Source of the DNA: Patescibacteria group bacterium
GTDB lineage: Bacteria > Patescibacteriota > Patescibacteriia > JAHIZJ01
Direction of reading: 5' to 3'
NCBI GenBank assembly: GCA_041661625.1
Contig: JBAZUB010000002.1
Coordinates: 28,059 to 92,058, forward strand
Length of the DNA: 64,000 nt
Shown: piece after piece, positions 1 to 64,000 of the stretch
How positions within the stretch are numbered: position 1 is the first letter of the stretch
Layout of the letters: the number at the start of each line of letters is the position of its first letter
Position numbers and translations under genes: made by a program
Notes under the pieces: generated by a model
Databases searched by the model: none
Seen by the model: only the letters and a program-made list of their open reading frames with translations
Told to the model about the DNA's origin: nothing

Positions 1-720
1 AAAGCAGTACGATGCCGAACATGGATCCGATCATGATCGAGGTTTGCCCAAGGAGCTCCGGTGGTTATCATGCCAGCCTCCGGGGTGATCGTAACCGCTG
101 GGGTGGGGGAACCACCATTGAACAAGCGGTAGTCGGGCTGGTGAGCGTTTTCCCGGAAATGGTTGGTACGGCGCCGGGCCAGGTTACTGCCGTCATGGTC
201 GCGAGACGACCCAGGCTAACACTGAGGAACCCGTTCAACGCAATGGGAGAACCGAAACCGGAAAGCATGTTTCTACCCTGCGAACTTCGATAGTACGAGA
301 CTGGTTCGGGTGTTTTGTCACGCTGGGAGTATGACCAGCACAGGCACGAAGCCAATGGAGGGCGGTATGTCAGTAAGTCTGGTTCTGAAGTCGTACTGTC
401 CGGGGGAGTGTATTCCCTGCACCTGTAGTCTGATGGCTTGGTTGAGGATTCGGGTCCCGGCGCTTACCGGCGTGCCCGATGTCACTATTGCCTGCCAGAG
501 GCGGTCATCGCCCGACGACGGCATAACAGCCGTATTCACAGGCATGGGCACAGCGAACGATCGGCGTCGTATCGCTGACGAACTGAACAGGGAGCTCACC
601 ACCTGTTTTGTTGGGCAGGCAGTGTACATCTGCTTCTGCGAATGAAACAGGCATGTCTACACAGACAAGTTGGCTACGATAGGCTCGCGAGCGGTAACGC
701 CCGGGAGCCCTTTTTTATTC

Positions 721-770
721 TGTCATTGCGACCCCGCTGTTCGCGAACGGCGGGGTTGGCAATCCCCTTA
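721..770. repeat. Palindromic hairpin element (attgcgaccccgc ... gcgggg(t)tggcaat), copy 1; related 'cgcaatgac' motifs recur at 826-860
   Basis: Inverted repeat with ~13-bp stem read directly; near-identical copy at 7706-7750. Confidence 0.5.
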
Positions 771-863
771 TCCGCTGGTACTAACCGGGTGATTGCTTCG
801 TCGCTCGCTTTGCTCGCTCCTCGCAATGACATGAAGGGAAAAGGGGCTCGCAATGACGAATCA

Positions 864-1817
864 TTAAAGTTTATCAACGATACTTATAACCTCGTTGGCT
901 GATTTGACGTTCATTAATTTCACTCGTAATGCTTTCGCCTCGGGCCACCCGGACACGTATGCCTTGTAGTGTTTTTTCATAATGTCAAAATGTTTATTCT
1001 CGCCAAACATTTTTTCGAATAGGCGGGTATGCTCCAACAAAGCCTTTAGCTTCTCTTTGGGCGTAATAGATTCCGGTGGCCGCTCGGCATCAAAAAACCA
1101 CGGATTACCAAACGCTCCCCGTCCCACCATAATCCCATCGGCGCCGGTTTGTTTAGCTAACTCTTGGCCTTGTGCCAGGCTGGCCACGTCGCCGTTGCCA
1201 ATGATTAAAGTTTTTGATTTAATTGCGTCACGTAATTCGATGGCGCGCTTGATTCGATCCCAATGCGCCGGACCTTTGGACATTTCTTTTCTAGTGCGCG
1301 CGTGGATTGTAATCGCGGCCAAATCGACATCGAGTAATACCGGCAGCCATTCATCCAAAATGTCATTCGAATAACCCAGGCGTGTTTTTACCGACACGGG
1401 CAGGGTACCGGCGCCGCGAATTGTTTCGGCGATAATACGTTGGGCCAGCTTAGGGTCTTTCATTAGTTTGGCGCCGGCGTTTTGTCTTTCTACGGCGCGA
1501 TCGGGACAACCCATGTTGATATCGATACCATCGAATTTCCACTCTTGAGCCATTTGGGCGCAGCGATAAAAATTGTCCGGCTTAGAACCAAAAAGCTGCA
1601 GCACCAACGGCCGTTCGTTCTCGGTATATTTAAGATCAACCTTCAATCGTTCGAGCCCCTCGGAGCACAACCCATCGCAGGAAATAAACTCGGTGAAAAA
1701 AACGTCCGGCGGCCCATACTTCGCGAACATCCGGCGAAAGGCCGAGTCGGTCACATTGGCCATTGGCGCCAGGATGAAGAACGGTTTACGCAGTTTTCTC
1801 CAAAAGCCTGATTTCAT
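864..1817 (-). CDS. dus: tRNA-dihydrouridine synthase (Dus family, TIM-barrel flavoenzyme)
   Basis: 317-aa ORF; motifs FILAPMANVTD...GADGIMVGRGAFGNPWFF typical of DusA/B/C family. Confidence 0.8.
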   Translation of the reverse strand: MKSGFWRKLRKPFFILAPMANVTDSAFRRMFAKYGPPDVFFTEFISCDGLCSEGLERLKVDLKYTENERPLVLQLFGSKPDNFYRCAQMAQEWKFDGIDINMGCPDRAVERQNAGAKLMKDPKLAQRIIAETIRGAGTLPVSVKTRLGYSNDILDEWLPVLLDVDLAAITIHARTRKEMSKGPAHWDRIKRAIELRDAIKSKTLIIGNGDVASLAQGQELAKQTGADGIMVGRGAFGNPWFFDAERPPESITPKEKLKALLEHTRLFEKMFGENKHFDIMKKHYKAYVSGWPEAKALRVKLMNVKSANEVISIVDKL

Positions 1818-1919
1818 GTGTTTTTTAACCTATGTTGTTTCATTGGTAAATTGACTCTAACATGATTTTCTGATACAACCAAGGCAGGTTATCATGGGAA
1901 TCACAAAAGGAGGCCGCGG

Positions 1920-2375
1920 ATGTCAGTTCGACGGTTGTCGCGTTCATTAGAGGAGGGCCACACCTATTCGGGGGCGGCATTTGCCGAGCAACTTGAGGTG
2001 TTTATCGACAGACTACAGGATAGCGCTGTATTTCAAAAAGCGGTACTCCGCGAGGCGCATGAGGCGTTGCTTCACGTGCGTGACGCCATTATTGGCCGAC
2101 CTCCGGTTGATGCGGCCAAAAGCGCAGCCTACTATGCGATGTTTGCCAGGATGTATCGCCGGGTCGTGAGTTCTGGCCATTCGCGAGAGCAGATGAACTA
2201 CTGGTTCTTACTGGCCGAGGGGTTCGTGGAAAGACTGTCCCGAGCCGCCCGGTACTCATTCTCTGGTTTAGATGTTGAACTACTCGGAAATCTCGCCAAA
2301 ATGTTCCGGCTCATTGCCGAAGAGGGCGAACACCGAGCATACAGCAGGGGCATGTCTGACGACGATGACGAATAG
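1920..2375 (+). CDS. hypothetical protein (151 aa)
   Basis: ORF preceded by aaaggagg RBS-like motif; acidic C-terminus; no recognisable domain. Confidence 0.4.
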   Translation: MSVRRLSRSLEEGHTYSGAAFAEQLEVFIDRLQDSAVFQKAVLREAHEALLHVRDAIIGRPPVDAAKSAAYYAMFARMYRRVVSSGHSREQMNYWFLLAEGFVERLSRAARYSFSGLDVELLGNLAKMFRLIAEEGEHRAYSRGMSDDDDE

Positions 2376-2490
2376 TTCCCATCTCGTTTCGTTGGACGCT
2401 CACCACCACCTTGATCAAGGGGTGGTTTTCTTATAGCCAAGTTGCCCCATCGAAGGCGGGCAAACGTTTGCCCGCCTACGTTTGGTGTGA

Positions 2491-2856
2491 TTATTCAAAG
2501 TTAATACCCTTGATAGTATACAGCGGCAATACGGCGCATTTTACCCGCGAGGGTGAAAGATCGACGGCCAGTTTTTTTAGTAATACGGCGGTCTTCATGG
2601 CTTGAGCCTGTTTTAAGGTCTTGCCTTTTATCATATTGGAGAGAATTGATGACGCGGCTTGGGAGATGGCACAGCCCGAGCCTTCCCAACGGACATCGGT
2701 AATTATATTCTTGGAATTTAATTTTACGTAAAACCTGACTTCATCGCCGCAGGAAACATTTTGCCCGGGAAATATTTTCGTAGGATGAGTCAACTTACCC
2801 TTGTTACTGGGCGTAGTGGCGTGACGATAAACTAGCGTGTTGTAAAGGTCGGCCAT
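2491..2856 (-). CDS. sufU: SufU/IscU-like Fe-S cluster assembly sulfur acceptor/scaffold
   Basis: 121 aa; motifs NVSCGDEV...GSGCAISQAASS characteristic of NifU-N/SufU; 3'-terminal gene of suf operon. Confidence 0.7.
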   Translation of the reverse strand: MADLYNTLVYRHATTPSNKGKLTHPTKIFPGQNVSCGDEVRFYVKLNSKNIITDVRWEGSGCAISQAASSILSNMIKGKTLKQAQAMKTAVLLKKLAVDLSPSRVKCAVLPLYTIKGINFE

Positions 2857-4064
2857 TGTTTGATGATCTCGGTTAATGCGGACGCCAGCGCGTCAACTTC
2901 GATTTTAGAATTATAAACCGACAGACCGATCCGGGCGGTAGCCGGCACGTTTAGTTTTTGATGCAACGGTTGGGCGCAATGATGCCCGGCGCGCACGCAA
3001 AAGCCGCGCTCATCCAGCCAGCTGGCCAGGTCGTGGGCATGCAGTCCGGTAATGGTAAATGCAATCACGCCTCCGCGCTCGCTAGGTGATGGTCCGTAGA
3101 TCTTCAAGCCCGGTATTTGTGAAAGTTTTTTGTAAGCATATGCGGTTAGGTCTTTCTCGTGCCGGATTAACGCCGGCCAGCCGAGTTTCTGAAGATAAGC
3201 TACGGCGGCTCCCAGGCCAGCTACCTGAGCCAGGGGCGGCGTACCGGCTTCCAGCAGGCCCGGCATGGGCTTGAAATCACTATGCTGCCAATCAACCCGG
3301 CTGATCATATCTCCGCCGGTCTGGTAGGGTTGTAATTCATCCCAGTGCTCGGGTGCGACATAGGCGACGCCGATACCGGTGGGGCCGTACATTTTGTGTC
3401 CTGAGAAGACCAAGAAGTCCGGCTTAAGTTTTTTGATATCAATTGGTAAATGGGCGATACTTTGGGCGGCGTCGACGACCACGACCACGCCAATTTTTTG
3501 CGCCGCACGAATAATATTTTCAATTGGGTTAATCGTACCAAGTACATTTGATACATGAGTCAACGAAAGCAGTTTTACGCCGGCCAGTGTTTTTGTTAGA
3601 TTGGTTAAAACCAATTTACCAGCCGCATCGATCGGCCAGTAGCGCAGAATTAGACTTTTTTCCTTGGCTAGTTGTTGCCACGGCACGATATTGGCGTGGT
3701 GTTCCATCTCGGTCACTAGAATCACGTCACCGCGCTTGAGATTTGGCCTTGCCCAAGCCTGGGTGATCAGGTTAATTCCTTCGGTGGTGCCTTTTGTGAA
3801 AACTATCGATCGTGCATCGGACGCGTTTAGAAATTCGGCTACCTGGCTACGCACGCGCTCATAGGCCACGGTCGCTTCTTCGGCCAGGGCGTAGACGCCC
3901 CTGTGAATGTTGGCGTTGGTGGTTTCGTACCAGTTGGTTTCGGCGTCGATAACCGATCGCGGTCTTTGGCTGGTGGCTACGGAATCAAAGTAAATAAACG
4001 GCCGGTGGCGCGCCGCCATGGATTTAAATATTGGGAAATCCTGTTTGATGTTTTTTGGTATCAT
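2832..4064 (-). CDS. sufS: cysteine desulfurase SufS (class V aminotransferase)
   Basis: 410 aa; HHANIVPWQ, SGHKMYGPTGIGVAY (PLP-lysine region), C-terminal RAGHHCAQP active-site Cys loop. Confidence 0.9.
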   Translation of the reverse strand: MIPKNIKQDFPIFKSMAARHRPFIYFDSVATSQRPRSVIDAETNWYETTNANIHRGVYALAEEATVAYERVRSQVAEFLNASDARSIVFTKGTTEGINLITQAWARPNLKRGDVILVTEMEHHANIVPWQQLAKEKSLILRYWPIDAAGKLVLTNLTKTLAGVKLLSLTHVSNVLGTINPIENIIRAAQKIGVVVVVDAAQSIAHLPIDIKKLKPDFLVFSGHKMYGPTGIGVAYVAPEHWDELQPYQTGGDMISRVDWQHSDFKPMPGLLEAGTPPLAQVAGLGAAVAYLQKLGWPALIRHEKDLTAYAYKKLSQIPGLKIYGPSPSERGGVIAFTITGLHAHDLASWLDERGFCVRAGHHCAQPLHQKLNVPATARIGLSVYNSKIEVDALASALTEIIKQWPTFTTR

Positions 4065-5012
4065 TTAGGTGGCTAGATAACGGTCGAATAATCGTTTAAT
4101 GTTTTCATTGGGAGCGTGCCGGACAACCTGATGGACAAACGCTTTGATCAGAAGCCGGTCGGCTTGTGGGCTCGACAATCCGCGAGTGGTCAGGTAAAAG
4201 CGTTCCAACTCTGATAGGCGTCCGACGGTAGCCCCATGATAGGCTTTTACGTCATGATTGAGGATTTCAAGATTGGGTACGGTTTTGATGCGGCTCTGCT
4301 CTGATAATAATAGCGCATTCTGAAATAAAACTGAATTCGTGCCCCGTCCTTTCGGTCCAATTCGCACTTTTCCATCAACTGATGTGTCCGAATGATCACG
4401 CCCCAAGCCAGCCCAGTGAATAGCGCCGCGGCCTCGTTGTTTTTGGTGGTCATTAGTCAAACACATTGAAACATTGGCAGTTTGTCGGGCATCAATAATT
4501 GTGTTTATCTCACCGGTAGCGTTCCATCCGATATGCCGGATGGTTTGGTTGATCACGTGCCGATGATTTAACCGTCCGTACCAATTTAGCGATGCTCGGC
4601 CGTGCGTATCTACCAACGTCAAAGTATTTAAATCAAACGATTGATTGTTTATGCTCTCACCAAAGTAATCAGCTTGAGCTCCTTTTTGACAAAGAATAAC
4701 CGTGGAGCTTCCGGCCGGTACTTTGCCGGAATATATAAGATGCTCAATAATCGTTAAGTGGGCTCGTGGGCTCGCGATAAAATACAACGTCGGCCAGCTG
4801 GCTAATAATTTGTTAGTGAATTCAATGGTTAGCTTAGTGTTGCAGGGTACGATCGTGGCAAAACGGTTAGGCTGGCTTAAACCCGACGTCTTGTCCAAAA
4901 TAGCGCGCAACGTGGCGGGTAATTTGGCGTATGGTAAAATTGGCGCTTTAAAAGCGCTTTGAATGGCATTGATAGACAGTTTTGTGGGATGGTGAGACTT
5001 GGTTAGGGTCAT
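4065..5012 (-). CDS. sufD: Fe-S cluster assembly protein SufD
   Basis: 315 aa; SufBD-fold C-terminal motif [21 protein letters not shown]; placed between sufB and sufS. Confidence 0.7.
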
Positions 5013-6403
5013 CCGATTGAGTCCTTCATTTCCATGGCGATCAGGCGGTTAAGCTCGATGGCATATTCCAGCGGCAGTTCTTTGGCAAAGACTTCCATGA
5101 ATCCCACCACCACCATACGCTCGGCCGCGGCGCGGGAAAGGCCGCGCGATTGCAGGTAGTAAAGCTGTTCATCGCTAATTTTTGATACCGACGCTTCGTG
5201 TTCAACTATCGTCCGGTCGTTTTCAATATCCATCGTTGGATAGGTGTCCGATCGCGAAAGTTCGTCAACCAGAAGGGCGTCACAGCGCACATTCACCCGG
5301 CAGTTGGCGGCCCAGGGTACAACTCTTACCAGCCCGCGGTAAGAAGCGCGGCCGCCGTCCTTGGATATGGATTTGGAAACAATTTTCGATGATGTGTCGG
5401 ATGCCAGATGCCAGACCTTGGCGCCGGTATCCTGGTGCTGACCCTTACCGGCGAACGCTACCGACAGCACGTCGGCACGGGCACCGCGGCCCTTGAGCAA
5501 TACGGCCGGATACTTCATGGTCACCTTTGACCCCAGATTACCATCGACCCACTCGACCAGCGCGTTTTCATGTGCTACCGCTCGCTTAGTCACCAGATTA
5601 TAAACATTCGAGGACCAGTTTTGAATGGTGGTGTAACGGATTTTTGCCCGGGGCAGGGCGATTATTTCCACCACGGCGGCGTGCAAAGAGTCTTTGGAAT
5701 AGGTCGGGGCGGTACAGCCCTCGATGTAGTGAACCGAGGCATCTTCGTCAACAATAATTAATGTGCGCTCAAACTGGCCCATCGATGGCGCGTTGATGCG
5801 GAAATAGGCCTGGAGCGGCAGATCGACTTTCACGCCCTTGGGCACATAGATGAACGACCCGCCCGACCAAACCGCCGTATTGAGCGCGGCAAATTCATTA
5901 TCGCGGGTGGGAATCACCGAACCAAAATATTTCTGCACCAATTCCGGGTGCTTCAACGGCGCTTCCGACATATCGCAGAAGACTACGCCCAGTTTAGTCC
6001 ATTGCTCTTTAAGATTATGATAAATCACCTCCGATTCGTATTGCGCGCCGACACCGGCCAGGAACTTACGCTCGGCTTTGGGAATGCCCAGCTTTTCAAA
6101 AGTATTTTTTATATAAGCCGGTACGTCTTTCCAGGTGGTGGTAGGTTGGTTGGATGGTTTCCAGTAATAGGTAATGTCATCGAAATCAATATCAGATAAA
6201 TCGGCTCCCCAAGTCGGCATTGGTTTCGAAGCGAATACCTTCAGCGCTTCCAGCCGCTTGGCTAGCAGCCAGGCCGGTTCTTTCTTATGGGCCGAGATCG
6301 ATTTAACCACACTCGCGTTGAGCCCCTTGGGAGTGCGAAAAGAGTATTTCAGCGGGTCGTGAAAGGTTGACTGTGAAGTATTAAAATTAATCGCTCGACT
6401 CAT
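5009..6403 (-). CDS. sufB: Fe-S cluster assembly protein SufB
   Basis: 464 aa; strongly SufB-like throughout (e.g. [48 protein letters not shown] read in reverse orientation of ORF translation); overlaps sufD by 4 nt. Confidence 0.9.
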
Positions 6404-6406
6404 TGG

Positions 6407-7162
6407 TTATTTCTTTTCCAACAACCAGGCATAGCCTTGGCGGTCTAGTTTATGAAGCAAGCCTTGCGCCCCCGAAACCGCAATCGCACCATCGGACATA
6501 ACATGAACCGCGTCCGGTTTTAAGGCATGCAGAAGTTTTTGATAATGGGTAATTACCAGAACTACTCGCTGGGGAGCCTTAAGCTTTTTTACGGTCTGGG
6601 CGACCAGCTTGAGGGCGTCAATATCCAGTCCCGAATCGGTTTCGTCCAGTATAATCAGTTTGGGTTGAAGCATGAGCAGCTGAACCAATTCGGCCTTCTT
6701 TTTTTCACCACCCGAGAAGCCCTCATTGATTGAACGCTCCAGAAACTTCGGTGCTAACTTTAATTCACGCAATGCGTTACGCAGTCGCTGGTCAAATTTT
6801 TTCGAGCTAGCCTTTTCCCCGGTGACAGCCTGATACGCCGTCCAGAGAAATTCGCGGTAACCCACGCCCGAAATTTCGATTGGGTATTGGAACGCCAAAA
6901 ACACACCTAGCCGGGCACGTTCGGAAGCGGAAAGCTTCAAAATATTTACGCCTTGCCACATGACCCGCCCACTTTTCACCTGATAACCCGGGTGACCCAT
7001 CAGGATGTTAGCCAGCGTTGACTTGCCCGAACCATTCGGACCCATCAAAGCGGTAATGGTGCCCGGTTTGGCGAGCAGATTCAAATCATGAAGAATAATC
7101 TTGCCTTTGGGGCCGGCGGTCAGCCGATCGATATGCAATGTGAACTTTGATATTTTGGACAT
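6407..7162 (-). CDS. sufC: Fe-S cluster assembly ATPase SufC
   Basis: 251 aa; Walker A LMGPNGSGKSTL, ABC signature FSGGEKKK, Walker B ILDETDSGLD. Confidence 0.9.
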   Translation of the reverse strand: MSKISKFTLHIDRLTAGPKGKIILHDLNLLAKPGTITALMGPNGSGKSTLANILMGHPGYQVKSGRVMWQGVNILKLSASERARLGVFLAFQYPIEISGVGYREFLWTAYQAVTGEKASSKKFDQRLRNALRELKLAPKFLERSINEGFSGGEKKKAELVQLLMLQPKLIILDETDSGLDIDALKLVAQTVKKLKAPQRVVLVITHYQKLLHALKPDAVHVMSDGAIAVSGAQGLLHKLDRQGYAWLLEKK

Positions 7163-7163
7163 G

Positions 7164-7583
7164 TTAGGTTAATAATTTAGCTAATGAAATACCGGCCATA
7201 GTTTGATCCAACGCGGTTTGAACCTTGGACCAGGCTTTTTTAGACGGACAATGGTTTGATAACGCGCAAGCTCGGCCTTGATTATGGGTGGCACAGTCGA
7301 TCAGTTGAAGGCGTCCCTCTATCAGTGAAACTATGGCTTTCAACGAAACTAATTTTGGATTCTTAACCATAACATAACCGCCATTGCGACCGCGGCGGCT
7401 TTTTATCCAACCGGCTTTTTTGAATGGTAGAATCAATTGCTCAAGATACTTGAGTGAGATGTTTTCGTGACGGCTGATTTCAGACAGTGTTACCGATTGT
7501 TGGGTGGAGTATGATTTGGCCAGCCAGAGCGCCAGGCGCAGGGCGTAGTGCTCTTTGGCCGAAATGGCACCGAAATATGGCAT
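7164..7583 (-). CDS. Rrf2-family transcriptional regulator (IscR/SufR-like), first gene of suf operon
   Basis: 139 aa; N-terminal HTH SAKEHYALRLALWLAK, C-terminal Cys cluster CALSNHCPSKKAW; 1 nt upstream of sufC. Confidence 0.75.
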   Translation of the reverse strand: MPYFGAISAKEHYALRLALWLAKSYSTQQSVTLSEISRHENISLKYLEQLILPFKKAGWIKSRRGRNGGYVMVKNPKLVSLKAIVSLIEGRLQLIDCATHNQGRACALSNHCPSKKAWSKVQTALDQTMAGISLAKLLT

Positions 7584-7588
7584 CGATT

Positions 7589-7641
7589 TATAATCCTAGT
7601 AAGATAGTAGGATTATACGATAATAAGATTGTTGCGTCAAT
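7589..7641 (-). promoter_or_regulatory. Candidate sigma70 promoter (-35 TTGACG, -10 TATAAT) overlapped by inverted repeat tataatcct-N11-aggattata (putative Rrf2 operator)
   Basis: Hexamers and 9-bp perfect inverted repeat read directly 6-58 nt upstream of rrf2 start codon. Confidence 0.45.
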
Positions 7642-7705
7642 AGTCATCCCCCCTTTTATTTAAAGGGCGCCAGATGGTTTGTGATAACCGTTTCTATCAT
7701 ATCTC

Positions 7706-7750
7706 GTTATTGCGACCCCGCTGTTCACGAACGGCGGGGTCGCAATGACG
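7706..7750. repeat. Palindromic hairpin element, copy 2 (cgttattgcgaccccgc tgttcacgaac gcggggtcgcaatgacg)
   Basis: ~17-bp stem hairpin nearly identical to copy at 721-770. Confidence 0.5.
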
Positions 7751-7892
7751 GGTACTATAATGTGTGGGCGATTAAGAGCATAAAACAAGTTTTCTCAATG
7801 GGTGGTTTACGGAAGAAAAATCAACTATAGCAATTATTGTACGACTTCAAACATTAGCATTATAATAACGGCACATTATTAAATATCATTAT

Positions 7893-8480
7893 ATGAAGCA
7901 CATCGCCAATTTCTTCTATGAACTAGGTATGCTGAAACGTCAATTACACGTGGGGCCCACGTTGGCTGGTGCGCTGCCGGTGGAATTAGACAGCTTAAGC
8001 GATCACACGGCGCGCGCGGCATTGATTGGGTATATATTGGCCGATCTGGAAGGAGTCAATCCGGAAAAGGTAGCGTGTATGCTCTTAGTGCATGATGTCC
8101 CGGAAGTTAGGATTGGTGATCAGCACAAAGTGGCGGCTGGATATCTCAATACCGACGCGGCCGAACAGGCGGCGTTCGAAGAACAGTTGGAGTTATTGCC
8201 TGATGCGGTCGCGGCCAGCTGGAAAAAGTATCAAGCGGAATTTAACCAACGCGATACCAAAGAAGGAACAGTGGCCAAAGATGCCGATTGGCTGGAGACG
8301 GCCATTACCGCTCGTGAATTGGTCGGGCGCGGTTATTCGGCTATGCAAAACTGGATAGACAATGTGCGCTCCGCGCTGGAAACAGCTAGCGCTAAAAAGA
8401 TCCTCGAGGAAATAGAAAAAACAGAACCGACCGACTGGTGGAAAGATCTCAAGAAGATGACGTATACAAAACTGGGATAA
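7893..8480 (+). CDS. HD-domain phosphohydrolase, YfbR-like 5'-deoxynucleotidase
   Basis: 195 aa; HD motif LLVHDVPEVRIGD and downstream AKDADWLETA resemble YfbR family. Confidence 0.7.
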   Translation: MKHIANFFYELGMLKRQLHVGPTLAGALPVELDSLSDHTARAALIGYILADLEGVNPEKVACMLLVHDVPEVRIGDQHKVAAGYLNTDAAEQAAFEEQLELLPDAVAASWKKYQAEFNQRDTKEGTVAKDADWLETAITARELVGRGYSAMQNWIDNVRSALETASAKKILEEIEKTEPTDWWKDLKKMTYTKLG

Positions 8481-8524
8481 TAGTATCCCTCTGCATATTC
8501 AAATGGCTTAATGAGGCGCCGTGC

Positions 8525-8553
8525 TTGACACGGTCGTTTAAGTTTAGTATACT
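8525..8553 (+). promoter_or_regulatory. Near-consensus sigma70 promoter (TTGACA-17 nt-TATACT)
   Basis: Hexamers read directly; 29 nt upstream of sORF at 8582. Confidence 0.5.
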
Positions 8554-8581
8554 CATTAATACAATATTTCTTAGGAAATCC

Positions 8582-8731
8582 ATGAACAACTGCCAACTAT
8601 TTCATTCTCTGTGGACGACCCCTGTGCGTGATGCGCGGATTGGGTCGATTCTGGTTGCACTTGATATGCAGCCGGAGTCCCGGACGGCAGAATTGAGCAT
8701 GGAAGAGTCGTTGGCGAATACACTTTTGTAA
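8582..8731 (+). CDS. small ORF (49 aa) between promoter and terminator, upstream of ABC exporter; possible leader or exported peptide
   Basis: ATG..TAA ORF MNNCQLFHSLWTTPVRDARIGSILVALDMQPESRTAELSMEESLANTLL; flanked by promoter 8525 and terminator 8760; coding status uncertain. Confidence 0.3.
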   Translation: MNNCQLFHSLWTTPVRDARIGSILVALDMQPESRTAELSMEESLANTLL

Positions 8732-8759
8732 CAATAGACACACTTCTCCTATGTTGAGT

Positions 8760-8788
8760 TCTGCCGAGATCCGGCAGAGCTTTTTTGG
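8760..8788 (+). terminator. Rho-independent terminator (tctgccg agatc cggcaga + TTTTTT)
   Basis: 7-bp stem followed by U-tract, 79 nt upstream of ABC exporter start. Confidence 0.5.
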
Positions 8789-8866
8789 TTCGCGGCCAGG
8801 TTTGAGTCAATGAGGAATTGACCGTACACCGACCGCAGGGTTCATTGAAAACATAGGAGGAACACC

Positions 8867-10615
8867 GTGCTCAGATCGCATTGGCGCAAACTCAAGACTA
8901 CTGTCGAGCCGCTGGTCGTCAGCGGCCGCCGCCTGATCGTACCCACCTGCCTGTTGATTGCGGCGGTCCAGGCCATGCAGTTTGCCGGCCCGTATCTGTT
9001 CAAGTACGTGATCGACGGGTTAGCCACCGGCGTTGCCGGCCGGCCGGTTCGGCTAATCTGGATCTCGTTCGGGGTCTGGATGCTGCTGGGAGTGGTCAAG
9101 AAGTACCGCGATGAACATATCTTCACCTACCTGTTGCTGCTCCAGAAACACCTGCCGCTCCAGGCGGCCGCCAAATTGGTGTCGCTGCCGCTGGGGTACC
9201 ACGAGCAAAACAACACTGGCAGTACGATCAACAAGATCCGCCGCGGAGCCGACATGTTCGAGTACCTCAATGGCACGTTCTTGTTCGAATTTCTGCCGAC
9301 GGTTATTCAGACAGTCGCCACGTTCGTTATCTTGTTGGTGCTCAACTGGCGGATCGCTCTGCTCTTCTCGGCGGTCATACCGCCGTACGCGGTTGTGACA
9401 TACTGGCTGAACCGGCGGGTGCAGCCATTGCGCCGCAGCCGGTTCGATGGCTACGAAGTGAGCGCTTCCACGCTGACGCAGACGATCATGAATGTGGGCA
9501 CGGTGCAGTCGTACGCCCAAGAAGAAGCGGAGGTGCGGCGGTTGACCGACATCCAACATAGTATCTTTACCACGGAACTGCAGGAGTGGCGGACTGTCAT
9601 TCGGGTGAATTTGCTGCGCGACCTGATCATTAATCTGGGCAGGCTGGCTGTCCTGTTGGTCAGCACGACGTTCATCATGCGGCATGAAATCAGCTTGGGC
9701 AGCCTGGTGTTGTTTCTGTCGCTGTCGGAGCAGGCGTACTTTTCGCTGTTCCGGCTGTCGCGCATCTTCGACATCTCGGCTGAGGGAGCGGAGGCGATTA
9801 CCCGGCTATCCACTCTGGTGAAGGAGCGGCCGGCTATTGTCTCGCCGCCCGACGCTGTACCGGTAACGCGGCTGAATGGAGGCATACACTTCGAACATGT
9901 CACATTCGCCTATACGGCTAACGGCGATGAGGCGCTAAATGACATCTCATTTGCCGTCCAGCCGGGCGAAACAGTGGCATTGGTCGGGACGAGTGGTAGC
10001 GGTAAGACAACGATCGTCAAGCTGTTGTACCGGCATTATGACGTGACCGGAGGGCGGGTGGCTATCGACGGACAGGACGTGCGCCAATTGCCGCTGTCGG
10101 AGGTCAGAGGGCAAATGGCAATCGTACCGCAGGAAGTCGATCTCTTCGACCGGACGATTCGTGACAACATCGCGTTTGCCCATCCGGGTGCGACTGATGA
10201 GCAAGTCATTCAGGCGGCCAAGCTGGCGCACGCGCATGAGTTTATTGTCCGGCTGCCTGATGGCTACAACACGCTGGTGGGAGAGCGCGGTTATCGCTTA
10301 TCCGGCGGCCAACGCCAGCGGGTGGGCATTGCGCGGGCGATCCTGACTGATCCGCGGATCCTGATCTTCGACGAGGCGACCAGCCAGCTGGACAGCCAGT
10401 CCGAGCGGCTGATCCAAACGGCGCTGGACCACCTCCGGCGCGGCCGCACCACCATCCTCATCGCCCACCGGCTGAGCACGATCCAGCGGGCCGACCGGAT
10501 CCTGGTCTTCGACCGGGGCCGGCTGATCGAACAGGGCGATCACGCTCGTCTGGTCTCCCGCAACGGCCTGTATGCCAGTCTGCATCGGCTGCAAGTGGAG
10601 GGAGCAGTCGTGTGA
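8867..10615 (+). CDS. ABC transporter, fused permease/ATPase (MsbA-like exporter)
   Basis: 582 aa; N-terminal 6-TM domain; Walker A GTSGSGKTT, signature LSGGQRQR, Walker B ILIFDEATSQLD, H-loop IAHRL; GTG start after aggagga RBS; gene markedly more GC-rich than flanks. Confidence 0.85.
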   Translation: MLRSHWRKLKTTVEPLVVSGRRLIVPTCLLIAAVQAMQFAGPYLFKYVIDGLATGVAGRPVRLIWISFGVWMLLGVVKKYRDEHIFTYLLLLQKHLPLQAAAKLVSLPLGYHEQNNTGSTINKIRRGADMFEYLNGTFLFEFLPTVIQTVATFVILLVLNWRIALLFSAVIPPYAVVTYWLNRRVQPLRRSRFDGYEVSASTLTQTIMNVGTVQSYAQEEAEVRRLTDIQHSIFTTELQEWRTVIRVNLLRDLIINLGRLAVLLVSTTFIMRHEISLGSLVLFLSLSEQAYFSLFRLSRIFDISAEGAEAITRLSTLVKERPAIVSPPDAVPVTRLNGGIHFEHVTFAYTANGDEALNDISFAVQPGETVALVGTSGSGKTTIVKLLYRHYDVTGGRVAIDGQDVRQLPLSEVRGQMAIVPQEVDLFDRTIRDNIAFAHPGATDEQVIQAAKLAHAHEFIVRLPDGYNTLVGERGYRLSGGQRQRVGIARAILTDPRILIFDEATSQLDSQSERLIQTALDHLRRGRTTILIAHRLSTIQRADRILVFDRGRLIEQGDHARLVSRNGLYASLHRLQVEGAVV

Positions 10616-10622
10616 TGTTCGT

Positions 10623-10656
10623 AAGGCGTTTCCGAATTCGGGGACGCCTTTATCTA
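10623..10656 (+). terminator. Hairpin terminator after ABC exporter (aaggcgt..ccgaattcgg..acgcctt)
   Basis: Nested inverted repeat followed by T-rich stretch. Confidence 0.45.
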
Positions 10657-10658
10657 TA

Positions 10659-10688
10659 TCGACAAACTTACCCGATTACAGTTATAAT
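10659..10688 (+). promoter_or_regulatory. Candidate promoter for glyA-folD (TCGACA-18-TATAAT)
   Basis: Hexamers read directly 38 nt upstream of glyA GTG. Confidence 0.45.
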
Positions 10689-10725
10689 TATTAAAGACGC
10701 CTTTTGATTTCTAACCACTAACTTT

Positions 10726-11991
10726 GTGAGCGACTATACCATCCTGCCACTATCACAGCTGACGCCACACGATCGGCCGGTGGCTGCGGCTATCCAGGCT
10801 GAATTGGAACGGCAGCGCCATGGGCTGGAAATGATCCCATCCGAAAACTTCCCATCGCTGAATGTGCTGGCTGCGCTGGGTTCGGTATTGAATAATAAAT
10901 ACGCCGAGGGCTATCCGGGCAAGCGGTATTATGGCGGCACGGAATTTGTCGACACGATCGAACAGCTGGCCATTGATCGAGCGAAGCAATTATTCGGTGC
11001 CGAGCATGTTAATGTGCAACCGCTATCCGGCGCGCCGGCCAATATCGCGGTCTACTCGGCCTTGCTCGAACCGGGCGACACCGTATTAGGCATGGACCTT
11101 TCGCACGGTGGACACCTGACGCATGGCCACCCGGTCACCTGGATGTCGAAGCTGTTCAAATTCATACGTTACAAGACCACACCGACCGGTGAGATCGACT
11201 ACGAACAGGTACGAGACCTGGCGCTCGAACATCACCCAAAGCTGATTCTTTGCGGCTACTCGGCTTATTCGCGCGAGATCGATTATCAAAAATTCAAGGA
11301 TATTGCCGAAGAAATCGGCGCCTACACTATGGCCGATATCGCCCACCCAGCCGGCCTAGTCGCTGCCGGAGTAATGAAGAACCCGGTGCCGTTGTTTGAC
11401 GTTGTCACGACGACCACCCACAAGACACTGCGCGGACCGCGTGGGGGAATGATTATGTGTCGAAACGATCTAGCCAAGAAAATCGATGCGGCGGTATTTC
11501 CCGGATTTCAGGGCGGACCGCACGAACATCAGATTGCCGCCAAGGCAATTGCCTTTGGTGAGGCGCTACAACCAGAATTCGAAGACTATGGAGCCCAGGT
11601 GCTGCGTAATGCCCGGGCGCTGGCCGAATCACTGGCGGCGGGCGGATTGCCGATTATGTTCGGTCGTACCGAAAATCATCTGGTCCTGGTTGATGTCACT
11701 TCGTTTGGTATCGGAGGCAAACAAGCTCAAGCCATATTGGACAACGTACGTATTACGGTGAATAAGAACATGATTCCAGACGACATCCGTCCGCCGATGG
11801 ATCCGTCGGGTATCAGACTGGGTTCGCCGGCGCTCACCACGCGCGGTTTTACGGAATCAGATATGCGCCGGATCGGCACCGCTATTGTTGAACGACTGCG
11901 CTACCCCGACAGCGAGGAAGTGCGTGAACGCACCCTTGGCTTGGTAAAAGAATTAGCCGATATGCATCCGCTATATCCGGAGCTAAACTGA
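10726..11991 (+). CDS. glyA: serine hydroxymethyltransferase
   Basis: 421 aa; [29 protein letters not shown] (PLP-Lys) motifs. Confidence 0.9.
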
Positions 11992-12842
11992 TGAAATCTA
12001 TCGATGGTCGAGCGCTGGCCCAACATCTCAGGAATGATATTAAAAACGAAATCACTCAATCGGGAATCAAACCCGGACTGGCTATTGTTTTAGTCGGTGA
12101 TGATCCGGCCTCACAGCTATACGTCAGCCTGAAGGAACGTGCCTGCCAAGAGGTGGGCATTGTCTTCGAAAAACACCTGCTGCCGACTGATGCGCTAGCC
12201 GAGCAGGTGATTGGCTTGATTGAAGAATTAAACGAGCGCGCCGATATCCATGGCATAGTGGTTCAATTGCCACTGCCGCATCACTTGAACGAGGACAATA
12301 TTATTTCCGCGATCAATCCGCTAAAAGACGCCGATGGTTTTCATCCAGACAATCTGGCCAGCTTAGCGGCCGAGAAGCCCAAGCTAATGCCGGCGCTGAC
12401 TTTGAGCATTTTGGATTTGATTCATAGCACGGGTGTCAACGTGCAAGACCGGCTGGTTGTGGTACTTGCCAACAGCCGCGTTTTTTATAAACCCCAGGCT
12501 CAGGTATTGCAGCAAGCCGGTGCTCGGACAGAGTTTGTCGGCACGGACGTAACCAGTCCGTTCGTACTCGAGGCGGATATTGTTATCATTGCTCTTGGTA
12601 AGCCGGGGGTGCTGAAGGCCGAACACGTAAAAGATGGGGTAGTGATAATCGACGTGGGAATAACCAAGACAGCTCAGGGCGTGGTTGGAGATGCCGATCC
12701 GGAATCATTGGCAGCAAAATCCGGATGGCTAACCCCGGTGCCGGGTGGAGTCGGGCCAATGACAGTGGCGCACTTATTGGGCAATACTGTGCAAGCGGCG
12801 CGGATGCTGCAGGCTCACCAACCACCCCCTACTTCAAAATAA
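11991..12842 (+). CDS. folD: bifunctional methylenetetrahydrofolate dehydrogenase/cyclohydrolase
   Basis: 283 aa; IDGRALA, LAIVLVGDDPASQLYV, GIVVQLPLP, PVPGGVGPMTVA motifs; ATGA overlap with glyA stop. Confidence 0.85.
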   Translation: MKSIDGRALAQHLRNDIKNEITQSGIKPGLAIVLVGDDPASQLYVSLKERACQEVGIVFEKHLLPTDALAEQVIGLIEELNERADIHGIVVQLPLPHHLNEDNIISAINPLKDADGFHPDNLASLAAEKPKLMPALTLSILDLIHSTGVNVQDRLVVVLANSRVFYKPQAQVLQQAGARTEFVGTDVTSPFVLEADIVIIALGKPGVLKAEHVKDGVVIIDVGITKTAQGVVGDADPESLAAKSGWLTPVPGGVGPMTVAHLLGNTVQAARMLQAHQPPPTSK

Positions 12843-12874
12843 AATCTTAAGACAAGGTTCAAAGATACTACAAA

Positions 12875-12906
12875 CTGCCCCCTCCTTTGTAAGGAGGGGG
12901 CAGTTT
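12875..12906. terminator. Bidirectional hairpin terminator (ctgccccctcctt tgta aggagggggcag) between folD and convergent gene
   Basis: 12-bp GC-rich stem with short T runs on both sides. Confidence 0.6.
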
Positions 12907-12936
12907 AAAGAATTGTGCTGCTAAGTTGGTTTGGGT

Positions 12937-13740
12937 TTAACCGGGGCCGAGCGGGTTGTGGTTGCTCATGACTTCGGTATAATCGTCAAAGCCATCGCCA
13001 TCTGTATCACGATTGAATGGATCCGTGCCAATCGTCCGTTCGGAAGCATCGGTCAAGCCATCCTGGTCGGAGTCGACGTTAGCGTTGACGTTTGAGTTGC
13101 TATTGGTGTTGCTATTGAGGTTACTGTTAGCATTGGCATTAATATTGCTATTCAAGTTGGAAGAATTAACGTTCGAATTCCGGTCCGCGTTTGTGTTGGC
13201 GTTTCCGTTCAGATTCGTGTTGGCGTTAACGTTTTCATTCGAGTTGCCGTTAGTGTTGCTGGTATTCGTATTATCATTTAAGTTCTGATTGAGATTGCCG
13301 TTTAAGTTGCTGTTCAAATTGGAATTCAGGTTGGCATTGCTATTCCGATTGAAATTTATATTGCCAGTCGTATTGGTATTGAGATTTGAGTTATTAACAG
13401 TGGAATTCGTGTTGGAATTATCATTTTTAGCGGTCAGGTTTTGAAATAAGAAAATGGCTCCGATGACCACTCCAGCCAGGATGAGCAGAATTATTACACC
13501 AATAATAATGTACTTCTTGCGGCCGGAATTGTCCGAATATTGGGGTTCGGGCGGGCCGCCGGCAGGAGTTGTCGGCGGAACGTTTACATTCGGCATGGTG
13601 GGTGACATTGGCGGCTGCCCAATAGGAGGGGGCGTATTGCCCGGTGGGGTGATATTGGCGGGATCGTCGAACATGCTATTGTTGTTTATTTGATAACTAC
13701 TAATACTATACCACAAACGCACCATTGAAACAAAATCCAC
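12937..13740 (-). CDS. membrane-anchored Asn-rich low-complexity protein with C-terminal thrombospondin-type-3-like Ca-binding repeats
   Basis: 267 aa; Pro-rich N-term, one TM (IIIGVIILLILAGVVIGAIFLF), long N-x-N repeats, C-term DSDQDGLTDASE..DTDGDGFDDYTE. Confidence 0.5.
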   Translation of the reverse strand: MDFVSMVRLWYSISSYQINNNSMFDDPANITPPGNTPPPIGQPPMSPTMPNVNVPPTTPAGGPPEPQYSDNSGRKKYIIIGVIILLILAGVVIGAIFLFQNLTAKNDNSNTNSTVNNSNLNTNTTGNINFNRNSNANLNSNLNSNLNGNLNQNLNDNTNTSNTNGNSNENVNANTNLNGNANTNADRNSNVNSSNLNSNINANANSNLNSNTNSNSNVNANVDSDQDGLTDASERTIGTDPFNRDTDGDGFDDYTEVMSNHNPLGPG

Positions 13741-13958
13741 GGTTGACTAAGCGGGCAGAAAACGCTAGATTTAAGAGACTCTTATTACCCAGAACCATAA
13801 CATGTCCTTCTCAGTCGGCATTGTACGAACACAACCCAACATTTAGAAAGAGCAACAAACCCCAAGTTGATACCCTTTTTCTTCGAAATCAAGCTTCCCG
13901 CCACACGTAGTGCTGTGGTGCACAAAGAAACTATACATTCATAGACCATAAATAAAAT

Positions 13959-13982
13959 CTCCCTTAGCTGGGAGTTTTTTGG
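13959..13982. terminator. Hairpin terminator (ctccc ttagct gggag + TTTTTT), likely 3' end of the minus-strand sugar operon or of a short plus-strand transcript
   Basis: 5-bp stem plus T6 on plus strand; A/T-rich on other side. Confidence 0.45.
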
Positions 13983-14121
13983 TTGTAATGATACTCTTAA
14001 TTGCCGACTGTTAATGAAATAGCTAACTGGATGGCAGAAAACAGCCTCTACTCCCAACCTCGTTACACTATTTCTTTACCCACCTTACGCTTACCCCAAT
14101 GGTATATGGTTGCTCGAAGCT

Positions 14122-15285
14122 TTATAAGCGGTCATCAAGATCGTATATGGTATTTATTTTTCCAGACAATACGCTTATGAATCTAGGTTTAGTCGATAAC
14201 TGACGAATAACTGTCGGTCTAGAATCATCAATTTCAGAAGCTAATAGTATTGGCTTGATCGCAAACATCGACCCCTGATAGTCAAGATTGATATTTGACA
14301 CCAAATATTTTTTCGACAAACTTACCATATTCTCCCAGGCTGTAGGCGGTTTTGCGATACACGTGTTGCAATTGCCTAATTGCCGCGAAGAGCAAGTACC
14401 GTGCGATTTGGGCTGGCAAGGGAAGGACGGCTGTTCATCATATGACGCCTGTTGGGGTGTGTGCATAACCGAGGTCAACGTGTGTAATGGTTGTAAACCA
14501 AAAGGCATGATGGAAAAATATAAACCATCAGCAACAGTAAGGCCAGCGCCTTTCATTTTGCTTGATGCTTTACATAAACATACCTCGCACAACTCATATT
14601 TTATTTTGTATTTCTCAAGACCAAACCTAGCGTTTATTTGGTTCACGCTAGCATACGTGGCGTTTACAACATAAGAAGTCCTGATACTGTGCGTATTATC
14701 AAATTCTATTACGTAGTCCGTGTCATCTTTAACGATGTTGGTTAGCTCTTTATTTAGCTCAATGCTAATGTTGCTCTTGCGTGAGATTCTTTTTCGTAAT
14801 TCGTTTTTCACTTTAAAAAAATCAAAGCTACACTCCTTCGTTTCGAACGCGGCCAGAGTGGAGCCTGGCACAAAGTATCTATCAGTATCACATGCGCGAA
14901 TCGGAATGCCAACTTTTAGACAAAATTGGATATATTCATCAGGGCTAGTTTTCGACCTGTTTGATGAAATCGCATATATTTGTTTAAACGACGCGTTAAT
15001 TGATGATTCAAAATCTCTAGCAAATCTATTGTAGTAATACGCCGTTTTTTCCGCTGTTTCTATACTACGAGGATAATGATACCCATTATGTAGTCTGGCT
15101 TGATTCACCATACTGGCCCTACCGAAAATATTGGAATCAATATCGACCACGATAATGTGTTTGTGCTTTTTGGCCAATACTAACGCAGCGTAAAGACCAT
15201 ATATACCAGCCCCCAATATTATTACATCACATTGTTTACGGTTCTTGATGCTTACTCGCTTGTGCATACCAGTGCTTTGCGGCAT
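14122..15285 (-). CDS. FAD-dependent oxidoreductase (Rossmann GAGIYG)
   Basis: 387 aa; dinucleotide-binding motif VIILGAGIYGLYAALVLA near N-term; last gene of AT-rich sugar operon. Confidence 0.55.
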   Translation of the reverse strand: MPQSTGMHKRVSIKNRKQCDVIILGAGIYGLYAALVLAKKHKHIIVVDIDSNIFGRASMVNQARLHNGYHYPRSIETAEKTAYYYNRFARDFESSINASFKQIYAISSNRSKTSPDEYIQFCLKVGIPIRACDTDRYFVPGSTLAAFETKECSFDFFKVKNELRKRISRKSNISIELNKELTNIVKDDTDYVIEFDNTHSIRTSYVVNATYASVNQINARFGLEKYKIKYELCEVCLCKASSKMKGAGLTVADGLYFSIMPFGLQPLHTLTSVMHTPQQASYDEQPSFPCQPKSHGTCSSRQLGNCNTCIAKPPTAWENMVSLSKKYLVSNINLDYQGSMFAIKPILLASEIDDSRPTVIRQLSTKPRFISVLSGKINTIYDLDDRL

Positions 15286-16093
15286 TTATTGATTCAGTTA
15301 AATCATCCGATAGATTATCGGGCTTTGGCACCATTTCTACTGAGTAATAACCGGCATATGATTTATTCATTGTTAGCGTCACTACTTCCTGGTATATTGC
15401 ATTATCTACTTGAACACGTCCCAGACCTGGACTGCTAAAATGAACATGTCCGATCATCCCCACAGCGTTGGCAACCACGGTTTGTGGATCCTCCTGATTA
15501 CTTATCATAGTGCCGGTATCTAAATTTATAGCTAAACCGGGTTGATGAACGTGGTTTAGAAACTCGATTACCTCCGATGAGGTAGTGAATATATCATTCT
15601 CTTGTTGACGTGGTATTGGTTCGATACAAAAAGACATGTTGTGTTTGTGAGCAAATCCTCCAATATTAACGAAGAATGCTGCAACCAAGTCATTTGTATC
15701 TTGATTTAAGTTGGGATTTAATGCGCGGTGGCGTGGAGACCCAAACACAATAGCCCGTATGCCCAGTTGTGCGCCGATTGATATAAGATGTTTGATATAT
15801 CGGAGCGCGAAGTTATAGTCATCTTTATTTTGAAATATCCTGAGATCAGGATAGTTATATAGAAGCGATTGCATTGCTACTGGCCGTAAATTATTCCGTT
15901 GTAGCGTTCTTAAATAGCTTTCAATGTCTGCTCTGCTTACACTCTCGGGTTTATCCCATATGCGCGTTGGACAGATTTCCAAATAAGAAACATCCAATTG
16001 GGTGAGCAATGAGTAAATTTGATCATTAACTGATTTATCCCAAGCAATATTGGATACTGCCAAGTGAATTGTGTCAGCATTATTGTTAGTCAT
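15236..16093 (-). CDS. sugar-phosphate isomerase/epimerase (xylose-isomerase-like TIM barrel)
   Basis: Start reassigned to MTNNNADTIHLAVSNIAWDK (ATG at 16091-16093) because the longer ORF overlaps the upstream gene and its terminator; TIM-barrel AP-endonuclease/xylose isomerase-like signature residues. Confidence 0.5.
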   Translation of the reverse strand: MTNNNADTIHLAVSNIAWDKSVNDQIYSLLTQLDVSYLEICPTRIWDKPESVSRADIESYLRTLQRNNLRPVAMQSLLYNYPDLRIFQNKDDYNFALRYIKHLISIGAQLGIRAIVFGSPRHRALNPNLNQDTNDLVAAFFVNIGGFAHKHNMSFCIEPIPRQQENDIFTTSSEVIEFLNHVHQPGLAINLDTGTMISNQEDPQTVVANAVGMIGHVHFSSPGLGRVQVDNAIYQEVVTLTMNKSYAGYYSVEMVPKPDNLSDDLTESINAAKHWYAQASKHQEP

Positions 16094-16111
16094 TTGTATA
16101 ATTGTAGTACC

Positions 16112-16159
16112 GTGTGGACAAAAAAGCAAAAAAAAGACGGGGAACATTGCCATTCCCCG
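16112..16159 (-). terminator. Rho-independent terminator on minus strand (cggggaa cattgcca ttccccg followed by TCTTTTTTTTGCTTTTTT)
   Basis: 7-bp stem and long U-tract immediately downstream of the P-loop kinase gene. Confidence 0.55.
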
Positions 16160-16188
16160 ACTAACCTTCGGATTACCGCTGATGTCCC

Positions 16189-16749
16189 CTATGCAACTTC
16201 GGGGCAATGTTCGGCGATCATCGCATCCGCCGCGCGATAGAGATCGTCGATCGTTCCCGAGTTGTCGATCAGCACATCGGCTACCGGCTCGATGTCGGGC
16301 ACGTGCCAAGCGACTTTCCGCTCATCACGTGGCAGCAGATAGGCCTTGGCCTCCTCGATGCTGGCCAAGTTCTCGCGAATGACCTGCCGTTCGAGGCGGA
16401 TCTCCTGAGACATGTTCACCCAGACGATGACGGCCCGGCTGCCAATCTGCTCGCGCATATAGAGACCGAGGTCTGGCCCATAGAGACTCTCCAGGCAGCA
16501 GCATTCGATACCGTTCTCGTTCACCCACCGTAGGAACTGCTTCGTGAACTCCTCGTGAAGCCAACGGGGGCGCTCAAACGCGGCTCGCTCGTTCCACTCC
16601 ACGAAGTCACCGGAGTGTCCCTCGTTTTCCATCACCATCCTCATGAATGTGACGATCTTGAGCCTCGTGATGCCCTTCGAATCGAGGTAGCGGCCGAACG
16701 TGCTCTTTCCAGATTCGCTCATGCCGCCGATCAGGAACACCTTCTTCAT
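16189..16749 (-). CDS. P-loop nucleoside/nucleotide kinase family protein
   Basis: 186 aa; Walker A GGMSESGKST near N-term; GC-rich relative to neighbours. Confidence 0.55.
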   Translation of the reverse strand: MKKVFLIGGMSESGKSTFGRYLDSKGITRLKIVTFMRMVMENEGHSGDFVEWNERAAFERPRWLHEEFTKQFLRWVNENGIECCCLESLYGPDLGLYMREQIGSRAVIVWVNMSQEIRLERQVIRENLASIEEAKAYLLPRDERKVAWHVPDIEPVADVLIDNSGTIDDLYRAADAMIAEHCPEVA

Positions 16750-17174
16750 GATCCCTCCTCCATCAATAGTCGGGTCTGTTCTTCAGATTCCGCCGGCGTG
16801 TGAGGCCCGTGTGCCACGTTTCTGATAATGCTTTCAGCCCATAGCATGCGGATACCGGAAGCCGGCTCCCTCTTGCCGATGATTTCTCGCACTTTGCGAA
16901 TGGCGTCTTCACCCTCCACGATGAAGATGTGTAAGGGTGCCGAAGCCATGAACTCGACCAGCTCAGGAAAGTAGTCACGGTGAGAAAATTCTCGATACAG
17001 TTCGGTGGCAGTTGCGACCGTGATCGTCTTCCTTCTCTCCTCGACGACTCTTAACTGAGCAGCCACTATCAATTCCCGGATCCTGTCAACCAGCCCCTTA
17101 GCTACCCCGTCGGGTTTCACTAGGAGCATCGACCTTTCCACGGCGCACATTACTCCCTCCCTTGGGGTAACCAC
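16746..17174 (-). CDS. nucleoside-diphosphate-kinase-like protein (divergent)
   Basis: 142 aa; ERSMLLVKPDGV and NVAHGPHTPAESE resemble NDK N-terminal and NxxHGSD regions but active-site motif is altered. Confidence 0.5.
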   Translation of the reverse strand: MVTPREGVMCAVERSMLLVKPDGVAKGLVDRIRELIVAAQLRVVEERRKTITVATATELYREFSHRDYFPELVEFMASAPLHIFIVEGEDAIRKVREIIGKREPASGIRMLWAESIIRNVAHGPHTPAESEEQTRLLMEEGS

Positions 17175-17923
17175 TGGCTTGGCCAGTCTATGTCTACTGA
17201 GACCAGTCGGCCATCAGGAAGCAAAGCAAACTCCCATGTCGGCATCGGTGCGATACGCGCGAGTTGTGCGAACGCATACGAATGAGACTGAAGCGTGTGG
17301 CATATGCTCCGGATAACCGTCGCAGGCAATATGTTGGCATATCCGACCTCGCGTAGTCGATATGAAGCCTCGATGTAGTCTGAGTAGTCGAGTGTGAATT
17401 GCTGTAATTCTCCCGTATACGCGGGCAATTGCCGATCGAACAGAATCTTGTTCGGCAAAACACCCCGCTGCATCTCAAGCACCTGACGATCACCATCGAG
17501 ATACAGCACATGTCCCGCGATGGATTCCGGTCCCCAAATCACCGGGGTAAACTCGACCCAGGTAGCTGGTCGCAGTTTTAGAATCTCTTGGAGCGCCCGA
17601 CCTTGATCGATAATGCGTTTACGACCCTGGTCGTCTCTCCACTCCACCGTATGATCGCTTTGAATCTGGAACAGAGGCGGAACCGCAGTCAACATCGGTT
17701 TCTCGGAAACGATTACCAGGAATGCCTCACCGTGGGCGAGGTGGTCATGGTAAATCCGAGACACTTGATCCTGATCACTTACGGATACAGCACATGGTTC
17801 ACCATCAGATGGTAGACCAAGACCTCTCATCAATGCTCGTTTCTGGAGACGTATCGGGAGAGCTAGGTCAATCCCAAACTCTCGGGAATGGCTGACCAGA
17901 AAATCGTCTTTCATGACGGTCAT
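17150..17923 (-). CDS. hypothetical protein (257 aa), GC-rich, in kinase/NDK block
   Basis: ORF in operon context; no motif recognised. Confidence 0.4.
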   Translation of the reverse strand: MTVMKDDFLVSHSREFGIDLALPIRLQKRALMRGLGLPSDGEPCAVSVSDQDQVSRIYHDHLAHGEAFLVIVSEKPMLTAVPPLFQIQSDHTVEWRDDQGRKRIIDQGRALQEILKLRPATWVEFTPVIWGPESIAGHVLYLDGDRQVLEMQRGVLPNKILFDRQLPAYTGELQQFTLDYSDYIEASYRLREVGYANILPATVIRSICHTLQSHSYAFAQLARIAPMPTWEFALLPDGRLVSVDIDWPSQWLPQGRE

Positions 17924-17999
17924 TAGCCCCTCCTTTGAGGTTTGAGGTTTTTTGTCACGACTATCCGGCAGTTTTCACCGGTAGCGATTGTCTACTATG

Positions 18000-18764
18000 T
18001 CAAAGGTCATAAAGAGCGAATAGACCACTGTATGGCTTTTTTGTAATTTTGTCAAGGTCCTTCTGGTTATGCAGGCTCCACCAATTACCACGATAACGAT
18101 AGACCTGTAGTGATTTAGGATCACTAGAAAATAGGTCTTCGTTCACTTCATCGAGATCGCTGGGAATGTTTTGTGCTGTGTACTGTCTCAATAACTGTGG
18201 TCGAATAATCATGCAGCCGGGTGACCACATATGTTGTAGCTTCGTCCGTCTAGATGATTTAATTTGATTCACTCCTTTAGCTGTGCCTACGCTGATTACC
18301 TTTCCTTGGCTAAACATAAGTTGTAAATGCGTGTCCGCTTCCTTATGTCTGTTGGTTACAAGTAATACGCTTTTGTCTGATGGTAATCCATGTATAATCA
18401 ACTTCGTAAAAAGATCCGGCGATAAGAGTACGTTGCCATCGCAATACAAGAATGGCTTTGTCCATTTCATTGTTGCCGCGCGTAGACGAGCAGGAAGGCT
18501 CATGTTCGGCGTATATTTTCCAAAGTGTATGCTGACCCCCCGTGATTTCCAATACGCCCGCGTCCTTGCAGCACTGCGATTGTGTTCTGGCCAGCCAAGA
18601 AGTACTACTGACCGTACGTTAGCTTGTTTTGCCATGGCAATGAGGTAATACAATAGCGGCTGGTTGGCGATTGGATAAAGCACTTTTGGGCCACGGTATT
18701 TTATTTTCTTAAAATAGTCGGAAATGCGTTGCCCGCGTCCCCCGACCGCAATTACCATTTTCAT
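18000..18764 (-). CDS. sugar-1-phosphate nucleotidylyltransferase (GlmU/RmlA-like N-terminal fold)
   Basis: 254 aa; MKMVIAVGGRGQRI...PKVLYPIANQPLLYYLI matches NTP-transferase signature. Confidence 0.65.
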   Translation of the reverse strand: MKMVIAVGGRGQRISDYFKKIKYRGPKVLYPIANQPLLYYLIAMAKQANVRSVVLLGWPEHNRSAARTRAYWKSRGVSIHFGKYTPNMSLPARLRAATMKWTKPFLYCDGNVLLSPDLFTKLIIHGLPSDKSVLLVTNRHKEADTHLQLMFSQGKVISVGTAKGVNQIKSSRRTKLQHMWSPGCMIIRPQLLRQYTAQNIPSDLDEVNEDLFSSDPKSLQVYRYRGNWWSLHNQKDLDKITKKPYSGLFALYDL

Positions 18765-18807
18765 AGTATGTATCTAAAGTAATATATAACTGTTGATTAT
18801 CTATTTG

Positions 18808-19521
18808 CTATTGGGGGTATTCTGGTTTCCATCCAATAGCATTCTTTACGCTGTGTATTCGTCCGGGATTATTGGAAACGGCATAAAATGTCGTAAAACG
18901 TCCCGGTATCTTTTTTATCTGCACAGCTTTTAAGATCACACTCACACAATCCTGATGATATAATATCACGCGATCATATAAGGGATCTTCGTTGTATCGA
19001 ATCTCGTTTGTCGTATTCACACCCCCGAAACGAATACAAACAACTTCGAGGTTGTGATGTACCGCATAATAATTTCCCAAGCGTTCACCATACACCTTAC
19101 TGGCTCCGTAGGGTGTATCAGGAATTGGGATCGTACTTGTTGTTTTCTCACCTTCACGCATTAAATGGTATGTATCTGCGTGAACAGAGCTGGCAAGAAT
19201 AACTCGTCGTACACCCGCTGCTACTGCAGCTCGGAAAATATTTTCCAGCATTACTTTGTTGTCGGCTACACTGTGCTCGTTTGGATAATCTTCAGCAACG
19301 TTCCAGGCTAAATGGATGAGCACATCGTGGCCTTTAACGAGCGTATACAGCTTATGATATTCCCGGGCGATGTTAACACGTTTAACCGATTTGTTACTCT
19401 TCTGATTTATATCAATGCAGGTAACGGGGTATTTACGCAGTAAAACAGGGCAGATAATTGTGCCAATATTACCCAAGGCTCCGGTTACCACTACTCGGGG
19501 ATGCGAACGATATAATCTCAT
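18808..19521 (-). CDS. NAD-dependent epimerase/dehydratase (SDR family)
   Basis: 237 aa; VVVTGALGNIGTII Rossmann motif, YGASK catalytic Y-x3-K. Confidence 0.7.
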   Translation of the reverse strand: MRLYRSHPRVVVTGALGNIGTIICPVLLRKYPVTCIDINQKSNKSVKRVNIAREYHKLYTLVKGHDVLIHLAWNVAEDYPNEHSVADNKVMLENIFRAAVAAGVRRVILASSVHADTYHLMREGEKTTSTIPIPDTPYGASKVYGERLGNYYAVHHNLEVVCIRFGGVNTTNEIRYNEDPLYDRVILYHQDCVSVILKAVQIKKIPGRFTTFYAVSNNPGRIHSVKNAIGWKPEYPQ

Positions 19522-21122
19522 CGATTTATTTCTGCAAATGCTCTCAGTACTGCAGATATTGTGGCATCAAGATCCTCCCTATCTAACCCGGGGTTTACAT
19601 AGAGATTAAATAGCCGCTTGGTGACCTCTTGGGATACCGGACAATCATTTACGTGTGAGCTTTTTAACAACTCCACTTCGGGCAGAGACAGCGGGTAAAG
19701 CTTTTTTATCGGGATTCCTAATTGCATTACCCGATTAAGAAACATATCACGCTTCTCTATCAGGCCTGCTGGCAGTAATCCAGTCAGGTAAAAATAGGCG
19801 TGTTCAGAATTTGGATCTGTTTTCTGAAAAGTGATTCCACTTCCCGCTATCTTTTTCTGCAGATAATTTGCATTATTTCGGCGTATTTGATTATTGACAT
19901 CAAGCCGTTTATTTTGCTCAATAGCAATCGCGGCCTGAATATCTGTAAGTTGGTAATTAAAACCCAGGCGATTATAGTCATACGCATCCAGATCTTCTTG
20001 ATTGATGCCATTATTTGCGTCCGAACGTATATGGCTGTAGTACTTTTCATTATTTGTGGCTATTAAGCCACCCTCCCCGCAAACTATATGTTTCGTTTGA
20101 TAAAGACTTGTGCAGATGATGTCACCATACGAACCAACGTACTTTCCATTATATCTCGCGCCCGTAGCTTGGGCGCAATCCTCTATCAGCACTAACTTAT
20201 GTTTATCGCAGATTATCCTCAGCGCGTTCAAATTGACTGGCTGACCATACATATGGACAACGATAACTGCCTTAGTGTGCTTGGTGATTTTCTTTATAAC
20301 GTCTTTGGGATCAATATTAAAAGTTTCAGCCTCAATGTCAGCGAATATCGGTTTCGCTCCAACTTGTAATACCGTTGAGCAATCCGCAATATTGGCCAGT
20401 GCGGGGACGATCACTTCATCGTTGGATTGAAGATCTAAAGCAGAAAGAGCAAGATGTAGCGCGGATGTACCAGAATTGACGGCATTGACAAAACGCTGTG
20501 ATAACATACGAGATATCACATCTTGAAATTCGCGGACTACTGGACCTCCTTCCGGTCTCGATAATATTCCGGAATGTAGCACTCGTACAACAGCCTCGGT
20601 TTCTTCGTCGCCGATCAGATGCGCATTTATTTTTTGCATCATTTGAGCAATATGCGCTTTGGCATCGTTGTTATCCGGTTGTTTACTACTATAGTGTTCA
20701 TGAATCATATCTCGGACTGCGTTTGGCCGAAGTTCATAGTTTCTGATATCGACAACATCAATCCAGACTAACTCATAGGTACCCACATAATGAGTTCCGT
20801 ATTGATACTCGGGTCCGAAAGCATTTCCCAGAATGCCACCCGTTATTTCGCAAAGAAAAAATAATTCAGTCTGACCCAGTGTGTCTGGATGTCCCGACGA
20901 TTGCTTAGTAAATAGCTCTTTTACTCTTATGTCCACACCAAGCTCTTCGTGGCACTCTCTCTGAACGGCTTGTTCTGGTGTTTCATTATTGTCGACTCCT
21001 CCGCCAGGAAATACCCAGTATGCCTCTTGTCCGGGTTTGGTTCTTTTTATAACTAACACGTGGTTTTGATGGATTATCACCGCTCGCGCTCTTAATTTAT
21101 CCTTCGTTTTTTGATTCGTCAT
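19518..21122 (-). CDS. fusion protein: N-terminal Nudix hydrolase + C-terminal DegT/DnrJ/EryC1/StrS PLP-dependent sugar aminotransferase
   Basis: 534 aa; Nudix box GGGVDNNETPEQAVQRECHEELGV; DegT motifs AVNSGTSALHLAL, VIVVHMYGQP, IEDCAQATGA, TKHIVCGEGG. Confidence 0.8.
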   Translation of the reverse strand: MTNQKTKDKLRARAVIIHQNHVLVIKRTKPGQEAYWVFPGGGVDNNETPEQAVQRECHEELGVDIRVKELFTKQSSGHPDTLGQTELFFLCEITGGILGNAFGPEYQYGTHYVGTYELVWIDVVDIRNYELRPNAVRDMIHEHYSSKQPDNNDAKAHIAQMMQKINAHLIGDEETEAVVRVLHSGILSRPEGGPVVREFQDVISRMLSQRFVNAVNSGTSALHLALSALDLQSNDEVIVPALANIADCSTVLQVGAKPIFADIEAETFNIDPKDVIKKITKHTKAVIVVHMYGQPVNLNALRIICDKHKLVLIEDCAQATGARYNGKYVGSYGDIICTSLYQTKHIVCGEGGLIATNNEKYYSHIRSDANNGINQEDLDAYDYNRLGFNYQLTDIQAAIAIEQNKRLDVNNQIRRNNANYLQKKIAGSGITFQKTDPNSEHAYFYLTGLLPAGLIEKRDMFLNRVMQLGIPIKKLYPLSLPEVELLKSSHVNDCPVSQEVTKRLFNLYVNPGLDREDLDATISAVLRAFAEINR

Positions 21123-21445
21123 GGTGGTGTTTTTATAAAGAGTGGTTATTTATATTGAATTCCCCGTTTTTACAAAAGATTCATACACATCGTATAGACT
21201 GATGATTTGCTGTACATATAGAAATTATTACTAAACAACATATATTATATAGGTTATTCGACTAATTGGACAGTGGTAAACAAAAGCTGATTCCACAATA
21301 AATCTGGTGGTATTACGATATTCAAAAGATGGCAAATACTAGCTCCCAGTCTGATTCACACCGAAAAAGCGAGGCTTTAATATGCCCAGTATGTATGGAA
21401 TTATTCCGTATCATTGTTCTGTTCTGTATGAAAACGCCAAAAATG

Positions 21446-21504
21446 TGTTATAATGCAGACAACACATAAACATATTGACAAAATTACACTATTTCTGCTA
21501 AGGT
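21446..21504 (+). promoter_or_regulatory. Candidate promoter region for Panacea operon (extended -10 TGtTATAAT at 21446-21454; alternative TTGACA-18-TAAGGT at 21475-21504)
   Basis: Motifs read directly in AT-rich intergenic region upstream of 21527. Confidence 0.4.
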
Positions 21505-21526
21505 TTCGGTCATTAAGCAAGAAACT

Positions 21527-22030
21527 ATGACCCCAGTAGCGGGAACAAAACAACAAGAGAAGGTCACCTATCAGGACGTAGCTGATTACTTCTTGGCATT
21601 GGGAAATGAAACAGGTGAGCCAATATCCAATCTTAAGCTCCAGAAGCTTGTCTACTATGCACAAGCTTGGCATCTAGCAAATACATCGGAGCCTCTATTT
21701 AATGCTAACTTTCAAGCTTGGGTACATGGTCCCGTTATACCTGAGTTGTACCACAAGTTAAAGACGTATGGATCAGCGCCTATTCAGAGTAACGCCGTCT
21801 TAAATGAAGTAAAAAACAGATTTGATTCCAATACACTAACTTTCTTAGAACAGGTTGCAGATGTGTATATGCCTAGAAGTGCTTATGAATTGGAGTTGAT
21901 GACACATATGGAGGATCCGTGGATTCTCGCGAGAGTTGGGCTTGAGCCAAACCAAGGAAGCGAAAATACTATCTCTGAGGAAATCATGGCTAGATTCTAT
22001 GGGGCAAAAATACACAGTAGAACCAAGTAG
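21527..22030 (+). CDS. Panacea-domain (DUF4065) protein, SocA/PanA-like antitoxin
   Basis: 167 aa; YFLALGNETGEPISNLKLQKLVYYAQAWHLA...FQAWVHGPVIPELY matches DUF4065 core. Confidence 0.75.
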   Translation: MTPVAGTKQQEKVTYQDVADYFLALGNETGEPISNLKLQKLVYYAQAWHLANTSEPLFNANFQAWVHGPVIPELYHKLKTYGSAPIQSNAVLNEVKNRFDSNTLTFLEQVADVYMPRSAYELELMTHMEDPWILARVGLEPNQGSENTISEEIMARFYGAKIHSRTK

Positions 22031-22439
22031 CATCCCTCAGAGAACTGAATTAGTTAATCCAACGACTGTTAATCCAAATCAGAACGTTTCTTTTAATTTT
22101 CGTCCTTTATGTACTAAAGGCGGTAAGTTTGAGTACAACAATAGGGAGCGAGGATATTTTGTTAAACTCCTCGAACGACTGCGCGATCTTTCGACAATGA
22201 GTAGGGGGCAACTTATAGCACCAGGCGGAAAAGGATTACGGTGTCATCCTATACGGTTCACCGACCAAGGAGTGAGTGAATCGTCATTTGGTATACCTGG
22301 GCAAGACATTGATGAAGATGCGTGGCAATTTGAAATCTCTTCTAATAAGCACGGTCGTGTTCATGGATACTTTGTAGGTAGCGTATTTTATATAGTGTGG
22401 CTTGACCCTGATCATGCACTTTATCCTAGGCAGCGATAA
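21999..22439 (+). CDS. hypothetical protein (146 aa), overlaps antitoxin-like gene by 32 nt; candidate toxin/partner
   Basis: Start chosen at MGQKYTVEPSS; C-terminal HGRVHGYFVGSVFYIVWLDPDHALYP; stop abuts SIR2 start (TAAATG). Confidence 0.45.
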   Translation: MGQKYTVEPSSIPQRTELVNPTTVNPNQNVSFNFRPLCTKGGKFEYNNRERGYFVKLLERLRDLSTMSRGQLIAPGGKGLRCHPIRFTDQGVSESSFGIPGQDIDEDAWQFEISSNKHGRVHGYFVGSVFYIVWLDPDHALYPRQR

Positions 22440-23420
22440 ATGGGTACACACAATTTAGTATTGTTAACCGGTGCTGGCTTCTCCAAAAACTTTGGAGGTT
22501 TTTTGGCTGCAGAAATGTGGTCGCATATATTTAATCACCCATTAACTAAAAGACACGCTGAATTGCGTAAGTTGCTAATGGCTGATCAGGATTATGAATC
22601 AGTATACACACTGGTTATGACTGGTAATGGTTTTTCTCCTGAGTGCCGAAACGATTTCAACATTGTTGTTGAGCAAGCCTATAAAGCGTTAGACGATACA
22701 TTGAGAAAATGGCAATTCACGGGCGAGCTAAATCAAGTAAATACTTATGGTATCGGCAAGCTGTTAAGCCTTTTTAATTCCCCCCATGATCGCTGCTATT
22801 TCTTTACATTAAACCAAGATCTATTCATGGAAAGATGGTGGGGATACAGGGCACCGAGTGTTCGTTGGTTTCCTGAACAATTTTACTCTCTTCATGGCGC
22901 TGAATTGGAACATAAGGATTTCATAAAACTACCGTCATCTATGGATGAAAAAACTGTGAATGAAGCGATAGCACTACATAGCGGCTTAACGTATATTAAA
23001 ATACACGGTTCTTACGGATGGCTATCTTCTGATGGTAAAAACTTAATGGTGATTGGAAAGGATAAAACGATCGCCATTTCAGCAGAGCCAGTATTGCGGA
23101 GATATTTTGATATATTCAAAAAGGTAATGAGCGAGGGACAAAAAAAGCTGCTAATAATTGGATATGGATTTGGGGATTCTCACATTAACCAAGTTATTGC
23201 CGATGCAGTCCGGAATAGAGGATTAAAGGTATGTATTGTTTCAACAAGTCCATATAAGGACTTATATTCTCGTATAGAACAAAACTATCCAGATGCCTTA
23301 GACATCCTTGATATCGGATTGGATGGCTATTTCCCTTACAGTCTTGCGCAAGTCTTTCCTGGTGATCAATCTGAAACCGTATACTTCGAGGAGATCAAAC
23401 GTAATCTTTCCGGCATCTAA
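22440..23420 (+). CDS. SIR2_2-domain protein (putative NAD+-consuming defence effector)
   Basis: 326 aa; LVLLTGAGFSKNFGG, FFTLNQDLFMERW (cf. TTNYD), KIHGSYGW, LLIIGYGFGDSHINQ correspond to SIR2_2 (PF13289) conserved blocks. Confidence 0.7.
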   Translation: MGTHNLVLLTGAGFSKNFGGFLAAEMWSHIFNHPLTKRHAELRKLLMADQDYESVYTLVMTGNGFSPECRNDFNIVVEQAYKALDDTLRKWQFTGELNQVNTYGIGKLLSLFNSPHDRCYFFTLNQDLFMERWWGYRAPSVRWFPEQFYSLHGAELEHKDFIKLPSSMDEKTVNEAIALHSGLTYIKIHGSYGWLSSDGKNLMVIGKDKTIAISAEPVLRRYFDIFKKVMSEGQKKLLIIGYGFGDSHINQVIADAVRNRGLKVCIVSTSPYKDLYSRIEQNYPDALDILDIGLDGYFPYSLAQVFPGDQSETVYFEEIKRNLSGI

Positions 23421-24871
23421 ATTTTACGCCATTTTTCTTCCCGGTCACGTTGCTCATATAGTTCAAAAAGTCCTTGTAAAATACTATAAAAATCAGAGAC
23501 CAACATACCCCACCCAATTTCAATGTGTTTTACGTCAAAGTGGAACTCGGGTTTCTCCTGACCCCACACGACGTCCACAGGTTGGAGGCTTTTAATGATA
23601 CTCAAGTTTCCTCCGATAATTGAGTCAAGCATTTTTTGTAAACCAGATAGCCTCGTTTCAAAATCATCTATGGAGTCGCCATATCGTTTCTGCAATTCAA
23701 GTTTATCCGAAAGTCCTTGCTTTATTATGTTTACTATATGAAATACTGCATTTTTATATAGTTCTTTATTGCCTGAGTGATCAGTGTCTGCATTGAGTGA
23801 GTAGCTCAATCTCCGAAAGTCTAGGACTTGCTCTCGATCTTTGAGCTGCTCGACATTAAAATTAAGGAGTCTTTCTATTCGATGCTTGTTACTTCCGAGA
23901 TAATGCTCGATCGGCTTCCAAAGTAGTACCTCAAACGGAGTCTCATCCGGCCATAGCTTCATTAGATGAAGCTTTGTTTTTAAGCAATAGTCAAAAACTA
24001 TTTGAGCAAGTGTTATATGTGAAGATTGCGGAAATGAATAATCTAAAGAAATAACTTTCTCACCGTGTATTATTTTACTTCTGAGTTGGTAAAAAGAGTC
24101 TGACCAGTTCGCGATTTCTTTCTTCTGTCCCAGAAGAAGTTGTATGCGGTCGCCCATTTCCTGTCCTTTACGACTATACTGTTGAATATTCAAGAGGGTT
24201 TCTAATGCGACTCCTAGGGAAATAATCATGTCTTCAGAAGTGACTAGTGGATCGGCAACATGGGAACGATTATACCAATATACTGATCTAAGAATCCTTT
24301 CTGCCTCAAGTTTTTCATCTTTCGTTCCGTTTGCTCTCCTTTCATTAAGTGTGCAAAGTGCTGAAAATATATCTTTTGATACCTCTCGGCTTACGTTTGT
24401 TACATTGATATAAAACGGGGTTTGTATTTTTGTTTCATCAATCATTAGTATATGGATACCGCGTCTTGAGTGCAATGAAAGGCCGCCACTTGTTTTATCT
24501 AGATTGAGTTCATAGGAATCCGATTTGAAATTCTCATAGGAGGACGGAAAAAACCTTTTCTGATGGCTTAAGTTTGCATAAGCTACAATGTTTGTTGCTG
24601 TAATTAACTCATCGTCGACTTTTTTATCGTATTGAGCAAAATTGTCTTTGCCGTCGCTAAGCCTTGATGCAATAACAGGATTTGCTAGCTGACTGTTATC
24701 GATAAAACCTCGATAAATTTTTACCAACTGATCAACACGTTGAGCGGCGTTTGAGATTTTCCCAAAACGCTTTTGTTTTTCTTTTAGATATGGCCAAAAG
24801 CAAATATCACCAATAGTAACAGACTCGTCGAGTTCTAGATAGGGGAATATTGTAAATGCTATTTTAGTCAT
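23417..24871 (-). CDS. hypothetical protein (484 aa) with HEPN-like R-x4-HG motif (FYQLRSKIIHGEKV)
   Basis: Large ORF converging on SIR2 gene with 4-nt 3' overlap; motif-level only. Confidence 0.5.
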   Translation of the reverse strand: MTKIAFTIFPYLELDESVTIGDICFWPYLKEKQKRFGKISNAAQRVDQLVKIYRGFIDNSQLANPVIASRLSDGKDNFAQYDKKVDDELITATNIVAYANLSHQKRFFPSSYENFKSDSYELNLDKTSGGLSLHSRRGIHILMIDETKIQTPFYINVTNVSREVSKDIFSALCTLNERRANGTKDEKLEAERILRSVYWYNRSHVADPLVTSEDMIISLGVALETLLNIQQYSRKGQEMGDRIQLLLGQKKEIANWSDSFYQLRSKIIHGEKVISLDYSFPQSSHITLAQIVFDYCLKTKLHLMKLWPDETPFEVLLWKPIEHYLGSNKHRIERLLNFNVEQLKDREQVLDFRRLSYSLNADTDHSGNKELYKNAVFHIVNIIKQGLSDKLELQKRYGDSIDDFETRLSGLQKMLDSIIGGNLSIIKSLQPVDVVWGQEKPEFHFDVKHIEIGWGMLVSDFYSILQGLFELYEQRDREEKWRKI

Positions 24872-24884
24872 TATAAGTTAGCGA

Positions 24885-26723
24885 TTATTGTCTTCTTGGA
24901 TCATCTGCTGAATAAGTTTTACCGTTCTGCCAATCAAACATAAAACCAAAATTGGTTTGTAGCCATTTGCCAAGATCTGTAATATACTCCCACACTTTAT
25001 CTCGGTCACCGCCTGTACTAAGTTTGATATATACTTCTTTTACCTCCCTCTGTATCGCTTCCCGATATTTGCTTTGAGAAAGTTTGTTCTTTATCCAATC
25101 AGGTATTCCTTCCCCCATGAACTCGACCACTTTTTGTTTATCTGAATGGGCGGCAGCTAGCGCTCCCACTGAAACCATAAGCTGGATCGTGTCGCCAGCA
25201 AGTTTATCTAAACCAGCTAATTCGTATTCTTTGTATAGTTCATGTAGGCGCATTACGGCAAGTGATGCACCACGGCTATTACCTATAGGTATTGCGCTTT
25301 CAGCAAAGCTACTATAAACCCACGCTAAATCATACAACCAATGCGATAAATCGGCACTTATACCTTCACGTTTAGACAGCTCTTTCTTTTTTTGTATGAG
25401 TGGTTTTGCTACTACGCTAATTGCATCAAAGTACACCAAGGGATACCAATCAGGCTTATTGTTTCGATAAGCGCTATCAAACGAAAGAAGTGTATTATAA
25501 TAGGCACCAAAAAAACTTGTATAATCATAGTTGGGCATTATCGGCTGGTTTGTAAAATCATAACTTGGAATCAGCCTTTCGCCTAACCAACCAAGATCCC
25601 GAAAAACGCCATCCAAATCATTTTCTGAATGATCTGTAAATAACATTTCCCCAATTTTTCTATACCCATACATAATGTTCACAAATAGAGGATTGTGCGA
25701 CTCTATGCAGGAATCCGCAAGGTTTTTCCAAAATACTAATAGTTCAGCAAGATCGTTGTAATGTTTATTCTCAACAAATAATTCTGCTATACGTTGAGAG
25801 GCTTCATAAATTATCGATGCTGCGTTTTTCGAGTGATTATTAACAGCCAGCTCAACTAACAATTCGAGAGATTGTACAAAGAACGCTTGATAATAACCGC
25901 AAAGGTTTGAATCTGGATCCCAGCTATCATTTTTGTATTTTCTTCCCACTGTGTAGTTTTCTAGAAATGAAGTTGTCAATACCTCTACGGAGTCGCGAAA
26001 ATTTCTTAAGGTTGCGTAGTCTCCGCTTCGCACGGACTTTTCCGCAATGCTGAGCAATAACTCAAATGGATTTGGTGAATTAGATACTTGCTTAGTTAAT
26101 GAGGTATAAGCCGATCTTTGTCGTTCTTGTGTTATTGCTTTCTTTACATTTTCGTTCTCGATTTCTTTTATTTCTTCCGGAGTAAGGTCACCTTTGTTTG
26201 TAATATATCTATCATATTTTTCTATCTTATCTTGTGAAAGTATGCTTACAGCCTGAAACCATGGTGTGGTAGGATCCGGCACTCCATAACGATCAAGCAG
26301 GAAGCAGCGAATATCCCCATAGTTCATATTCTTTTGAATCGATTGTAAAAAGGTAGTTGGCCTAAGATAACGTGAAAAATAAAATGAGAGAATTATGAAT
26401 AATAAAAGCGACAATAATACAAATGCCAACGAAATTATACCAAGGTACCCGGATGAAAATAGATCCGTAAGATTAAAATCGAGTTGCGGAATTATATCAT
26501 GGTGGGTATACGAGATTGCGTATGAGGCAACGCTGGTAAATATAATACCTGCCAAACTGAAAGATATATAAGCAAGTAGTATTCGAGTTCGAAATATAAA
26601 GGAGATTGAACGATATGAGTAACTTCCATAGACAAGCTGTAGGTATACAAAAACAGCCGCAACGGATATACCAAATACCGTGACCTGTAAACTCAGTAAT
26701 GTATTATAATAGCTACTTAACAT
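24885..26723 (-). CDS. membrane protein (4 N-terminal TM helices + ~450-aa soluble domain)
   Basis: 612 aa; hydrophobic segments in first 120 aa; no recognisable catalytic motif. Confidence 0.5.
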   Translation of the reverse strand: MLSSYYNTLLSLQVTVFGISVAAVFVYLQLVYGSYSYRSISFIFRTRILLAYISFSLAGIIFTSVASYAISYTHHDIIPQLDFNLTDLFSSGYLGIISLAFVLLSLLLFIILSFYFSRYLRPTTFLQSIQKNMNYGDIRCFLLDRYGVPDPTTPWFQAVSILSQDKIEKYDRYITNKGDLTPEEIKEIENENVKKAITQERQRSAYTSLTKQVSNSPNPFELLLSIAEKSVRSGDYATLRNFRDSVEVLTTSFLENYTVGRKYKNDSWDPDSNLCGYYQAFFVQSLELLVELAVNNHSKNAASIIYEASQRIAELFVENKHYNDLAELLVFWKNLADSCIESHNPLFVNIMYGYRKIGEMLFTDHSENDLDGVFRDLGWLGERLIPSYDFTNQPIMPNYDYTSFFGAYYNTLLSFDSAYRNNKPDWYPLVYFDAISVVAKPLIQKKKELSKREGISADLSHWLYDLAWVYSSFAESAIPIGNSRGASLAVMRLHELYKEYELAGLDKLAGDTIQLMVSVGALAAAHSDKQKVVEFMGEGIPDWIKNKLSQSKYREAIQREVKEVYIKLSTGGDRDKVWEYITDLGKWLQTNFGFMFDWQNGKTYSADDPRRQ

Positions 26724-27123
26724 TTCTATTATTTTTTAGAGTTGAGAATCTCATGAATCGGTCAATAATTGGTTGTCGTTCAGCAATCAACAGATCAAGC
26801 TCTTCATCCGAAAGATCGGCAAAGGGGTCGCTTATGGCGACCTTAGTTGCTTTGTAGGACCCTTTTAGCTTATAGGCCTTATCCAACCCAGCTTCACGGG
26901 CCCGCCAATCGTGATTCTTAAGCAGCCCTTTATGGACGTTTAAGAGTGTTTCGTCGGGTAGGTGCTTATCCATTAACTCCTGCCATCCCTTGCTTCTGGT
27001 GAGCTCCTGGGGCTTCTCAGCTGAACGTGAACTGTACCCCGCCTCGCGCATGGCAGAGCTGACCGATTTTCGGGGTTTTTCGGAGATTATTCGAGCGACG
27101 CGTAGTTGTTTTTGGGTAGCCAT
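26713..27123 (-). CDS. phage terminase small-subunit-like HTH protein
   Basis: 136 aa; N-terminus MATQKQLRVARII...SAMREAGYSSRSAE resembles Terminase_2 motif (LTxKQ..F....A...AGYS). Confidence 0.4.
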   Translation of the reverse strand: MATQKQLRVARIISEKPRKSVSSAMREAGYSSRSAEKPQELTRSKGWQELMDKHLPDETLLNVHKGLLKNHDWRAREAGLDKAYKLKGSYKATKVAISDPFADLSDEELDLLIAERQPIIDRFMRFSTLKNNRNVK

Positions 27124-27169
27124 ATAGAGTCATTATACACCCAAAACAACGGCTTGTTTTAACCATTAT

Positions 27170-27700
27170 CTAATCTGGGAGCGTAAGCCAAAAACCATAG
27201 TAAGCGTTCCCACAAGACAATAACAACCCAACTAAATATAGTAGCCTATACCATTGGGGGGCGGCTTTTTCCGCAACGAAGTTAATTGTGAGAGAATATA
27301 TTAGAAAACCTAGTGGCGGAAACAGCCACGCGATAAGATTTAGAAAACCGATCACCCTAACTACGACTACTTTTTTGTTTTTCTTATTCGCATACCATTT
27401 CCCGATGTAATGCCCGATAGTGATGGCAGCGATTGCCGAACCTACAATAATGTAAAATGGCCGCTGCACACTGAGATCATGTGAACTCAGAACCAATTGA
27501 AGGGCAATGTACGCAATAAACATAATAGCAAAATATATGACTACCTCAATCACTCTGGCAATTTTCACTCCTATTGATACTAGCTCATCATTACTATCCC
27601 TGTCATTATCTTGCTTCTTTTCTTTGGCTAATTCAGCCCCGCAGCTTCCACAAAATTTGTCTTTCAGTGTCGTTTCCTTCCCGCAATTTTGACAGTACAT
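27170..27700 (-). CDS. zinc-ribbon (CxxC-x10-CxxC) membrane protein
   Basis: 176 aa; MYCQNCGKET...CGSCGAEL then four hydrophobic helices. Confidence 0.45.
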   Translation of the reverse strand: MYCQNCGKETTLKDKFCGSCGAELAKEKKQDNDRDSNDELVSIGVKIARVIEVVIYFAIMFIAYIALQLVLSSHDLSVQRPFYIIVGSAIAAITIGHYIGKWYANKKNKKVVVVRVIGFLNLIAWLFPPLGFLIYSLTINFVAEKAAPQWYRLLYLVGLLLSCGNAYYGFWLTLPD

Positions 27701-27750
27701 AGACGTGTTATTAGTTATTTAGAGTTGGTTACATTTATCACGATAAACAA

Positions 27751-27884
27751 CCAGCAGATATTGCTGGCGCCGGTAAATCACAAAGCCCGCCGCCAGCGAT
27801 GACCTTTCGGCCACCTGCACCCCTTTCGGGATACAACCACTGCTGGTGCTCTGACGACGAGCCCAATATCCAGCAGTGGTTTTT
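27751..27884 (+). ncRNA. candidate small structured RNA (GC-rich islet ending in intrinsic terminator ccactgctgg..ccagcagtgg+TTTTT)
   Basis: GC-rich hairpin-dense ~135 nt in AT-rich intergenic region; 10-bp stem + U5 at 27837-27884. Confidence 0.25.
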
Positions 27885-27993
27885 GTACCATGCCACGGTT
27901 TGCGCCGTGGTTTAGGCACCAAATTGTAAGTAATTCCCTAATATCGGAATTACCTATATAATTGTACTATATTTTGTCGACATTTTCAATAAT

Positions 27994-28821
27994 ATGAAGG
28001 TATATTTCGATAGCAAAACGTTTGACTCTTATATTAAGGCAAACAAAAAGCTGGTACTGTCGACCAAGAAGTGTCTGCCAAGAAAACGACGATATTTAAT
28101 CGACCTTGGAATCATTTCGGCCGGCATACATGGAACAGACAATTTGATACGTAAGCAGTTTATCATTGGAAAAGTAGATAGCGAATCAAGATATGGATTA
28201 TATTCAGATCGTAGTAAAGAATATGACAAATTAGCAATAGAAAAAGAACTGTTGATAAAAAAGCTGATCCCCTCCAGGTTGATGATCAGAAGTGCTATTA
28301 TTGATCAGGCTTATGTTGAAATTATGGATATTGCGAATCGCGGCGTACAAGCTAATCCTGATGAAATAAGTACCGTTAGCTTCTTAGAAAACTGTGTAGA
28401 AATATATTTTCCATATTTGTTAAATGATCTAATTGGTTATTCCAAAATATCTAAATTAAAGATGTTTAGAGTTAAATCGGGGCGGCGATTTAATACTGTC
28501 TGCCAAAGATGTGGGGCGCCATTAAAGCGAACAAACACAAAAACAAAACTAATGCCGGTCGTCAATGATAATATTTGGTACGTATATACGCCCAGTCATT
28601 GCTATAGATCAGAAAACAGATCTTGCTCAGAAAGTAGAAATAAAAGGCAGAGTCCAAAATTAAAACCACCTTATGTTGCTGTGGGCAATTGCGTATTTTG
28701 TCATGTAATTACCACATCGGTAATAACAAAGAAAATACATGGAGCGGTATATAACTTTTGTAGCCAATCACACTACCAAAGCATGCGAAGGGCTCTAGTA
28801 AGGCGAAAACAAAGGGAGTAA
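27994..28821 (+). CDS. hypothetical protein with C-terminal FCS/TRASH-like zinc-binding motif
   Basis: 275 aa; C-terminal CQRCG...C..C and CVFCHV...YNFCSQSHY pattern. Confidence 0.4.
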   Translation: MKVYFDSKTFDSYIKANKKLVLSTKKCLPRKRRYLIDLGIISAGIHGTDNLIRKQFIIGKVDSESRYGLYSDRSKEYDKLAIEKELLIKKLIPSRLMIRSAIIDQAYVEIMDIANRGVQANPDEISTVSFLENCVEIYFPYLLNDLIGYSKISKLKMFRVKSGRRFNTVCQRCGAPLKRTNTKTKLMPVVNDNIWYVYTPSHCYRSENRSCSESRNKRQSPKLKPPYVAVGNCVFCHVITTSVITKKIHGAVYNFCSQSHYQSMRRALVRRKQRE

Positions 28822-29153
28822 TTGAGTCTGTCTCACTTTCTGTGTGGCATTATAGGCAGCTGAAAAAACAGCTGTTTTATAATTGGCTCATTCGTGAAGG
28901 GGCATACCCGTAGTGCTGCTAGAACGATATAAAACAAATCTAGCAAAGGTTACGGGCTTGTACGTGAAGGACTGCTGACGGTGATGATAGAGGGCGCGCT
29001 CTGCAGAATCTAACGGCTCAATCTAACTATCAAATATGGTTGATAAAAAAGCCAGTTAGAACAAACAGGGCTGTCAGGTCAGGACTATAAATATATATCA
29101 CCAGAAGCAGGGAGCAGAGCGGGAAGGTCTAAATCTTAATATCCGGAGTCGCA

Positions 29154-29315
29154 ATGTCGACAAAGCAACAAAAAAGAGAAACCAGACAAGCGAGAATTCA
29201 TCTTAAGTATCACAAAATTCTTAAAGTCACGGCATTTAATCGAGGTATGACAATATCGCGCTTACTTGATGAAGTAATAGAGGATTATTTTGGAATTAAA
29301 GGAGAGAAGGAATAG
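29154..29315 (+). CDS. ribbon-helix-helix (Arc/CopG-like) small DNA-binding protein (53 aa)
   Basis: Hand-translated ORF MSTKQQKRETRQARIHLKYHKILKVTAFNRGMTISRLLDEVIEDYFGIKGEKE; beta-strand/helix/G-x-T-x-S/helix pattern of RHH fold; below ORF-track cutoff. Confidence 0.4.
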   Translation: MSTKQQKRETRQARIHLKYHKILKVTAFNRGMTISRLLDEVIEDYFGIKGEKE

Positions 29316-29582
29316 TGTGACCGGCAAAGATAGTCTGATAATAGAGCAGGATATTATTTGAATGATGGTTGGGGAGTGTATTCAAATAGCCATAAAATCT
29401 TCGAAGGAATGATTTCTAGTAATGCATACAAACAAGATCAGCCCCAAGTCAGTTATCAATACGCGGGCCGGGTAACTGACGATAGCGACTATTTGAATTA
29501 TGCATTTGATATGCTATTTGAAGAAATTATGAAGCAAAACAACTTATTGACAACTAATGACAATTAGGATTATACTGTAATC

Positions 29583-29765
29583 ATGGAATTTCTTACTAGA
29601 GATGAGGTAGCCAAATACTTCAGGGTGCACCCCCGTACGGTTATGCGCTGGCTCAAACAGGGCAGTCTTAGGGGCTACAAATTAGGCACAGGTAAAACCG
29701 CCCTACTTCGCATATCCAAGTCCGAGATTGAAAGATTTATGGAAAAATCTAAGATCACAAAATGA
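29583..29765 (+). CDS. excisionase-family helix-turn-helix DNA-binding protein
   Basis: 60 aa; LTRDEVAKYFRVHPRTVMRWLKQGSL matches HTH_17/Xis family; 4-nt overlap with recombinase start. Confidence 0.7.
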   Translation: MEFLTRDEVAKYFRVHPRTVMRWLKQGSLRGYKLGTGKTALLRISKSEIERFMEKSKITK

Positions 29766-31513
29766 ACTCTACTGCTGACAAACAAGTTAAGCTGATCGCC
29801 ACGTACGCGCGTGTTTCAACGTCTCATCAGGAGGAACAACAAACGATACAAAACCAGTTAACCGCACTGCGTGAGTTTGCCAATAAGAATAATTACACGA
29901 TAGTCGAGGAATACACAGATGATGGCTGGAGCGGCGATATGCTGGCTAGGCCATCGCTTGATAAGCTTCGTCAGGATGTAAAGAACAAGATTTGGGAAGC
30001 GGTGCTTATTTATGACCCCGATCGTCTAGCTCGTCGTTACTCATATCAGGAGCTGGTAATGGATGAGTTGCGGGAAGCTGGAATTGAGGTAATGTTCATT
30101 ACCGTTACTGCTCCCAAAAACGACGAAGATAAGATATTGCACGGAGTAAGGGGTTTGTTTGCCGAATACGAGCGGGCGAAAATATCGGAGCGTTTCCGTC
30201 TCGGTAAACTTCGCAAGGTCAAAGAGGGGCATATTTTGGTGAGCGAGCCACTGTATGGCTATAACTATATTCCCAAACAAGACGACCGGCACGGCTACTA
30301 TAAGATCAACCCGGAGGAAGCGCGCGTTATCAAAATGATATTTTCGTGGGTAGCAGACGAAGGTTTGACCATTAGAGCGGTAATCAGAAGGCTACAGGAA
30401 ATGGGAATAAAGCCGCGCAAGAGCAAACGAGGAGTTTGGAGCACCAGCACATTGAGCACGCTGTTACGCCACCGTGCGTATATCGGCGAGGAACACTGGG
30501 GGAGTTCCTACGCGGTGGTTCCAGACAATCCGCTCAAGCACGAAAAATATAAGAAGATGAAGAAAACTAGTCGTCGGAAAAAGCCTAAAGAGGAATGGTT
30601 TACTATACCTGTACCCGCAATTATAAAAGCAGAAGTGTTTGAGAAAGTAGGGCGGCAGCTACAAGCAAACTATACTTTTTGCCAGCGTAACAAGAAGAAC
30701 GAATATTTACTGTCTGGTAAAATAGAGTGTGCTTGTGGGAGAAAACGGGCAGGAGAAGGCGCTTTGCAAGGTAAGCACCTATACTATCGTTGTGCTGACA
30801 GGGTTTACAGTTTTCCACTGCCTCATAAATGTAGAGAAAAAGGCATCAATGCCAGAATAGCTGACGATCTGGTATGGCAGAAAATAACAAAGCTAATGAC
30901 TTCGCCGGAGCTACTTTCTCAGCAGGTCAGTCGCTGGTTTAAGAGTAGGCAGGATAAATCTCAAGCGGCATTCGTTGACGTTGATTCGCTTAAAGGGCAG
31001 GTTGAGAAGCTCAAGGGGCAGGAGGAGCGTTATAACAAAGCCTACGGCGCGGGAGTGTTCAATCTGGAACAGCTTAAGGAGTACACGTCTCCCATTAGGG
31101 AAAAGATCGGTCAGATCGGTAAACAGATAATTGGCGCTAACCGTGAAGCCAACAGAATACAGCTAGAAGTGCCCGATCAGACCGAGATGGTATCATTCAC
31201 CCAGAAAGCAAGAACGACGTTACAGGACTTGAATTTTGAGGCAAAAAGGGCGATAATATTGAACACGGTCGAAAGAGTTGTAGGTACAAAGCAGAATTTA
31301 CAAGTATTCGGATATATTCCAATCACTCAAAATGTCTCATTCAACACTATCGGTCGGTATAGTCGGGCTGCCAAATGTCGGGAAATCCACCCTCTTCCAG
31401 GCGCTGACCAAAAAACAAGTCGATACTTCAAACTACCCTTTTGCCACTATCGATCCGAACGTAGGCGTGGTAGCCGTGCCCGACGCACGGTTAGACGCAT
31501 TGGCCAAGTTTAG
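29762..31513 (+). CDS. large serine recombinase (resolvase catalytic domain + recombinase domain + zinc ribbon + coiled coil)
   Basis: N-term LIATYARVSTSHQ..., AVLIYDPDRLARR; Cys pairs C..C and C..C; ORF continues 180 nt into ychF in another frame so true 3' end uncertain. Confidence 0.8.
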   Translation: MNSTADKQVKLIATYARVSTSHQEEQQTIQNQLTALREFANKNNYTIVEEYTDDGWSGDMLARPSLDKLRQDVKNKIWEAVLIYDPDRLARRYSYQELVMDELREAGIEVMFITVTAPKNDEDKILHGVRGLFAEYERAKISERFRLGKLRKVKEGHILVSEPLYGYNYIPKQDDRHGYYKINPEEARVIKMIFSWVADEGLTIRAVIRRLQEMGIKPRKSKRGVWSTSTLSTLLRHRAYIGEEHWGSSYAVVPDNPLKHEKYKKMKKTSRRKKPKEEWFTIPVPAIIKAEVFEKVGRQLQANYTFCQRNKKNEYLLSGKIECACGRKRAGEGALQGKHLYYRCADRVYSFPLPHKCREKGINARIADDLVWQKITKLMTSPELLSQQVSRWFKSRQDKSQAAFVDVDSLKGQVEKLKGQEERYNKAYGAGVFNLEQLKEYTSPIREKIGQIGKQIIGANREANRIQLEVPDQTEMVSFTQKARTTLQDLNFEAKRAIILNTVERVVGTKQNLQVFGYIPITQNVSFNTIGRYSRAAKCREIHPLPGADQKTSRYFKLPFCHYRSERRRGSRARRTVRRIGQV

Positions 31514-32390
31514 TGATTCCAAGAAAACGGTACCGACAACGATCGAATTTACCGATATTGCCGGCCTGGTGAAGGGAGCCTCTCAAGGTGAGGGTCTGGG
31601 TAATAAATTTCTCAATAACATCCGCCAGGTAGACGCCATCTGTCACGTGGTGCGTTCGTTTAGCGACCCTAATGTGGTGCACGTGGCTGGAAAAGTCGAT
31701 CCCGAATCGGATCAGCAGACGATTTTGTACGAATTAGCCATGGCCGATCTCGAGCAGGTTGCCCGAGCGATAGACCAAGCCAACGGCAAGGCCCGTTCGG
31801 GCGACAAAGACGCGATCAAACTTTTGGCTGTACTAGAAAAGATTAAGGCTGTGCTGGATCAAGGTCAACCCGCTGGAACGATTGATCTGGATGAAAGCGC
31901 GATTGAATTATTGAAACCGTTCAATCTGCTGACTATGAAGCCGATTCTGACAGTTCTTAATGTTGATGAAAACGACTATCAGCAAGTTGGCCACACATTA
32001 AAAATATCCGTGAAATTAGAGGCCGAGCTGGCCGGCTTCAGCCTCGAGGAAGCTAAAGAATATCTGGCTGGATTAGGTTGGGCGGAAAGTGGTCTCGATC
32101 GGTTGATTAGGGCCAGCTATGATCTGCTCGGTCTGATCACTTTTTTTACCACCGGCGAAAAAGAGTCGCGTGCATGGACTATTACAAAAGGTAACAAAGC
32201 GCCCCAAGCCGCCGGAGTGATTCACACTGATTTCGAAAAGGGCTTTATTCGCGCCGAAGTGATCAATTGGAAGGACTTGATCGATGCCGGCTCGGAAGCC
32301 AACGCCAAGGCTGAAGGCCTAATGCGCATGGAAGGTAAAGAATACGTGTTTCAGGATGGGGATACAACAGAGTTTCATTTTTCTGCTTGA
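31332..32390 (+). CDS. ychF: ribosome-binding ATPase YchF (Obg-family GTPase)
   Basis: 352 aa; VGIVGLPNVGKSTLFQALT, NYPFATIDPNVG, TGS C-terminal domain. Confidence 0.9.
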   Translation: MSHSTLSVGIVGLPNVGKSTLFQALTKKQVDTSNYPFATIDPNVGVVAVPDARLDALAKFSDSKKTVPTTIEFTDIAGLVKGASQGEGLGNKFLNNIRQVDAICHVVRSFSDPNVVHVAGKVDPESDQQTILYELAMADLEQVARAIDQANGKARSGDKDAIKLLAVLEKIKAVLDQGQPAGTIDLDESAIELLKPFNLLTMKPILTVLNVDENDYQQVGHTLKISVKLEAELAGFSLEEAKEYLAGLGWAESGLDRLIRASYDLLGLITFFTTGEKESRAWTITKGNKAPQAAGVIHTDFEKGFIRAEVINWKDLIDAGSEANAKAEGLMRMEGKEYVFQDGDTTEFHFSA

Positions 32391-32396
32391 AATCAT

Positions 32397-33032
32397 ATGG
32401 GTATCAATCGCACAATAGCAGCGTATGACAAATACGCTGAAATCTACGATCAGGAGACAATTGAATTTTGGGAAAAGTTCCCACGATCTGTAATTGCGGA
32501 ATTCGTTAAATTATTACCAGGCAAGAGAGTGTTAAATCTCGGTAGCGGGCCCGGGCGGGACGCTTTACTTTTGCGTGAGGCCGGTTTGGATGTTCTATGC
32601 GTTGACGCATCCACCGAAATGGTGAGGAGAACCCAAGATCTGGGCTTCGAGTCGATATCGTCTGATATTACCGCACTAGATTATCCAGATGATGAATTCG
32701 ATGGCATTTGGGCATACACCTCGCTGCTTCATGTGCCGACCGATAAAATGATAACTCTATTGCATCGGACGCGAAGCTGGTTGCGAATACACGGCGTGTT
32801 ATTAATAGGTATGATAGAAGGAGAATTTCAAGGAGAAATAACCCGGGACAATATGCCAAACATGAAACGATATTTTAAATATTATCAAGAATCGGAATTA
32901 ATCGAACTGATATCTCAAGCCGGATATGAACTACGTTATCAGGAGCGATATCAGCCGCACCGAAAAGTCTACCTAAATCAGATTTATATGAAGTCGGCTA
33001 AAGCACCCCACATATCGTTCCATAGCATATAA
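32397..33032 (+). CDS. class I SAM-dependent methyltransferase
   Basis: 211 aa; motif I VLNLGSGPGRDAL, motif post-I LCVDAS. Confidence 0.7.
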   Translation: MGINRTIAAYDKYAEIYDQETIEFWEKFPRSVIAEFVKLLPGKRVLNLGSGPGRDALLLREAGLDVLCVDASTEMVRRTQDLGFESISSDITALDYPDDEFDGIWAYTSLLHVPTDKMITLLHRTRSWLRIHGVLLIGMIEGEFQGEITRDNMPNMKRYFKYYQESELIELISQAGYELRYQERYQPHRKVYLNQIYMKSAKAPHISFHSI

Positions 33033-33049
33033 CCTGGTTGAATTTGCCC

Positions 33050-33392
33050 ACTTCACTCAGATTGATGTACACTAATAATGGACAGTATCGGAATGTCCAC
33101 CTTCAAAATCAGGCGGCTCTCATGAGGAGGGGCGCTGTTTTGTTTGCACAGTAGCACGGGGGTACTGATGGCATTCAAACCGACCACGGTTCGAAAGTCC
33201 CAGCGGGCATTGGGACTACGGCAACGGCAATTCCGCACCAGGAAGGATCCTGGTCGGGAAGCGAGAAAACCGGGATACCGCCTACAGTTTGTGCAACACA
33301 ATATCAGGCGGATGCGCCTGTCCGGCCCGCATCCAGCCTTGCAACGTCTCTAGCGGGATTCTCAACAGTCGGTGCTCCGATCGCCGACTTTT
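33050..33392. ncRNA. unassigned GC-rich structured region between convergent genes; candidate ncRNA (weak RNase P-like motifs GAAAGUCC, GUGCAACA on + strand)
   Basis: ~340 nt with many local hairpins (e.g. GUCCCA..UGGGAC, CCAGG..CCUGG, CAGGCG..CGCCUG), no credible ORF; identity not established. Confidence 0.25.
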
Positions 33393-34688
33393 CTATTTGT
33401 GCAGAGTCATCACATAAATCTCGCGACCGACTCGTTGGCCGGGGCGGTGATAGAGCAATGGATTCTTACCCGCCCAAGCCGGGAATGGCAGTAACTCAAA
33501 ACCCAGTCGCCGCATCGGTTCGTTCAACGGCAACCGTGTTACGGTTTGATTTTGAAACCAACATGGCACCACAAGGGCGATTCGTCCGCCCGCCCGGAGT
33601 ACTTTTTGAAACTGTTCCAGCGTTCGGGTAAAAAGACCGGTAAGTTCCACGCGGACTTTTTCCAATGCGGCCCGATTATGCGATAGTCGGGTAGGACCCA
33701 AATAGGGTTCGGTGACAATCACATCAATCGTGTTTGGTGCCACATATTCGGACAGCTGGGTGGCGTCGTGCATTTCTATTCGAATGCCGACCGAATCTTT
33801 GGGTGATTGTTCTTGCAGCCAATGGATATTTTTGGTCGTGGCCTGGATGGCTTTAGAACTGGTATCAAAGCCGATCAGATTTTTTATGCCCAGCAAATAA
33901 GCTTCTTGCAAAACCGTACCGGACCCGCAAAATGGATCGAGTAAGGTAGCTATGCTGGGCGCCCGTGTCAGGTTAATCATTATTTGGGCCAGTTTGGGGG
34001 GCAGCATACCCTGAAGCATGTCGCGTCCCGGCCGTCCATAATCCCGTCGGCCGTATGCCTCAAAATCTTGGACCGCTTCAGTCCGGCCAACCAAAACATT
34101 TTGTCCGCGGATAATTAACACGATCTCGCCGCCATTCTCGACCAAATTATTCTTAGTGACGCTTACGGACGATAGGGTTGGTTCGTTGTGATTCGCAAAC
34201 CGGCCGGCGTAACCTGCCATGCGCAGCTCCTTCTTCACTTCCATGCCTAATCGAACCACGGCTTGGCTATTGAATCCTTTTGTCTCGCCATAGACGCTAA
34301 TACCAAACGTCACCTTATCGGACAAAACCAGCAAACCAGTGTCGAATATCCCTTTGGCCAGTGTCGCGGTTAATTGCTTGATGGTGGTTTTCAAAATAAT
34401 CCGGCCCACTTTTATCGTACCGCCCAGCCGGTTCATGAGGTGATCCAGCTGGATCGCTCCAGAACCAGAAATAACCAGCGCCTGGCCGCATAGAGTCGGC
34501 GGTGTGTTTGGATCGATTTGGTCGTTCAAACAAACCGCGATTTCGGCGGCAGAAAGAGCGATTTCTCGGCCCAAAATAAAGAAATAATGGTACTGAGACG
34601 GCGGGTTTGGTTGAGCGGGTTGAGGGCTTGCCATGATTGTCTTATTATGATACAGTGGTTTGGCAATACAAAGGGTCATTTCTGACAC
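33393..34688 (-). CDS. RNA methyltransferase, THUMP-like N-terminal domain + class I SAM MTase (Trm14/RlmL-like)
   Basis: 431 aa; DPFCGSGTVLQEA motif I, VVTEPY motif IV-like; alternative start at MASPQP (34634) plausible. Confidence 0.6.
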   Translation of the reverse strand: MSEMTLCIAKPLYHNKTIMASPQPAQPNPPSQYHYFFILGREIALSAAEIAVCLNDQIDPNTPPTLCGQALVISGSGAIQLDHLMNRLGGTIKVGRIILKTTIKQLTATLAKGIFDTGLLVLSDKVTFGISVYGETKGFNSQAVVRLGMEVKKELRMAGYAGRFANHNEPTLSSVSVTKNNLVENGGEIVLIIRGQNVLVGRTEAVQDFEAYGRRDYGRPGRDMLQGMLPPKLAQIMINLTRAPSIATLLDPFCGSGTVLQEAYLLGIKNLIGFDTSSKAIQATTKNIHWLQEQSPKDSVGIRIEMHDATQLSEYVAPNTIDVIVTEPYLGPTRLSHNRAALEKVRVELTGLFTRTLEQFQKVLRAGGRIALVVPCWFQNQTVTRLPLNEPMRRLGFELLPFPAWAGKNPLLYHRPGQRVGREIYVMTLHK

Positions 34689-34729
34689 GTTTTATTGTAA
34701 CATTATTTAAACTATCTGTATCCAATCTC

Positions 34730-35287
34730 ATGGCATCGCGTTACGAACTGTTCTATCTTGTTTCCGCTCAAGTAGCCGAAAATGATTTACCCCAGATCAC
34801 CGGACGGGTGACCGAATTGATTACCAAGCTTGGTGGTCAAATCGTGAAGGACGAGCTTTGGGGAAAACGAAAATTGACTTATCAAATTGGCCGCGATAAT
34901 AACGCATATTTCTGGCTGACTCAATATGACACGGTTGAGCCCATCAATGCCGCCTTAACAGAACAGCTAAATTTGCAGCCTGAAATAATTCGCGTGCTCG
35001 TGACTGATGCATTGCCCGATTCCGAAACTGTCCCGATGGAACAGGCTCGTCAGGAAGCAGCGGCTCGCCAAGAAGAGCGCACGGCCAAGATTGACGCCGA
35101 CAAGGCGGCTGCCGTCGAGACCGCTCAGCCAGTCGAACCCGAGTTTATAACCGAATCCGAAGCTCTAACACCAGCCGTTAACACAACCAAATCGGCCGAG
35201 CCGTCCCGTGAAGAAAAGCGGGTTGACCTGGACGAGCTGGATCGTAAGTTGGATGAATTATTGGACGACAATATCAAGGATAAATAG
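34730..35287 (+). CDS. rpsF: 30S ribosomal protein S6 with acidic C-terminal extension
   Basis: Start moved to MASRYELFYLV; core matches S6 (LITKLGGQIVKDELWGKRKLTY); longer ORF start overlaps divergent gene. Confidence 0.8.
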   Translation: MASRYELFYLVSAQVAENDLPQITGRVTELITKLGGQIVKDELWGKRKLTYQIGRDNNAYFWLTQYDTVEPINAALTEQLNLQPEIIRVLVTDALPDSETVPMEQARQEAAARQEERTAKIDADKAAAVETAQPVEPEFITESEALTPAVNTTKSAEPSREEKRVDLDELDRKLDELLDDNIKDK

Positions 35288-35296
35288 GCCAATCAC

Positions 35297-35734
35297 ATGA
35301 TGAACCTAAACAAAGTACTGTTGATTGGAAACCTAACCCGCGATCCGGAAACTCGCACCACGCCAGGTGGGCAGAGTGTCAGTTCGTTCGGGTTGGCGAC
35401 TAACCGCAGCTGGCGCGACCAGCAGACTGGCGAACGAAAGACGGCCGTTGAATACCACAATATCGTAGCTTGGGGAAAGCTGGCCGACATTTGCACGCAG
35501 TATCTTCACAAAGGTAGCCGTATTTATACCGAAGGCCGTTTGCAAACCCGCAGTTGGGACGACCAGGCCGGCAATAAAAAATATCGTACCGAAATAGTTT
35601 TAGAAAATATGATAATGCTCGACCGCAAGGAAGACGGTAATCGTGGCTCCGACCATCCGGCCGTACCAGCCGCTGAAGAACCGACAACCCCGGCCAGCGA
35701 AGAGGAGATTAGCGTTGAAGACATTCCATTCTAG
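35297..35734 (+). CDS. ssb: single-stranded DNA-binding protein
   Basis: 145 aa; OB-fold [16 protein letters not shown]...[11 protein letters not shown]; acidic tail ending DIPF. Confidence 0.9.
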
Positions 35735-35756
35735 TTCAAGACACTCACAATCTGAG

Positions 35757-35969
35757 TTGGTTCAGAAAGAAAAATCCTGTGCTTTTTGCGCGCTCGATCG
35801 AAAAGAGATCGACTATAAGGACGTGACCACGTTGCAGCGATACATTTCTTCCTACGCGAAGATATTGCCCACCAAGCGCACCGGTACTTGTGCACGACAT
35901 CAGCGCAAATTGGCTACCGCTATCAAGCGGGCCCGCCAGGTATCGCTCTTACCTACCGTTGGCCGATAG
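35757..35969 (+). CDS. rpsR: 30S ribosomal protein S18
   Basis: TTG start inferred (no in-frame ATG after ssb stop); [16 protein letters not shown]...[24 protein letters not shown]. Confidence 0.7.
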
Positions 35970-35975
35970 ACTACC

Positions 35976-36536
35976 ATGCTTTTCATGAACGACATCAAAA
36001 TCGGGACGCTGTTCAAATACGATAACGCGCCTTATGTTGTGCTGAAAGCCGACCACGTCCAAATGGGCCGGGGCAGCGCAGTGCTGCGCACCAAGATTAA
36101 GAATGTTATTACTGGCCAAGTATTGGACCTAAGTTTGAAGAATGGTGATAAATTTGATGAGGCCCAGCTCGATCGGGCGAAGGCGACCTATCTTTATGCC
36201 GATGAGGCTGGCTTGAATCTGATGGATACGCAGTCATATGAACAGTTTACCTTGCCAGTCGAGGCAGCGGGTGACGCCAAACAATTTCTATGTGAGAATA
36301 TGGACGTTGAGGTAATGAGCTTCGATGGTAAGCCGGTTACGGTTCAATTGCCTAAGGTGGTCGAGCTGGAAGTGGTAGAGACAGCACCGGGCGTACGCGG
36401 TGACACGGCCCAGGGGAGTGTATCCAAGCCCGCGGTGTTGGTTTCGGGTGCCACGGTTAACGTACCGTTGTTCGTAAAACAAGGTGATAAGATTCGGGTA
36501 AATACCGAGCGCGGGGAATACCTGGATAGAGCTTAG
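35976..36536 (+). CDS. efp: elongation factor P
   Basis: 186 aa; KIGTLFKYDNAPYVVLKADHVQMGRGSAVLRTKIKNV (KOW/beta-lysylation loop region). Confidence 0.85.
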   Translation: MLFMNDIKIGTLFKYDNAPYVVLKADHVQMGRGSAVLRTKIKNVITGQVLDLSLKNGDKFDEAQLDRAKATYLYADEAGLNLMDTQSYEQFTLPVEAAGDAKQFLCENMDVEVMSFDGKPVTVQLPKVVELEVVETAPGVRGDTAQGSVSKPAVLVSGATVNVPLFVKQGDKIRVNTERGEYLDRA

Positions 36537-36615
36537 GGCAAGTAACATGTAATAAACAAAGAAGCTCCTAATACGGGAGTTTTTGAAATTTGAGTAATAA
36601 GATACACAACAAGCA

Positions 36616-36662
36616 CGTAGGCGGGCAAACCCCCTACCGATTCTGGTACGGGGCCGCCTACG
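36616..36662. terminator. extended nested hairpin between convergent efp and recA (cgtaggcgg...ccgcctacg enclosing cccctacc..ggtacgggg)
   Basis: 9-bp outer and 8/9-bp inner inverted repeats read directly. Confidence 0.45.
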
Positions 36663-36687
36663 GATGTTGTATTGCGTACGGCTAACT

Positions 36688-37719
36688 TTATTTTACGTCC
36701 ACTGTTGTGGGAAGCACTTCCTTGGCTTTTAGAATAACCGCGTTTTGGATCTCATCCATCAGCTTTGGGTCATTCTTGATTGTCTGTCGGGCAGTTTCGT
36801 GGCCAACACCCAGCTTGGTTTCACCAAAGGCGTAGGAATTACCATTCTTGGCAATGACATTCAGTCTGATGCCGGTGTCGAGAATATCACCCGATCGTGA
36901 AATGCCCTCATTGTACATGATATCAAATTCGGTGGTACGGAATGGCGGAGCCACCTTGTTTTTTACCACCTTGGCTTTGACGCGGTTTCCGACCACCTCT
37001 TCATTTTGCTTAAGCTGGGCGGCGCGTCGAACCTCAACGCGGATTGAAGAGTAAAACTTCAATGCGTTGCCACCGGGTGTGGTTTCTGGGTTGCCAAACA
37101 TGACGCCGATTTTCATCCGGATCTGATTGATGAAAATCACGATGGTATTTGACTTGCTCATGATGCCAGCCAGCTTGCGCAATGCCTGGCTCATCAGACG
37201 CGCCTGAAGACCCATGTGAGAAGCACCCATCTCCCCTTCAATTTCCGCCTTTGGAGTCAACGCAGCGACTGAATCAATCACGATGATATCGAGCGAATTG
37301 GAGCGTACCAATGTCTCGACAATTTCCAACGCCTGTTCGCCGTTGTCCGGTTGTGAAATTAACAGTTGGTCGATGTTTACACCCAAGCGCTTGGCGTAAT
37401 CGGGATCTAAGGCATGTTCAGCGTCGACGAATGCCGCAACGCCCCCCAATCGCTGAGCTTCGGCGATAGCGTGCAAAGTCAGGGTGGTTTTTCCGGACGA
37501 TTCCGGTCCATAAACCTCAATGACCCGGCCGCGCGGGAATCCGCCCACACCTAAAGCTAAATCGAGCGATAGACACCCGGATGAAATTGCCTCAACGTTC
37601 ATCTTTTTTGCCTCGCCCAGGCGCATAATCGCGCCATCGCCGAACCGTTCCTTGATCTGGTCAACGGCTGATTGGGCTGATTTGATTTTGTTGTAGGTTT
37701 CTGTAGGCTTCTTTGGCAT
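36688..37719 (-). CDS. recA: recombinase RecA
   Basis: 343 aa; [10 protein letters not shown] Walker [10 protein letters not shown], canonical RecA throughout. Confidence 0.95.
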
Positions 37720-37808
37720 AGTTGTTTTTCCTTGGCTATTATATCTCCTGCCGAGCTAATTAATTTTAAGGTTATTTGGCAATTCTGTCCAGGCCATTAA
37801 TTGGTATA

Positions 37809-39107
37809 TCAAGTGACTGCCAGATCAGCCACCGCTCCCGGCGCCGTACTGTCGCACTCGGCTGATTCCACCGGCCGCCCGGCGTCGGTACCGCAATTGT
37901 TATCATCATGGCAGGAGCGGGTTTGAACCGAATCGGCGCAAACGGACCAATCGGAACAATCCCAACTGGGAGTGCAGCCGGTTGTGCCAGCGAAGGTGAT
38001 GGGATAACCGGTGGTATTTACTACACCACTGGCATCAACAACATAGAGATAGGCCGGGTCGCCATTATTGAAAGTGCCTTGGTTAACCGTAAACTGGATT
38101 TGATCATCAACCCAGGTGGTGTGGGGGATTTGAATTTCACGGTGGGTGTTCGCTTCCCAGGTCGACGCGTTTCCGATTTCTATCCGAGCTTGAGTATAGT
38201 CAACATACATTTCGCTGACATACTGCCTCATTGTTGCTCCGCCATCAGTGCGAAAGAAGTGGCCGAACAGATACTCGTCAAATATTTGGCTGTCGATCAA
38301 TAGTGGACCATGTCCAACAGAAGTCGAAATTGACGCGATTCTTTCAAAATCCTGGTCGATCCAACTTACCGCATCGTAACCATTAACGGAGCCGGCATCC
38401 AAATATCTTTCGATTCTAACCCAGCGTCCAAGCGCAGAACTAAATATTGCAGATGCGTCAACACTGCCATGATCGGGGGCATACGGGGGCAAACATCTAC
38501 CATCTACATTACACATATAGAGATGTCCACCCCCCACATTTGGATAAATATCCACCCGGCATTGCGGAAAGAGATTTCCTTCGTTACGTGAAAAGTTTCC
38601 ATACAGTTTCGCATTATCACTTAAAAGCGCATTTCCGTTATAATCGTCCCGGAATACCCACTGGCTGGCGTAGAATCGGTGGATTGGTATATTTGTCAAA
38701 CCAATCGTCTGATTATAAAAACCGTCTGGAGGTAAGCCATAGCGCTGTTCGGCAACTTGTTCACCCGAGATGCGTTGTCGAAAAGTTGAATATCGGGGGT
38801 AGACGCCATTTGCTCCCACTGTTGTCCATCCTGTTTCTTCGGTTTGGCTTGCCAGCCTATCTCCTAATACCCCAGATTCAAAATCGTCGTATCGTAAGGG
38901 TTCCACCGGATCCTTTATCCCAAACCCGTTTCCATTAATCGTGATGCTTTGGCCATTCTGTATAGTGCCGGGGGCGTAGTTGATTTCTGGGATCGTATCA
39001 GCCATAGCCGGCACTGGGCGGTTAACTAAAAAAACCACACAAAATACAGCCAGAGCTTGGATAGCGATAAATACTTTATTGCGAATTATCGTACTGAAAA
39101 TTTTCAT
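37809..39107 (-). CDS. secreted hypothetical protein with Cys-rich C-terminus
   Basis: 432 aa; N-terminal signal peptide ...VPAMA; C-terminal multiple Cys. Confidence 0.5.
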   Translation of the reverse strand: MKIFSTIIRNKVFIAIQALAVFCVVFLVNRPVPAMADTIPEINYAPGTIQNGQSITINGNGFGIKDPVEPLRYDDFESGVLGDRLASQTEETGWTTVGANGVYPRYSTFRQRISGEQVAEQRYGLPPDGFYNQTIGLTNIPIHRFYASQWVFRDDYNGNALLSDNAKLYGNFSRNEGNLFPQCRVDIYPNVGGGHLYMCNVDGRCLPPYAPDHGSVDASAIFSSALGRWVRIERYLDAGSVNGYDAVSWIDQDFERIASISTSVGHGPLLIDSQIFDEYLFGHFFRTDGGATMRQYVSEMYVDYTQARIEIGNASTWEANTHREIQIPHTTWVDDQIQFTVNQGTFNNGDPAYLYVVDASGVVNTTGYPITFAGTTGCTPSWDCSDWSVCADSVQTRSCHDDNNCGTDAGRPVESAECDSTAPGAVADLAVT

Positions 39108-39178
39108 AGCAAGTTGTGGAAAGAGTTCGTCTCGATGTTACCCTGCTACACGTCGTTAGTCTATTTGAGTATTCGGCG

Positions 39179-39856
39179 TCACTTGTTCAACAGCACCTTT
39201 CGGTATATAATCGTGGGCTTACTCCGCTTCTTGACCGCTTCCAACGTGATAATATTCAATCCCTCTTGCAAAGTTACGGTATCATGGAAAGCGCCGTTTT
39301 GGTCGCTGACCACCTCCCGGCCGTTTATCTGCAGCTGGGATTCTGGTTCGACGTGACCCGAAATATCAAGCACAGACTGGGTGGTGATTAGATTATCGGT
39401 CGGTGTATCGATCGTCAGCAAGGGCGGCGATATTGATTTATATATGACATAACCTAAATAGGCAAAACAAGCCAAGATCACCAGCGCGATAGCTAGCCGG
39501 CGTACGATTTTTGGCGTAATGGCCAAAGAGTGAGCCGAAATGCGCTGCGGTAACAAAGGGGTGTTGCTTGGCTGACGCTGGGATCGATCCACTTGGCGCT
39601 CCTTTTCATACAATCTAAAAACGGAGGCTGGGTTTAACTCCAGATACTCCGCGTAACTTTTTAAAAAATTACGGGCATACATTTCACCGGGCAGGCGGTC
39701 ATAGCGGCCCTCTTCCAATGCTGCGAGATATGATTTTTGAATCCCGGTGGCGCTTGAAGCATCAGCCAGCTCGATTCCTGCCTCGGTCCGAATGGCACGC
39801 AAACGCTCACCCAGCGTCTTGATGGAACGAATATCTTTGGCCGTAAATTCAGCCAT
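39179..39856 (-). CDS. RodZ-like membrane protein (N-terminal Xre-type HTH + single TM)
   Basis: 225 aa; HTH LGERLRAIRTEAGIELADASSATGIQKSYLAALEEG; TM LAIALVILACFAYLGYVIY. Confidence 0.55.
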   Translation of the reverse strand: MAEFTAKDIRSIKTLGERLRAIRTEAGIELADASSATGIQKSYLAALEEGRYDRLPGEMYARNFLKSYAEYLELNPASVFRLYEKERQVDRSQRQPSNTPLLPQRISAHSLAITPKIVRRLAIALVILACFAYLGYVIYKSISPPLLTIDTPTDNLITTQSVLDISGHVEPESQLQINGREVVSDQNGAFHDTVTLQEGLNIITLEAVKKRSKPTIIYRKVLLNK

Positions 39857-39859
39857 AGG

Positions 39860-42067
39860 CTAGGTTTCAGTTTCGTCCGCGTCTAAGCCTTCTTCGGCTG
39901 CTGATTCCGTTTCGACGTCAGCAGCCAGTGAGCGTTGCACTAATATCTCTCGAGGCTTGGCTCCATCGCCCGGACCGATGATTCCTTCTTGCTCCAAAAG
40001 ATCCAGCAACCGGGCCGCTCGGGCATAGCCGATGCGCAGCCGACGCTGCAGCAACGAAGCCGATGCTTTATTGGCCTGCCAGATTACTTCTTTGGCGCTG
40101 GCCAGCAGCTCGTCATCTTCCAGCGATTCCAGACTGCCGGATATGGCACTGGTGGGTTTATCGGTTACCTCATTGACATAGTTTGGCTCGGATTGCTTCT
40201 TGAGATAATTTGTTACTCGTTCAATTTCCTCCTCGGTGACCAGCGCGCCCTGAATACGTCGAGGTTTCGATAGCTCGGAAGAGATATATAGCATATCGCC
40301 GCGACCTAATAGTTTTTCGGCGCCAGAATAGTCGAGAATGGTACGGCTGTCCATCAGCGATGCCACGCTGAAAGCGATGCGTGAAGTAATGTTAGCCTTG
40401 ATCAGGCCGGTAATGACATCAACTGATGGGCGTTGCGTGGAAACAATTAAATGGATGCCTACTGCGCGAGCCATTTGAGCCAGTCGAATGATAATGCTCT
40501 CAACGTCCTGGGCGGCCAATTGCATCAAGTCGGCTAATTCATCGATGATCACCACTATATAGGGGAGCTGGTTCACCAGCACGCTGCTGTTATATTGGGC
40601 AATATTCTTTTTGCTAGATTCGGCCAGTAGCCGGTAGCGACGATCCATTTCTCCCACCAGCCATTTGAGCGCGTTGATGGTTTTGTCCACCTCGGTGATT
40701 ACCGGGGTCAGCAAATGCGGAACATCATTGTAGGATATTAATTCAACTTTTTTCGGGTCGACCAGAATAAACTGCAGCGTATCAGGGCTGTTCTGGTAGA
40801 GCAAACTGACAATCACCGAGTGAATGCAGACGCTCTTACCCGAACCCGTAGCGCCGGCGATTAGCATATGAGGCATCTTGTCGAGCTGGACGACGATTGG
40901 ATTTCCGGCCACGTCGCGACCCAGCACGATACTGAGATTGCTGGTGCGCTTCTTGAACTCATCTGATTCCAATATGCCGCGCAAACCGACGGTAGCGATG
41001 CGCTGATTAGGCACTTCCAGCCCGACCAGGGACTTCCCAGGGATGGGAGCCTCGATTCTGATGGGGTGCGCGGCCAAGGCTAACGCCAGATCATTGCTTA
41101 AACCCGTAATCGATGAGAGCTTGACGCCATCAGCCGGCCGCAGCGTATACTGAGTCACGGTCGGACCAACTTTCACCTCGCCCATCTCGACGTTAATACC
41201 AAAGCTTTCGAGAGTTTTTCGAATCTTTTCCAGATTGCCATTAATATCTCCACTGGTCGGCTGAGCCGTCTTAGTTTCCAGGAGGTCAAGCGGCAAGTCG
41301 GGTTTGCGTCGGCGTTTAATCTGGGGAATGGCATCAGCCGCCGGCATATTGTCACTTCCTGGCTTGGCCGGGTCATACTGTGTCTGCTTGATGGCAAACT
41401 CAGCCGGACGATCCTCTTCGGATGATTCGTCGCCGTCAATCGGCTCGGTTTGATCCGTTGTCGACTCATCGCTAGTTTGATTAAATCCAGGTATTTTGGC
41501 CAGCGCATCGGTCAATGCCGGCGGCCGTCGTCGAAGCAAGCCTTCCAGGGAGGTATTTAGCATGATTAAAACTGAAATCAGGCACAGGGCCAGGATAACG
41601 ATTAGAGATGCGCCGAATCCCATCATACTTCGGAATGGGGCGCTCAATATGTAACCCAGGTAACCACCGCCCTGTCCTTGCGCGATGGCGGTGAGCGAAT
41701 CCTCGGCGGAAATAAAAATATGCATCAAGGCCGAGAAAGATAGGACGAAGATTATTCCTCCCAGGTAATTAGCTGTCGAGATGACATATTTTTTGGGACG
41801 AACCAGCACATAGCCCCAGCCGAACAGAAGAACTGGCACAGCAAACCTTCCCCAGCCAAACATTTGACGTAATACAGTGTTCAATATGTGCCCGACCGAT
41901 CCAGCTCGATCAAATAACCCAAAAACTGCCAAAGCGGCAAAGGCAAATACTAGGACAATGCCGATGCCGCGCTGTGTTTCGGGATGCAGACTCACGCTCG
42001 GGCCGGTCGTTGCCCGGATCTCGTCATCGGTTTGAGAGCGGCGTTTTCTACGGTATCTTTGAGCCAT
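39860..42067 (-). CDS. ftsK: DNA translocase FtsK/SpoIIIE
   Basis: Start set at MAQRYRRKRR; 4-5 TM N-term, Walker A GATGSGKS, DELADLM, gamma domain LLQRRLRIGYARAARLLDLLEQEGIIG. Confidence 0.9.
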   Translation of the reverse strand: MAQRYRRKRRSQTDDEIRATTGPSVSLHPETQRGIGIVLVFAFAALAVFGLFDRAGSVGHILNTVLRQMFGWGRFAVPVLLFGWGYVLVRPKKYVISTANYLGGIIFVLSFSALMHIFISAEDSLTAIAQGQGGGYLGYILSAPFRSMMGFGASLIVILALCLISVLIMLNTSLEGLLRRRPPALTDALAKIPGFNQTSDESTTDQTEPIDGDESSEEDRPAEFAIKQTQYDPAKPGSDNMPAADAIPQIKRRRKPDLPLDLLETKTAQPTSGDINGNLEKIRKTLESFGINVEMGEVKVGPTVTQYTLRPADGVKLSSITGLSNDLALALAAHPIRIEAPIPGKSLVGLEVPNQRIATVGLRGILESDEFKKRTSNLSIVLGRDVAGNPIVVQLDKMPHMLIAGATGSGKSVCIHSVIVSLLYQNSPDTLQFILVDPKKVELISYNDVPHLLTPVITEVDKTINALKWLVGEMDRRYRLLAESSKKNIAQYNSSVLVNQLPYIVVIIDELADLMQLAAQDVESIIIRLAQMARAVGIHLIVSTQRPSVDVITGLIKANITSRIAFSVASLMDSRTILDYSGAEKLLGRGDMLYISSELSKPRRIQGALVTEEEIERVTNYLKKQSEPNYVNEVTDKPTSAISGSLESLEDDELLASAKEVIWQANKASASLLQRRLRIGYARAARLLDLLEQEGIIGPGDGAKPREILVQRSLAADVETESAAEEGLDADETET

Positions 42068-42229
42068 AAAAGTGGTAAGTAACGTATGATATTGTACCAT
42101 GTTTAGGCAAAATCGTAAACCCCAATTTGATAATATGAATAGCAAAAAAAGCGCGCCATAGGAGCTAATCTGAATAGTGAGCAGCTAAAGAATAACGCAC
42201 CCCAATAACCAGTCAAACAACAGAGCGGT

Positions 42230-42862
42230 CTATTCAAAAACTATCGTACTTAACACGGTTGTTAATAGAAATTCGCAGGTAGTTGATTCAATTTTACCGC
42301 AAAACAAACCCGGATCATTGGTCTGGGTGATCAGGGCGGTGGCGGTGTAGTAAGAATCATCTTTATTTAAATGAGCAGTAATAATATCTAACTTTTGGTC
42401 TCGATAGCTTCGTACTAGGAACATATTATTACGAGCCATTTCATCAACGGTGAAAGTTTGTTTTGTTGTTGGAGTAAAGAATTCTGGCGTAGTTCGGATT
42501 AAAAAGCGTTTTGGATTTATAGTGAATTGTTTGTTGCTGACGGAGTCATCGGCTAGCTTACTTACATTGAGGGAGAGTTTATTTTCTCCCGACACAAAAG
42601 AAATAAAACCATCAGGAGCCTCATTATTAAACGACCACGTGGTCGGCATTTGTAACGAAAAATAAGCCGGCGATGTTGTCGTGGCCGTTGAGGGATAATG
42701 ATATGTTACCCAGCCGGTAGTCGGTGTGGTACCCAAAGGACCGGCATATTTGTTGTAGTATCGCATCGGATTGAGGAATATAAGCCAACCCAAGGCCGCA
42801 ATAGCGCTTATTACGACAACAATTATGCTGATAGCTAACAACAATCTTTTGTGTGCTGACAT
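42230..42862 (-). CDS. hypothetical membrane-anchored protein
   Basis: 210 aa; single N-terminal TM, Thr-rich. Confidence 0.45.
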   Translation of the reverse strand: MSAHKRLLLAISIIVVVISAIAALGWLIFLNPMRYYNKYAGPLGTTPTTGWVTYHYPSTATTTSPAYFSLQMPTTWSFNNEAPDGFISFVSGENKLSLNVSKLADDSVSNKQFTINPKRFLIRTTPEFFTPTTKQTFTVDEMARNNMFLVRSYRDQKLDIITAHLNKDDSYYTATALITQTNDPGLFCGKIESTTCEFLLTTVLSTIVFE

Positions 42863-42902
42863 GTATAGATCAAATATATATTCTATACGAAAAGATTATC
42901 AC

Positions 42903-42948
42903 AATATAACCAATTAGACAAAACACCCCGGCGTATTTCGTCGGGGTG
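42903..42948 (-). terminator. Rho-independent terminator downstream of rpoC (caccccg..cggggtg + TTTTGTCT on minus strand)
   Basis: 7-bp GC-rich stem and U-tract 26-70 nt past rpoC stop. Confidence 0.55.
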
Positions 42949-42973
42949 TTTCTATCAGAGAGAAGAGAGAGTT

Positions 42974-45900
42974 TTATTCTATCTTAGGAGCTTGTCTGAA
43001 AGCGGTTCCAGCCGGGATTAATTTACCGATGATGACATTTTCTTTCAAACCGCGCAGCCGGTCGACTTTTCCAGAGACAGCCGCTTCAATCAACACCCGA
43101 GCGGTTTCTTGGAATGAAGCCGCAGACAGGAAGCTGTCGGTCGAAAGCGAGGCCTTGGTGATACCGAGCAGCAGGTCTTCGCTAACAGCCCGTTTATCGC
43201 TGACCTTGAGTTTCCGATTGGCTTCGGCCAGCTCGCTCAAAGTGACAATTTCACCGGCCAGCAGATCGGTATCGCCGGCGTCTTTAATATAAACGCGGGA
43301 AAACATCTGCTTTACGATTACTTCAACGTGCTTATCGTTCAATTTTTGTCCCTGCGATGAGTAGATGAATCTAATTTCCCGGATGACATATTTTTGAGCC
43401 GCTTCTTTACCCTTCAGTTTGTATAATTGATGCAAATCAAGGCTGCCGTCGGACAATTGCTGGCCCTTAGCGACCAGATCATCATCTTTGACCCAGAGTG
43501 AGTAGCCAACCGGTACAGGATATTCCCGTTCCTGCTGGCCGGTAGTGGTTACCCGGATCTCGTCATCAACTATGTTGGCGATACCATCATCATGCGTAAT
43601 CGCCTTGTCTTTTCCCATGGCCCAAAGCAGGTCGCCTTTTTTTACCGATTGGCCGTTTTTGACCATGACTTTTAGTTCTGGCGAGGTTTTGGGATCATCG
43701 GGCAAAGGATATGTTTCGGTGATCGGTTCGTTGGAGGTCAGCTTGAGAGTAATCTGTTTGGCTTGTTTAAGCAGGCTGACTTTGCCGCCGACTTCGGCAA
43801 TCAGAGCCGGTTTCTTGATTGGCCGAGCCTCAAATAATTCTTCCACGCGGGGCAAACCTTGGGTAATATCCAGACCAGCGACACCGCCAGTGTGGAAGGT
43901 ACGCATGGTCAGCTGGGTGCCCGGTTCACCGATGCTTTGAGCGGCAATGATACCAACGGCGGTGCCGATCGCTACGGGCTTATTATAGCCCAGATCGTGG
44001 CCGTAGCATTTTTGGCAGACGCCGCGAATAGTCTGGCAGTTCATAACCGATCGAATTTGAACCTCTGAGATTTCCAGCCCCTTCAGTTTTCCGATTAGTT
44101 CTTTGGTAACCAATGCCCCGGCGGAAATAAGCACCTTGCCGGTTTTGGGATGTTTGACATCGGAGATCGTATAGCGGCCGTAGATGCGGTCGGTCAGCTC
44201 CTCGCCCATGTCCTTGCATTCCGCTTGGGTAATGGTGAGGCCAATGTTATCGCCGCAATCTTCTTCAACCACCACCACGTCCTGTGAGACATCAACCAGG
44301 CGGCGGGTCAGGTAGCCGGCGTTAGCGGTTCTCAAGGCAGTATCTGATAAGCCTTTGCGGGCGCCGTGTGTCGAGATAAAGTATTCCAGCACGTCGAAAC
44401 CTTCTTTGAAATTTCCCTTCACCGGCAGCTCGATAATATCGCCAGCCGGGTTGGTGACCAAGCCTTTCATGCCCATCATTTGGGTAGCTTGGGCCCAGGT
44501 GCCGCGAGCGCCGGATTCAATCATGGCAAATACCGGACCCTTAGGATCGAGCGCTTGGCTGCTTTCTTTGGTCACTAGCTCTTTGGCGTGATCCCAGGTT
44601 TCGATAATTTTATTATGACGCTCTTCGTCGGTCAGTAAGCCCGATTGATAATGAGATTCGATTTCGTCGGCTACTTTTTCAGCGTCTGATATGATCTCAT
44701 ATTTACGTTTCGGTATTGGCAAGTCATGCATACCCCAGCTCATACCAGATTGGGTGACATATTTGAAGCTAAGTGCCATGACCGCGTCCAGATATTTTAC
44801 AGTCATGTCCGATCCAAACTCTTCCAGGATGTGGCTGGTCAAGATCCGCAATTCTTTTTTATCCAGTGTCTTGTTTACAAACTCCAAATCCTTGGGCAGA
44901 ATCTGATTGAAAATAATCCGACCGGCGCTGGTCACGATTATCTTATTGTCTATTTTGACTCGAATCAGCTCCTGCAGTTTGATGTATTCGAGGCTATAAG
45001 ATAGTATCGCTTCGTCGGAATGGCAGAACGACTTGATATGGGTCGTGTCGATATTAGCCTCATCGTGAATATAGGTCAGATAAAAACAGCCCAAAACGAT
45101 ATCTTGGTTTGGCATCACGATTGGCTCGCCGGTAGCAGGCTTGAGTAGGTTCTTATCGGCGCGCATTAACTCGGCCGCTTCCTCTTTAGCCTTGACGGTC
45201 AGGGGAACGTGTACGGCCATTTGGTCGCCATCAAAGTCTGCGTTGAAAGCGGTACAAACCAACGGATGAATCTGAATGGCCTTGCCTTCGATCAAGACCG
45301 GTTGAAAGGCCTGAATACCCAGCCGGTGCAAGGTGGGGGCGCGATTGAGCAGCACATTCGAATTCTTGGTGATCTCTTCCAGGATATCCCAGACCTCGGC
45401 GCGGTTGGATTCGATAAACCGGCTGGCCGAGCGGACGTTGTGAACATATTCGCGCAGAATCAACTGGCTGATCACGAAGGGCTTGAATAATTCCAAAGCC
45501 ATGCGCTTGGGCAGGCCGCATTGATGCAGGTGCAAGCGGGGACCGACCACGATGACAGAACGACCGGAATAGTCAACGCGTTTACCGAGTAGGTTTTGCC
45601 GGAAACGGCCCTGTTTGCCCTTGAGAATATCGGCAATCGATTTCAGCATGCGTTTCTGGCCGGTGGAGGCGGTGACAGTCTTGCCATGACGGGCGCTGTT
45701 GTCAATTAAAGCATCGACGGCTTCCTGGAGCATGCGTTTCTCATTGCGGCAGATGACCTCGGGAGCATTCAATTCCAGCAGCCGCTTCAAACGATTGTTG
45801 CGATTGATTACGCGCCGATATAGATCGTTGAGATCGGACGCCGCAAACCGTCCGCCATCCAGTTGCACCATTGGTCGCAGGTCAGGCGGTATCACCGGTA

Positions 45901-46828
45901 AAGCAGTCAGAATCATCCATTCCGGTCGGATATTATTCTTCTTCAAATTGTGCACCAACTTCAATCGGCGCACCAGCTTGCGTTTGCGGTTTAAGGACGC
46001 GGTACGCATCTCGGTCTCGAGCTCGGAAATCAGCCCATCCATATCAATCACGTCGAGCAGGTGACGGACCGCTTCGGCGCCGATGCTAGCCTCGAAGACA
46101 TGGCCGTACTTGAGCGATAAGTCTTGATAAGTGCTTTCCGAGATTATTTGCAATCGTTTCAGGCTGCGCAGTTCCTTGCGGGCCAATTCAACTAAGGCGT
46201 CCAACTCCTTGATCTGTTCGTCTTTGAGCTTGGCATTGGCGGCCAATTCATCGGCCAGCATCTTCTCGTCGGGTTTGCTGGCATGGCGCTGGCGGGTTTC
46301 GTTGGCCAGGCGATTGAAGTTATTCTCAATCTGTTTTTTCTTCGATTGGCCCTCGCCGTCGATTTGCTTCAGGCTTTCCTGGCGCAGGTCCTCGTCGACC
46401 TTGGTAATAATAAAATTGGCGAAGTAGATAACCTTCTCAAGCTCCTGGGCGGATAGATCAAGCACTAGGCCGATCTTGGATGGCACGCCGCGGAGAAACC
46501 AGATGTGTGAAACCGGCGCGGCCAGATCGATATGACCCATGCGCTCACGGCGGACGATACTGCGGGTCACTTCCACGCCGCATTTGTCGCAAATAATGCC
46601 CTTGTAGCGAATCCGCTTGTATTTGCCGCAGTAACATTCCCAATCCTTAGATGGGCCAAAAATCTCTTCGGCAAACAAGCCGTCTTTTTCCGGTTTCTGA
46701 GTGCGGTAGTTGATGGTTTCCGGTTTGGTTACCTCGCCGTACGACCATTTGTGGATGTCGTCAGGAGAAGCCACCTTTAACCGGATGGCCCGGAAGTCCG
46801 GACTCTTCGATTCGTCTTGGTGGGGCAT
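42974..46828 (-). CDS. rpoC: DNA-directed RNA polymerase subunit beta'
   Basis: 1284 aa; zinc-binding CYCGKYKR...CDKCG, NADFDGD catalytic motif, canonical beta' throughout. Confidence 0.97.
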
Positions 46829-46836
46829 ATAGTATG

Positions 46837-49800
46837 TTACTTCTTGTTCTTGGACTCTCGTTTTTTAGGCTCAGGTTCAGGCGGCGTTTCAACCGGCGCC
46901 TCGATATCGGCCGACGTTTCAATTTTTTCCTGAATCGGCTGACCGTCGGAACCGAGCAGCTCAACGTCCAGCGCTAAACCTTTTAACTCCCGGACCAAGA
47001 CATTGAAAGATTCCGGGATGTTGATTTTATTGATTGGTTCGCCTTTGATAATCGCTTCATAAGCCTTGGAACGGCCGGGGACATCGTCGGACTTGATGGT
47101 CAGCATTTCTTGCAGAGTGTGCGCGGCACCATAGGCCTCGAGCGCCCAGACTTCCATTTCACCGAACCGCTGTCCGCCGAACTGGGCTTTACCACCGAGC
47201 GGCTGCTGGGTGACTAATGAGTATGGACCGATCGAACGCTGGTGAATCTTGTCTTCCACCAAGTGATTCAGTTTGAGCATATAAATGTAGCCGACGGTAA
47301 CTTTTTGATCGAACGGCCGACCGGTTCGCCCGTCGTAGACTGAAACCTTGCCATCTTCGGGCAAACCCGCTTTTTTCAATTCTTCCCGAATTTGAACGTC
47401 GGACATGCCATCGAGTGTCGGGGTGGCGACTTTATAGCCCAGCTGATGGGCGGCAAAACCGATATGCGTTTCCAAAATTTGACCCAGGTTCATACGGGAG
47501 ACGACGCCCAATGGGTTGAGTATAATATCGACCGGGCGGCCATCCTCGAGGAAGGGGAGATCTTCAGTGGCAACGATGCGGGAAATAACACCCTTATTAC
47601 CATGGCGGCCGGCCAGTTTGTCGCCTACCTGGACCTTGCGCAATTGAGCCACCGACACTTGGATGGTCTTAATCACGCCGGCGGGCAGTTTGTCGCCAGT
47701 TTCCTTGGAAAATATCTTAATATCAACGACTTTGCCGTGTTCGCCATGTTCGAGATAAAGCGAGCTGTCTTTGACGTCTTTGGCTTTTTCACCAAAGATG
47801 GCGCGCAATAACTTTTCTTCGGCGGACAGTTCGGTTTCACCTTTGGGAGTTATTTTACCGACTAGAATGTCGCCAGATGAAACCTCGGCGCCGATTCGAA
47901 CCACGCCCTCTTCATCCAGGTCTTTTAGTTTCTCTTCGCTGACATTCGGTATGTCGCGGGTAACTACCTCCGGACCTAATTTAGTATCGCGTACGTCTAC
48001 CGAGTAGTCTTCAATGTGTATGGAACTAAAGACATCGTTCTGAACCAAACGTTCCGACAGCAGAATCGCGTCCTCATAGTTGCCGCCGTCCCAGGGGATG
48101 AAGGCTACCAGCACATTTTGACCTAGTGCTAACTCGCCGTTTTCGGTCGAAGCGCCGTCGGCAATGACATCGCCAGCCTGTAATTTTTGGCCGACATCAA
48201 CCAGTACGTGTTGATTCATGCAGGTGGCCGCGTTGGACCGGACAAAGTTGCCCATCGGATAGACTTGAGTCGTGCCATCATCGGCCAACACCTGGACTTC
48301 CGAGGCCTGGCACTTGATCACGCGGCCGGGCTTGGTGTTCAGCACCACATGACCGGAATCCCGGGCGGCGCGCGCTTCCACGCCGGTGCCGACGATCGGC
48401 GCCTGGGGACGGATGCAGGAAACAGCCTGACGTTGCATATTGGTACCCATCAAGGCGCGGGTAGCGTCATCATTTTCCACAAACGGGATCAGGGAAGTGG
48501 CCACGCTAATGATCTGATTCGGGGCGACGGCCATTAAATTGATTTGTTCGGTGGGGACTATGGCCGGCTCGCCGTGTTTGCGGGCTTCGGCGCGGTCAAA
48601 GGCGAGGTTGTTATATTCGTCGACCGGCGTGGTGGCGGCGGTGGAGATGTATCGCTCTTCTTCAAAAGCGTCCAGATACACCAGCTCATCGGAAACGTGC
48701 GGCCGAATAGCGATCATGGACTGGCCATTGCTGGCGATATGCTCAGCCACCTCTTTGGTAATCAGTTCGCCCGCCTTAGTAATTACCTTACCTTGGGCAT
48801 CGGTAATATTTTCCCGGGCGATACGATTGACGGTTTTGGACGGTTTATTCTCAATTTCGTTGTAGATTTTGCAATACGGTGTTTCGATAAAACCAAAGTC
48901 ATTCACCCGCGCGTAGGTGGTCAAGTGGCCTACCAAGCCGATATTCGGACCTTCGGGAGTGGCGATCGGACAGATACGGCCATAGTGCGTGCGATGCACA
49001 TCGCGGACGTCGAAACCGGCTCGTTCGCGCGATAACCCGCCGGGACCCATGGCGGACAAGCGGCGCTTGTGTTCCAATTCCGCCAGGGGATTGGTCTGAT
49101 CCATGAACTGGGACAGCTGCGAAGACATGAAGAATTCCTTGACCGAACCCATCACCGGACGGGCATTGATCAATTGGCTTGGCGTCAGGGTATTCACGTC
49201 CATCGTACTCATGCGGTCGCGGATAATGCGTTCCATGCGGGACAGTCCGACGCGGAATTTGTTCTGGACCAATTCACCGATGGCGCGGACGCGGCGGTTG
49301 CCCAAGTGGTCGATATCATCGGCTTCCCGCTGGGTATTGTTCAAATCGATGATTTCTTTGATAATTGAAACCAAATCATCAATCCGTAAGATGCGCGTCT
49401 CTTTATTATTGGGGATATCAAAACCGAAGCGCTGGTTGATCTTGTAGCGTCCCACTCGGCCGAAGTCATAGCGGTCAAAAGAGAAGAACATCTTGAAAAT
49501 CAGCTCGCGGGCATTGTCGACCGTAGCTAAATCGCCCGGGCGGATGCGTTTGTAGACTTCCTTTAAGCCTTCGGCTTCCGAACGAGCCGCGTCCTTTTCG
49601 ATCGTCTTCGTAATATACTGGACATCGGGGTTGGCGTCGGCGCCTTCAAACAGTTTCTTGAGCTCCTCGTCGCTCCCGACCCCAAAAGCGCGCAGCAAAC
49701 TAGTGATCGGTACCTTCCGTTTGCGATCGATCTTAACAATTATTACGTTGTTGTAATCGGTCTCTAGTTCAAGCCAGGCGCCGCGGTTGGGGATGATCTT

Positions 49801-50271
49801 GGCGCCGTAGTAACGGCGGCCGCGATAGAGCTCCGAAGTAAAAAACACTCCGGCTGATCGGATCAGCTGGGATACTACGACGCGCTCAATGCCATTGATA
49901 ATGAAGGTGCCGCGGTCAGTCATCAACGGAAAGTCGCCCAAATAGACCTCTTGTTCCTTGATTTCACCGGTTTTCTTGTTGACCAGTCGGCAATTGACCC
50001 GGAGAGCGGCCTCATAGGTCAGATTCTTGGCTTTGGCCGTATTTTCGTCGAATCTGGGCTCATCCAGGTAGTAATTCTCGAAGTATAACTCAAGATTCCG
50101 GCCAATATACTCTTGGACGGGTGAAATCTCTTCAAATAGCTCTTTTAACCCCTCACGAAAAAACCAGTCATACGACTTGCGCTGGATTTCGATCAGATTG
50201 GGTAACGATATTGCTTCGCGCAGGGGCTTAAAGTACTTGCGCTCCTGCCTTTTAGTATGCAATTGAGACAT
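46837..50271 (-). CDS. rpoB: DNA-directed RNA polymerase subunit beta
   Basis: 1144 aa; canonical beta subunit blocks (e.g. [38 protein letters not shown]). Confidence 0.97.
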   Translation of the reverse strand: [1144 protein letters not shown]

Positions 50272-50379
50272 AAAACTCCACCCTCTCCCGTGTCGCCAGC
50301 CAGGAGACGGGGTATGAATCTATAAAATTGGCTCAATTTCGCCTGAAAAACCCTATATTTACGCCTAACATGTAAATTG

Positions 50380-50408
50380 ATGATAACACAAAAAACCAAG
50401 TTGTCAAC
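50380..50408 (-). promoter_or_regulatory. Candidate rpoBC promoter on minus strand (TTGACA-17-TATCAT with upstream TG)
   Basis: Hexamers read on reverse complement ~110 nt upstream of rpoB start. Confidence 0.45.
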
Positions 50409-50532
50409 ATATACGGTTCAGGGTGTCAAAAACGTACTAAAAAAACCTAATATTAGCCAATTAGTTGAAATTTTTGGCTAACGGTAAATAAAATGAACAC
50501 TTTATTGTGCACAGTCAATAGACAAGTTATCC

Positions 50533-50578
50533 ACAGTTATTATTTAGAAAATGAAACCAGGCTCATATGTGAGCCTGG
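50533..50578 (-). terminator. Rho-independent terminator after giant gene A (ccaggctca tatg tgagcctgg + TTTCATTTTCT on minus strand)
   Basis: 9-bp stem, U-tract; 34 nt downstream of gene A stop. Confidence 0.6.
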
Positions 50579-50611
50579 AGACATATTTTCTAGCAGATAT
50601 TGCAGCAAATA

Positions 50612-53600
50612 CTAACGCAATTCGTATTTCATGTAATAGGCCGATACGATCTTCTGCTTGATCAGACGCCCCGAAAGGTTAAGACAGGGCATATATGCGT
50701 AACACGTACCCCGATATTTATCACCACTGGCGCAGATATTAACATATGTATTATCAATACAAACCTGGCTTGGCGTGTCGCTATAGGGGTAATCCGGGTC
50801 TACCAGATAGGCCGCTCCGGTGCAGGATCCATTAAGATAGTAATTGGTGCCATACGCATCAGCCGAAACCTCGGTAGAATTGGGCGGACAAATCAATCCA
50901 CCGGCTGCATATGCCAAACTGCTAGAAATGGCGGAGCCGGTATCGTACCAGAATTTAACGCCGGTTGCCGTGTTGTCTCTGGTGGTGCCGGTGGTATAGA
51001 TATAACGCCCGAGGCAGACATCGGTACCGATTTCGCAGACACTTATCGAAACCGGCTTATCGCGACCTTGAAGTATCAGGTGGTTAGGAATACCGACCTT
51101 GCCGGAAAAAGTCGCTGCCCATCCGGTGCCGTCCTGTTGAGCGTACAGGGCCGAGCCCGACGCATTATTGGCATATATGCCCAACCCATCATTAGCATTG
51201 CCCGTGTTTGATGATCCAGCATTGATAGTTAACTTGGCATTGGGTCCGGTTTGTCCAATGCCGACCTTGCCGGTTCCGGTTATGTTTAGATCGCTTCGAC
51301 CCTGTGTTCCGAGCGACAGTATTTTATTTTCGTAGGAACCCACGTAGGCTTCTCCGGTGCCCGCTATGGAAATTTCCAGCCCGTCCCCGGCCGTTTGTCC
51401 GGTGTTCGTATTTTGCAGCAGCAGTACCGTGGGTGAGGCCGTGTCTTTGTACATATTCAGGAGAGACCTAGGAGTTGTTGTGCCCACGCCAACATTACCG
51501 CCCGTGAGAATAGTGATTCGGTCTTCGTTGCCACTACCATTTGCTAAGCGCAGGTCATTGCCGGCAGTGTACACACTGGCATAACCGGCCGCCGGCTTGA
51601 ACTTCAATAAACTGCCGGTGGTGCTAAACTGTATGTTGCCGGCAACGGTAAGTTTCTCGGTCAGGGTAGCGGTGCCAATGCCTACGTTGGTTCCATTATC
51701 AAATATTTGGGAGTCGCCCAGTGTGGTGCCGGCCGTGAATTTTGGTAAATAGTTGATTGTGCCCGAACCACCAATTCCGCCGCCACCCAGGTCGTCAGTT
51801 TCGCATGTCACCGACCCGTCAGCCGCGATTGCTCTAATCGAACTGCCGGCCGCGCAATCGGAAAAATATTTGGTCGTGCCATCCAGCTTGTATATGCTGC
51901 TCGCTATCGCTAAGCCGCCGCTATTGTTCAAGCGCAGATACTCGACACCGCCCTTGTAGAATCTAATCCCCTCCTTGCCTTCGATGGTCAGCGCTTGATT
52001 TGGCGTAAGATTGCTGGCGACTCCAATTAGACCGATTCGATCAGTTGTCATGCCGCCAATGATGAGCGCGTCAGCATCAGATCGCGCGCTGACTTGGCCC
52101 GAGAAGTACCCCGCATAACCAGCCGCGTTAGTCTGCTCACCGTAGATGGCCGCGTTAGCCGAATTGTTTTTTACCGATAGTTGCGTTGAATCACCAATAT
52201 TATTATGCCCAATTGCCACCTTGTCAGTCGCCTCATTGTTGGGATTGATAGTGTTGGCGCTGGCACCGGCTTCCCAGAGGCTAGACCCTCCAGCTATGGC
52301 CCAAGAGAGATTGCCCGAGCCATCGTTCTTTAAATAGGTACCTACACCACCCTGCGCATTTGGCCAAGAGTAGGTAATGTTTCGTAATTTAATGATATTG
52401 CCCGTGGAGTCGACCTGGAACTGGTGGCTGCTGCCGACCGTGAGAAGGGAAGTGGGGGCGGTATCACCAATGCCAACATTGCCGCCGGTCAAAATAGTGA
52501 TACGGTCTTCGTTGCCATTACCATTAGCTAGGCGCAGATCAGTGCCGGTGGTATATATGCTGGCGAAACCGGCGGTCGGTTTAAATTTCAGTAAACCGCC
52601 GGTTGTACTTAGTTGAATGTTGCCTGCTATGGTAAGCTTTTCAGTCATCGTGGTGGTTCCAATGCCAACATTGCCATTCATCAAGGCGGTTCGCCCCGAG
52701 AAGTAACCGGCGAACCCCGCGGCGTTCAGCTGTTCAGCATAAATTGCCGAATTAACAGAATTATTATAGGTGGCGAAAGCGGTCAGATCACCCTCGGTTG
52801 CTTGACCTACCCGGACCTTGTCATCGATCTCGGCCGGATAAACACTGTTAACGCCATTATGCGTCCAGAGAGTGTTGATCTGCAATCGATGATTCCCGCC
52901 CCCGACATTAATTTCCTGAGTCCAGATGCCGGTGCCGTTAACTAATTCGCTGCCGAGATATTCTGGAGTAGCATCTGCCGCGCTAGTCATGACCATGAAA
53001 GTGTCAGAACCAGCCGCACCGAAATCGTCGAATTCACAGGTTACGGTGCCATCAGCCGCGATGGCTCGGATAGAATTGCCAGCCGCACAGTCCGCAAAAA
53101 ACTTGGTTGTGCCGTTCAGCTTGTACAGTCCACCCGACATAGCCAAGTCGCCGTCGATACCCAGCTCTTGATTTGGGCTGACGGTATTGATACCCATCCG
53201 GCCTCCCATAACAACGGTTTTACCAGAAAAATATCCTGCATACCCATTGGCGTTAGCTTGTTCGAAATATCCTGCGGCATTCAATGAGCCGTTCTTCACG
53301 GATAATTGCGTCGAATCACCAATATTATTGTGCCCAATTGCCACCTTGTCGGTCGTCTCGTTAATCGGATTGATCGTGTTCGCGGTCGCGCCGGCTTCCC
53401 AGAGGCTGGCGCCCGCACCCTGATCGACGCCACAGAAAAGATTGCCATTGGCGTCGACGTCGACCGTGTTATTTCCGGTGCAGCCTGTGAGGCCGGGGAT
53501 TCTGATGGTGCCATCTCCGAGTATGCGCATTCGCTCAGCAAAAGCGCCGGTGTTCGTAGTGAAGAAAATCATGTCAAAGGTGTTGGATCCGAGTTGCCGC

Positions 53601-54349
53601 TCGACCGCAATCCGGCCGTTCGAACCATCCGGCCCCCAGGGGAATCCCGCCGAACCGCCAAAGCGCCAGTCGATACCCATGGCGTTCGAACCGTTGTTAT
53701 CCAAACTATCGATGGTAAACATAGACTTGTAGCCGACCACGCTCGCTCCAACGGCCAGTGGCGCGCTGGGATTGTTTGTGCCAATGCCGACATTCCAGCT
53801 CAAGTTGGTGGGATACAGATTCGCGCCAACCTGGGTCCAAAAACCGCCACCTCCGCCACCCCCGCAACCCAACGTTCCCTCGTTGTCCGTGCTGACACCG
53901 CCGCAACCGGCACCGCCATTGATCAGATTCTGCACGGATAGTTGGCCCACATTCGCTCCAGCCTGAGAGATTTTTACTTTACCTTGCAGTTCAATGTGAT
54001 CACCTATGTCGCCGGGTGAAACATAGAGCGTGTTGGCGCCGAAGTTAATATGCGGTTTGGCCAAGTCGGCGCCATTAAACCAAAAAATACCAGTATTGTC
54101 GTACGGTATGTACAGGCTACCGGATGAAACGCTCAGGAATTCCCCCGCCACGGTCAATGAGCCATTCTTTGTTTGAGGTGAAGACGAGGTATTGATCGGC
54201 GCGGCGACATTGCCCCCCGGCGGTGCACTTTCGGGAGGAGACCAAGCCGCTAGCGCTTGGCCAACCGGTGCCGATAATGCCACGCACAAGAGCACCGGCA
54301 TGACCATTAGGTACACCAGCTTTGAGCCACGGAATAGATTTGATTTCAT
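50612..54349 (-). CDS. giant secreted repeat protein (paralog A), phage tail-fibre-like repetitive modules
   Basis: 1245 aa; signal peptide MKSNLFRGSKLVYLMVMPVLLCVALSAPVGQALA; shared N-terminal module with B and D; Gly/Asn/Thr-rich repeats. Confidence 0.8.
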   Translation of the reverse strand: MKSNLFRGSKLVYLMVMPVLLCVALSAPVGQALAAWSPPESAPPGGNVAAPINTSSSPQTKNGSLTVAGEFLSVSSGSLYIPYDNTGIFWFNGADLAKPHINFGANTLYVSPGDIGDHIELQGKVKISQAGANVGQLSVQNLINGGAGCGGVSTDNEGTLGCGGGGGGGFWTQVGANLYPTNLSWNVGIGTNNPSAPLAVGASVVGYKSMFTIDSLDNNGSNAMGIDWRFGGSAGFPWGPDGSNGRIAVERQLGSNTFDMIFFTTNTGAFAERMRILGDGTIRIPGLTGCTGNNTVDVDANGNLFCGVDQGAGASLWEAGATANTINPINETTDKVAIGHNNIGDSTQLSVKNGSLNAAGYFEQANANGYAGYFSGKTVVMGGRMGINTVSPNQELGIDGDLAMSGGLYKLNGTTKFFADCAAGNSIRAIAADGTVTCEFDDFGAAGSDTFMVMTSAADATPEYLGSELVNGTGIWTQEINVGGGNHRLQINTLWTHNGVNSVYPAEIDDKVRVGQATEGDLTAFATYNNSVNSAIYAEQLNAAGFAGYFSGRTALMNGNVGIGTTTMTEKLTIAGNIQLSTTGGLLKFKPTAGFASIYTTGTDLRLANGNGNEDRITILTGGNVGIGDTAPTSLLTVGSSHQFQVDSTGNIIKLRNITYSWPNAQGGVGTYLKNDGSGNLSWAIAGGSSLWEAGASANTINPNNEATDKVAIGHNNIGDSTQLSVKNNSANAAIYGEQTNAAGYAGYFSGQVSARSDADALIIGGMTTDRIGLIGVASNLTPNQALTIEGKEGIRFYKGGVEYLRLNNSGGLAIASSIYKLDGTTKYFSDCAAGSSIRAIAADGSVTCETDDLGGGGIGGSGTINYLPKFTAGTTLGDSQIFDNGTNVGIGTATLTEKLTVAGNIQFSTTGSLLKFKPAAGYASVYTAGNDLRLANGSGNEDRITILTGGNVGVGTTTPRSLLNMYKDTASPTVLLLQNTNTGQTAGDGLEISIAGTGEAYVGSYENKILSLGTQGRSDLNITGTGKVGIGQTGPNAKLTINAGSSNTGNANDGLGIYANNASGSALYAQQDGTGWAATFSGKVGIPNHLILQGRDKPVSISVCEIGTDVCLGRYIYTTGTTRDNTATGVKFWYDTGSAISSSLAYAAGGLICPPNSTEVSADAYGTNYYLNGSCTGAAYLVDPDYPYSDTPSQVCIDNTYVNICASGDKYRGTCYAYMPCLNLSGRLIKQKIVSAYYMKYELR

Positions 54350-54378
54350 ATGGGAGTATTTTATATTAACCGGCTGAT

Positions 54379-54387
54379 ATTATACCA
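54379..54387 (-). promoter_or_regulatory. extended -10 (TGgTATAAT) candidate promoter for gene A
   Basis: Read on reverse complement 30 nt upstream of gene A start. Confidence 0.4.
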
Positions 54388-54511
54388 TAAATAATCCCGC
54401 CGACACAATGTGGTGCATGCAGCCATAACAAACCAGACCCATAAATGGGTCTGGTTATTCTATTTCGGTTTTAGTTTATTTCTGATTGTTGGCCTGGATG
54501 AATCAGGCTGG

Positions 54512-57500
54512 TTATTTGACCTTTTGCTCCAGTCGATCGAGGCGGGCGGTGAGTTCATCGATCGTATGGCTCTGCTTATCGATAATCTGACTCTGTTCCT
54601 GGATCGCCTTGACCATTGGGGCCATCAAGTCGTTGTAACGAAGATTTCTGGTCTTTTCGGCATCGTTATCTATCAATAGCATGTTGTATTCATCGGGCGA
54701 CACGAGCTTCTCAATATCCTGGGCGATGAAGCCGAAGTCAGTCTTGCCGTTGCCGTTCTTCATATTGTACTGCACCGGGCGCAAGCTGTTTATGAAACCC
54801 AGCCCGAGCGAACTATCCTTGATGTTCTCTTTCAACCTGACATCCGAAGGGGAGGAGAATGCAACCTGGATAGTGGCCGATGAAATACTGGCGTTACCAA
54901 TCCGGACTGAATTAGATGCGCTCGTGGTCGCCCCATATCCGATATTGATGGTGTTCTCCAGTGCTCCCGAGGTTGGCCCAGATCCGCGTCCAATGCCCAC
55001 ATTGAAATTTCCGGAGGTAACATTCTCGAGCGCCAGGTAGCCAGCGGACACATTGTATCCGCCGGATACATTGTTGAGCTGACTTCGAGTTCCGATCGCG
55101 ACGTTACCGGCGGCCGTCGTAAGGGCTGTTAGAGCTGATCTACCCACAGCTACGTTGGATGAACTAGTGGTAGATTTCAGTGCTTGAAAGCCAACCGCCG
55201 TGTTTTCGAATGTGTTGGTAATACTAGACAGGGCCTGATAACCGATGGCGGTTTGCTGCGTAGCAGTCGTAATGCTAGCGCCAGCGCCGTTGCCAAATAT
55301 AGTGTTACCATCAACATTGCCCGAACCGCGCCCAGCCCGCAGACCATTGATTGTGATATCACCGTCGAAATATCCGGCCCACTCACCTGCGCCGGTGTTC
55401 CCGCCTACCGAGCCATAGACGCCCGCGCAGGTGCCGGTGCAATTCGACCCCGCCACTAATTCGCCATAGACACCGCTGCCATTTACTCCGGAACCACTGT
55501 TGCCTTTGTAGCCGGATACTGCGTTGTAGTTCGAACTGGAATTGTTATAGGCTGAAACGGTGTTATTTACTGTGTAACCACTCGCGCCGGTTGCGGAAAC
55601 GGTTAACAACGACGCGGGACTAGTGTTGCCGATACCGACCTGACCACCGTTCAACATATACATCACATTGGTCGAAGAGTTATTCCGGATATTCCATCCA
55701 CCGCTGCCGAAATTGGTATACATGACATTATCAGTCCAGCGCGGCCACATCCAGGCATTCCATGCGCCGGCGCTGTCTTTGGCTTCCATAATTTGTCCAT
55801 TGCCTTGCCCGATCGTGCCGTTAACATGAAGAGTCCGCTCGGGAGTTATAGTATTAATGCCAACATTGCCGCCGGTTAAAATGGTAATACGGTCTTCGTT
55901 GCCACTGCCGTTAGCCAGTCGCAGGTCGGTGCCGGCGGTATATATACTGGCAAAACCGGCGGTTGGTTTTAGTTTCAGCTGGCCTCCCGCCGTGCTTAGT
56001 TGAACATTGCCCGCGATCGTAAGTTTTTCGGTAGGTGTTGTCATGCCGATGCCGACGCTACCCGCCCCAGTGATGCTTAGATCGTTTCGGCCCTGGGTGC
56101 CGAGAGATAAAGATCTATTTTCATATGAACCAACATAGGCGTCGCCCAACGCTGCGACCGAAACTTCCAGACCATCACCGTTGGTATTGCCAGTGGTCGC
56201 GTTTTGCACTAATAGAACCGAGCTCCCTCCAATTGGGTTATATAAATCCAGCCGGGAGGCAGGTGTGCTTGTGCCGATACCGACATTACCGGACGTATCA
56301 ACAAACAAGCCTTCATTACCGCCATCATTCGAAACCCAATAGCCGCTCATTCTTAAGTTGGCTCTGGCAATATGATCGCCCAGGTTATCTCCCACGGCTC
56401 CGCCATCGTCAGTCTCGCAAGTCACAGTACCGTCAGCAGCGATAGTTTTGATCGACAGATTTGCACCGCTGCAGGTATCGGCAAAAAACTTTGTTGCGCC
56501 GTCCAGTTTATAGATGCCGCCGGACATTGCCAGGTCGCCACTTAGTCCAAGTTCCTGGTTCGGTGTGGCGGTGCCAACGCCGAGGCGGCCGCCCATTACC
56601 ACGGTTTTGCCTGATAGGTAAGCGGCATATCCCGCGGCATTGGCTTGTTCAAAGTAGGCCGCGGAGTTAGCTGAATTATTTTTTACCGACAACTGGGTTA
56701 AATCGCCGATGTTGTTATGCCCAATCGCCACCTTATCCGTCGCCTCGTTTATCGGATTGATCGTGTTCGCGCTCGCGCCTACCTCCCACAAATTGGAACC
56801 GCCGGCGGGCAACCAGGTTAAATTGCCCGAGCCGTTATTGGTGAGCACAGTACCGGCTCCGCCTTGGCCAACAGGCCAAGAGTAGGTTACGTTTCTAATT
56901 CGGATGGGATTGCCATTAGAATCAACTTGAAACAGGTCGCCGCTACCGACCGTCAAAAGGGAGGCGGGGGTGGTATCGCTAATGCCAACATTGCCACCGG
57001 TTAAAATGGTAATACGGTCTTCGTTGCCATTGCCGTTAGCCAGCCGCAGGTCGGAACCAGTGGTATACAAACTGGCAAAACCAGCTGACGGTTTTAATTT
57101 CAACAAACTACCAACCGTACTGAACTGAATGTTACCAGCAATCGTTAGTTTTTCAGTCAGGGTAGTGGTCCCAATGCCGACATCGCCGTCCATCATCGCG
57201 GTTTTACCGGAAAAATAGGCGGCATAACCGGAGGCGTAGGCCTGCTCAAAGTAGGCCGCTGAGTTAACTGAACTATTTTTTACTGACAACTGCGTTGAAT
57301 CGCCGATAACATTGTGTCCAATGGCCACCTTATCGCTGGCTTCATTTACTGGATTGATCGTATTCGCGGTCACACCGACTTCCCAGAGACCACTGCCACC
57401 CGAGGACGCGATTTGGATCTGTTCATTGCCGCCGGCATTTAGTTTTGTCAGAGTAATATTCGAACCGGCCGATAATTTATCCTGGAGGTAACTAGCGATC

Positions 57501-58756
57501 GAATCCGTGGCCGATGCCTTAACCAATTCATCGGTACCGCCCAGGCCACCCGTTAGGTCAGTGGCGCAGATTAACTGCCCGTTGTTGTCCGCTTTTACCG
57601 TGTTGGCGCCAAGACAAGCGCCGCCAGCCAAGCTAGCTATTCGGGCGCTGCCCACGACGTCGAGTTGATAACTTGGATCGGTCGTTCCAATGCCGACGAA
57701 ACCGCCGAAGATAGAGAAGTCATAATTGTTCGACAGTATTAAGTCAAAATGTCGCGGGCTGTTTTTTGATCCCAAGCCAAGCTTGGCTGCGGTTAGGCCA
57801 TTGTTTAGCCACCAAATATATGGATTTTCGGCTATCGTCGGGTTTTCTTCATTAAGCATCAGCGTGTTTTGGTCGAAAGTCAGCGTGCCCCAGTTTGTGT
57901 CCCAAGGTTTGTTTTCAGAGACTCTGAAACCACCAGAAAAGTAGCCGGCATAACCGAATTGGCTATTCTGTTCTGCGTAGATGGTCGAATTGATGGAATT
58001 ATTAATAACCGACAACTGGGTGGAATCACCGATATTATTGTGCCCAATGGCCACCTTATCGGTCGTCTCGTTTATCGGGTTGATCGTGTTGGCACTCGCG
58101 CCAGCTTCCCACAGGCTAGAGCCACCACCCGAAGCGGCGATCTGAATCTGCTCGTTACCGCCCGGATTTATGGTGGTTAAAGTTACGTTCGCGCCGGCCG
58201 ACAATTTATTAATCAGATAATCCGCCGTCGTATCGAGGTTGGATATTTTTACCAATTTATCATCGCCGCCTGGTCCGACGCCCACCTCATCTGTCGTACA
58301 TACCAGTTTGCCAGCCAGGTCGGTTTTTAGAGTATTTACACCCGTGCATCCAGCCACATTCGGGAATGTTAGATCGCCCTGTAGTTCAATATGATTGTTA
58401 ATCAAGTCACCCGGAGAAATATATAGCGTATTGGTTAGAAAATTTATATGCGGTTGTTCCAAATGGGGCAGGTCGGTCTCGTCGGACCAAAAAATACCCT
58501 TTTCACTACCCGGAATGTACAAATCCCCAGTTGCTAATTTCAGAAAATTGCCGGCCACGGTCAGATCGCCCTGCTTGGTCTGGGGTGTGGCTGATGTATT
58601 GATCGGCGCGGCTACGTTGCCTCCCGGCGGGATGGTTGTCGGGACGGTCCAGGACGCGAACGCCTGCCCGGCAAGTGTAAATAGTGCCACGCATAATAAC
58701 ACCGGCATAGCCACTGGGTACATCAGCTTGAAGCCTCTAAATAGGTTGGGTTTCAT
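54512..58756 (-). CDS. giant secreted repeat protein (paralog B) with C-terminal intramolecular-chaperone (peptidase S74-like) domain of phage tailspike/tail-fibre proteins
   Basis: 1414 aa; signal peptide; C-terminus SSPSDVRLKENIKDS...GFIAQDIEKLVSPDEYN...coiled coil ELTARLDRLEQKVK. Confidence 0.8.
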   Translation of the reverse strand: MKPNLFRGFKLMYPVAMPVLLCVALFTLAGQAFASWTVPTTIPPGGNVAAPINTSATPQTKQGDLTVAGNFLKLATGDLYIPGSEKGIFWSDETDLPHLEQPHINFLTNTLYISPGDLINNHIELQGDLTFPNVAGCTGVNTLKTDLAGKLVCTTDEVGVGPGGDDKLVKISNLDTTADYLINKLSAGANVTLTTINPGGNEQIQIAASGGGSSLWEAGASANTINPINETTDKVAIGHNNIGDSTQLSVINNSINSTIYAEQNSQFGYAGYFSGGFRVSENKPWDTNWGTLTFDQNTLMLNEENPTIAENPYIWWLNNGLTAAKLGLGSKNSPRHFDLILSNNYDFSIFGGFVGIGTTDPSYQLDVVGSARIASLAGGACLGANTVKADNNGQLICATDLTGGLGGTDELVKASATDSIASYLQDKLSAGSNITLTKLNAGGNEQIQIASSGGSGLWEVGVTANTINPVNEASDKVAIGHNVIGDSTQLSVKNSSVNSAAYFEQAYASGYAAYFSGKTAMMDGDVGIGTTTLTEKLTIAGNIQFSTVGSLLKLKPSAGFASLYTTGSDLRLANGNGNEDRITILTGGNVGISDTTPASLLTVGSGDLFQVDSNGNPIRIRNVTYSWPVGQGGAGTVLTNNGSGNLTWLPAGGSNLWEVGASANTINPINEATDKVAIGHNNIGDLTQLSVKNNSANSAAYFEQANAAGYAAYLSGKTVVMGGRLGVGTATPNQELGLSGDLAMSGGIYKLDGATKFFADTCSGANLSIKTIAADGTVTCETDDGGAVGDNLGDHIARANLRMSGYWVSNDGGNEGLFVDTSGNVGIGTSTPASRLDLYNPIGGSSVLLVQNATTGNTNGDGLEVSVAALGDAYVGSYENRSLSLGTQGRNDLSITGAGSVGIGMTTPTEKLTIAGNVQLSTAGGQLKLKPTAGFASIYTAGTDLRLANGSGNEDRITILTGGNVGINTITPERTLHVNGTIGQGNGQIMEAKDSAGAWNAWMWPRWTDNVMYTNFGSGGWNIRNNSSTNVMYMLNGGQVGIGNTSPASLLTVSATGASGYTVNNTVSAYNNSSSNYNAVSGYKGNSGSGVNGSGVYGELVAGSNCTGTCAGVYGSVGGNTGAGEWAGYFDGDITINGLRAGRGSGNVDGNTIFGNGAGASITTATQQTAIGYQALSSITNTFENTAVGFQALKSTTSSSNVAVGRSALTALTTAAGNVAIGTRSQLNNVSGGYNVSAGYLALENVTSGNFNVGIGRGSGPTSGALENTINIGYGATTSASNSVRIGNASISSATIQVAFSSPSDVRLKENIKDSSLGLGFINSLRPVQYNMKNGNGKTDFGFIAQDIEKLVSPDEYNMLLIDNDAEKTRNLRYNDLMAPMVKAIQEQSQIIDKQSHTIDELTARLDRLEQKVK

Positions 58757-58785
58757 ATGTAAAATATTTTATATAAACCAACTTT

Positions 58786-58814
58786 ATTATACTAAGATTG
58801 ATATAATGAAGCAA
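58786..58814 (-). promoter_or_regulatory. Candidate promoter for gene B (TTGCTT-17-TATAAT on minus strand)
   Basis: Hexamers read on reverse complement 30 nt upstream of gene B start. Confidence 0.45.
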
Positions 58815-58890
58815 GGCGCAAAGAAACAGCGACCACAATCCGATCGCCGTTTCTTTCGTTACTATTCTGTTTGCTATCTAGGTCGATCCA

Positions 58891-61800
58891 CTATGGATAC
58901 GGGAAAGCACCCATGTCGGTGCCGGCACCAAAGGCCGGGTTGCCCGTATTAATGCACGGTGATCCAGCCAACAGGTGATAGTCATTAGCGGCTGAGTTGA
59001 TAAACCTTGGATCGGCATTAATATTGTTTGACCCGAAGCCCGACCAGCCGCCTTGAATGTCGGAGTATTGAACCTTGGCACATAGCGGCCAGGGATTAGA
59101 CATCTGCCCGATGCTGGGACTAATTGGCGCGGTATTGGCCCAAACGATACTGCTGTCAAATACCGGATTTTGAGCCAAGCAGGCGCCGAGGTTAGTGGAA
59201 TTATTAACGAATACGCCGCCGCCTTCACCCGAGGTCGTGTTATACGCTACGGTGTTATTCCTGACATTTATCAGATTGCCCGGAGCATCGTACAATACAG
59301 TCAACAACATGCCTCCACCATAACCGTAAGTCGGTAAAATTGTGTTTCTGAACACTGCATTCTTTTCAATCAATGCGCCTCCCCCGCCGGCGAAAGCTAT
59401 TCCAGCTCCCCCAGATTCGGTCGGCCCGATAGTGTTATTTGAAATAGTATTATTCGAGATATTGGCATATCCGCCCCAGTGGTTGATACCGCCGCCGGAA
59501 TATTTTACAGCATTGTTGCTAATAGTATTGTTGGTAATTGTGGTCGATGTACTAGCGTTGCCACCCGACGAGATACCGCCACCATAGCTACCGCTGGTAC
59601 CGGAGGTATTCTGCGTGATGGTGTTGCCGGTAATAGTGAAAGTACCGCCGTTATATGTCGCCGAAACACCAGCGCCGGCACCGTCAGTAACGTTGCTGGT
59701 GACAGTATTGCCGGAAAAAGTTACGGTTCCGCCTATGTCCGCACCACCACCACCACCGCGATTACTTACGCCAGTTCCAAGGGCGGTATTTCCAGTCAGC
59801 GTATTATTGGAAACGGTTCCACTGCCGCGGAAGTAAATACCCCCGCCAAACTTACCGTCATTACTGGTGATTGAGTTACTACTGATATTAGCCGTGCCAG
59901 CCTGACAGTTAACGCCCCCACCGTTTGATCCGCTGCCGCCACCGTGGTGGTTGATGTTGTTATTTTGAATCGTGGCCGAAACGGTACCCGCCAGACACAT
60001 AATACCGGGGCCGCCAGCAGTACAGTTCATAGTGCCAGACATGCCATCTCTAATAGTGTTCCAGGTGATAGTCGCCGATCCGCCCCACACATAGACGCCG
60101 CGGCAATTGCCATAAATTAAGTTATCGTTAATCGTGGCATTGCTGCCTGTTTCAACTTTTACACCCGCGGTCACGCAATTGTATATTTCATTATTTCGGA
60201 CCGTGGCGGTAGCGTTGCCATTGACGGTCACACAGTATGGTTCGACCGGATCGCCCCAGGGGTTATTGAACCCCACGATATAGAAACCCTCCAGAATCGA
60301 ACCGGTGCCGCCGTTGAAAACAACATGCGGAATTTCATTATTCTGTGGAATCATGTCCTGACTTTTTAGAGTAATTGATTTGCCCTGGAAGTCGATTATA
60401 CCCTCATTCCAGAAATACCAGCCACCAGTAGAGTCAGTCACAAGTACATTACCAGCGACCGTGTCAGTGTCGTTGATGGCGGCGGTAATGGTGGCATAGT
60501 TTTCCACTTCGGTCATATTGGCGGCGCTGATGTAGCGTCTGACCCGGCGCGGACAGGCGCCACAGTCGGCAGCACAGCTCGAACACGTTTCTGGCGCTAT
60601 GCACTGTCCATTACCGCAACAGCTGCCGCAATCTCCCGGACAGGTCGAACAGGTTTCACCATTGTTGCACACGGTGTCACCACAGAAGCACGCGCCACAA
60701 TCTCCCGGACAAGAAGTACAATTCTCGCCAAAATTACAGCTACCATCCCCACAGCAGTTGCCGCAATCAGCCGAGCAATTCGAACAATTTTCCGGTGCCA
60801 CGCAGGCGCCGTTGCCGCAACAAGCACCACAATCGGCTGGACAGGTTGAACAGGTTTCACCGTTATTACATTGTGTGTCGGGACAATTGGGGACATCGGC
60901 AATAGTAATGGTAATCGATTCCGTATCGGTGGCGCTGGCCGTATCGGTAGCGGTGAAGACAATATTGGGATAACTGCCCGATTGGGTATAGCTTGGAGTC
61001 CAAGTAAAGGTAGCCTCAAACTTTCCCAGTCCGGCGTTATAGGAAGTGTTGCTTAGGTTTGAACCAGATGGTTTATTAGCTACGCTGATGGTCACCGTGT
61101 CACCCGGTGAGTCTGGGTCGGCCGCACGCACCACAAATGACATAGCGACTCCTTCAGAGCCGTTTTTATTGCCGATCGGATCCAGTACGGGAGGTTGGTT
61201 GGTGTTGGCAATAGTGATAGTAATTGATTCCGTATCGGTGGCGCTGGCCGTATCGGTAGCGGTGAAGACAATATTGGGATAACTGCCCGATTGGGTATAG
61301 CTTGGAGTCCATGTGAAGGTAGCCTCAAATTTACCGGTGCCAGCGTTGTAGGTCGTGTTGCCCAAGCTGGAGCCAGATGGCAGATTAGCGGCGGTTATTG
61401 TAACACTATCGCCGGTAGCTTGATCTGGGTCGCTCGCGCTGATCGTGAAAGACATGGCCGTGCCCTCGGCGCCGTTCTTGTTTCCGATCGGATCGAGCAC
61501 GGGGGGTTGGTTCACCGGAGCGGCACCGAACTTCTTCAATGCTTTAATGCCATTATTGGTGTTTATTCTGACCCTAGTGGCGTTAGGATCGCCCGGCGGT
61601 ACCAGCACTATACTGTATGTTGAGCCATTTTGTTTGACGCGTAATTCGGAAGTTGTCGGACCGGCGGGCACGCAGGCAAAATGAAGTGTTTGGATTCCGT
61701 CATATACTCGGAGGCCGCAGTCGGTTTCGCCGGGAAGTGGGGTGGTTCCCCAAGCCAAGTCAAAAGCTGCCCCATTGTTGGTAAACACGGAGCTACCCAG

Positions 61801-62826
61801 ACCCGTCCAAGTGGTTCCGTTCGTTGAAGTCGCGAAAGTGTTGGTGACATTATTTCCAGCCGCAATCCACTTACCATCGCCCCAGGCCACAGATGTACCA
61901 CCACCACCGGGGGGACTAAAAATATCAAGACCACCCAACCCAACCCAATTGATGCCATCTATGGATGTGGCAATAACGTTGATATCCGTGCCGACATTAT
62001 ATGTATGCGCAACCGCAACCCACCTGCTGCCATTCCAGGCCAAGTCCATACCACCATAACCATCAGCATTAGTAAATATTGAATTGCCCAAACCTGTCCA
62101 ATTAATACCGTCATAAGAGTACGCGATGGTGTTGGCTCCATATCCTACCGCTACCCACATTGTTTCATTCCAGGCAATACCAACGCCGGTATTAGAAAAT
62201 ATTCCTTTACCCAAGCCAGTCCATGAGATGCCGTCATATGAATAGGCGATAGTATTGTTGCCTCCTCCCACCGCAACCCACATTGTTCCGTTCCAAGCAA
62301 CGTCTAAACCGCTCTCGCCTGGATTAGAACCGAATATATTTACACCACCACGGCCAACCCAATTAATACCATCGGCTGATGTAGCAAAATTATTAGGAGC
62401 ATTTCCTACTGCTACCCATTTGTTATCGCCCCAAGCCACGCCATATCCACCGCCTTGTTGGGTCCATTGATTATAATCAAAAATCGAATCACCTAGTCCC
62501 GTCCAGTCGACACCATTCGTAGAATGGGCAACGGTGTTTTCACCCACCCCTACTGCGACCCACATGCTTCCGTTCCAGGCTACACCTTGACCCCATTGGG
62601 AAAATATTGCTTTGCCTTGGCTGGTCCAATTAGTGCCATCCAGGGAAGTGGCCATGGTGGCGTCGTCGCCACGTCCGACTGCTATCCATCGGCCAGCGGC
62701 CACCACTGGTTGGTTCATCATTCCAATTCCTGTCAGCGAGAAAACAAATACCGCGCAGAGGCGGATCAGCCACCATTGGCGACTCTGATGTGCGAGTATA
62801 GTTGTTAGCTCGGACTTCGGGTTCAT
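58891..62826 (-). CDS. giant mosaic surface protein (paralog C): WxAVG beta-propeller-like repeats, tandem Ig/cadherin-like domains, Cys-rich repeats, parallel beta-helix repeats
   Basis: 1311 aa; N-terminal hydrophobic anchor/signal; ~9 repeats of W(V/I)AVG..DG.NWTG; two near-identical PPVLDPIGNKNG..DPD domains; NGETCSTCPxDCG repeats; NNTISNN/GGG beta-helix-like repeats. Confidence 0.8.
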   Translation of the reverse strand: MNPKSELTTILAHQSRQWWLIRLCAVFVFSLTGIGMMNQPVVAAGRWIAVGRGDDATMATSLDGTNWTSQGKAIFSQWGQGVAWNGSMWVAVGVGENTVAHSTNGVDWTGLGDSIFDYNQWTQQGGGYGVAWGDNKWVAVGNAPNNFATSADGINWVGRGGVNIFGSNPGESGLDVAWNGTMWVAVGGGNNTIAYSYDGISWTGLGKGIFSNTGVGIAWNETMWVAVGYGANTIAYSYDGINWTGLGNSIFTNADGYGGMDLAWNGSRWVAVAHTYNVGTDINVIATSIDGINWVGLGGLDIFSPPGGGGTSVAWGDGKWIAAGNNVTNTFATSTNGTTWTGLGSSVFTNNGAAFDLAWGTTPLPGETDCGLRVYDGIQTLHFACVPAGPTTSELRVKQNGSTYSIVLVPPGDPNATRVRINTNNGIKALKKFGAAPVNQPPVLDPIGNKNGAEGTAMSFTISASDPDQATGDSVTITAANLPSGSSLGNTTYNAGTGKFEATFTWTPSYTQSGSYPNIVFTATDTASATDTESITITIANTNQPPVLDPIGNKNGSEGVAMSFVVRAADPDSPGDTVTISVANKPSGSNLSNTSYNAGLGKFEATFTWTPSYTQSGSYPNIVFTATDTASATDTESITITIADVPNCPDTQCNNGETCSTCPADCGACCGNGACVAPENCSNCSADCGNCCGDGSCNFGENCTSCPGDCGACFCGDTVCNNGETCSTCPGDCGSCCGNGQCIAPETCSSCAADCGACPRRVRRYISAANMTEVENYATITAAINDTDTVAGNVLVTDSTGGWYFWNEGIIDFQGKSITLKSQDMIPQNNEIPHVVFNGGTGSILEGFYIVGFNNPWGDPVEPYCVTVNGNATATVRNNEIYNCVTAGVKVETGSNATINDNLIYGNCRGVYVWGGSATITWNTIRDGMSGTMNCTAGGPGIMCLAGTVSATIQNNNINHHGGGSGSNGGGVNCQAGTANISSNSITSNDGKFGGGIYFRGSGTVSNNTLTGNTALGTGVSNRGGGGGADIGGTVTFSGNTVTSNVTDGAGAGVSATYNGGTFTITGNTITQNTSGTSGSYGGGISSGGNASTSTTITNNTISNNAVKYSGGGINHWGGYANISNNTISNNTIGPTESGGAGIAFAGGGGALIEKNAVFRNTILPTYGYGGGMLLTVLYDAPGNLINVRNNTVAYNTTSGEGGGVFVNNSTNLGACLAQNPVFDSSIVWANTAPISPSIGQMSNPWPLCAKVQYSDIQGGWSGFGSNNINADPRFINSAANDYHLLAGSPCINTGNPAFGAGTDMGAFPYP
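60899..61520. repeat. tandem direct repeat, 2 x ~310 bp (first ~105 bp of each copy nearly identical) inside gene C
   Basis: gcaatagt(a/g)at(g/a)gtaat(c/t)gattccgtatcggtggcgctggccgtatcggtagcggtgaagacaatattgggataactgcccgattgggtatagcttggagtcca present at 60899 and 61209. Confidence 0.8.
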
Positions 62827-62842
62827 GGCCGACCTTTTGTTT

Positions 62843-63979
62843 TTAGTTCAATACCAGCCACATCTGTCCGACCGCGGGACTGGCGGGATCGCCTTGGGCC
62901 GCGGTGCGAACCTGAATAACTAAGCCGTCAGTGGCCTTTATCGTACCACCCTGAACTTCGAGTTTAGTGCCGGCTGCCGGGTTCTCCACCCCAATACCCA
63001 CCGCGCCATTCATGATGACAGTTTTGCCGGAAAAGTATCCGGCAAAACCCTGGCCGCCGGTGATCTCGGCGTATAGAGTCTTGTCATTGGCAGCCGTGGC
63101 CGCATTGGTCACTGACAAACGAGTATTGTCACTAATGTCCAGTCGGCCAATTGCCACCTTATCAGTAGTTTCGTTAGTTGGCGCAATGGTGTCTGCAGTC
63201 GAACCAGCCTTCCAAATGCCACCGCCAGCCGCAACAACAGCCCAGGAAAGATTGCCGCTGCCGTCGTTCTTTAAGTATGCGTCATTATCCGCCCCTAGGT
63301 TATTATTCGGCCAATTGTAAGTGACGCCCTTGATCCGGATGATATTACCCGTGGCGTCGACCATGAATTTGTCGCCATTGCCGACGGTGAGAGGCGATAG
63401 AGGGGTGATATCGCCAATGCCAACATTCGCGGTTGGGTTAGTCGGGTAAAGATCGTTCACGTCCTGGGTCCAGAAGCCACCACCAGCCGCGCCGCCGCAG
63501 GTTATTGTGCCATCGGCATCGGTGCTAAGACCGCCGCAACTGACCATATTGGGATTCTGGATACTTAGCGTGGCTAGATTAGTCGGACTGGCCGCGGTGA
63601 TCTTTACGGCGCCTTGCAGCTCAATATGATCGCCCGTTTCGCCAGGGGAAAGATATAGTGAGTTAGCTCCAAAGTTTATGTGGGGCTTAGCCGTGTCTGA
63701 CACGTTGGACCAAAAAACACCCCGGTCCGCCGTGGAAATAAAGAGATCGCCAGTAGCTACCCGGAGATAATTACCAGCTATAGTCAGGTCGCCATTTTTG
63801 GTTTGAGGGGTGGCCGAAGTATTGATTGGCGCAGCCACATTGCCGCCCGGCGGAGCAGTGTCAGGAGCGGTCCAGGATGCCAGCGCCCGGCCGGCCAGAG
63901 TTGAAAATGCCAAGCATAAAAGCACTGGCATAACCGTAAGGTACATCAGCTTTGAGCCTCGAAATAGATTTGATTTCAT
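62843..63979 (-). CDS. secreted protein (paralog D) sharing N-terminal module of A and B, short form (378 aa)
   Basis: MKSNLFRGSKLMYLTVMPVLLCLAFSTLAGRALA signal peptide and first ~120 aa ~75% identical to A; 16-nt gap to gene C suggests co-transcription. Confidence 0.7.
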   Translation of the reverse strand: MKSNLFRGSKLMYLTVMPVLLCLAFSTLAGRALASWTAPDTAPPGGNVAAPINTSATPQTKNGDLTIAGNYLRVATGDLFISTADRGVFWSNVSDTAKPHINFGANSLYLSPGETGDHIELQGAVKITAASPTNLATLSIQNPNMVSCGGLSTDADGTITCGGAAGGGFWTQDVNDLYPTNPTANVGIGDITPLSPLTVGNGDKFMVDATGNIIRIKGVTYNWPNNNLGADNDAYLKNDGSGNLSWAVVAAGGGIWKAGSTADTIAPTNETTDKVAIGRLDISDNTRLSVTNAATAANDKTLYAEITGGQGFAGYFSGKTVIMNGAVGIGVENPAAGTKLEVQGGTIKATDGLVIQVRTAAQGDPASPAVGQMWLVLN

Positions 63980-64000
63980 ATGGGATTATTTTATGTTAGC

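What the first reader, a model, noticed from the sequence alone, without database searches (positions are those of the whole stretch)
14122..21122. AT-rich nucleotide-sugar modification operon with a Nudix-DegT aminotransferase fusion
Eight co-oriented genes, mostly overlapping, encode an FAD oxidoreductase, a TIM-barrel sugar-phosphate isomerase, a P-loop kinase, an NDK-like protein, an unknown protein, a sugar-1-P nucleotidyltransferase, an SDR epimerase/dehydratase and a 534-aa fusion. The fusion joins a canonical Nudix box (GX5EX7REUXEEXGU) to a complete DegT/DnrJ/EryC1 PLP aminotransferase. Fusing an NDP-sugar aminotransferase to a Nudix pyrophosphatase is unusual. It suggests coupled amination and hydrolysis or proofreading of an NDP-amino-sugar. 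The pathway could make a surface glycan or a modified nucleotide and may be island cargo, given its low GC.
Basis: partly seen in the sequence, partly recalled or inferred. Interest (0 to 1): 0.65.

Follow-up and report, generated by a model that had tools for sequence, protein, structure and literature searches.

The report
Nudix-linked amino-sugar cassette in Patescibacteria
The eight genes are real and form a conserved, mobile and so far uncharacterised gene cassette of tiny uncultured (Patescibacteria) bacteria that most likely makes an aminated sugar on a recyclable nucleotide handle, with the unusual Nudix-aminotransferase fusion having arisen at least twice from two neighbouring genes.

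Summary
Eight co-oriented minus-strand genes at 14122-21122 encode Nudix::DegT (534 aa), a short SDR, a sugar-1-P-type nucleotidyltransferase, an orphan protein, NDK, a P-loop NMP-type kinase, a xylose-isomerase-like TIM barrel and a DAO-type flavoenzyme. All catalytic motifs are intact.

The fusion is not an artefact. It recurs in independent assemblies. In 23 of 23 related loci Nudix lies directly upstream of DegT (9 fused, 14 separate). Tree position and junction sequence indicate at least two independent fusions.

The "unknown" protein has an ATP-grasp fold and belongs to a family of about 40-50 clusters. The collinear core Nudix-DegT-SDR-NTF-ATPgrasp-NDK-kinase occurs in about 48 metagenomic loci, mostly Patescibacteria. 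TIM+DAO is swapped for a radical-SAM/SPASM enzyme in seven loci. A second Nudix type is fused to the nucleotidyltransferase or to a GT2 in relatives.

Best model (about 0.4): a sugar is loaded on a nucleotide, made keto, aminated, then cleaved off by Nudix, and NMP is recycled to NTP. Main rival (about 0.2): a puromycin/ADG-like amino-nucleotide.

It is not a standard perosamine pathway. In the window the cassette sits in an 18-kb low-GC island with a serine recombinase. The product is unknown. I class it as a new variant of a known kind.

The parts
20703..21122 (-). Nudix domain (residues 1-140) of the 534-aa fusion protein. MutT-like, with a canonical Nudix box at residues 41-63.
   Evidence: PF00293 scores 61 bits. 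NCBIfam MutT scores 47 bits. The box is GGVDNNETPEQAVQRECHEELGV. It is 43-50% identical to the free-standing or fused Nudix1 of related cassettes.
20631..20702 (-). Linker of the fusion (residues 141-164). It is 16 residues longer than the junction in the 522-aa fused clade.
   Evidence: Junction alignment. In unfused relatives a stop codon, 5-17 bp of spacer and a start codon lie at this position.
19518..20630 (-). DegT/DnrJ/EryC1 PLP aminotransferase domain (residues 165-534). The catalytic Lys344 is present.
   Evidence: PF01041 scores 308.5 bits over the full profile length. All NCBIfam equivalogs are below cut-off (PseC 211 against 423). Nearest PDB entries score 170-180 bits: 7b0m, 7b0d and perosamine synthase. 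The motif SLYQTKHIVCGEGG is present.
18808..19521 (-). Short (237 aa) extended-type SDR of the sugar 1-dehydrogenase kind.
   Evidence: PF01370 scores 59.9 bits. Azf scores 75 bits over the full length. Uronate dehydrogenase is the best PDB match. Haloferax L-arabinose 1-dehydrogenase is 32% identical over 95% of the query.
18000..18764 (-). Nucleotidyltransferase of the sugar-1-phosphate type (NTF).
   Evidence: The GGRGQR motif is present and NTP_transf_3 scores 24 bits. A profile search of PDB finds ADP-Glc pyrophosphorylase family, GlmU, HddC and UGPase. The gene is conserved in every cassette. In L079, L090 and L092 it is fused to a second Nudix type.
17150..17923 (-). Orphan ATP-grasp-fold protein (UNK), a probable kinase or amide ligase.
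16746..17174 (-). Nucleoside diphosphate kinase. The probable start is 17150.
   Evidence: PF00334 scores 96.5 bits. The NVAHG and KPD motifs are present. It is fused to the downstream kinase in most relatives.
16189..16749 (-). P-loop kinase of the NMP-kinase/AdkA-like type.
   Evidence: P-loop GMSESGKS is present. AAA_18 and CoaE matches are weak. PDB 3lw7, an adenylate-kinase-related protein, is matched. It is 55-58% identical to the C-terminal half of the NDK::kinase fusions.
16138..16159 (-). Terminator-like hairpin followed by T8, in the 95-bp gap between the kinase and the TIM-barrel gene. This is the variable slot of the cassette.
   Evidence: Consensus scan. Its function was not tested.
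15236..16093 (-). Xylose-isomerase-like TIM-barrel enzyme (isomerase, epimerase or dehydratase class).
   Evidence: PF01261 scores 63.5 bits. IolO-like scores 47 bits. It is always paired with the DAO gene, including in glycan loci of Clostridium and in Rhodobacter and Psychrobacter plasmids.
14122..15285 (-). DAO/GlpO-type FAD oxidoreductase with four invariant cysteines (C290, C298, C306, C309).
12937..31513 (.). Low-GC genomic island that carries the cassette. It also holds an Asn-rich TSP3-repeat protein, a SocA_Panacea toxin-antitoxin pair, a SIR2_2 protein, large unknown proteins and a large serine recombinase at 29762-31513.
   Evidence: GC is 0.38-0.43 against 0.50-0.58 in the flanks. 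Pfam of neighbours. Housekeeping FolD/SHMT lie on one side and YchF/RecA/FtsK/RpoBC on the other.

Best explanation
This is a self-contained, horizontally mobile cassette that builds an aminated sugar-type building block on a nucleotide handle and then recovers the nucleotide. In most relatives the product is probably also methylated.

Proposed flow:
1. The ATP-grasp protein probably acts as a kinase and supplies a sugar phosphate.
2. The nucleotidyltransferase joins the sugar phosphate to an NTP, giving an NDP-sugar.
3. A keto (possibly deoxy-keto) group is made by the FAD oxidoreductase with the TIM-barrel isomerase/dehydratase. In some relatives a radical-SAM/SPASM enzyme does this instead. 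The short SDR helps as an oxidoreductase.
4. The DegT domain transaminates the keto group.
5. The Nudix domain, tied to DegT, cleaves the pyrophosphate bond of the nucleotide-linked product or intermediate and releases NMP plus the amino-sugar phosphate.
6. The P-loop NMP kinase and NDK turn NMP back into NTP.

Shown here: gene content, intact catalytic motifs, strict synteny, the recurrent fusions, and the folds. Inferred: the order of steps, the substrate classes and the product.
For: The cassette and the Nudix-DegT link:
- The collinear core Nudix1-DegT-SDR-NTF-ATPgrasp-NDK-kinase is found in about 48 loci.
- Nudix1 lies directly upstream of DegT in 23 of 23 loci, and is fused in 9.
- At least two independent fusions are indicated by the tree and by different junctions.

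Other fusions that tie Nudix to NDP-sugar enzymes:
- NDK is fused to the NMP-type kinase in most loci. That fits a nucleotide leaving the pathway as NMP.
- A second Nudix type is fused to the nucleotidyltransferase (L079, L090, L092) or to a GT2 (L049). Nudix domains are therefore physically tied to three different enzymes whose common ligand is an NDP-sugar or NTP.

Sugar-side evidence:
- The NTF resembles sugar-1-P nucleotidyltransferases.
- The TIM+DAO pair occurs elsewhere inside surface-glycan loci with GtrA/SMR and GT2 genes. That points to sugar chemistry.
- TIM+DAO and the radical-SAM/SPASM gene are mutually exclusive. This fits one shared role in making the keto intermediate.
- No canonical 4,6-dehydratase is present.
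- All catalytic motifs are intact.

From my own knowledge: UDP-kanosamine in the rifamycin AHBA pathway (RifL/K/M) is a precedent for 'nucleotide handle, then release'.
Against: - No enzyme was assayed and the product is unknown.
- The SDR lacks the large NDP-binding C-terminal domain. Its characterised relatives act on C1 of unactivated sugars. That fits poorly with an NDP-sugar substrate.
- Nudix1 is closest to MutT/NudG-type NTP pyrophosphatases rather than to known NDP-sugar hydrolases.
- The window cassette has no glycosyltransferase, flippase or polymerase nearby, so the fate of the product is open.
- The ATP-grasp protein could be a ligase rather than a kinase.
- Making and then hydrolysing an NDP-sugar is unusual.
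Confidence: 0.4

Rival explanations
1. Amino-nucleotide antimetabolite pathway, working like the puromycin/ADG module. An NTP is oxidised on the ribose by the SDR and transaminated by DegT. The toxic amino-NTP (or keto-NTP) is at once cut to the NMP by the attached Nudix. The ATP-grasp protein, NMP kinase and NDK supply or re-phosphorylate nucleotides. The methyltransferase, ATP-grasp ligase, peptidases and HAD phosphatase of relatives tailor the product. ABC exporters export it.
For: - The puromycin, A201A, cystocin and ADG clusters share a Nudix (Pur7/AdgD), an aminotransferase (Pur4/AdgC), a dehydrogenase (Pur10/AdgB) and a phosphatase (PMC11641026; PMC9239236). adgC and adgD are neighbours, and the adg operon is also a low-GC island.
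- Nudix1 is MutT/NudG-like.
- Detoxifying a chain-terminating NTP gives a strong reason for recurrent Nudix-aminotransferase fusion.
- A dedicated NMP kinase::NDK suggests a non-canonical nucleotide.
- Accessory genes in relatives: a cytidylyltransferase-like::cytidine/dCMP deaminase, methyltransferases, and in L048 a HAD phosphatase plus M24 and S51 peptidases.
- ABC exporters lie next to the cassette in L002 and L047.
- In the window the cassette lies in an island beside defence genes.
Against: - The dehydrogenase is an SDR, not the Gfo/Idh/MocA (RifL-like) type of Pur10.
- There is no phosphatase in the window.
- The always-present nucleotidyltransferase, its fusion to a Nudix, and the GT2::Nudix fusion are unexplained.
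- The TIM+DAO pair otherwise belongs to glycan loci.
- There are no PADLOC defence hits.
- No direct sequence comparison with Pur4/Pur7 was possible.
Confidence: 0.2
2. The aminated moiety is not a nucleotide-linked hexose but a small phospho-polyol, cyclitol or sugar acid. Examples are DHAP to serinol phosphate, or inosose to inosamine. The flavoenzyme or SDR makes the ketone and DegT aminates it. The product is then CDP-activated by the nucleotidyltransferase or amide-linked by the ATP-grasp enzyme. CMP released on transfer is recycled by the kinase and NDK.
For: - DAO is structurally closest to glycerol-3-phosphate oxidase and L-2-hydroxyglutarate-type enzymes.
- The TIM barrel is closest to IolO and keto-acid-sugar isomerases.
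- The SDR is closest to sugar C1 dehydrogenases.
- DegT relatives include scyllo-inosose, 2-deoxy-scyllo-inosose and NtdA aminotransferases.
- In the C. jejuni capsule a PLP transaminase makes serinol-P from DHAP, an ATP-dependent amidoligase attaches it and a HAD phosphatase finishes (PMC11800397).
- An NMP kinase is what a CMP-releasing (CDP-alcohol or CMP-sugar) cycle needs.
- The accessory deaminase fusion is cytidine-related.
Against: - This reading gives no clear role to Nudix1 or to its obligatory link with DegT.
- NTF similarity is to sugar-1-P transferases as much as to CDP-alcohol enzymes.
- All similarities are weak and below family cut-offs.
Confidence: 0.15
3. Ordinary O-antigen or capsule pathway, such as GDP-perosamine, pseudaminic acid or legionaminic acid. 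The Nudix would be a GDP-mannose-hydrolase-like regulator that happens to be fused.
For: Some sources label close DegT homologues 'perosamine synthetase'. Perosamine synthase is among the best PDB matches.
Against: - There is no 4,6-dehydratase (Gmd/PseB/RmlB type), no NeuB-like synthase and no acetyltransferase, flippase or polymerase.
- All NCBIfam equivalogs are far below cut-off (PseC 211 against 423, LegC 206 against 420).
- The cassette DegT clade (more than 400 bits) is sharply separated from the next homologues (329 bits or less).
- The ATP-grasp, NDK and kinase genes are foreign to those pathways.
Confidence: 0.03
4. The fusion is an assembly or frameshift artefact.
For: None was found.
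Against: - The same ORF is found in ENA, NCBI and Logan assemblies.
- Sixteen further clusters of 521-523-aa fused proteins come from many samples.
- The open reading frame is continuous through a linker that aligns with relatives.
Confidence: 0.01

Closest known systems
Puromycin/A201A/cystocin/ADG 3'-amino-3'-deoxynucleoside module (Pur10/AdgB dehydrogenase, Pur4/AdgC aminotransferase, Pur7/AdgD Nudix, Pur3/AdgE phosphatase)
   Same: A Nudix hydrolase, a PLP aminotransferase and an NAD-dependent dehydrogenase are encoded side by side in a low-GC accessory operon. The Nudix acts on the nucleotide pyrophosphate just before or after amination (PMC11641026, PMC9239236).
   Different: Here the dehydrogenase is a short SDR, not the RifL-like type. 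The window has no phosphatase. The cassette adds an invariant nucleotidyltransferase, an ATP-grasp protein, NDK plus an NMP kinase, and TIM+DAO. Homology of DegT and Nudix1 to Pur4 and Pur7 could not be tested.
NDP-sugar aminotransferase pathways (GDP-perosamine Per, PseC, LegC, ArnB, WecE, DesI)
   Same: A full-length DegT-family enzyme with the catalytic lysine is encoded next to a nucleotidyltransferase and an SDR. Identity to solved members is 30-37%.
   Different: There is no 4,6-dehydratase. Scores are about half of every equivalog cut-off. The DegT forms its own clade. It is obligatorily paired with a Nudix.
Kanosamine routes (RifL/RifK/RifM through UDP-kanosamine; NtdC/NtdA/NtdB through glucose-6-P)
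   Same: The logic is oxidise, transaminate, then remove the activating group to release an amino sugar. NtdA is a detectable DegT relative (130 bits).
   Different: The dehydrogenases and phosphatases belong to other families. Those routes have no Nudix, NDK, kinase or ATP-grasp. The comparison with RifL/K/M rests on my own knowledge.
C. jejuni capsule decoration enzymes (Cj1437 transaminase, Cj1438 ATP-dependent amidoligase, Cj1435 HAD phosphatase; Cj1415-1418 cytidylyl/kinase route to MeOPN)
   Same: These combine a PLP transaminase, an ATP-dependent ligase, a cytidylyltransferase and a P-loop kinase for small phospho-amine decorations (PMC11800397).
   Different: No sequence relationship was shown. 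Those genes lie within a large capsule locus with glycosyltransferases and include no Nudix or NDK.
Three-component polyprenyl-phosphate sugar modification systems (GtrA/GT2/GT-C with FAD oxidoreductases and NAD(P) epimerases; DprE1/DprE2 logic)
   Same: The TIM+DAO pair of the cassette has homologues (29-49% identity for DAO) inside such loci in Clostridium and in Rhodobacter and Psychrobacter plasmids (background in PMC11194591).
   Different: The window cassette has no GT2, flippase or GT-C. The third partner in those loci, a ~310-aa NAD(P) oxidoreductase, is not homologous to the cassette SDR.

Membership tests
DegT/DnrJ/EryC1/StrS aminotransferase family (PF01041) | Full-length match to the family profile above the gathering score | tested here: met
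   308.5 bits against a cut-off of 19.8, covering profile positions 3-359 of 360.
DegT/DnrJ/EryC1/StrS aminotransferase family (PF01041) | Catalytic PLP-binding lysine, as opposed to the histidine of the ColD/E1 dehydratases | tested here: met
   Lys344 lies in SLYQTKHIVCGEGG.
Named NDP-sugar aminotransferase equivalogs (PseC, LegC, RfbH, ArnB, WecE, DesI) | Score at or above the NCBIfam equivalog cut-off | tested here: not met
   PseC 211 against 423.5, LegC 205.6 against 420, RfbH 187 against 423, ArnB 178 against 631, DesI 148 against 650.
Nudix hydrolase superfamily | Nudix box GX5EX7REUXEEXGU and a match to PF00293 | tested here: met
   The box lies at residues 41-63. PF00293 scores 61 bits against a cut-off of 21.1.
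Standard GDP-perosamine pathway (ManC/ManB, Gmd, Per, with or without a Nudix GDP-mannose hydrolase) | An NDP-hexose 4,6-dehydratase (extended SDR of about 320-370 aa) in the cluster | tested here: not met
   The only SDR is 237 aa. GDP_Man_Dehyd matches only partially at 30 bits. The best relatives are sugar C1 dehydrogenases.
Puromycin/ADG-type 3'-aminonucleoside module | Nudix and aminotransferase genes adjacent in one operon with a dehydrogenase | tested here: met
   Nudix1, DegT and SDR are contiguous in all loci.
Puromycin/ADG-type 3'-aminonucleoside module | Pur10/AdgB-type (RifL-like) NAD-dependent NTP 3'-dehydrogenase | tested here: not met
   No such family is present in the cassette. 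The dehydrogenase is an SDR. The Pur10-RifL relation is stated in PMC11641026.
Puromycin/ADG-type 3'-aminonucleoside module | Pur3/AdgE-type monophosphatase | tested here: not met
   There is none in the window. A HAD hydrolase occurs only in the L048 variant.
Puromycin/ADG-type 3'-aminonucleoside module | Orthology of the aminotransferase and Nudix to Pur4/AdgC and Pur7/AdgD | not testable with these tools
ATP-grasp superfamily (for the 257-aa protein) | ATP-grasp fold | tested here: met
ATP-grasp superfamily (for the 257-aa protein) | Sequence-level membership of a described ATP-grasp family | tested here: not met
   No Pfam, NCBIfam, PHROG or PDB sequence match was found. A profile scan of 1.84 billion representatives found only 40 members.
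Nucleoside diphosphate kinase (PF00334) | Profile match and the active-site histidine in NxxHG | tested here: met
   96.5 bits against a cut-off of 27. NVAHG lies at residues 119-123.
Genomic island / integrated mobile element | Compositional break, a recombinase at a boundary, housekeeping flanks, and variable context of the cargo in relatives | tested here: met
   for the window. for the different contexts in relatives. Attachment sites were not sought.
Known anti-phage defence systems (PADLOC) | Match of the cassette proteins to a defence-system model | tested here: not met
   Only a generic Nudix match (PDC-S07, 61.6 bits) and a weak FAD match were found.

The most novel reading that the evidence does not exclude
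The cassette makes a toxic amino-nucleotide or aminonucleoside antimetabolite, analogous to puromycin and ADG but built from unrelated dehydrogenase and kinase parts. The Nudix fusion would be a built-in self-protection step. This would be the first nucleoside-antibiotic-type pathway of Patescibacteria, carried on a mobile island next to defence genes, and possibly used against hosts, competitors or phages.
Probability: 0.2. Interest if true: 0.85.

Novelty: new variant of a known kind. Interest (0 to 1): 0.55.

Why it matters
Patescibacteria (CPR) are ultra-small, mostly uncultured episymbionts with reduced metabolism and no full nucleotide synthesis. Their surface chemistry and any chemical weapons are almost unknown.

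Several features make this cassette a well-defined target for biochemical characterisation:
- It is conserved and mobile, with its own nucleotide activation, cleavage and re-phosphorylation enzymes.
- It has an orphan ATP-grasp family.
- Nudix domains are repeatedly fused to three different NDP-sugar enzymes.
- It offers an oxygen-dependent (FAD+TIM) or oxygen-independent (radical SAM) alternative.

Characterisation could reveal a new amino-sugar route that replaces the canonical 4,6-dehydratase. It could show how nucleotide-poor cells economise on nucleotide handles. In the less likely reading it could reveal a new aminonucleoside.

The recurrent fusions are strong 'Rosetta stone' evidence. 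They can be tested in vitro directly with a handful of recombinant proteins.

Tried and rejected
Searches that gave nothing useful:
- The genome-contig scan with the fusion protein returned only distant DegT genes, because the patterns were too specific.
- PDB sequence searches gave nothing for the 257-aa protein or for DAO.
- Literature searches for PDB codes 7B0D/7B0M, and for a description of this cassette in CPR, found nothing relevant.
- The Pur7 paper is not held.
- Rfam found no riboswitch or leader in or upstream of the operon. There were only two sub-threshold chance hits.
- PADLOC and PHROGs gave no defence-system or phage family beyond generic domains.
- No relatives of the orphan protein occur in IMG/VR viral contigs.
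- The AFDB Foldseek library was unavailable.
- No remnant of the methyltransferase, deaminase or GT2 genes of relatives is present in the window.

Ideas tested and rejected:
- I tested whether the GC-rich middle genes hide a conserved RNA or overlapping gene. Synonymous-site identity is not raised.
- I tested whether the ~310-aa NAD(P) oxidoreductase that accompanies TIM+DAO elsewhere equals the cassette SDR. It does not.
- I rejected the assembly artefact, the standard perosamine, pseudaminic or legionaminic pathway, and a known defence system.

Full report
OBSERVATION. The eight minus-strand ORFs exist as described. Pfam and NCBIfam confirm the following genes:
- a DAO-type flavoenzyme (14122-15285);
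- a xylose-isomerase-like TIM barrel (long ORF 15236-16309; the ENA gene call and the orthologues support a start at 16093, giving 285 aa);
- a P-loop kinase (16189-16749);
- an NDK (16746-17174, probable start 17150);
- a 257-aa protein with no family match (17150-17923);
- a weakly matching nucleotidyltransferase (18000-18764);
- a 237-aa SDR (18808-19521);
- a 534-aa protein with NUDIX (residues 11-86, 61 bits) and a full-length DegT domain (residues 170-525, 308.5 bits).

The motifs expected for activity are all present. These are the canonical Nudix box at 41-63, the DegT catalytic lysine, GxxGxxG and YxxxK in the SDR, the P-loop, NxxHG in NDK, GGxGxR in the transferase and GxGxxG in DAO.

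The 'AT-rich' label is only partly right. Five genes are 40-44% GC. The three middle genes are 52-58% GC.

THE FUSION IS REAL AND RECURRENT. The exact protein lies on a 268-kb ENA contig. Near-identical copies exist in Logan and NCBI assemblies, and the organism is labelled 'Patescibacteria group bacterium'. Sixteen further clusters of 521-523-aa Nudix::DegT proteins (51-53% identical) come from JGI, ENA, NCBI and Logan samples.

The closest unfused DegT proteins (56-59% identical over the domain, mostly labelled Patescibacteria, Kerfeldbacteria, Komeilibacteria or WS5) lie in the same cassette. There a 138-150-aa Nudix gene ends 5-17 bp before the DegT start.

In a neighbour-joining tree of the DegT domain the 522-aa fusions form one clade nested among unfused proteins. 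The window protein sits on a separate branch (no bootstrap was run). Its junction carries 16 extra residues. The simplest reading is two independent fusions of adjacent genes.

THE CASSETTE. I used the orphan 257-aa protein as a marker. Look-ups and one metagenome scan gave about 48 distinct loci. I annotated them against cassette proteins.
- The core order is collinear wherever the contigs reach: [HTH]-[methyltransferase]-Nudix1-DegT-SDR-NTF-UNK-NDK-kinase.
- Nudix1 is directly upstream of DegT in 23 of 23 loci (9 fused, 14 separate).
- NDK and the kinase are one 320-344-aa protein in most loci. They are separate in the window and a few others.
- Downstream there is a variable slot. It is empty in the window, where a terminator-like hairpin with a T8 run lies at 16159-16138. 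In other loci it holds a cytidylyltransferase-like::cytidine/dCMP deaminase fusion, or a second Nudix type with a GT2, separate or fused (495 aa in L049).
- The TIM-DAO pair then follows.
- Seven loci (L050, L083-L088) carry a radical-SAM/SPASM gene next to Nudix1-DegT, and none of them shows TIM or DAO. No TIM/DAO locus has the radical-SAM gene.
- In L079, L090 and L092 the nucleotidyltransferase is a 401-410-aa fusion with the second Nudix type.
- Other accessories are a TylF-type methyltransferase (L045) and, in L048, an AAA_18 kinase, M24 and S51 peptidases and a HAD hydrolase.

THE INDIVIDUAL PARTS.
- The SDR is short. Its best characterised relatives oxidise C1 of unactivated sugars: Azf (75 bits over the full length), uronate dehydrogenase and Haloferax L-arabinose 1-dehydrogenase (32% over 95%). 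It is not a 4,6-dehydratase.
- DegT scores about half of every NCBIfam equivalog cut-off. It scores 170-180 bits against the best solved structures: a 'sugar aminotransferase', a glutamine-scyllo-inositol transaminase and perosamine synthases. The cassette DegTs (more than 400 bits) are sharply separated from the next homologues (329 bits or less). Specificity therefore cannot be read from orthology.
- Nudix1 is closest to MutT/NudG-type enzymes.
- The kinase weakly resembles archaeal adenylate-kinase-related proteins.
- DAO belongs to a large family with more than 5000 hits, including about 50% identity in Flavobacterium, Paenibacillus and Clostridium. In Clostridium saccharoperbutylacetonicum the TIM-DAO pair lies in a cell-wall polysaccharide locus with RgpF, GtrA, several GT2 genes and an ABC-2 exporter. 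On Rhodobacter and Psychrobacter plasmids it lies with GtrA or an SMR transporter, a GT2 and a conserved ~310-aa NAD(P) oxidoreductase. This ties TIM-DAO to sugar modification for surface glycans (background in PMC11194591).

CONTEXT IN THE WINDOW. Housekeeping genes flank an 18-kb low-GC stretch at 12.9-31.5 kb. On one side are Dus, the Suf genes, an ABC transporter, SHMT and FolD. On the other are YchF, RecA, FtsK and RpoB/C. The low-GC stretch holds an Asn-rich TSP3-repeat protein, the cassette, a SocA_Panacea pair, a SIR2_2 protein, two large unknown proteins and a large serine recombinase.

Related cassettes lie in unrelated contexts, often beside toxin-antitoxin pairs or XRE-type regulators, and sometimes beside ABC exporters. 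The cassette is therefore mobile cargo. It is not found in IMG/VR viral contigs and matches no PADLOC system. The window version is a minimal form, with no trace of the methyltransferase or deaminase genes.

MECHANISM. Fusions usually join enzymes that share an intermediate. In this cassette Nudix domains are joined to the aminotransferase (twice), to the nucleotidyltransferase and to a GT2. NDK is joined to an NMP-type kinase. The only ligand class common to DegT, NTF and GT2 is a nucleotide-linked sugar (or its NTP precursor). An NMP kinase is needed only if the nucleotide leaves as NMP, which is what Nudix cleavage gives.

I therefore favour a handle cycle (confidence about 0.4):
1. sugar phosphate plus NTP gives NDP-sugar (NTF);
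2. a keto group is formed;
3. the keto group is transaminated (DegT);
4. the pyrophosphate is cleaved (Nudix1), giving amino-sugar phosphate plus NMP;
5. NMP goes to NDP and then to NTP (kinase, NDK).

The mutually exclusive TIM+DAO and radical-SAM/SPASM genes probably provide the same step, the keto or deoxy-keto intermediate that a 4,6-dehydratase supplies in classical pathways. From my own knowledge, flavin oxidation followed by a TIM-barrel dehydratase or isomerase such as IolE, and radical-SAM dehydrogenases or dehydratases such as BtrN and AprD4, are known ways to do this. The ATP-grasp protein sits next to the NTF, as sugar kinases often do next to their pyrophosphorylases (own knowledge). 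It may make the sugar phosphate.

The weak points are:
- the small SDR, which looks like a C1 dehydrogenase of free sugars;
- the MutT-like character of Nudix1;
- the absence of any glycosyltransferase in the window;
- the lack of any assay.

RIVALS. The main rival (about 0.2) is an amino-nucleotide pathway working like the puromycin/A201A/cystocin/ADG module. There a dehydrogenase, an aminotransferase, a Nudix and a phosphatase convert ATP or GTP to a 3'-amino-3'-deoxynucleoside, and the Nudix protects the producer (PMC11641026; PMC9239236).
- For it: this model gives the best rationale for a recurrent Nudix-aminotransferase fusion and for a dedicated NMP kinase::NDK. It also fits the deaminase, methyltransferase, peptidase, HAD and exporter accessories.
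- Against it: it leaves the invariant NTF, its Nudix fusion, the GT2 fusion and the glycan-type TIM-DAO pair unexplained. The dehydrogenase family also differs.

A third possibility (about 0.15) is amination of a small phospho-polyol, cyclitol or sugar acid, followed by CDP activation or ATP-grasp amidation. It is prompted by the GlpO-like DAO, the IolO-like TIM barrel, the C1-dehydrogenase-like SDR and the C. jejuni serinol-phosphate precedent (PMC11800397).

A standard perosamine or nonulosonic-acid pathway, and an assembly artefact, are rejected on gene content, scores and replication.

NOVELTY AND SCORE. No paper describing this cassette was found. The parts belong to known superfamilies and the overall logic (activate, oxidise, aminate) is known. 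The new elements are the architecture, the obligatory and repeatedly fused Nudix, the built-in NMP-to-NTP recycling, the orphan ATP-grasp family and the FAD+TIM versus radical-SAM alternative. I rate it a new variant of a known kind, with interest 0.55.

An unexplained extra is that the ATP-grasp, NDK and kinase genes are GC-rich (GC3 0.41-0.78) in every locus, whatever the host composition. The rest of the cassette is AT-rich. There is no excess synonymous conservation in the GC-rich genes.

Noticed in passing
window 16189-17923; also L002, L043-L048: There is a conserved GC mosaic. The ATP-grasp, NDK and kinase genes have GC3 0.41-0.78 in every locus. All other cassette genes have GC3 0.23-0.44. 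This holds whatever the host GC. Synonymous-site identity is not raised, so no hidden RNA or overlapping gene is indicated. It remains unexplained.
   Followed up: partly
window 16138-16159 (minus strand): A strong terminator-like hairpin (9 bp, 5 GC pairs) plus T8 lies in the 95-bp gap between the kinase and the TIM-barrel gene. This is exactly where relatives carry the variable deaminase or Nudix2/GT2 slot. It may split the operon or attenuate TIM-DAO expression.
   Followed up: no
window 12937-31513: An 18-kb low-GC island lies between FolD and YchF. It holds an Asn-rich secreted-looking TSP3-repeat protein (12937-13740), a SocA_Panacea pair (21527-22439), a SIR2_2 protein (22440-23420), two large proteins with no family match (23417-24871 and 24885-26723) and a large serine recombinase (29762-31513). 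It is a possible defence island. Attachment sites were not sought.
   Followed up: partly
L052 8270-12791; L053 6118-13056; L054 2336-8624: There is a widespread uncharacterised module: a ~310-aa NAD(P) oxidoreductase, the TIM barrel, the DAO flavoenzyme, a GtrA or SMR transporter and a GT2. It occurs in a Clostridium cell-wall polysaccharide locus and on Rhodobacter and Psychrobacter plasmids. It looks like a lipid-linked sugar modification system. The DAO family has more than 5000 members and four invariant cysteines.
   Followed up: partly
L079 8709-9941; L090 605-1810; L092 1350-2555; L049 7079-8566: A second Nudix type (motif W.FPKG) is fused to the cassette nucleotidyltransferase (401-410 aa) or to a GT2 (495 aa). 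In L079 its Nudix box is degenerate, so it may only bind the ligand.
   Followed up: partly
L050 7270-8340; L083-L088: A radical-SAM/SPASM gene replaces the TIM+DAO pair in seven cassette variants. This may be an oxygen-independent alternative for the same step.
   Followed up: partly
L058 (3314 bp): This variant has the order methyltransferase-Nudix1-NTF-ATPgrasp-NDK, with DegT and SDR missing.
   Followed up: no
L079 858-5481: Here the cassette directly follows seryl-tRNA synthetase, an alpha/beta hydrolase, a Mur ligase and a FemAB-family transferase. This may hint at a cell-wall link.
   Followed up: no
window 15236-16309: The 357-aa TTG-started ORF over-extends the TIM-barrel gene. Its N-terminal 72 residues overlap the kinase gene and are absent from orthologues. 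The start at 16093 is preferred.
   Followed up: yes
L002 14576-15409; L050 6432-7280: The accessory 277-282-aa protein of relatives is itself a fusion. It joins an N-terminal cytidylyltransferase-like (HIGH-type) domain to a C-terminal cytidine/dCMP deaminase domain. It is absent from the window.
   Followed up: partly

Follow-up and report, generated by a model that had tools for sequence, protein, structure and literature searches.

A PanAT-type gene pair and a neighbouring SIR2_2-family gene on a Patescibacteria contig are probably two independent modules lying side by side

The PanAT toxin-antitoxin systems are a described class (Kurata et al. 2022, PNAS, PMC8832971; Ernits et al. 2023, PMC10440598). 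The Panacea antitoxin, PanA, neutralises through direct binding, and neutralisation depends critically on its GPV motif (Kurata et al. 2022, PMC8832971). Accessory third genes have been reported at some PanAT pairs. Only small percentages of genomes carry them, and they probably have no general role (Kurata et al. 2022, PMC8832971). According to the portion of Dataset S1 covered here, the toxin cluster T1 spans many phyla, including cyanobacteria and Mycoplasma/Spiroplasma (PMC8832971). The T1 members that were tested carry the label 'mRNase' in SI Table S1 (Kurata et al. 2022, PMC8832971). In the same table, the toxin of C. cadaveris is toxic with neutralisation absent, and the toxins of E. 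coli MOD1 and Salmonella phage Emek are non-toxic in E. coli (SI Table S1, PMC8832971). The T1 family is thus not yet experimentally validated as toxin-antitoxin, as two of the three tested toxins were non-toxic and the third was toxic but unneutralised. The main text was searched for Patescibacteria, and no mention was found (Kurata et al. 2022, PMC8832971). The SIR2 domain is linked to NAD+ depletion in defence (Garb et al. 2022, cited in PMC11514479). Literature searches on SIR2 in Patescibacteria/CPR and on antitoxins as partners of SIR2 returned nothing relevant.

The window analysed is a stretch of 64,000 nucleotides from a Patescibacteria contig (JBAZUB010000002.1, positions 28,059 to 92,058). 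It contains a panA gene, a panT gene (hereafter also ORF B) and a SIR2_2-family gene in direct succession (Table 1). In a preliminary description, the three had been regarded as one module, in which a Panacea antitoxin is paired with a SIR2 effector through an adaptor, and a new toxin-antitoxin or abortive-infection system had been considered. The evidence argues, with good confidence, for two independent modules of known type placed side by side, namely a PanAT-type pair and a stand-alone SIR2_2 gene. The domain assignments (Panacea, SIR2_2) and the toxin-antitoxin part of the earlier proposal hold; a new three-gene system is unsupported.

Table 1 Features of the window discussed in the text
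Feature	Position	Strand	Product	Basis
panA	21527..22030	+	167 aa; stand-alone Panacea (DUF4065) antitoxin	PF13274, GPV motif
panT (ORF B)	21999..22439	+	146-aa predicted toxin, RelE/ParE-superfamily fold, related to PanT cluster T1	
SIR2_2-family gene	22440..23420	+	326 aa, single domain	PF13289, PADLOC SIR2 models
Large serine recombinase gene	29762..31513	+		Resolvase, Recombinase, Zn_ribbon_recom domains

The arrangement of the genes was described correctly from the start. The genes panA and panT overlap by 32 nt (21999-22030), and the TAA stop codon of panT (22437-22439) is followed by the SIR2 ATG at 22440 with a spacing of 0 nt. The left edge given previously, 21446, precedes the first start codon (21527) by 81 nt, and panA has no in-frame start before 21527. 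The mechanical ORF of panT begins with a TTG at 21936; its homologues align to the ATG start at 21999. Judged by their homologues, all three are genuine genes and not chance ORFs, as ORF B has 109 close homologues and 1,282 representatives (50% identity, E <= 0.001) and the SIR2 protein has 467 homologues of ~330 aa, many of them from Patescibacteria.

PanA carries the Panacea/DUF4065 core attributed to it (LKLQKLVYYAQAWHLA together with HGPVIPELY). Residues 38-132 match PF13274 (SocA_Panacea) with an E-value of 7.7e-21 and 75.6 bits, above the gathering score of 25.7, and the GPV signature occupies residues 68-70 within HGPVIPELY. The protein also matches phrog_1281 (E 2e-45) and the NCBIfam model SocA_antitoxin (E 1.2e-24), the latter under its equivalog cut-off. 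An N-terminal DNA-binding domain is absent, and no sequence relatives of PanA were found in the PDB. Short repeats 5' of panA were examined for an operator, and none was convincing.

ORF B, which ends with HGYFVGSVFYIVWLDPDHALYP as described earlier, had been assigned to no known family. This is correct as far as Pfam is concerned. No Pfam family matches at E <= 0.1, including the RelE, ParE, HigB and YoeB toxin models, and a search of the ORF B profile against PDB sequences gave only noise, with nothing at E <= 0.1. Nevertheless, ORF B is a relative of the catalogued PanT cluster T1. A tblastn search gave a match on a Parabacteroides plasmid, where a SocA-domain antitoxin (WP_004293873.1) overlaps a hypothetical protein (WP_004293874.1) by 32 nt. 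Comparison of the ORF B profile with WP_004293874.1 by hhalign yielded a probability of 99.4% and an E-value of 7.5e-22. In the portion of Dataset S1 covered, these two proteins are entered as a predicted PanAT pair, pT1/T1, whose antitoxin has no N-terminal domain and precedes the toxin (PMC8832971).

The structural model of ORF B has an alpha/beta fold of the RelE/ParE type. On this model, the protein is a toxin-fold protein rather than an adaptor, and what had been taken for an adaptor between Panacea and SIR2 would be the toxin that goes with the Panacea antitoxin. Among 34 aligned members, the blocks LRCHPI, E..FG, HGRVHGFF and FYIVWLDPxHxLY are conserved. Three residues (R60, H83, R120) show no variation, and a further three (H122, D136, H139) are kept in at least 90% of the sequences. 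The pattern of conserved His, Arg and Tyr residues favours an RNase over a ParE-like gyrase poison, and PanT is most likely an mRNA endonuclease. ORF B also matches the NCBIfam family NF046006 (MAG6450) over the C-terminal 37 residues only, with 28.8 bits (cut-off 40), so that by sequence it is a relative and not a member of this family. The mollicute members of T1 would explain this weak match. A literature search for 'MAG6450' gave nothing informative for ORF B.

The pairing of the two genes is widely conserved. In all three ORF B homologues that were looked up, the beginning of the ORF was overlapped by a Panacea gene, and the genes downstream were unrelated. When one genome per species was scanned, 386 loci encoding an ORF B relative were obtained. 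The best 80 of these 386 and six loci from other contigs were inspected by calling ORFs and searching them with our own HMMs. The 80 loci are mostly cyanobacterial; Patescibacteria/Saccharibacteria MAGs, one Gammaproteobacteria MAG and Sulfobacillus are also represented. In this set (best 80 plus six), a Panacea gene lies immediately 5' of 86 of the 89 ORF B ORFs. The remaining three are split genes, or ORF B copies that are truncated and preceded by hardly any sequence or none. The overlap, as called, amounts to 11-53 nt in almost all intact pairs. The pair is also found on viral contigs of IMG/VR, where Panacea precedes ORF B in 33 of 33 loci, although GenBank phages gave no tblastn match to ORF B. 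Moreover, across 79 loci, PanA and ORF B are correlated in their similarity to the window proteins, measured by bit score (Spearman 0.50, p 2e-6), which is consistent with the two genes being inherited together. Apart from the window itself, no SIR2 gene was found within ~4 kb of the ~119 Panacea-ORF B loci from genomes, other contigs and viral contigs.

The third protein contains all the blocks reported for it (GAGFS, TLNQD, HGS and GYGFGD). It matches PF13289 (SIR2_2) with an E-value of 6.4e-9 and 36.5 bits, above the gathering score of 24.5, and many PADLOC SIR2 models match it as well, down to 1e-13. The AlphaFold2 model consists of a single confident domain (pLDDT 92.8). The protein keeps the Asn and the His that are conserved in SIR2 NADases, and a catalytic role of these two residues would follow by analogy with ThsA and DSR2. 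The Gly-rich GAG motif (G11/A12), T123/N125/Q126/D127 and H189/G190/S191 are invariant in 32 homologues of the window protein. Among solved structures, the SIR2 subunits of SIR2-HerA (Nezha) are closest, both in the profile search (E 1.6e-13) and in Foldseek (E 7e-11, TM 0.5-0.6, 14-20% identity); SPARSA, KomBC and DSR2 follow in the Foldseek order. The match to the NCBIfam equivalog for SIR2 anti-phage-associated proteins (NF042942) is local, covering residues 213-269 with 47.6 bits (cut-off 500), and by sequence the protein is not a member of that equivalog. It is predicted to be an NAD+-consuming enzyme of the defence type.

A partner of the SIR2 gene was sought in its neighbourhoods. A metagenome scan found at least 384 loci, the best 80 of which were inspected; together with the look-ups, 81 distinct loci were available. 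No Panacea or ORF B gene lies within ~4 kb of SIR2 in these 81 metagenome and genome loci, nor at the 23 SIR2 loci on viral contigs, i.e., at ~100 loci in total. The expectation that the three genes are conserved as neighbours, which the preliminary description had itself made a condition, thus failed in both directions, with no co-occurrence in the ~119 Panacea-ORF B and ~100 SIR2 loci, and the juxtaposition is seen only on the Patescibacteria contig of the window. Other candidates for a partner fared no better. The tightly linked 5' genes in three SIR2 look-ups were all different (a protein of 146 aa and no recognised family, DUF4145 and DUF4238). This 146-aa gene, which precedes the closest SIR2 homologue, was considered as a relative of ORF B and rejected, for BLASTP showed no similarity. 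In ~80 loci, BLAST clustering of the upstream genes gave no recurrent 5' family, clustering of ORFs of at least 80 aa within 3 kb gave no recurrent family, and phmmer with ORFs of at least 35 aa within 700 nt gave none either. The sole repeats in these searches came from near-identical contigs.

Habitual placement of SIR2 behind RNase-type toxins was also considered, as RelE-fold, DUF4145 and HEPN_AbiU2 proteins occur nearby. It was rejected because the 19 tightly linked 5' genes are a miscellany that includes housekeeping genes. Their Pfam matches are to DNA methylase, TPR, NUDIX, HsdS, M48 peptidase, the UvrD C-terminus, an oxidoreductase, an SLH protein, HicB, DUF4145 and DUF4238. Furthermore, where the sequence 5' of a SIR2 homologue is long enough, an unrelated gene abuts or overlaps the homologue in about one case in four. 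The 0-nt spacing between panT and SIR2 hence does not specifically indicate that the two are functionally linked. Judged from these ~100 loci, SIR2 belongs to a stand-alone family of ~330 aa without recurrent neighbour.

A separate observation concerns the distribution of this ~330-aa SIR2 family without partner gene, members of which are common both on viral contigs and among Patescibacteria.

The surroundings of the three genes point to a mobile element. The GC content is 0.37-0.43 across ~21-30 kb and ~0.5 in most of the window. This low-GC stretch has the serine recombinase gene at its right edge, and housekeeping genes (YchF, SSB, EF-P, RecA) come after the recombinase gene. The recombinase is probably the integrase of a mobile island. 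In view of the low GC content, the recombinase gene and the housekeeping genes that follow it, the three genes appear to lie within an integrated, horizontally acquired island that resembles a defence island. No tRNA genes marking an integration site were found in the window.

Taken as two modules, the locus may work as follows. The panA-panT genes would be bicistronic and form a type II toxin-antitoxin pair belonging to the published class PanAT, and the 32-nt overlap would allow coupled translation. PanT, as a RelE/ParE-type toxin, most likely cleaves mRNA and causes translation arrest, and the GPV-bearing PanA most likely neutralises it by direct binding. The SIR2 protein is most likely a single-gene effector of abortive infection or defence that acts by degrading NAD+. 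Its gene would simply have landed directly behind panT without being a component of the toxin-antitoxin pair. Given this position directly behind panT, SIR2 is probably co-transcribed with panAT. Indeed, the 0-nt spacing makes a single transcript very probable, so that some regulatory coupling may exist in this genome.

Such coupling is at the centre of an unlikely alternative, a lineage-specific capture, according to which SIR2 was recently inserted into the panAT operon and its expression came under the toxin-antitoxin promoter. If a trigger inactivated PanA, the RNase would be freed and the SIR2 level would rise as well, giving two effectors with one sensor. As the panT stop codon abuts the SIR2 ATG, there is no intergenic room for a separate promoter, and at another locus a SIR2 homologue is found 44 nt behind a HicB antitoxin gene. 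The arrangement is, however, a single occurrence (the identical SIR2 protein appears on two contigs, the longest of 311,612 bp, which are taken as the same contig), and unrelated genes are packed tightly in compact Patescibacteria genomes. A scan for promoters and terminators was uninformative, as it gave 7 promoter-like sites where 8.0 are expected, and autoregulation is not indicated, since the PanA of the window has no DNA-binding domain. It is likewise doubtful that SIR2 was captured into panAT with one Panacea protein gating both an RNase and an NADase and that, separately, the ~330-aa SIR2 proteins are an unclassified single-protein defence system.

There is also a slim chance that the Panacea-ORF B pair falls outside the classical toxin-antitoxin systems that arrest growth, and that, for instance, ORF B is inactive or differently targeted, with a role in, e.g., phage sensing or regulation. 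The behaviour of the T1 representatives in E. coli, two non-toxic and one unneutralised (PMC8832971), would fit this, as would the lack of a Pfam toxin model matching ORF B. Against it stand the strictly conserved antitoxin-toxin order and overlap at ~119 loci across phyla and viruses, the conservation of His, Arg, Glu and Tyr positions in the predicted RelE-type fold, and the location of panA-ORF B on mobile elements. A tripartite system, in which Panacea is the antitoxin of a SIR2 NADase and the 146-aa protein an adaptor, is very improbable: the common strand, the 32-nt overlap and the 0-nt gap do look like operon packing, and accessory third genes are known at some PanAT pairs (Kurata et al. 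2022, PMC8832971), but SIR2 and the Panacea-ORF B pair are missing from each other's loci (~100 and ~119), ORF B has a predicted toxin fold and belongs to a catalogued PanT cluster, tight spacing behind unrelated genes also occurs, as noted above, and the term 'SIR2' is absent from the covered portion of Dataset S1 (PMC8832971).

With two independent modules as the preferred reading, the finding matters little as a discovery. Its use is rather to remove the false lead of a 'Panacea-adaptor-SIR2' system. In the juxtaposition, a toxin-antitoxin pair and a defence gene would simply have clustered within a mobile island, as is usual for such genes, and tight gene spacing in compact genomes is no evidence of a functional module. 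Moreover, the analysis provides a predicted RelE/ParE fold and ~119 clean loci for T1, which is the biggest PanT cluster though still unvalidated, and extends this cluster to Patescibacteria. It also brings to notice a widespread, partner-less SIR2 family of ~330 aa.

Compared with known systems, the SIR2 protein is most similar to the SIR2 subunits of SIR2-HerA (Nezha), which provide the best sequence and structure matches (8yhx, 8j4u, 8sxx, 8sub, 8wld) and share the SIR2_2 NADase core and its motifs. It is, however, shorter (326 aa versus ~380-430 aa), and a HerA gene is absent both from its neighbours, as searched with Pfam and PADLOC, and from ~80 homologous loci. With Thoeris ThsA, DSR1/DSR2 and SPARSA, it has in common the SIR2 catalytic domain and the occurrence in defence or mobile islands. 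In contrast to Thoeris (ThsA/ThsB), it carries no SLOG domain, and Pfam and PADLOC searches of the neighbours found no TIR partner. DSR1 and DSR2 are proteins of ~1,000 aa with a sensor region, which is missing from the bare SIR2 domain of the window, and the weak structural match to DSR2 (8wks) is confined to the SIR2 core. SPARSA combines SIR2-APAZ with a short pAgo, whereas neither APAZ nor pAgo is present among the neighbours in the window, and 8jl0 matches the SIR2 core only.

As for ORF B, it differs from the RelE/ParE superfamily (RelE, HigB, YafQ, YoeB, ParE, MqsR) in having no sequence-level match to any Pfam family, in an N-terminal extension of ~25 residues, for which the model confidence is low, and in its antitoxin, which is Panacea and not RelB, HigA, ParD or similar. 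Some differences from the PanAT/T1 pairs exist as well. ORF B is a distant relative, with ~32% identity to the Bacteroides member; the latter has 251 aa, ~90 residues of which lie beyond the aligned region, and the window has a SIR2 gene directly 3' of panT. Nevertheless, the likeness to PanAT/T1 extends to both genes. The PanA of the window is stand-alone, without N-terminal domain, GPV-bearing, and located upstream of and overlapping the toxin gene. The profile of the toxin is homologous to the listed T1 member WP_004293874.1, and the 'mRNase' label of the tested T1 members agrees with the RelE-like fold predicted for ORF B.

Stand-alone, single-domain SIR2_2 proteins of about 330 aa, the family to which the SIR2 gene product belongs, are frequent among Patescibacteria, and members are also carried by IMG/VR viral contigs. 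No conserved partner gene of this family was found in about 100 loci. Restriction-modification, toxin-antitoxin, integrase or recombinase genes often adjoin the homologues. No description of the family as a named single-gene defence system was found in the searched literature. In one metagenome locus (L133), a HicB antitoxin gene lies just upstream of a SIR2 homologue. It is a second toxin-antitoxin element directly adjoining a member of the family.

The Panacea antitoxin gene and ORF B, the predicted toxin gene panT, have relatives on large, closely related IMG/VR viral contigs (L185-L206; ~33-141 kb), nearly all of which come from sample 3300045988. These contigs carry a Panacea gene together with a divergent, longer relative of ORF B (198 aa), and the position is identical in all of them. 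A phage lineage is thereby shown to carry the pair.

A terminator-like hairpin was located close to the start of the SIR2 coding sequence. Since the same stretch encodes the conserved FSKNFGGFL motif, the hairpin is probably a by-product of the amino-acid sequence. If functional, it could attenuate read-through from panT.

Several other genes were found in and beside the low-GC island that contains the SIR2 gene (Table). The NUDIX-aminotransferase gene belongs to a low-GC cluster for sugar modification, whose epimerase and nucleotidyltransferase genes lie at window 18000-19521. As an impression only, the N-terminus of the 136-aa protein bears a loose likeness to phage small-terminase/HTH proteins. 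A serine recombinase flanks the SIR2 homologue in one further locus (L011) as well, and tyrosine integrases flank that of L009. No tRNA genes were found within the 64,000-nt window.

Table. Features of the window and of one homologue locus.
Feature	Sequence	Positions	Strand	Remarks
NUDIX-DegT/DnrJ/EryC1 aminotransferase fusion, 534 aa	window	19518-21122	-	NUDIX N-terminal
Terminator-like hairpin, then T-run (TCTCCAAAAACTTTGGAGG TTTTTTGG)	window	22480-22498	+	40 nt inside SIR2 coding sequence
484-aa protein gene	window	23417-24871	-	large; convergent with SIR2 gene
612-aa protein gene	window	24885-26723	-	large; N-terminal membrane helices; points toward SIR2 gene
136-aa small protein	window	26713-27123	-	no family match; inside low-GC island
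176-aa zinc-ribbon membrane protein	window	27170-27700	-	adjoins 136-aa gene; inside low-GC island
Large serine recombinase (Resolvase + Recombinase + Zn ribbon)	window	29762-31513	+	edge of low-GC segment, 21-30 kb
HicB antitoxin gene	L133 (metagenome)	3576-3911	+	44 nt upstream of SIR2 homologue

Downstream, the 3' end of the SIR2 gene is shared over 4 nt with the opposing 484-aa gene, which is followed by the 612-aa gene. These two genes may be another defence gene pair of the same island. Apart from a weak DUF2254 match, the two proteins gave no match in Pfam, PADLOC, NCBIfam or PHROGs, and a PDB sequence search with the 484-aa protein returned none. HEPN_AbiU2 genes are located just downstream of the SIR2 homologues in L007 and L009. 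The 484-aa protein itself contains an R-x4-H motif (LRSKIIHG), which is reminiscent of that of HEPN nucleases.

Follow-up and report, generated by a model that had tools for sequence, protein, structure and literature searches.

The DNA analysed here, called the window throughout, is a stretch of 64,000 nucleotides from a Patescibacteria group bacterium (assembly GCA_041661625.1, contig JBAZUB010000002.1), and its features are collected in Table 1. An ORF check of positions 29154-31513 found four ORFs of a recombination module where an initial annotation had placed them, namely a 53-aa ORF, a 69-aa ORF, a gene for a small helix-turn-helix protein and a 583-aa recombinase ORF. The first had been labelled ribbon-helix-helix (RHH); this label finds a weak echo in an Arc-like profile (phrog_582, E=0.007), while Antitox_RHH of Pfam (E=0.11) stayed far under its cut-off, and tblastn detected no counterpart of the ORF in the other fetched elements.

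The 69-aa ORF, also listed before, matched no family in profile searches of Pfam and PHROGs. In at least 23 other elements, a relative (tblastn, 34-51% identity) lies immediately 5' of the gene for the HTH_17 protein, and the product of the ORF is a candidate regulator or directionality factor. The excisionase-type reading of the next protein was borne out by both profile collections (Table 1). The stop codon of its gene overlaps the start codon of the recombinase gene (ATGA), and an HTH_17 gene stands upstream of the recombinase at 62-75% identity in L001, L002, L003, L013 and L017. The promoter-like site ahead of this pair is a candidate promoter, and the HTH_17 protein, perhaps with the 69-aa protein, may help excision as a candidate directionality factor. 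The cassette of small ORF, HTH_17 gene and recombinase gene spans 29358-31513 and forms the right end of an island; that it ends an integrative element had been proposed before and agrees with the empty site, the left junction and the recombinase architecture described below.

Table 1. Features of the island at ychF, its junctions and its recombination module (positions in the window)
Feature	Position	Strand	Basis or remark
Promoter-like site TTGACT-17-TAGATT	13743..13771	+	Consensus scan; ~30 nt 5' of ancestral ychF start
Ancestral ychF 5' stub	13802..13846	+	ATG, codons MSFSVGIV, then element DNA (RTQPNI and stop)
attL crossover window GGCAT	13817..13821	+	10 attL/attR pairs; favoured central GG 13817-13818
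Integrated island, 17,539 bp	13819..31357	.	Composition, ORFs, domains, junction spacing
Detached 3' LSR piece, 41 codons (HCTNTTQHLERATNPKLIPFFFEIKLPATRSAVVHKETIHS) + stop	13819..13944	+	LSR frame, tblastn
Bidirectional intrinsic-terminator-like hairpin (CTCCCTTAGCTGGGAG + T6)	13959..13980	.	15 nt past tail stop codon
Cargo: sugar-nucleotide modification genes	14.1-21.1 kb		
Cargo: SocA/Panacea + SIR2-like cluster	21.5-23.4 kb		
Cargo: unknown + membrane proteins	23.4-28.8 kb		
Recombination module	29.1-31.4 kb		
53-aa ORF	29154..29315	+	Possible RHH/Arc-like regulator, specific to present element
69-aa ORF	29358..29567	+	Conserved small protein of recombination module
Promoter-like site TTGACA-18-TATACT, 11/12 positions	29547..29576	+	Consensus scan; precedes HTH_17-LSR pair
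HTH_17 (excisionase/MerR-like) gene, 60 aa	29583..29765	+	Pfam 6.7e-14; excisionase PHROGs
LSR ORF, 583 aa	29762-31513	+	Resolvase, Recombinase, Zn_ribbon_recom profiles
Element-encoded LSR body, residues 1-532	29762..31357	+	Catalytic, recombinase, zinc-ribbon-with-coiled-coil domains
Promoter-like site TTGAAT-17-GATAAT	31229..31257	+	In LSR 3' end, ~75 nt 5' of ychF ATG
attP left arm + decoy ychF 5' end	31332..31357	+	ATG, MSHSTLSVG = -1 frame of LSR codons NVSFNTIGR
Intact chimeric ychF	31332..32390	+	MMR_HSR1 + YchF-GTPase_C; first ~9 codons element-derived, remainder host
attR crossover window GGTAT	31356..31360	+	10 attL/attR pairs; favoured central GG 31356-31357
Out-of-frame read-through	31358..31513	+	51 codons of ychF in -1 frame + stop; replaces native LSR tail

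In the recombinase, a catalytic domain (PF00239 Resolvase, 3e-32, residues 13-157) is followed by a Recombinase domain (PF07508, 9.8e-20, residues 184-302) and a zinc ribbon (PF13408 Zn_ribbon_recom, 2.8e-5), the last scoring 24.8 bits, slightly below its 25.3-bit cut-off. R17-V18-S19, with the nucleophilic serine, and C323, C325, C344 and C357 are invariant in alignments of 20 and 33 homologues. The AlphaFold model of P0014, a homologue with an intact tail, has the architecture of a large serine recombinase (LSR), with long paired helices (382-429 and 435-465), then a beta-hairpin, and a tail that forms a beta-strand (547-555, pLDDT ~64-81) preceded by a disordered linker. The top structural matches in Foldseek were serine integrase-DNA complexes (E 1e-17 to 1e-20), those of SPbeta-type, PhiC31, Bxb1 and LI integrases among them, and sequence similarity to solved LSRs is limited to the catalytic domain. 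The protein is a large serine recombinase, as first annotated; with its three-domain fold, it does not belong among the short resolvases and invertases.

The island was inserted at codons 5-7 of ychF and has a G+C content mostly of 0.37-0.47, against ~0.51 in its flanks. The sugar-nucleotide genes in its cargo code for an FAD oxidoreductase, a TIM-barrel isomerase, a P-loop kinase, NDK, an NTP transferase, an epimerase and a Nudix-DegT aminotransferase. No tRNA gene that might serve as a target lies within the window, and PHROGs recognised no structural phage gene among the eight island proteins tested. A phage or plasmid origin was rejected, the LSR family being missing from IMG/VR and PLSDB at 60% identity or more; IMG/VR gave a single match, 28% identical, and the PLSDB plasmids only relatives of ~31% identity.

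The initial annotation had suggested relatives lacking the island as a guide to the ancestral arrangement, and an empty site is present in the closest of them (L005, ychF 78% identical), where the order glyA-folD-TSP3-ychF-...-methyltransferase contains no island and matches the gene order of the window. The left junction (13802-13944) was located through the protein tail by tblastn and not through DNA repeats; it consists of the ancestral ychF start (MSFSVGIV) followed by a 41-codon piece in the LSR frame. Its stub has the N-terminus MSFS[VI]GIVGLPNVGKST of the unoccupied ychF in L005, L006, L008, L010, L011, L036 and L038. Two zones had been named for the left boundary; the one at 13.7-14.1 kb holds the junction, at 13.8 kb, and the one at 21.1-21.5 kb was rejected, with no ychF stub, tail or repeat there. 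As for the short direct repeats suggested for the flanks, short-word blastn of 31250-31600 against the whole window returned chance matches only, and all that the two junctions have in common is an imperfect 14-mer (TCAGTCGGCATTGT / TCGGTCGGTATAGT), the want of a long repeat being expected because the enzyme is a serine integrase.

The attachment site of the element, attP, is a 50-bp pseudo-palindrome, ATGTC-N19-GG-N19-GACAT, inside the 3' end of the LSR gene. Its consensus recurs at 11 or more of 12 positions in the 3' end of 20 of the 25 intact-tail LSR genes. The loci that were fetched, 1.75 Mb in all, contain only 23 matches of this quality. The same DNA codes for LSR residues ..NV.F.T..R|H..NTTRH.., and some 50 bp thus appear to have a triple use, as recombination site, as LSR codons and, one frame off, as a decoy ychF start (ATG and ~9 codons).

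Comparison of ten attL/attR pairs narrowed the crossover to GGNAT, directly 3' of which the sequences part; at 31356-31360, it falls inside the stretch (31300-31520) where the att core had been predicted. The base preceding GG in attL is host-type, and in three of the ten it is T, which would change an invariant Arg to Trp. The N of GGNAT differs in 6/10 pairs, and its counts (C35/A21/T20 at empty sites, A27/C13/T12 in attR, C6/T3/A1 in attL) do not separate GG from AT. The dinucleotide AT is palindromic and does not form the centre of the attP dyad, which makes it the less likely crossover, the base counts being compatible with either choice. We favour GG since the attP dyad is centred on it and a non-palindromic core is needed, a property that serine integrase sites must have at their central dinucleotide (Ghosh 2003, as cited in PMC3783163). 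The attP of A118 is likewise a pseudo-palindrome of ~50 bp, made up of 25-bp half-sites that flank a central dinucleotide (PMC3783163). A ZD-type motif shifted 5 bp inward, as in A118, was sought in attB; on the left, the native ATGTC lies nearer by 9 bp, and no clear right partner was seen.

The ychF gene now begins at the first ATG following an in-frame stop, which agrees with the start that had been called unambiguous. Its N-terminus, MSHSTLSVGIV versus MSFSVGIV at empty sites and in the attL stub, is three residues longer than the native one, and the element-type N-termini at occupied sites (MSHSTLSVGIVG, MSGSSHSIGIVG, MSGSKQTIGIVG and MPSSKLTVGIVG) can be set against MSFS[VI]GIVG at empty sites. 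Integration in the 5' end of ychF and a replacement 5' end had been offered as alternatives, and these N-termini show that both hold. The element is target-restoring, in that it carries a copy of the displaced ychF end and keeps the gene intact.

The promoter-like site next to the ancestral start is presumed to be the native ychF promoter, stranded at attL, and the one within the 3' end of the LSR gene is a candidate element-borne ychF promoter. A match of the latter type stands at the same position in up to 51/54 ychF-junction loci and up to 17/25 intact-tail loci, a conservation that may reflect protein constraint alone because the site overlaps conserved LSR codons. Transcription of ychF would now start from element promoters.

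The LSR is read in the -1 frame relative to ychF, and the overlap between the two is 182 nt long (31332-31513), matching the run of 60 codons (180 nt) into ychF reported earlier. The length of the read-through is itself unremarkable because 51 sense codons would arise by chance with a probability of ~9% ((61/64)^51, our own estimate). In homologues, the tails are likewise the P-loop region of ychF in the -1 frame, variable in length, with stops 15 to 127 residues past the last conserved LSR motif. The recurrence of the junction, seen in 49 of the 80 independent metagenome loci, does exceed chance. The initial annotation had overlooked that the 180-nt run is out-of-frame read-through and not the real C-terminus of the integrase, that the true C-terminal piece of 41 codons lies 17.5 kb away at attL, and that attP is located within the integrase gene.

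The detached piece was identified as an LSR tail when intact tails of homologues were compared with the window by tblastn; that of P0070 matches it at 59% identity over 32 aa (E=3e-7) and that of P0014 at E=9e-4. The hairpin past the stop codon of the piece is placed where a transcript of the LSR gene would be expected to end in the excised form. Detached tails past the att site have a median pN of 0.33 against a pS of 0.83, values drawn from non-independent pairs of short sequences; pN was below pS in 45/45 pairs in the LSR frame, no such signal appeared in the other two frames, and dN/dS in the closest pairs was 0.11-0.25. Judged by these substitution patterns, the detached tails appear to be under purifying selection. 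Their core motif is ..K[LF]IPF.F.IKLP.. The tail in the window is of a short class (41 aa, against ~52 in others) and departs from the consensus after IKLP, so the present copy could be partly decayed.

A survey of the family found 2574 LSR homologues, the best 120 of which are 60-91% identical and mostly from Patescibacteria; among these 120, ~105 end in -1-frame ychF of variable length and at least 13 have an intact tail. In the 80 metagenome loci, the gene adjoins ychF in 49 and has its tail contiguous and in frame in 23. Both junctions were found with the same geometry, tail at attL and body at attR, in ten elements of 7.0-17.5 kb, so that the arrangement of the window occurs in nine others, and tail and body are contiguous in 25 intact loci. 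The permutation can be followed directly between two loci, since the contiguous segments 2290-4178 and 4208-4353 of L001 match opposite island ends in L088, 9135-11021 and 267-412. Intact-tail LSR genes also occur in Bradyrhizobium chromosomes (L004), showing that the full-length form persists in chromosomes too. None of the 25 intact-tail contigs had overlapping ends, which gives no support for excised circles, and neither a circle nor an attP junction belonging to the island of the window was seen.

We consider it likely, at a probability of about 0.85, that the locus is a site-specific island of Patescibacteria (Candidate Phyla Radiation, CPR), that the LSR inserted it in ychF, that attP lies inside the LSR gene and that insertion swaps the LSR tail. 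The LSR would recombine attP with an attB in ychF, where the P-loop motif G-I-V-G-L-P-N-V-G-K-S begins. Recombination would join the decoy start to the ychF body, so that ychF stays intact, and would detach the last 41 LSR codons; these would stay at the opposite junction, preceded by the native ychF start and promoter, now orphaned. With attP inside the LSR gene, a single insertion would thus both rebuild the ychF start and deprive the integrase of a tail of 41 residues. An integrated LSR would end in 51 residues of out-of-frame ychF, and the complete enzyme of 573 aa, conserved tail included, would be made by the excised form only. The tail may matter for the activity of the LSR, integration or directionality being its likeliest role, in which case the swap would report the state of the element. 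Tentatively, the swap can be read as a built-in state switch, in which the excised circle alone codes for a full-length, integration-competent LSR and the integrated, junk-tailed form differs in activity, stability or directionality.

It is rather unlikely, in our judgement, that the same anatomy carries a functionally meaningless swap, the truncated enzyme being as good as the full one and the overlap of attP with the gene being due only to the need for a ychF start beside the crossover and to a compact genome. Such a reading gains from the position of the catalytic, recombinase, zinc-ribbon and coiled-coil parts, all 5' of the crossover, from the predicted disorder of the linker before the tail, and from a tail length of 31 to ~52 aa whose distal part is not conserved across the family. 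It is harder to square with the motif K[LF]IPF.F.IKLP, which is retained where LSR bodies are only 60-70% identical, stands in frame in 25/25 intact genes and lies beyond the ~25-bp att half-site, in a region where the excess of pS over pN is confined to the LSR frame.

A 'suicidal' lock, in which the tail-less integrated LSR is inactive and excision needs a full-length enzyme from an incoming related element, strikes us as doubtful. There is an archaeal precedent of the SSV type (PMC8371274), helpers would be at hand since the same habitats abound in related elements, and the search for overlapping contig ends revealed no integrated element in excised form. What the LSR loses, however, is 41-52 C-terminal residues with no catalytic or DNA-binding domain; tblastn covers LSR residues 1-532/533 in most ychF-junction loci, two of which, when looked up, have intact called genes. 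The excisionase-like HTH_17 gene, moreover, is translationally coupled to the LSR gene in five checked elements and annotated in this position in others inspected, which suggests self-encoded, regulated excision.

That the island is a fixed fossil, with the LSR cassette a remnant and the ychF overlap left by an ancient insertion, is improbable. The short tail, atypical after IKLP, would suit it, and mobility of the present copy is presumed; against this, the LSR ORF is undamaged and retains every invariant residue, the closest relative has an empty site, the G+C content of the island is well under that of its flanks, and the ten two-junction islands span 7.0-17.5 kb, with matches to L001 restricted to the recombination module and the tail. 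An invertase or resolvase of other purpose, adjacent to ychF by coincidence, can be dismissed almost entirely, since the name 'DNA invertase' that some homologues bear in databases is outweighed by the three-domain LSR architecture with its coiled coil, the same ychF junction in 49/80 loci, and the existence of matching attL junctions and empty sites.

The site-specific island with its swapped LSR tail shares several traits with the serine integrases PhiC31, Bxb1, A118/LI, SPbeta SprA, TP901-1 and TnpX, namely the domain order, the zinc ribbon with an inserted coiled coil, the fold (Foldseek) and integration into a protein-coding gene. Unlike in these systems, attP lies within the coding sequence of the recombinase itself, integration removes a conserved C-terminal tail, and the site also provides the target gene with a replacement 5' end. 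For the phages BPs, Brujita and Charlie, Broussard and colleagues reportedly described in 2013 an attP in the repressor gene, with integration altering the C-terminus and the behaviour of the product; the altered C-terminus is said to be a built-in integration sensor, the loss of a degradation tag having reportedly been demonstrated. In this mycobacteriophage immunity the split gene is that of a repressor and the integrase is a tyrosine enzyme, whereas here the split gene is that of a serine recombinase.

In the archaeal SSV-type, pTN3 and pT26-2 'suicidal' integrases, attP lies in the integrase gene and the complete enzyme comes from the excised form only, and such integrases are stated to occur exclusively in Archaea (PMC8371274). 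The present integrase gene is similarly partitioned by its own integration (10 split elements, 25 intact loci). The archaeal enzymes, however, are tyrosine recombinases, whereas the present one is a serine recombinase by Pfam and fold; they are split into N- and C-terminal halves, which inactivates them, whereas the present enzyme loses no more than its last 41-52 residues; and their hosts are archaeal, whereas ours are Patescibacteria and other bacteria. The suicidal class is tied to the SSV-type lineage (Phage_integr_3, PF16795) and an archaeal host, and the LSR has neither; it resembles the class in one respect and is not a member. The LSR is a bacterial serine-recombinase analogue of these integrases, in a milder form.

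The ychF gene has been named as an integration site of actinobacterial pipolins with LSRs (PMC11551731); those elements have other hosts and carry piPolB, unlike the present island, and the part of that account available to us describes no attP in the LSR gene, detached tail or replacement ychF start. In pneumococcus, a prophage remnant lies between dnaN and ychF, and ychF expression varies with its integration and excision (PMC6375853). That remnant sits in the promoter region and has 14-bp direct repeats, with no replacement start and no split integrase, whereas the present island sits in coding sequence. In the literature covered, which took in subscription journals thinly, we found no account of an LSR splitting itself at ychF and met the arrangement only for archaeal tyrosine integrases.

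In Patescibacteria, whose genomes are tiny, gene islands seem to use the start of ychF as a major insertion hot-spot. These islands carry surface-sugar and defence-like genes, and their exact junctions help to find and delimit them. The odd, variable C-termini of hundreds of recombinase entries in databases are explained as out-of-frame ychF. The attB lies within the P-loop of YchF/OLA1, to our knowledge among the most conserved coding motifs, in a GTPase gene regarded as universally conserved; at attP, one 50-bp stretch is predicted to hold two reading frames and a protein-binding site, a natural example of overlapping codes. Serine integrases are tools of genome engineering, and this family is of interest there for its defined attP and possible self-contained directionality device. 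If the state-switch reading is true, the LSR would be the first counterpart, among bacterial serine recombinases, of the self-splitting integrases of Archaea; the switch would also be a new means by which serine integrases set their directionality, in a very large family whose thousands of members come mostly from the Candidate Phyla Radiation. The family would carry the self-splitting principle to bacterial serine integrases, in an experimentally tractable form.

Listing the ORFs of the window returned ychF and the four reading frames that the initial annotation had joined into a cassette, all at the positions it gave. The 53-aa ORF is present, its ribbon-helix-helix label being based on weak matches only, and a counterpart is absent from related elements; in 23 or more further elements, the 69-aa ORF is kept directly 5′ of the HTH_17 gene. 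By its domains and the fold modelled for a homologue, the recombinase is classed as a large serine recombinase (LSR). Its gene is read in the −1 frame relative to ychF and overlaps it by 182 nt.

Features of the recombination module, ychF and the defence-like cluster (window coordinates)
Feature	Coordinates	Evidence
SocA/Panacea antitoxin-domain protein	21527-22030	domain
167-aa ORF overlapping the SocA/Panacea gene	21936-22439	phrog_8366 match
SIR2_2 protein	22440-23420	many PADLOC SIR2 models matched, best 1e-13
HTH_17 excisionase-like ORF, 60 aa		domain match
LSR ORF, 583 aa	29762-31513	Resolvase, Recombinase and zinc-ribbon domains
ychF	31332-32390	GTPase and C-terminal domains present

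A protein search with the LSR gave 2574 homologues, the best 120 of which are 60–91% identical to it; the few of these 120 with a source name are mostly Patescibacteria MAGs, together with a few Bradyrhizobium. These 120 proteins are 474–648 aa long; nearly all fall within 535–648 aa, with length differences at the C-terminus only. The usual C-terminus, ..GYIP..NV.FKT..RNCR.AEC.EIH.., is the ychF P-loop DNA (GIVGLPNVGKSTLF) read in the −1 frame. Such ychF-derived ends, found by pattern matching in about 105 of the 120, run 15–127 residues past the last LSR motif. Since most homologues end in ychF read in the −1 frame, the overlap in the window is a family trait rather than an accident. A minority (at least 13 of the 120 by pattern matching) carry an intact tail, ..RHG.NT.RH......IPF.F.IKLPPP....

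When the intact tails were compared with the window by tblastn, a single significant match was obtained, at 13816–13911 on the + strand; the tail of one such homologue, P0070, is 59% identical over 32 aa (E=3e-7). The DNA at this left junction is ATGTCCTTCTCAGTCGGCATTGTACGAACACAACC. The ychF frame reads MSFSVGIV, the first eight codons of a truncated ychF, and then runs through RTQPNI to a stop; one frame off, from 13819, the DNA reads HCTNTTQHLERATNPKLIPFFFEIKLPATRSAVVHKETIHS and then a stop, and this is the tail that the LSR lacks. The old ychF ATG has a promoter-like site 30 nt 5′ of it, and a terminator-like hairpin follows 15 nt past the stop of the tail. The right junction, 17,539 bp away, has the DNA AATGTCTCATTCAACACTATCGGTCGGTATAGTCGGGCTGCC, with NVSFNTIGRY.. 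as the LSR reading and MSHSTLSVGIVGLP as the ychF reading.

For empty sites, a survey with the window YchF as query, one genome per species, yielded 80 loci. The closest, L005, comes from a Patescibacteria MAG with a 78% identical YchF and shows the order glyA-folD-TSP3 protein-ychF-...-methyltransferase with no island, matching the flanks of the window. The unoccupied ychF of close relatives begins with MSFS[VI]GIVGLPNVGKST, exactly the stub at the left junction (attL). Occupied ychF genes (the window, L002, L003, L013 and L017) carry three extra, element-type residues at the start, their N-termini being MSHSTLSVGIVG, MSGSSHSIGIVG, MSGSKQTIGIVG and MPSSKLTVGIVG. Because the stub equals the empty-site N-terminus and the occupied N-termini are element-type, the insertion lies at the 5′ end of ychF and the element supplies a replacement 5′ end; integration there and a replaced end had been proposed as alternatives, and both hold. 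The gene immediately 5′ of the ancestral ychF start (12937–13740, − strand) encodes a protein with a long low-complexity stretch rich in Asn, Ser and Thr and, at its C-terminus, a bacterial TSP3 repeat; the C-terminal part is kept at the same place in L005 and L037. At another surveyed locus, L010, a distant serine recombinase (895–1806, 23% identity to the window LSR) lies upstream of glyA, and the ychF site is empty.

The same arrangement was found in other elements. In two CPR contigs, L002 (868 kb) and L003 (654 kb), the gene order is HTH_17-LSR-ychF; about 7.1–7.7 kb before the 3′ end of the LSR gene, each has a ychF stub with the complete tail of 52 aa behind it, read in the LSR frame. 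A metagenome scan with the LSR alignment as query gave 80 loci: the ychF start lies inside the LSR 3′ end in 49, the tail is contiguous and in frame in 23, and contig ends interrupt the remaining 8. Ten elements of 7.0–17.5 kb show both junctions, with identical geometry. At locus L001, the module (2290–4178) and tail (4208–4353) are contiguous and match opposite ends of the L088 island (9135–11021 and 267–412) at about 77–78% nucleotide identity, which, judged from these alignments, is the relationship expected of attP to attL and attR. Junctions, empty sites and related elements thus support the interpretation of an integrative element in ychF, and the observation behind it is real. Some intact-tail genes adjoin relaxase and coupling-protein genes, and one lies in a Bradyrhizobium chromosome amid IS and transfer genes. 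At L135 (8435–8503) and L137 (5803–5871), the intact LSR tail is followed some 2.2 kb further downstream by a second tail-like coding piece, which may be left over from another element or reflect a tandem layout.

Reconstructed sites gave the attP consensus A..ATGTCgaGTTCAaaaCt.tC.aTCGG.ATgG...GAACACAAcC.GACAT, in which the inverted arms ATGTC and GACAT span 50 bp around the exact centre GG; passages of PMC3783163 describe an A118 attP of the same size and layout. The left arm is both the decoy ychF start (ATG TC) and the conserved LSR residues (N/H/Y)V, and the right arm encodes the conserved tail residues RH. Of 25 intact-tail genes, 20 carry the pattern ATGTC-N19-GG-N19-GACAT (at least 11 of 12 positions) within their 3′ end, the Bradyrhizobium gene among them, and only 23 matches were found across 1.75 Mb of fetched DNA. 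The match is perfect in the intact-tail gene of Bradyrhizobium diazoefficiens AP014685 (L004, 11620–11720), where a decoy ychF start (MSSSKLAIG) is read one frame off and ychF is not adjacent.

At attL the base before GG is of the host type (T in 3 of 10, by which an invariant Arg would become Trp), the sequences diverge directly past GGNAT, and N differs between attL and attR in 6 of 10 pairs, so the crossover is GG or AT. Comparison of these sites favours GG (13817–18 / 31356–57): the dyad is centred on it, a palindromic AT would leave polarity unset, and L001, whose site is intact, reads GGCAC. Base frequencies single out neither dinucleotide. The need for a non-palindromic core for polarity is established for Bxb1 and PhiC31, according to references cited in passages of PMC3783163. 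All ten integrated elements have GGNAT in the attP reconstructed for them, and the GGCAC of L001 (4168–4200) could lend GG weak support or could mark an inactive site.

We assessed selection on the ten detached tails, using the portion beyond the att half-site only. The median pN is 0.33 vs a pS of 0.83, with pN<pS in 45 of 45 pairs, a one-sided signal from short sequences and non-independent pairs; in the other two frames of the same columns pN is at or above pS. The closest tail pairs have a dN/dS of 0.11–0.25. The AlphaFold model of an intact-tail homologue, P0014 (mean pLDDT 72.9), has the usual LSR architecture, followed by a disordered linker (525–541), a strand (547–555, TIPFTFTIKL, pLDDT ~64–81) and two short strands; Foldseek places it closest to complexes of DNA with the SPbeta-type, PhiC31, Bxb1 and LI integrases.

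G+C is about 0.40 across ~13–32 kb vs about 0.51 in the flanks, except for a 0.53 segment at 16–18 kb. This 1.7-kb segment (16189–17923) encodes a P-loop kinase-like protein, an NDK (nucleoside diphosphate kinase, 1.6e-27) and a 257-aa protein without assignment, with overlapping gene ends, and its composition suggests mosaic cargo of different origin. The listed ORF pairs 15236–16309/16189–16749 and 14122–15285/15236–16309 overlap by 50–120 nt; since its Pfam match starts only at residue 105, the 357-aa TIM-barrel ORF probably has a listed start (TTG at 16309) too far upstream. The island also holds a defence-like cluster (21527–23420), in which the stop of the 167-aa ORF abuts the SIR2_2 gene; element L158 has a SocA homologue with 35% identity. 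A 136-aa ORF without family match (26713–27123, − strand) may be recurrent cargo or an accessory gene of such elements, since the L088 island contains a counterpart with 43% identity.

Integration-dependent immunity in mycobacteriophages is one analogue of this arrangement. Another is the 'suicidal' integrases of the archaeal SSV type, tyrosine recombinases found exclusively in Archaea according to a review (PMC8371274); the window LSR is not a member of that group and resembles it in one respect, the self-splitting principle. In passages of PMC11551731, ychF is named as an LSR integration site of actinobacterial pipolins, and in pneumococcus a prophage that lies in the promoter region of ychF modulates expression of the gene (PMC6375853). 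Our search, with subscription journals mostly outside it, found no published account of an LSR with attP in its own gene, a detached tail or a decoy ychF start.

The attP sits inside the element's own integrase gene, and integration into ychF exchanges the first ychF codons and the last 41 LSR codons. The integrated copy would yield a 583-aa LSR with a meaningless tail, and the old ychF promoter would now read a 14-codon stub ending at the hairpin. ychF would be transcribed from the element, either from a promoter-like site at 29547–29576 through HTH_17-LSR or from one at 31229–31257; the latter is found again at the same place in as many as 51 of the 54 junction loci and overlaps conserved codons. 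Excision, probably helped by the HTH_17 protein and perhaps also by the 69-aa one, would bring back the original ychF start and the LSR tail, and the excised form would be the only source of the full-length 573-aa LSR. If the tail-less LSR still excises, the element may be a self-sufficient switch; if it cannot, tail loss may be a 'suicidal' lock for which a helper is needed. Tail loss may also leave the LSR unaffected, making the tail dispensable. From the selection on the tail we infer that it adds to LSR activity. The self-attP arrangement is a family-wide design, and its anatomy, set to within a few bases, is secure.

Follow-up and report, generated by a model that had tools for sequence, protein, structure and literature searches.

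Bacterial RNase P RNA is about 270–400 nt long, forms its P4 helix from two distal conserved regions, CR-I (which includes GAAAGUCC) and CR-V, and should be present in all relatives. In some CPR genomes, RNase P RNAs can drop below Rfam thresholds, which counts in favour of a diverged RNase P RNA at a locus such as the one described here, and the diverged RNAs of that study were still recovered with lowered Infernal thresholds (PMC8172020). Long, GC-rich intergenic regions have served as a route to nominating bacterial ncRNAs (PMC5737381). The window, the whole 64-kb stretch of DNA analysed here, contains one true Rfam RNA, the LOOT RNA (RF03000, 85.9 bits), and 5 kb from it lies a region that looks like a second candidate.

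This region is a gap of 360 bases (33033–33392) between two convergent methyltransferase genes in an uncultured Patescibacteria bacterium, both of which end at it, as the earlier note had claimed.

32397..33032, plus strand: left flank, gene for a 211-aa class-I SAM-dependent methyltransferase (Pfam Methyltransf_25/11/23)
33393..34688, minus strand: right flank, gene for a 431-aa UPF0020/Trm11-like methyltransferase (Pfam PF01170)

The GC content of 33100–33392 was 0.573, at about the 95th percentile of 300-nt bins and above the mean of the 64-kb window (0.485, sd 0.063), so the description of this DNA as richer in GC than its surroundings was accurate. The whole gap, at 0.544, had the highest GC among the intergenic regions of at least 200 nt in the window, the others ranging from 0.33 to 0.51; five further intergenic gaps of 290–410 nt and one of 940 nt were found. 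The only ORFs, of 82 aa (minus strand) and 69 aa (plus strand), are short, overlapping and on opposite strands, again as described, and neither matched Pfam or NCBIfam. Judged by homology and codon usage, we regard the gap as non-coding. Every stem-loop that had been listed was recovered:

33197–33216: hairpin GUCCCA-N8-UGGGAC
33238–33253: hairpin CCAGG-AAGGAU-CCUGG
33305–33320: hairpin CAGGCG-GAUG-CGCCUG
33325–33330 and 33353–33357: pairing GCCCGC...GCGGG, merely 5 bp with a 22-nt loop

The 211-aa methyltransferase gene begins 6 nt past ychF and is co-directional with it. Across about 80 genome loci from Patescibacteria, the Trm11-like gene most often had as its neighbour a convergent ychF-sized ORF 0–130 nt away, so a long gap beside the Trm11-like gene is a minority state. 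By this comparison of gene order, the 211-aa gene is a lineage-specific insertion between ychF and the Trm11-like gene, which ancestrally formed a convergent pair. The Trm11-like methyltransferase is 413–428 aa long in calls by others, and JGI names its relatives tRNA (guanine10-N2)-dimethyltransferase or Trm11. Genomes differ at the ychF/Trm11-like junction, whose recognition as a variable insertion point in Patescibacteria may be a useful by-product of this work. For comparison, we used the nearest loci, namely the syntenic L003, L004, and L005, the last being the outgroup (45–48% identity to the others), together with the related strain L167 (SRR29232677), which is about 93% identical in nucleotides, whose 211-aa gene is 96% identical in amino acids and whose sequence reaches no further than 68 nt into the gap.

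A terminator consensus scan gave 9 sites in 2.6 kb, compared with 2.6 expected; T2 and a T1 stem were among those of the plus strand, and H7 was among those of the minus strand. The terminators and a small accompanying hairpin are as follows.

33079..33099, plus strand: H1, small stem-loop UGGACA-N9-UGUCCA within the 3' trailer of the 211-aa gene (-7.0 kcal/mol, z -1.9)
33104..33146, plus strand: T1, predicted intrinsic terminator of the ychF/211-aa operon, with an A-tract, a hairpin at 33112–33136 and the U-tract GUUUUGUUUG
33295..33320, minus strand: H7, terminator-like hairpin CAGGCG-CAUC-CGCCUG followed by AUAUUGUGUU, from the terminator scan (-9.5 kcal/mol)
33367..33398, plus strand: T2, predicted intrinsic terminator AGUCGGUG-N7-CGCCGACU followed by UUUCUAUUUG (-10.9 kcal/mol, z -2.7 on the plus strand)

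H1 is identical in L167 while the preceding 47 nt carry 7 substitutions, a contrast that was not significant (p ~0.1). The T1 hairpin starts 80 nt past the stop at 33032, and its fold is stronger on the plus strand (-17.0 kcal/mol, z -3.07) than on the minus strand (-10.6 kcal/mol, z -1.55), where, by reading, two G.U pairs turn into A.C mismatches. H7 lies about 75 nt (73–98 nt) downstream of the Trm11-like stop at 33393 and has no U-tract on the plus strand. T2 abuts and overlaps the Trm11-like stop codon, and its position is conserved in L003, L004, and L005, each of which has, by reading, an equivalent hairpin whose T-run is on the strand that does not encode the Trm11-like protein. With a hairpin and a U-rich tract each, T1, H7, and T2 are predicted to be ordinary intrinsic terminators, and we infer that transcription does end at them. 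T1 would stop the plus-strand ychF/211-aa methyltransferase operon, H7 would stop the minus-strand Trm11-like mRNA, with T1 read in reverse as a weaker back-up, and T2, sitting on the Trm11-like stop codon with its U-tract on the plus strand, would block a plus-strand antisense run into the Trm11-like gene.

The echo of RNase P RNA that the earlier note heard in two plus-strand motifs was not borne out. Both motifs are present, GAAAGUCC at 33193–33200 and GUGCAACA at 33291–33298, and they resemble stretches of E. coli M1 RNA. No covariance model matched, and neither motif is a conserved region of RNase P RNA: GAAAGUCC is just the 5' arm of a local hairpin, and GUGCAACA supplies the 3' strand of an 8-bp helix closing a 153-nt domain described below. 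The overlapping GAAAGUCCCA (33193–33202) has its pairing partner close by, in the UGGGACU that follows after 8 nt, and the gap holds no distal complementary stretch with which P4 could form. Rfam searches found no match in the gap on either strand at the gathering threshold, no family at E<=10 on the 651 nt around it (32900–33550), and no gap match at E<=5 in a search of the whole window; the RNaseP, tmRNA, 6S, SRP, and riboswitch models were all unmatched on both strands. ARAGORN reported 0 tRNA or tmRNA genes in the window. Since no Rfam family matched even at E<=10, we rejected RNase P RNA, tmRNA, 6S, SRP, and riboswitches. A Rfam search of L003, L004, and L005 returned nothing relevant. 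A resemblance to the T-loop of a tRNA T-arm was seen in GGTTCGAAA at 33188–33196, and this candidate was set aside with the flanking bases unpaired.

It is therefore extremely unlikely that a diverged RNase P RNA, or another housekeeping RNA (tmRNA, 6S, SRP), was missed by the standard models: lowered thresholds of the kind that recover diverged RNase P RNAs recovered nothing here, the distance between T1 and T2 leaves at most 250 nt, the P4 strand has only its local partner, and the element is missing from the syntenic loci L003, L004, and L005.

Between T1 and H7 lies the sole part of the gap that the terminators do not explain.

33144..33296, both strands: central GC-rich domain of 153 nt, closed by the 8-bp helix UUGCACAG/UUGUGCAA

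The domain holds hairpins at 33174–33195, 33196–33217, and 33231–33259, and on the plus strand its MFE structure equals the centroid. The best sub-window, 33144–33325, whose boundaries were picked post hoc, had z-scores of -3.44 (plus) and -4.18 (minus), and 0 of 200 shuffles folded as well. Of 1064 grid windows, each of 182 nt, across the 64 kb, 25 reached z -3.44 and 11 reached -4.18; the on-grid window at 33121 (minus) ranked 18 of 1064 by fold stability, which places the domain in the top 1–2%, while the LOOT RNA reached z -5.4 on the same grid. The z-scores of the whole gap were -1.9 to -2.2 (plus) and -3.1 to -3.7 (minus), equivalent to about the 15th and the 3rd–5th percentiles, respectively, of the 360-nt background of the window (mean -0.85, sd 1.32, 5th percentile -3.0). 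We conclude that predicted folding exceeds chance only moderately.

These values bear on the possibility that the 153-nt multi-branch domain at 33144–33296 is the functional unit of a lineage-specific structured sRNA, or of an RNA derived from the 3' UTR of the Trm11-like mRNA. Such an RNA could be produced on the minus strand by read-through of H7 ending at T1 in reverse, or on the plus strand ending at T2; two predicted terminators per strand bracket the domain, which also holds no coding-like ORF and lies in the GC-richest long intergenic region of the window. A fold in the top 1–2%, an MFE equal to the centroid and the highest GC are the very properties used to choose candidate ncRNAs, and they count against reading the gap as a mere spacer. 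We nevertheless consider an sRNA unlikely, though it deserves some weight: about 10 other places in the 64 kb fold equally well or better, the boundaries of the favourable sub-window were set after the fact, no Rfam family matched, and no promoter-like site was found inside or just upstream of the domain on either strand. If true, this reading would add one more lineage-restricted sRNA, of unknown function.

Conservation argued against it as well. When the gap was searched with blastn, nhmmer, and tblastn against 165 loci (0.96 Mb), the sole match was the near-identical strain L167, and local alignments with the gaps of L003 and L005 scored no higher than shuffles. A single-sequence covariance model of the central domain (R1) found only itself in the window plus 99 related loci (0.70 Mb) and, with filters off, nothing in L003, L004, and L005. 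For the three syntenic segments, RNAalifold gave a consensus of -15 kcal/mol, in which the covariation term was -0.33 and T2 the only shared helix, and the L003 gap folded no more stably than expected (z -0.4 and +0.2). The domain thus has no counterpart in sequence or structure at these syntenic loci or among the 99 related loci searched. The power of this absence is limited, since the neighbouring protein of even the closest relative available is just 66% identical; a search of genome and metagenome contigs with the Trm11-like protein yielded relatives of only about 34–42% identity. Where it could be tested, then, the main reading of the earlier note, a structured RNA of unknown class, fared poorly, with neither a Rfam match nor conservation or covariation of the structure in related genomes.

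The fallback offered by the earlier note, a gene remnant, fared better in part. Of the four nearest relatives, two (L003 and L005, the outgroup) have a 56-aa ORF (MPxxYxDPFPF...) at the position of the gap. The two ORFs share MPxxY(G)DPFPF (BLASTP E = 8e-6), their five DPFPF codons vary only at synonymous third positions, and each has, by reading, a good Shine-Dalgarno sequence and a sigma-70-like promoter. The small peptide of L005, used as query in a word-indexed search, gave no match. This previously uncalled ORF family, convergent to the Trm11-like gene in a CPR clade, is possibly another useful by-product. The window has a positional counterpart.

33168..33353, plus strand: 61-codon ORF with its ATG preceded by GGGGG

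The distance from the start codon to the Trm11-like stop is 225 nt in the window and 226 and 221 nt in L003 and L005, respectively, and a global DNA alignment of the window and L003 segments gave p ~0.008 against shuffles and 0.02 against natural GC-matched controls, a level equal to that of the demonstrably homologous pair L003/L005. With p about 0.01–0.02, the evidence for homology of the two segments is weak. Position and alignment lend the remnant some support; BLASTP gave no alignment of the window's 61-aa peptide with that of L003 and the MPxxYxDPFPF motif is in none of the six frames of the gap. A pseudogene of a neighbouring gene was tried and rejected: six-frame tblastn of the gap returned no match from the 165 loci or from the window, and of the 160-aa ORF that L004 carries at the same site the window has no trace.

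The same observations could describe a live, fast-evolving gene for a small basic protein (61 aa, 33168–33353, plus strand), orthologous by position, with GGGGG as its Shine-Dalgarno sequence and T2 as its end. The start distances agree, the lengths are similar (61 and 56 codons), the 61-codon frame remains open with a G-rich, SD-like run 5–9 nt 5' of the ATG, where the ancestral gene started, the T2 hairpin begins 13 nt after the stop codon, and the C-terminal halves of both the L005 and the window peptides are strongly basic. However, HMMER found no homologue of the 61-aa ORF among 1.84 billion protein representatives, neither Pfam nor NCBIfam gave a hit for it, and the window peptide lacks the N-terminal motif that the more distant pair L003/L005 conserve. 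The codon-usage score of the ORF (-0.098) is typical of spurious ORFs and below that of 99.6% of real 61-codon gene pieces, and two independent gene callers left it uncalled. At 57% GC, we estimate the chance of 61 open codons at ~0.1, and two other frames are open too. T1 stands immediately 5' of the ORF, and the scan of 33080–33400 gave no promoter-like site on either strand; the sole one nearby, at 33052–33079 (9/12 match), is upstream of T1, and its invariant -10 T is lost in L167. The 61-codon ORF is probably not a functional gene, and a live gene here is, in our estimation, quite unlikely.

A repeat structure around the central domain raises a further explanation for the long gap.

33104..33116, plus strand: direct repeat copy 1, CAAAATCAGGCGG, on the 5' side of T1
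33299..33311, plus strand: direct repeat copy 2, CAATATCAGGCGG, on the 5' side of H7

The two copies bracket the central domain and are identical at 12 of 13 positions; the degenerate 13-mer occurs without mismatch only at these two sites (33104 and 33299) in the 64 kb, which suggests an origin by insertion or duplication. A segment of about 182 nt (33117–33298), resembling a miniature transposable element, would have been inserted into one ancestral minus-strand terminator (CAAAAUCAGGCGG|AUGCGCCUG...) with duplication of a 13-nt target. By reading, removal of the segment restores a clean terminator, a perfect 7-bp inverted repeat (TTGCACA/TGTGCAA) lies at 33144–33150 and 33290–33296, and the variability of the Trm11-like/ychF junction across genomes fits as well. 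On the other hand, the left direct repeat is not adjacent to the inverted repeat but 27 nt from it, and a 12/13 repeat within 600 nt has an estimated chance probability of ~0.1, or about 1 in 10. No second copy of the segment exists within the 64-kb window, and a search for a repeat or mobile element gave no match of the gap in phages or plasmids, nor of a 22-nt hairpin in viral contigs. An insertion is also hard to reconcile with the matching position of the relatives' small ORF, and we rate it very unlikely.

With no known RNA family matched and no conservation in the nearest relatives, terminators together with a faded tiny gene are the most likely content of the gap. We give about an even chance to its being an ordinary lineage-specific spacer of two convergent units, composed of a terminator zone and a decayed small gene, and not a gene for a conserved RNA. 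On this sequence evidence, we infer that the small gene gave rise to the central domain: the ancestral gene (56 aa, MPxxYxDPFPF) would have had its own promoter and Shine-Dalgarno sequence and T2 as its terminator, as it still does, intact, in L003 and the outgroup L005, and the 153-nt stretch between T1 and H7 would most likely be its residue. In the lineage of the window, the frame is still open, but the ORF no longer has the conserved motif, a promoter or the codon usage of a gene, and T1 now precedes it. It counts against a relic that a functionless old one should be deleted from a streamlined genome. A bolder variant, in which the domain at 33144–33296 is a new sRNA of a very sparsely sampled Patescibacteria lineage, lying between paired terminators in place of the ancestral small protein gene, strikes us as rather unlikely.

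The biological importance of the gap is small, and its value is that of a calibration case. A convergent gap that is GC-rich, dense in hairpins and free of ORFs resembles an ncRNA gene by eye; here, the signal comes mostly from three ordinary predicted terminators, and the remainder is unconserved.

Set against known systems, the likeness to bacterial RNase P RNA (RNaseP_bact_a, RNaseP_bact_b) amounts to the two short echoes only, and the gap element differs in being too short, without P4, unmatched by the models and not conserved in relatives. Like LOOT and the candidates of the ncRNA approach (PMC5737381), the gap is long, intergenic, GC-rich and non-coding, with high predicted fold stability; unlike LOOT, it has no Rfam match and no homologue or covariation in the related loci searched. 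The window ORF resembles the 56-aa ORF of L003 and L005 in position, strand, start distance, length, G-rich upstream run and the shared T2, whereas it differs in having no peptide similarity, motif, genic codon usage or recognisable promoter, and in being preceded by a terminator. In contrast to the usual convergent spacer, which in most relatives is a gap of 0–130 nt, this one carries three predicted terminators and 153 nt of structured filler, and there are interruptions in the U-tracts of both H7 and T2. The symmetry of A-tract and U-tract in T1 is that of bidirectional terminators. As in the Rho-independent terminators of convergent intergenic regions, T1, H7, and T2 have GC-rich stems of 6–9 bp followed by a U-rich tract, and each lies within 0–110 nt of a stop codon, facing the incoming transcript.

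The locus belongs to an uncultured Patescibacteria (CPR) bacterium, and a 26-kb Logan contig and a 268-kb ENA contig carry identical copies of it. Its genes run in the order large serine recombinase, ychF, 211-aa class-I methyltransferase, the non-coding gap, Trm11-like methyltransferase, rpsF, ssb and efp, with the last three on the plus strand. As the earlier note said, both flanking genes converge on the gap, and every hairpin and motif that it listed was found in place.

Features of the gap and its flanks (window coordinates)
32397-33032, plus strand: 211-aa class-I methyltransferase gene
33112-33136, plus strand: T1, hairpin with a U-tract to 33146 and an A-tract upstream
33168-33353, plus strand: 61-codon ORF (69 codons if a TTG start is used)
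Within the gap, minus strand: 82-codon ORF
About 75 nt after the Trm11-like stop, U-rich tail on the minus strand only: H7, the hairpin CAGGCG-GAUG-CGCCUG of the earlier note
33367-33389, then UUUCUAUUUG, U-tract on the plus strand: T2, hairpin overlapping the Trm11-like stop codon
33393-34688, minus strand: 431-aa UPF0020/Trm11-like methyltransferase gene

The serine recombinase (583 aa, 29762-31513, plus strand) has Resolvase, Recombinase and Zn_ribbon_recom domains, and its 3ʹ end overlaps the longest ychF reading frame. An excisionase-like HTH_17 gene is located just upstream (187-369 of locus L001), and the pair suggests an integrated element beside the housekeeping block. Further along the window, the ORF map shows five very large ORFs in a row on the minus strand (42974-62826; 1284, 1144, 1245, 1414, and 1311 aa).

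T1, H7, and T2 are predicted from their sequences to be intrinsic terminators. T1 begins 80 nt past the stop of the 211-aa gene, and its energy was −17.0 kcal/mol on the plus strand (z −3.1, z being stability relative to shuffles) versus −10.6 kcal/mol on the minus strand, as two G.U pairs turn into A.C mismatches there. A T2-type hairpin with its T-run on the opposite strand occupies the same place in the three syntenic relatives, L003, L004, and L005, and T2 is the only helix that persists in the RNAalifold consensus. The 153-nt central domain (33144-33296), which sits between T1 and H7, is the only part lacking a terminator explanation. No promoter-like site was detected inside or directly upstream of it on either strand; the lone match (9/12, 33052-33079) lies upstream of T1, and its invariant T is missing in the related strain L167. 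A 13-nt direct repeat, CAAWATCAGGCGG, brackets the domain and occurs in the window only at 33104 and 33299, which hints at a small insertion or duplication; the gap had no similarity to phages, plasmids, or viral contigs, and we regard this origin as very unlikely.

The lineage of the window is very poorly sampled. Among 5.8 billion clusters, the Trm11-like protein has its best relatives in L003, L004, and L005 (66%, 63%, and 45% identity), the rest being at about 40%; L003 and L004 share 72% identity, and L005 is the outgroup. The convergent Trm11-like/ychF junction is an ancestral, variable spot in Patescibacteria. The neighbor most often seen for the Trm11-like gene, in a set of about 80 Patescibacteria genome loci, was a convergent ychF-sized ORF within 0–130 nt; both the 211-aa gene and the long gap thus represent derived states of this junction. 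Insertions of 200–820 nt, or of extra genes, occur there in about one in four of the genome loci (L007-L166).

At the gap site, L004 has an unrelated 160-aa ORF, and L003 (2524-2694, minus strand) and L005 (6254-6424, minus strand) have homologous 56-aa ORFs convergent to the Trm11-like gene. Both begin with the pattern MPxxY(G)DPFPF (MPVLYDPFPF in L003, MPSTYGDPFPF in L005), both have a good Shine-Dalgarno sequence and a sigma-70-like promoter as read from the sequence, and they have a terminator in common. The peptides match each other with E = 8e-6 in pairwise BLASTP, and a six-frame translation of about 1 Mb contained no further copy of the motif. Within the five DPFPF codons, every difference between L003 and L005 is synonymous and at a third position, which indicates protein-level selection on this ORF. 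It was uncalled by the source pipelines and is missing from the protein database. As L005 is the outgroup, the 56-aa gene is therefore ancestral to the clade including the window. Between the ychF stop and the terminator/promoter ahead of the small ORF, L005 also carries about 320 nt of GC-rich, apparently non-coding sequence (6530-6850) with no Rfam match.

The distance from start codon to Trm11-like stop was 226 nt in L003, 221 nt in L005, and 225 nt for the 61-codon ORF of the window, which has a GGGGG run before its start and ends 13 nt short of T2. When the window and L003 were aligned globally over the stretch between start codon and T2, p was about 0.008 against shuffles and 0.02 against natural GC-matched segments, the weak level also seen for the demonstrably homologous L003-L005 pair; alignment with L005 was not significant. 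The earlier note had offered a gene remnant as its fallback, which is partly supported: the matching distance and the weak DNA alignment speak for it, and the window peptide has no similarity to that of L003. We put roughly even confidence in the gap being the terminator zone of two convergent transcription units together with a decayed or re-framed remnant of the ancestral small gene, whose own terminator, T2, would still be present. We judge the feature to be an ordinary one.

The frame is still open, which tells against a remnant and could point to a live, fast-evolving small basic protein. However, a third open frame also exists in the gap, as expected at 57% GC, neither listed ORF matched Pfam or NCBIfam, the plus-strand ORF had no homologues among 1.84 billion representative proteins, and two independent gene callers called no gene in the gap. 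When codon usage was scored as log-odds, with 30 long genes from the window as the training set, the plus ORF scored −0.098; 99.6% of 61-codon fragments of genuine genes and 75% of spurious ORFs scored higher. The minus ORF, at −0.029, fell on the spurious-ORF median. A live protein is thus unlikely.

Two further points stand against a terminator zone with a remnant: a streamlined genome would not be expected to keep an old relic that has no function, and the central domain is unusually well folded and GC-rich. The GC enrichment reported earlier was borne out, the gap (0.544; 0.573 for 33100-33392, about the 95th percentile of 300-nt bins) being the richest of the intergenic regions of at least 200 nt in the window (others 0.33–0.51). 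Its length is unexceptional, with five more gaps of 290–410 nt and one of 940 nt in the 64 kb. The whole-gap z was about −2 (plus) and −3.1 to −3.7 (minus), against a background for 360-nt windows of mean −0.85, sd 1.32, and 5th percentile −3.0. The best sub-window, 33144-33325, reached −3.44 (plus) and −4.18 (minus), values reached by 25 and 11, respectively, of the 1064 windows (182 nt each) of an unbiased grid, where the on-grid window 33121 (minus) ranked 18. Fold stability is above average, not extreme; the L003 gap was not unusually stable.

These folds bear on a lineage-specific sRNA or 3ʹ-UTR-derived RNA, which we consider possible but doubtful. Across 165 loci, the gap had no nucleotide or translated similarity except in its first 68 nt, all that near-identical L167 covers; there the first 47 nt carry 7 substitutions and the 22-nt hairpin H1 is unchanged, a contrast that is not significant. 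A covariance model of the 153-nt domain found only itself in 0.70 Mb (window plus related loci) and, with filters off, nothing above 8 bits in L003, L004, and L005, the power of such tests being limited by a distant nearest syntenic relative (66% identity in the Trm11-like protein). L167, which is 96% identical at the amino acid level, also has a 1-nt insertion (L167 1170-1190; window 33005-33032) close to where the 211-aa gene ends; it alters the last residues and gives a 209-aa product.

Other parts of the window fold more strongly. A full-length LOOT RNA (RF03000; 27798-27918, minus strand; 85.9 bits versus a gathering score of 46.4; E = 7.8e-15), the only Rfam family in the 64 kb and the sole Rfam-confirmed RNA, had z −5.4 on the same grid; the 293-nt gap that holds it is flanked by a zinc-ribbon membrane protein gene and an unannotated 275-aa ORF. 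The strongest signal, 8641-8866 (plus; z −6.75 for 8641-8822, −4.9 for all 226 nt), comes from a very long hairpin with a U-run behind it; an HD-domain gene (and a 97-aa ORF) lies on one side and an ABC transporter gene on the other. The 309-nt AT-rich (GC 0.375) divergent region 7561-7892 (plus), between an Rrf2-family regulator (minus) and an HD-domain gene (plus), gave z −5.9 and −5.3; neither region matched Rfam. Three more 182-nt windows had z of −5.3 or lower: 63001-63182 (plus), inside a 378-aa ORF without a Pfam match; 19681-19862 (minus), inside a NUDIX/DegT fusion gene; and 36601-36782 (minus), at the convergent efp/recA junction, probably a terminator.

The earlier note had read the gap as a structured RNA with echoes of RNase P, which found no support. 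Rfam 15 models matched nothing in the gap, whether at the gathering threshold, at E ≤ 10 in a search limited to 651 nt, or at E ≤ 5 over the whole window, and ARAGORN reported no tRNA or tmRNA. Each of the two RNase P-like words can be explained locally: GAAAGUCCCA forms the 5ʹ side of the hairpin 33196-33217, and GUGCAACA the 3ʹ side of the 8-bp helix UUGCACAG/UUGUGCAA closing the 153-nt domain. That the gap holds RNase P RNA, or another known RNA, in diverged form is hardly credible. With no match even at lowered thresholds, the gap differs from the diverged CPR RNase P RNAs, which were missed at default thresholds and recovered with lowered Infernal thresholds (Lui et al., PMC8172020).
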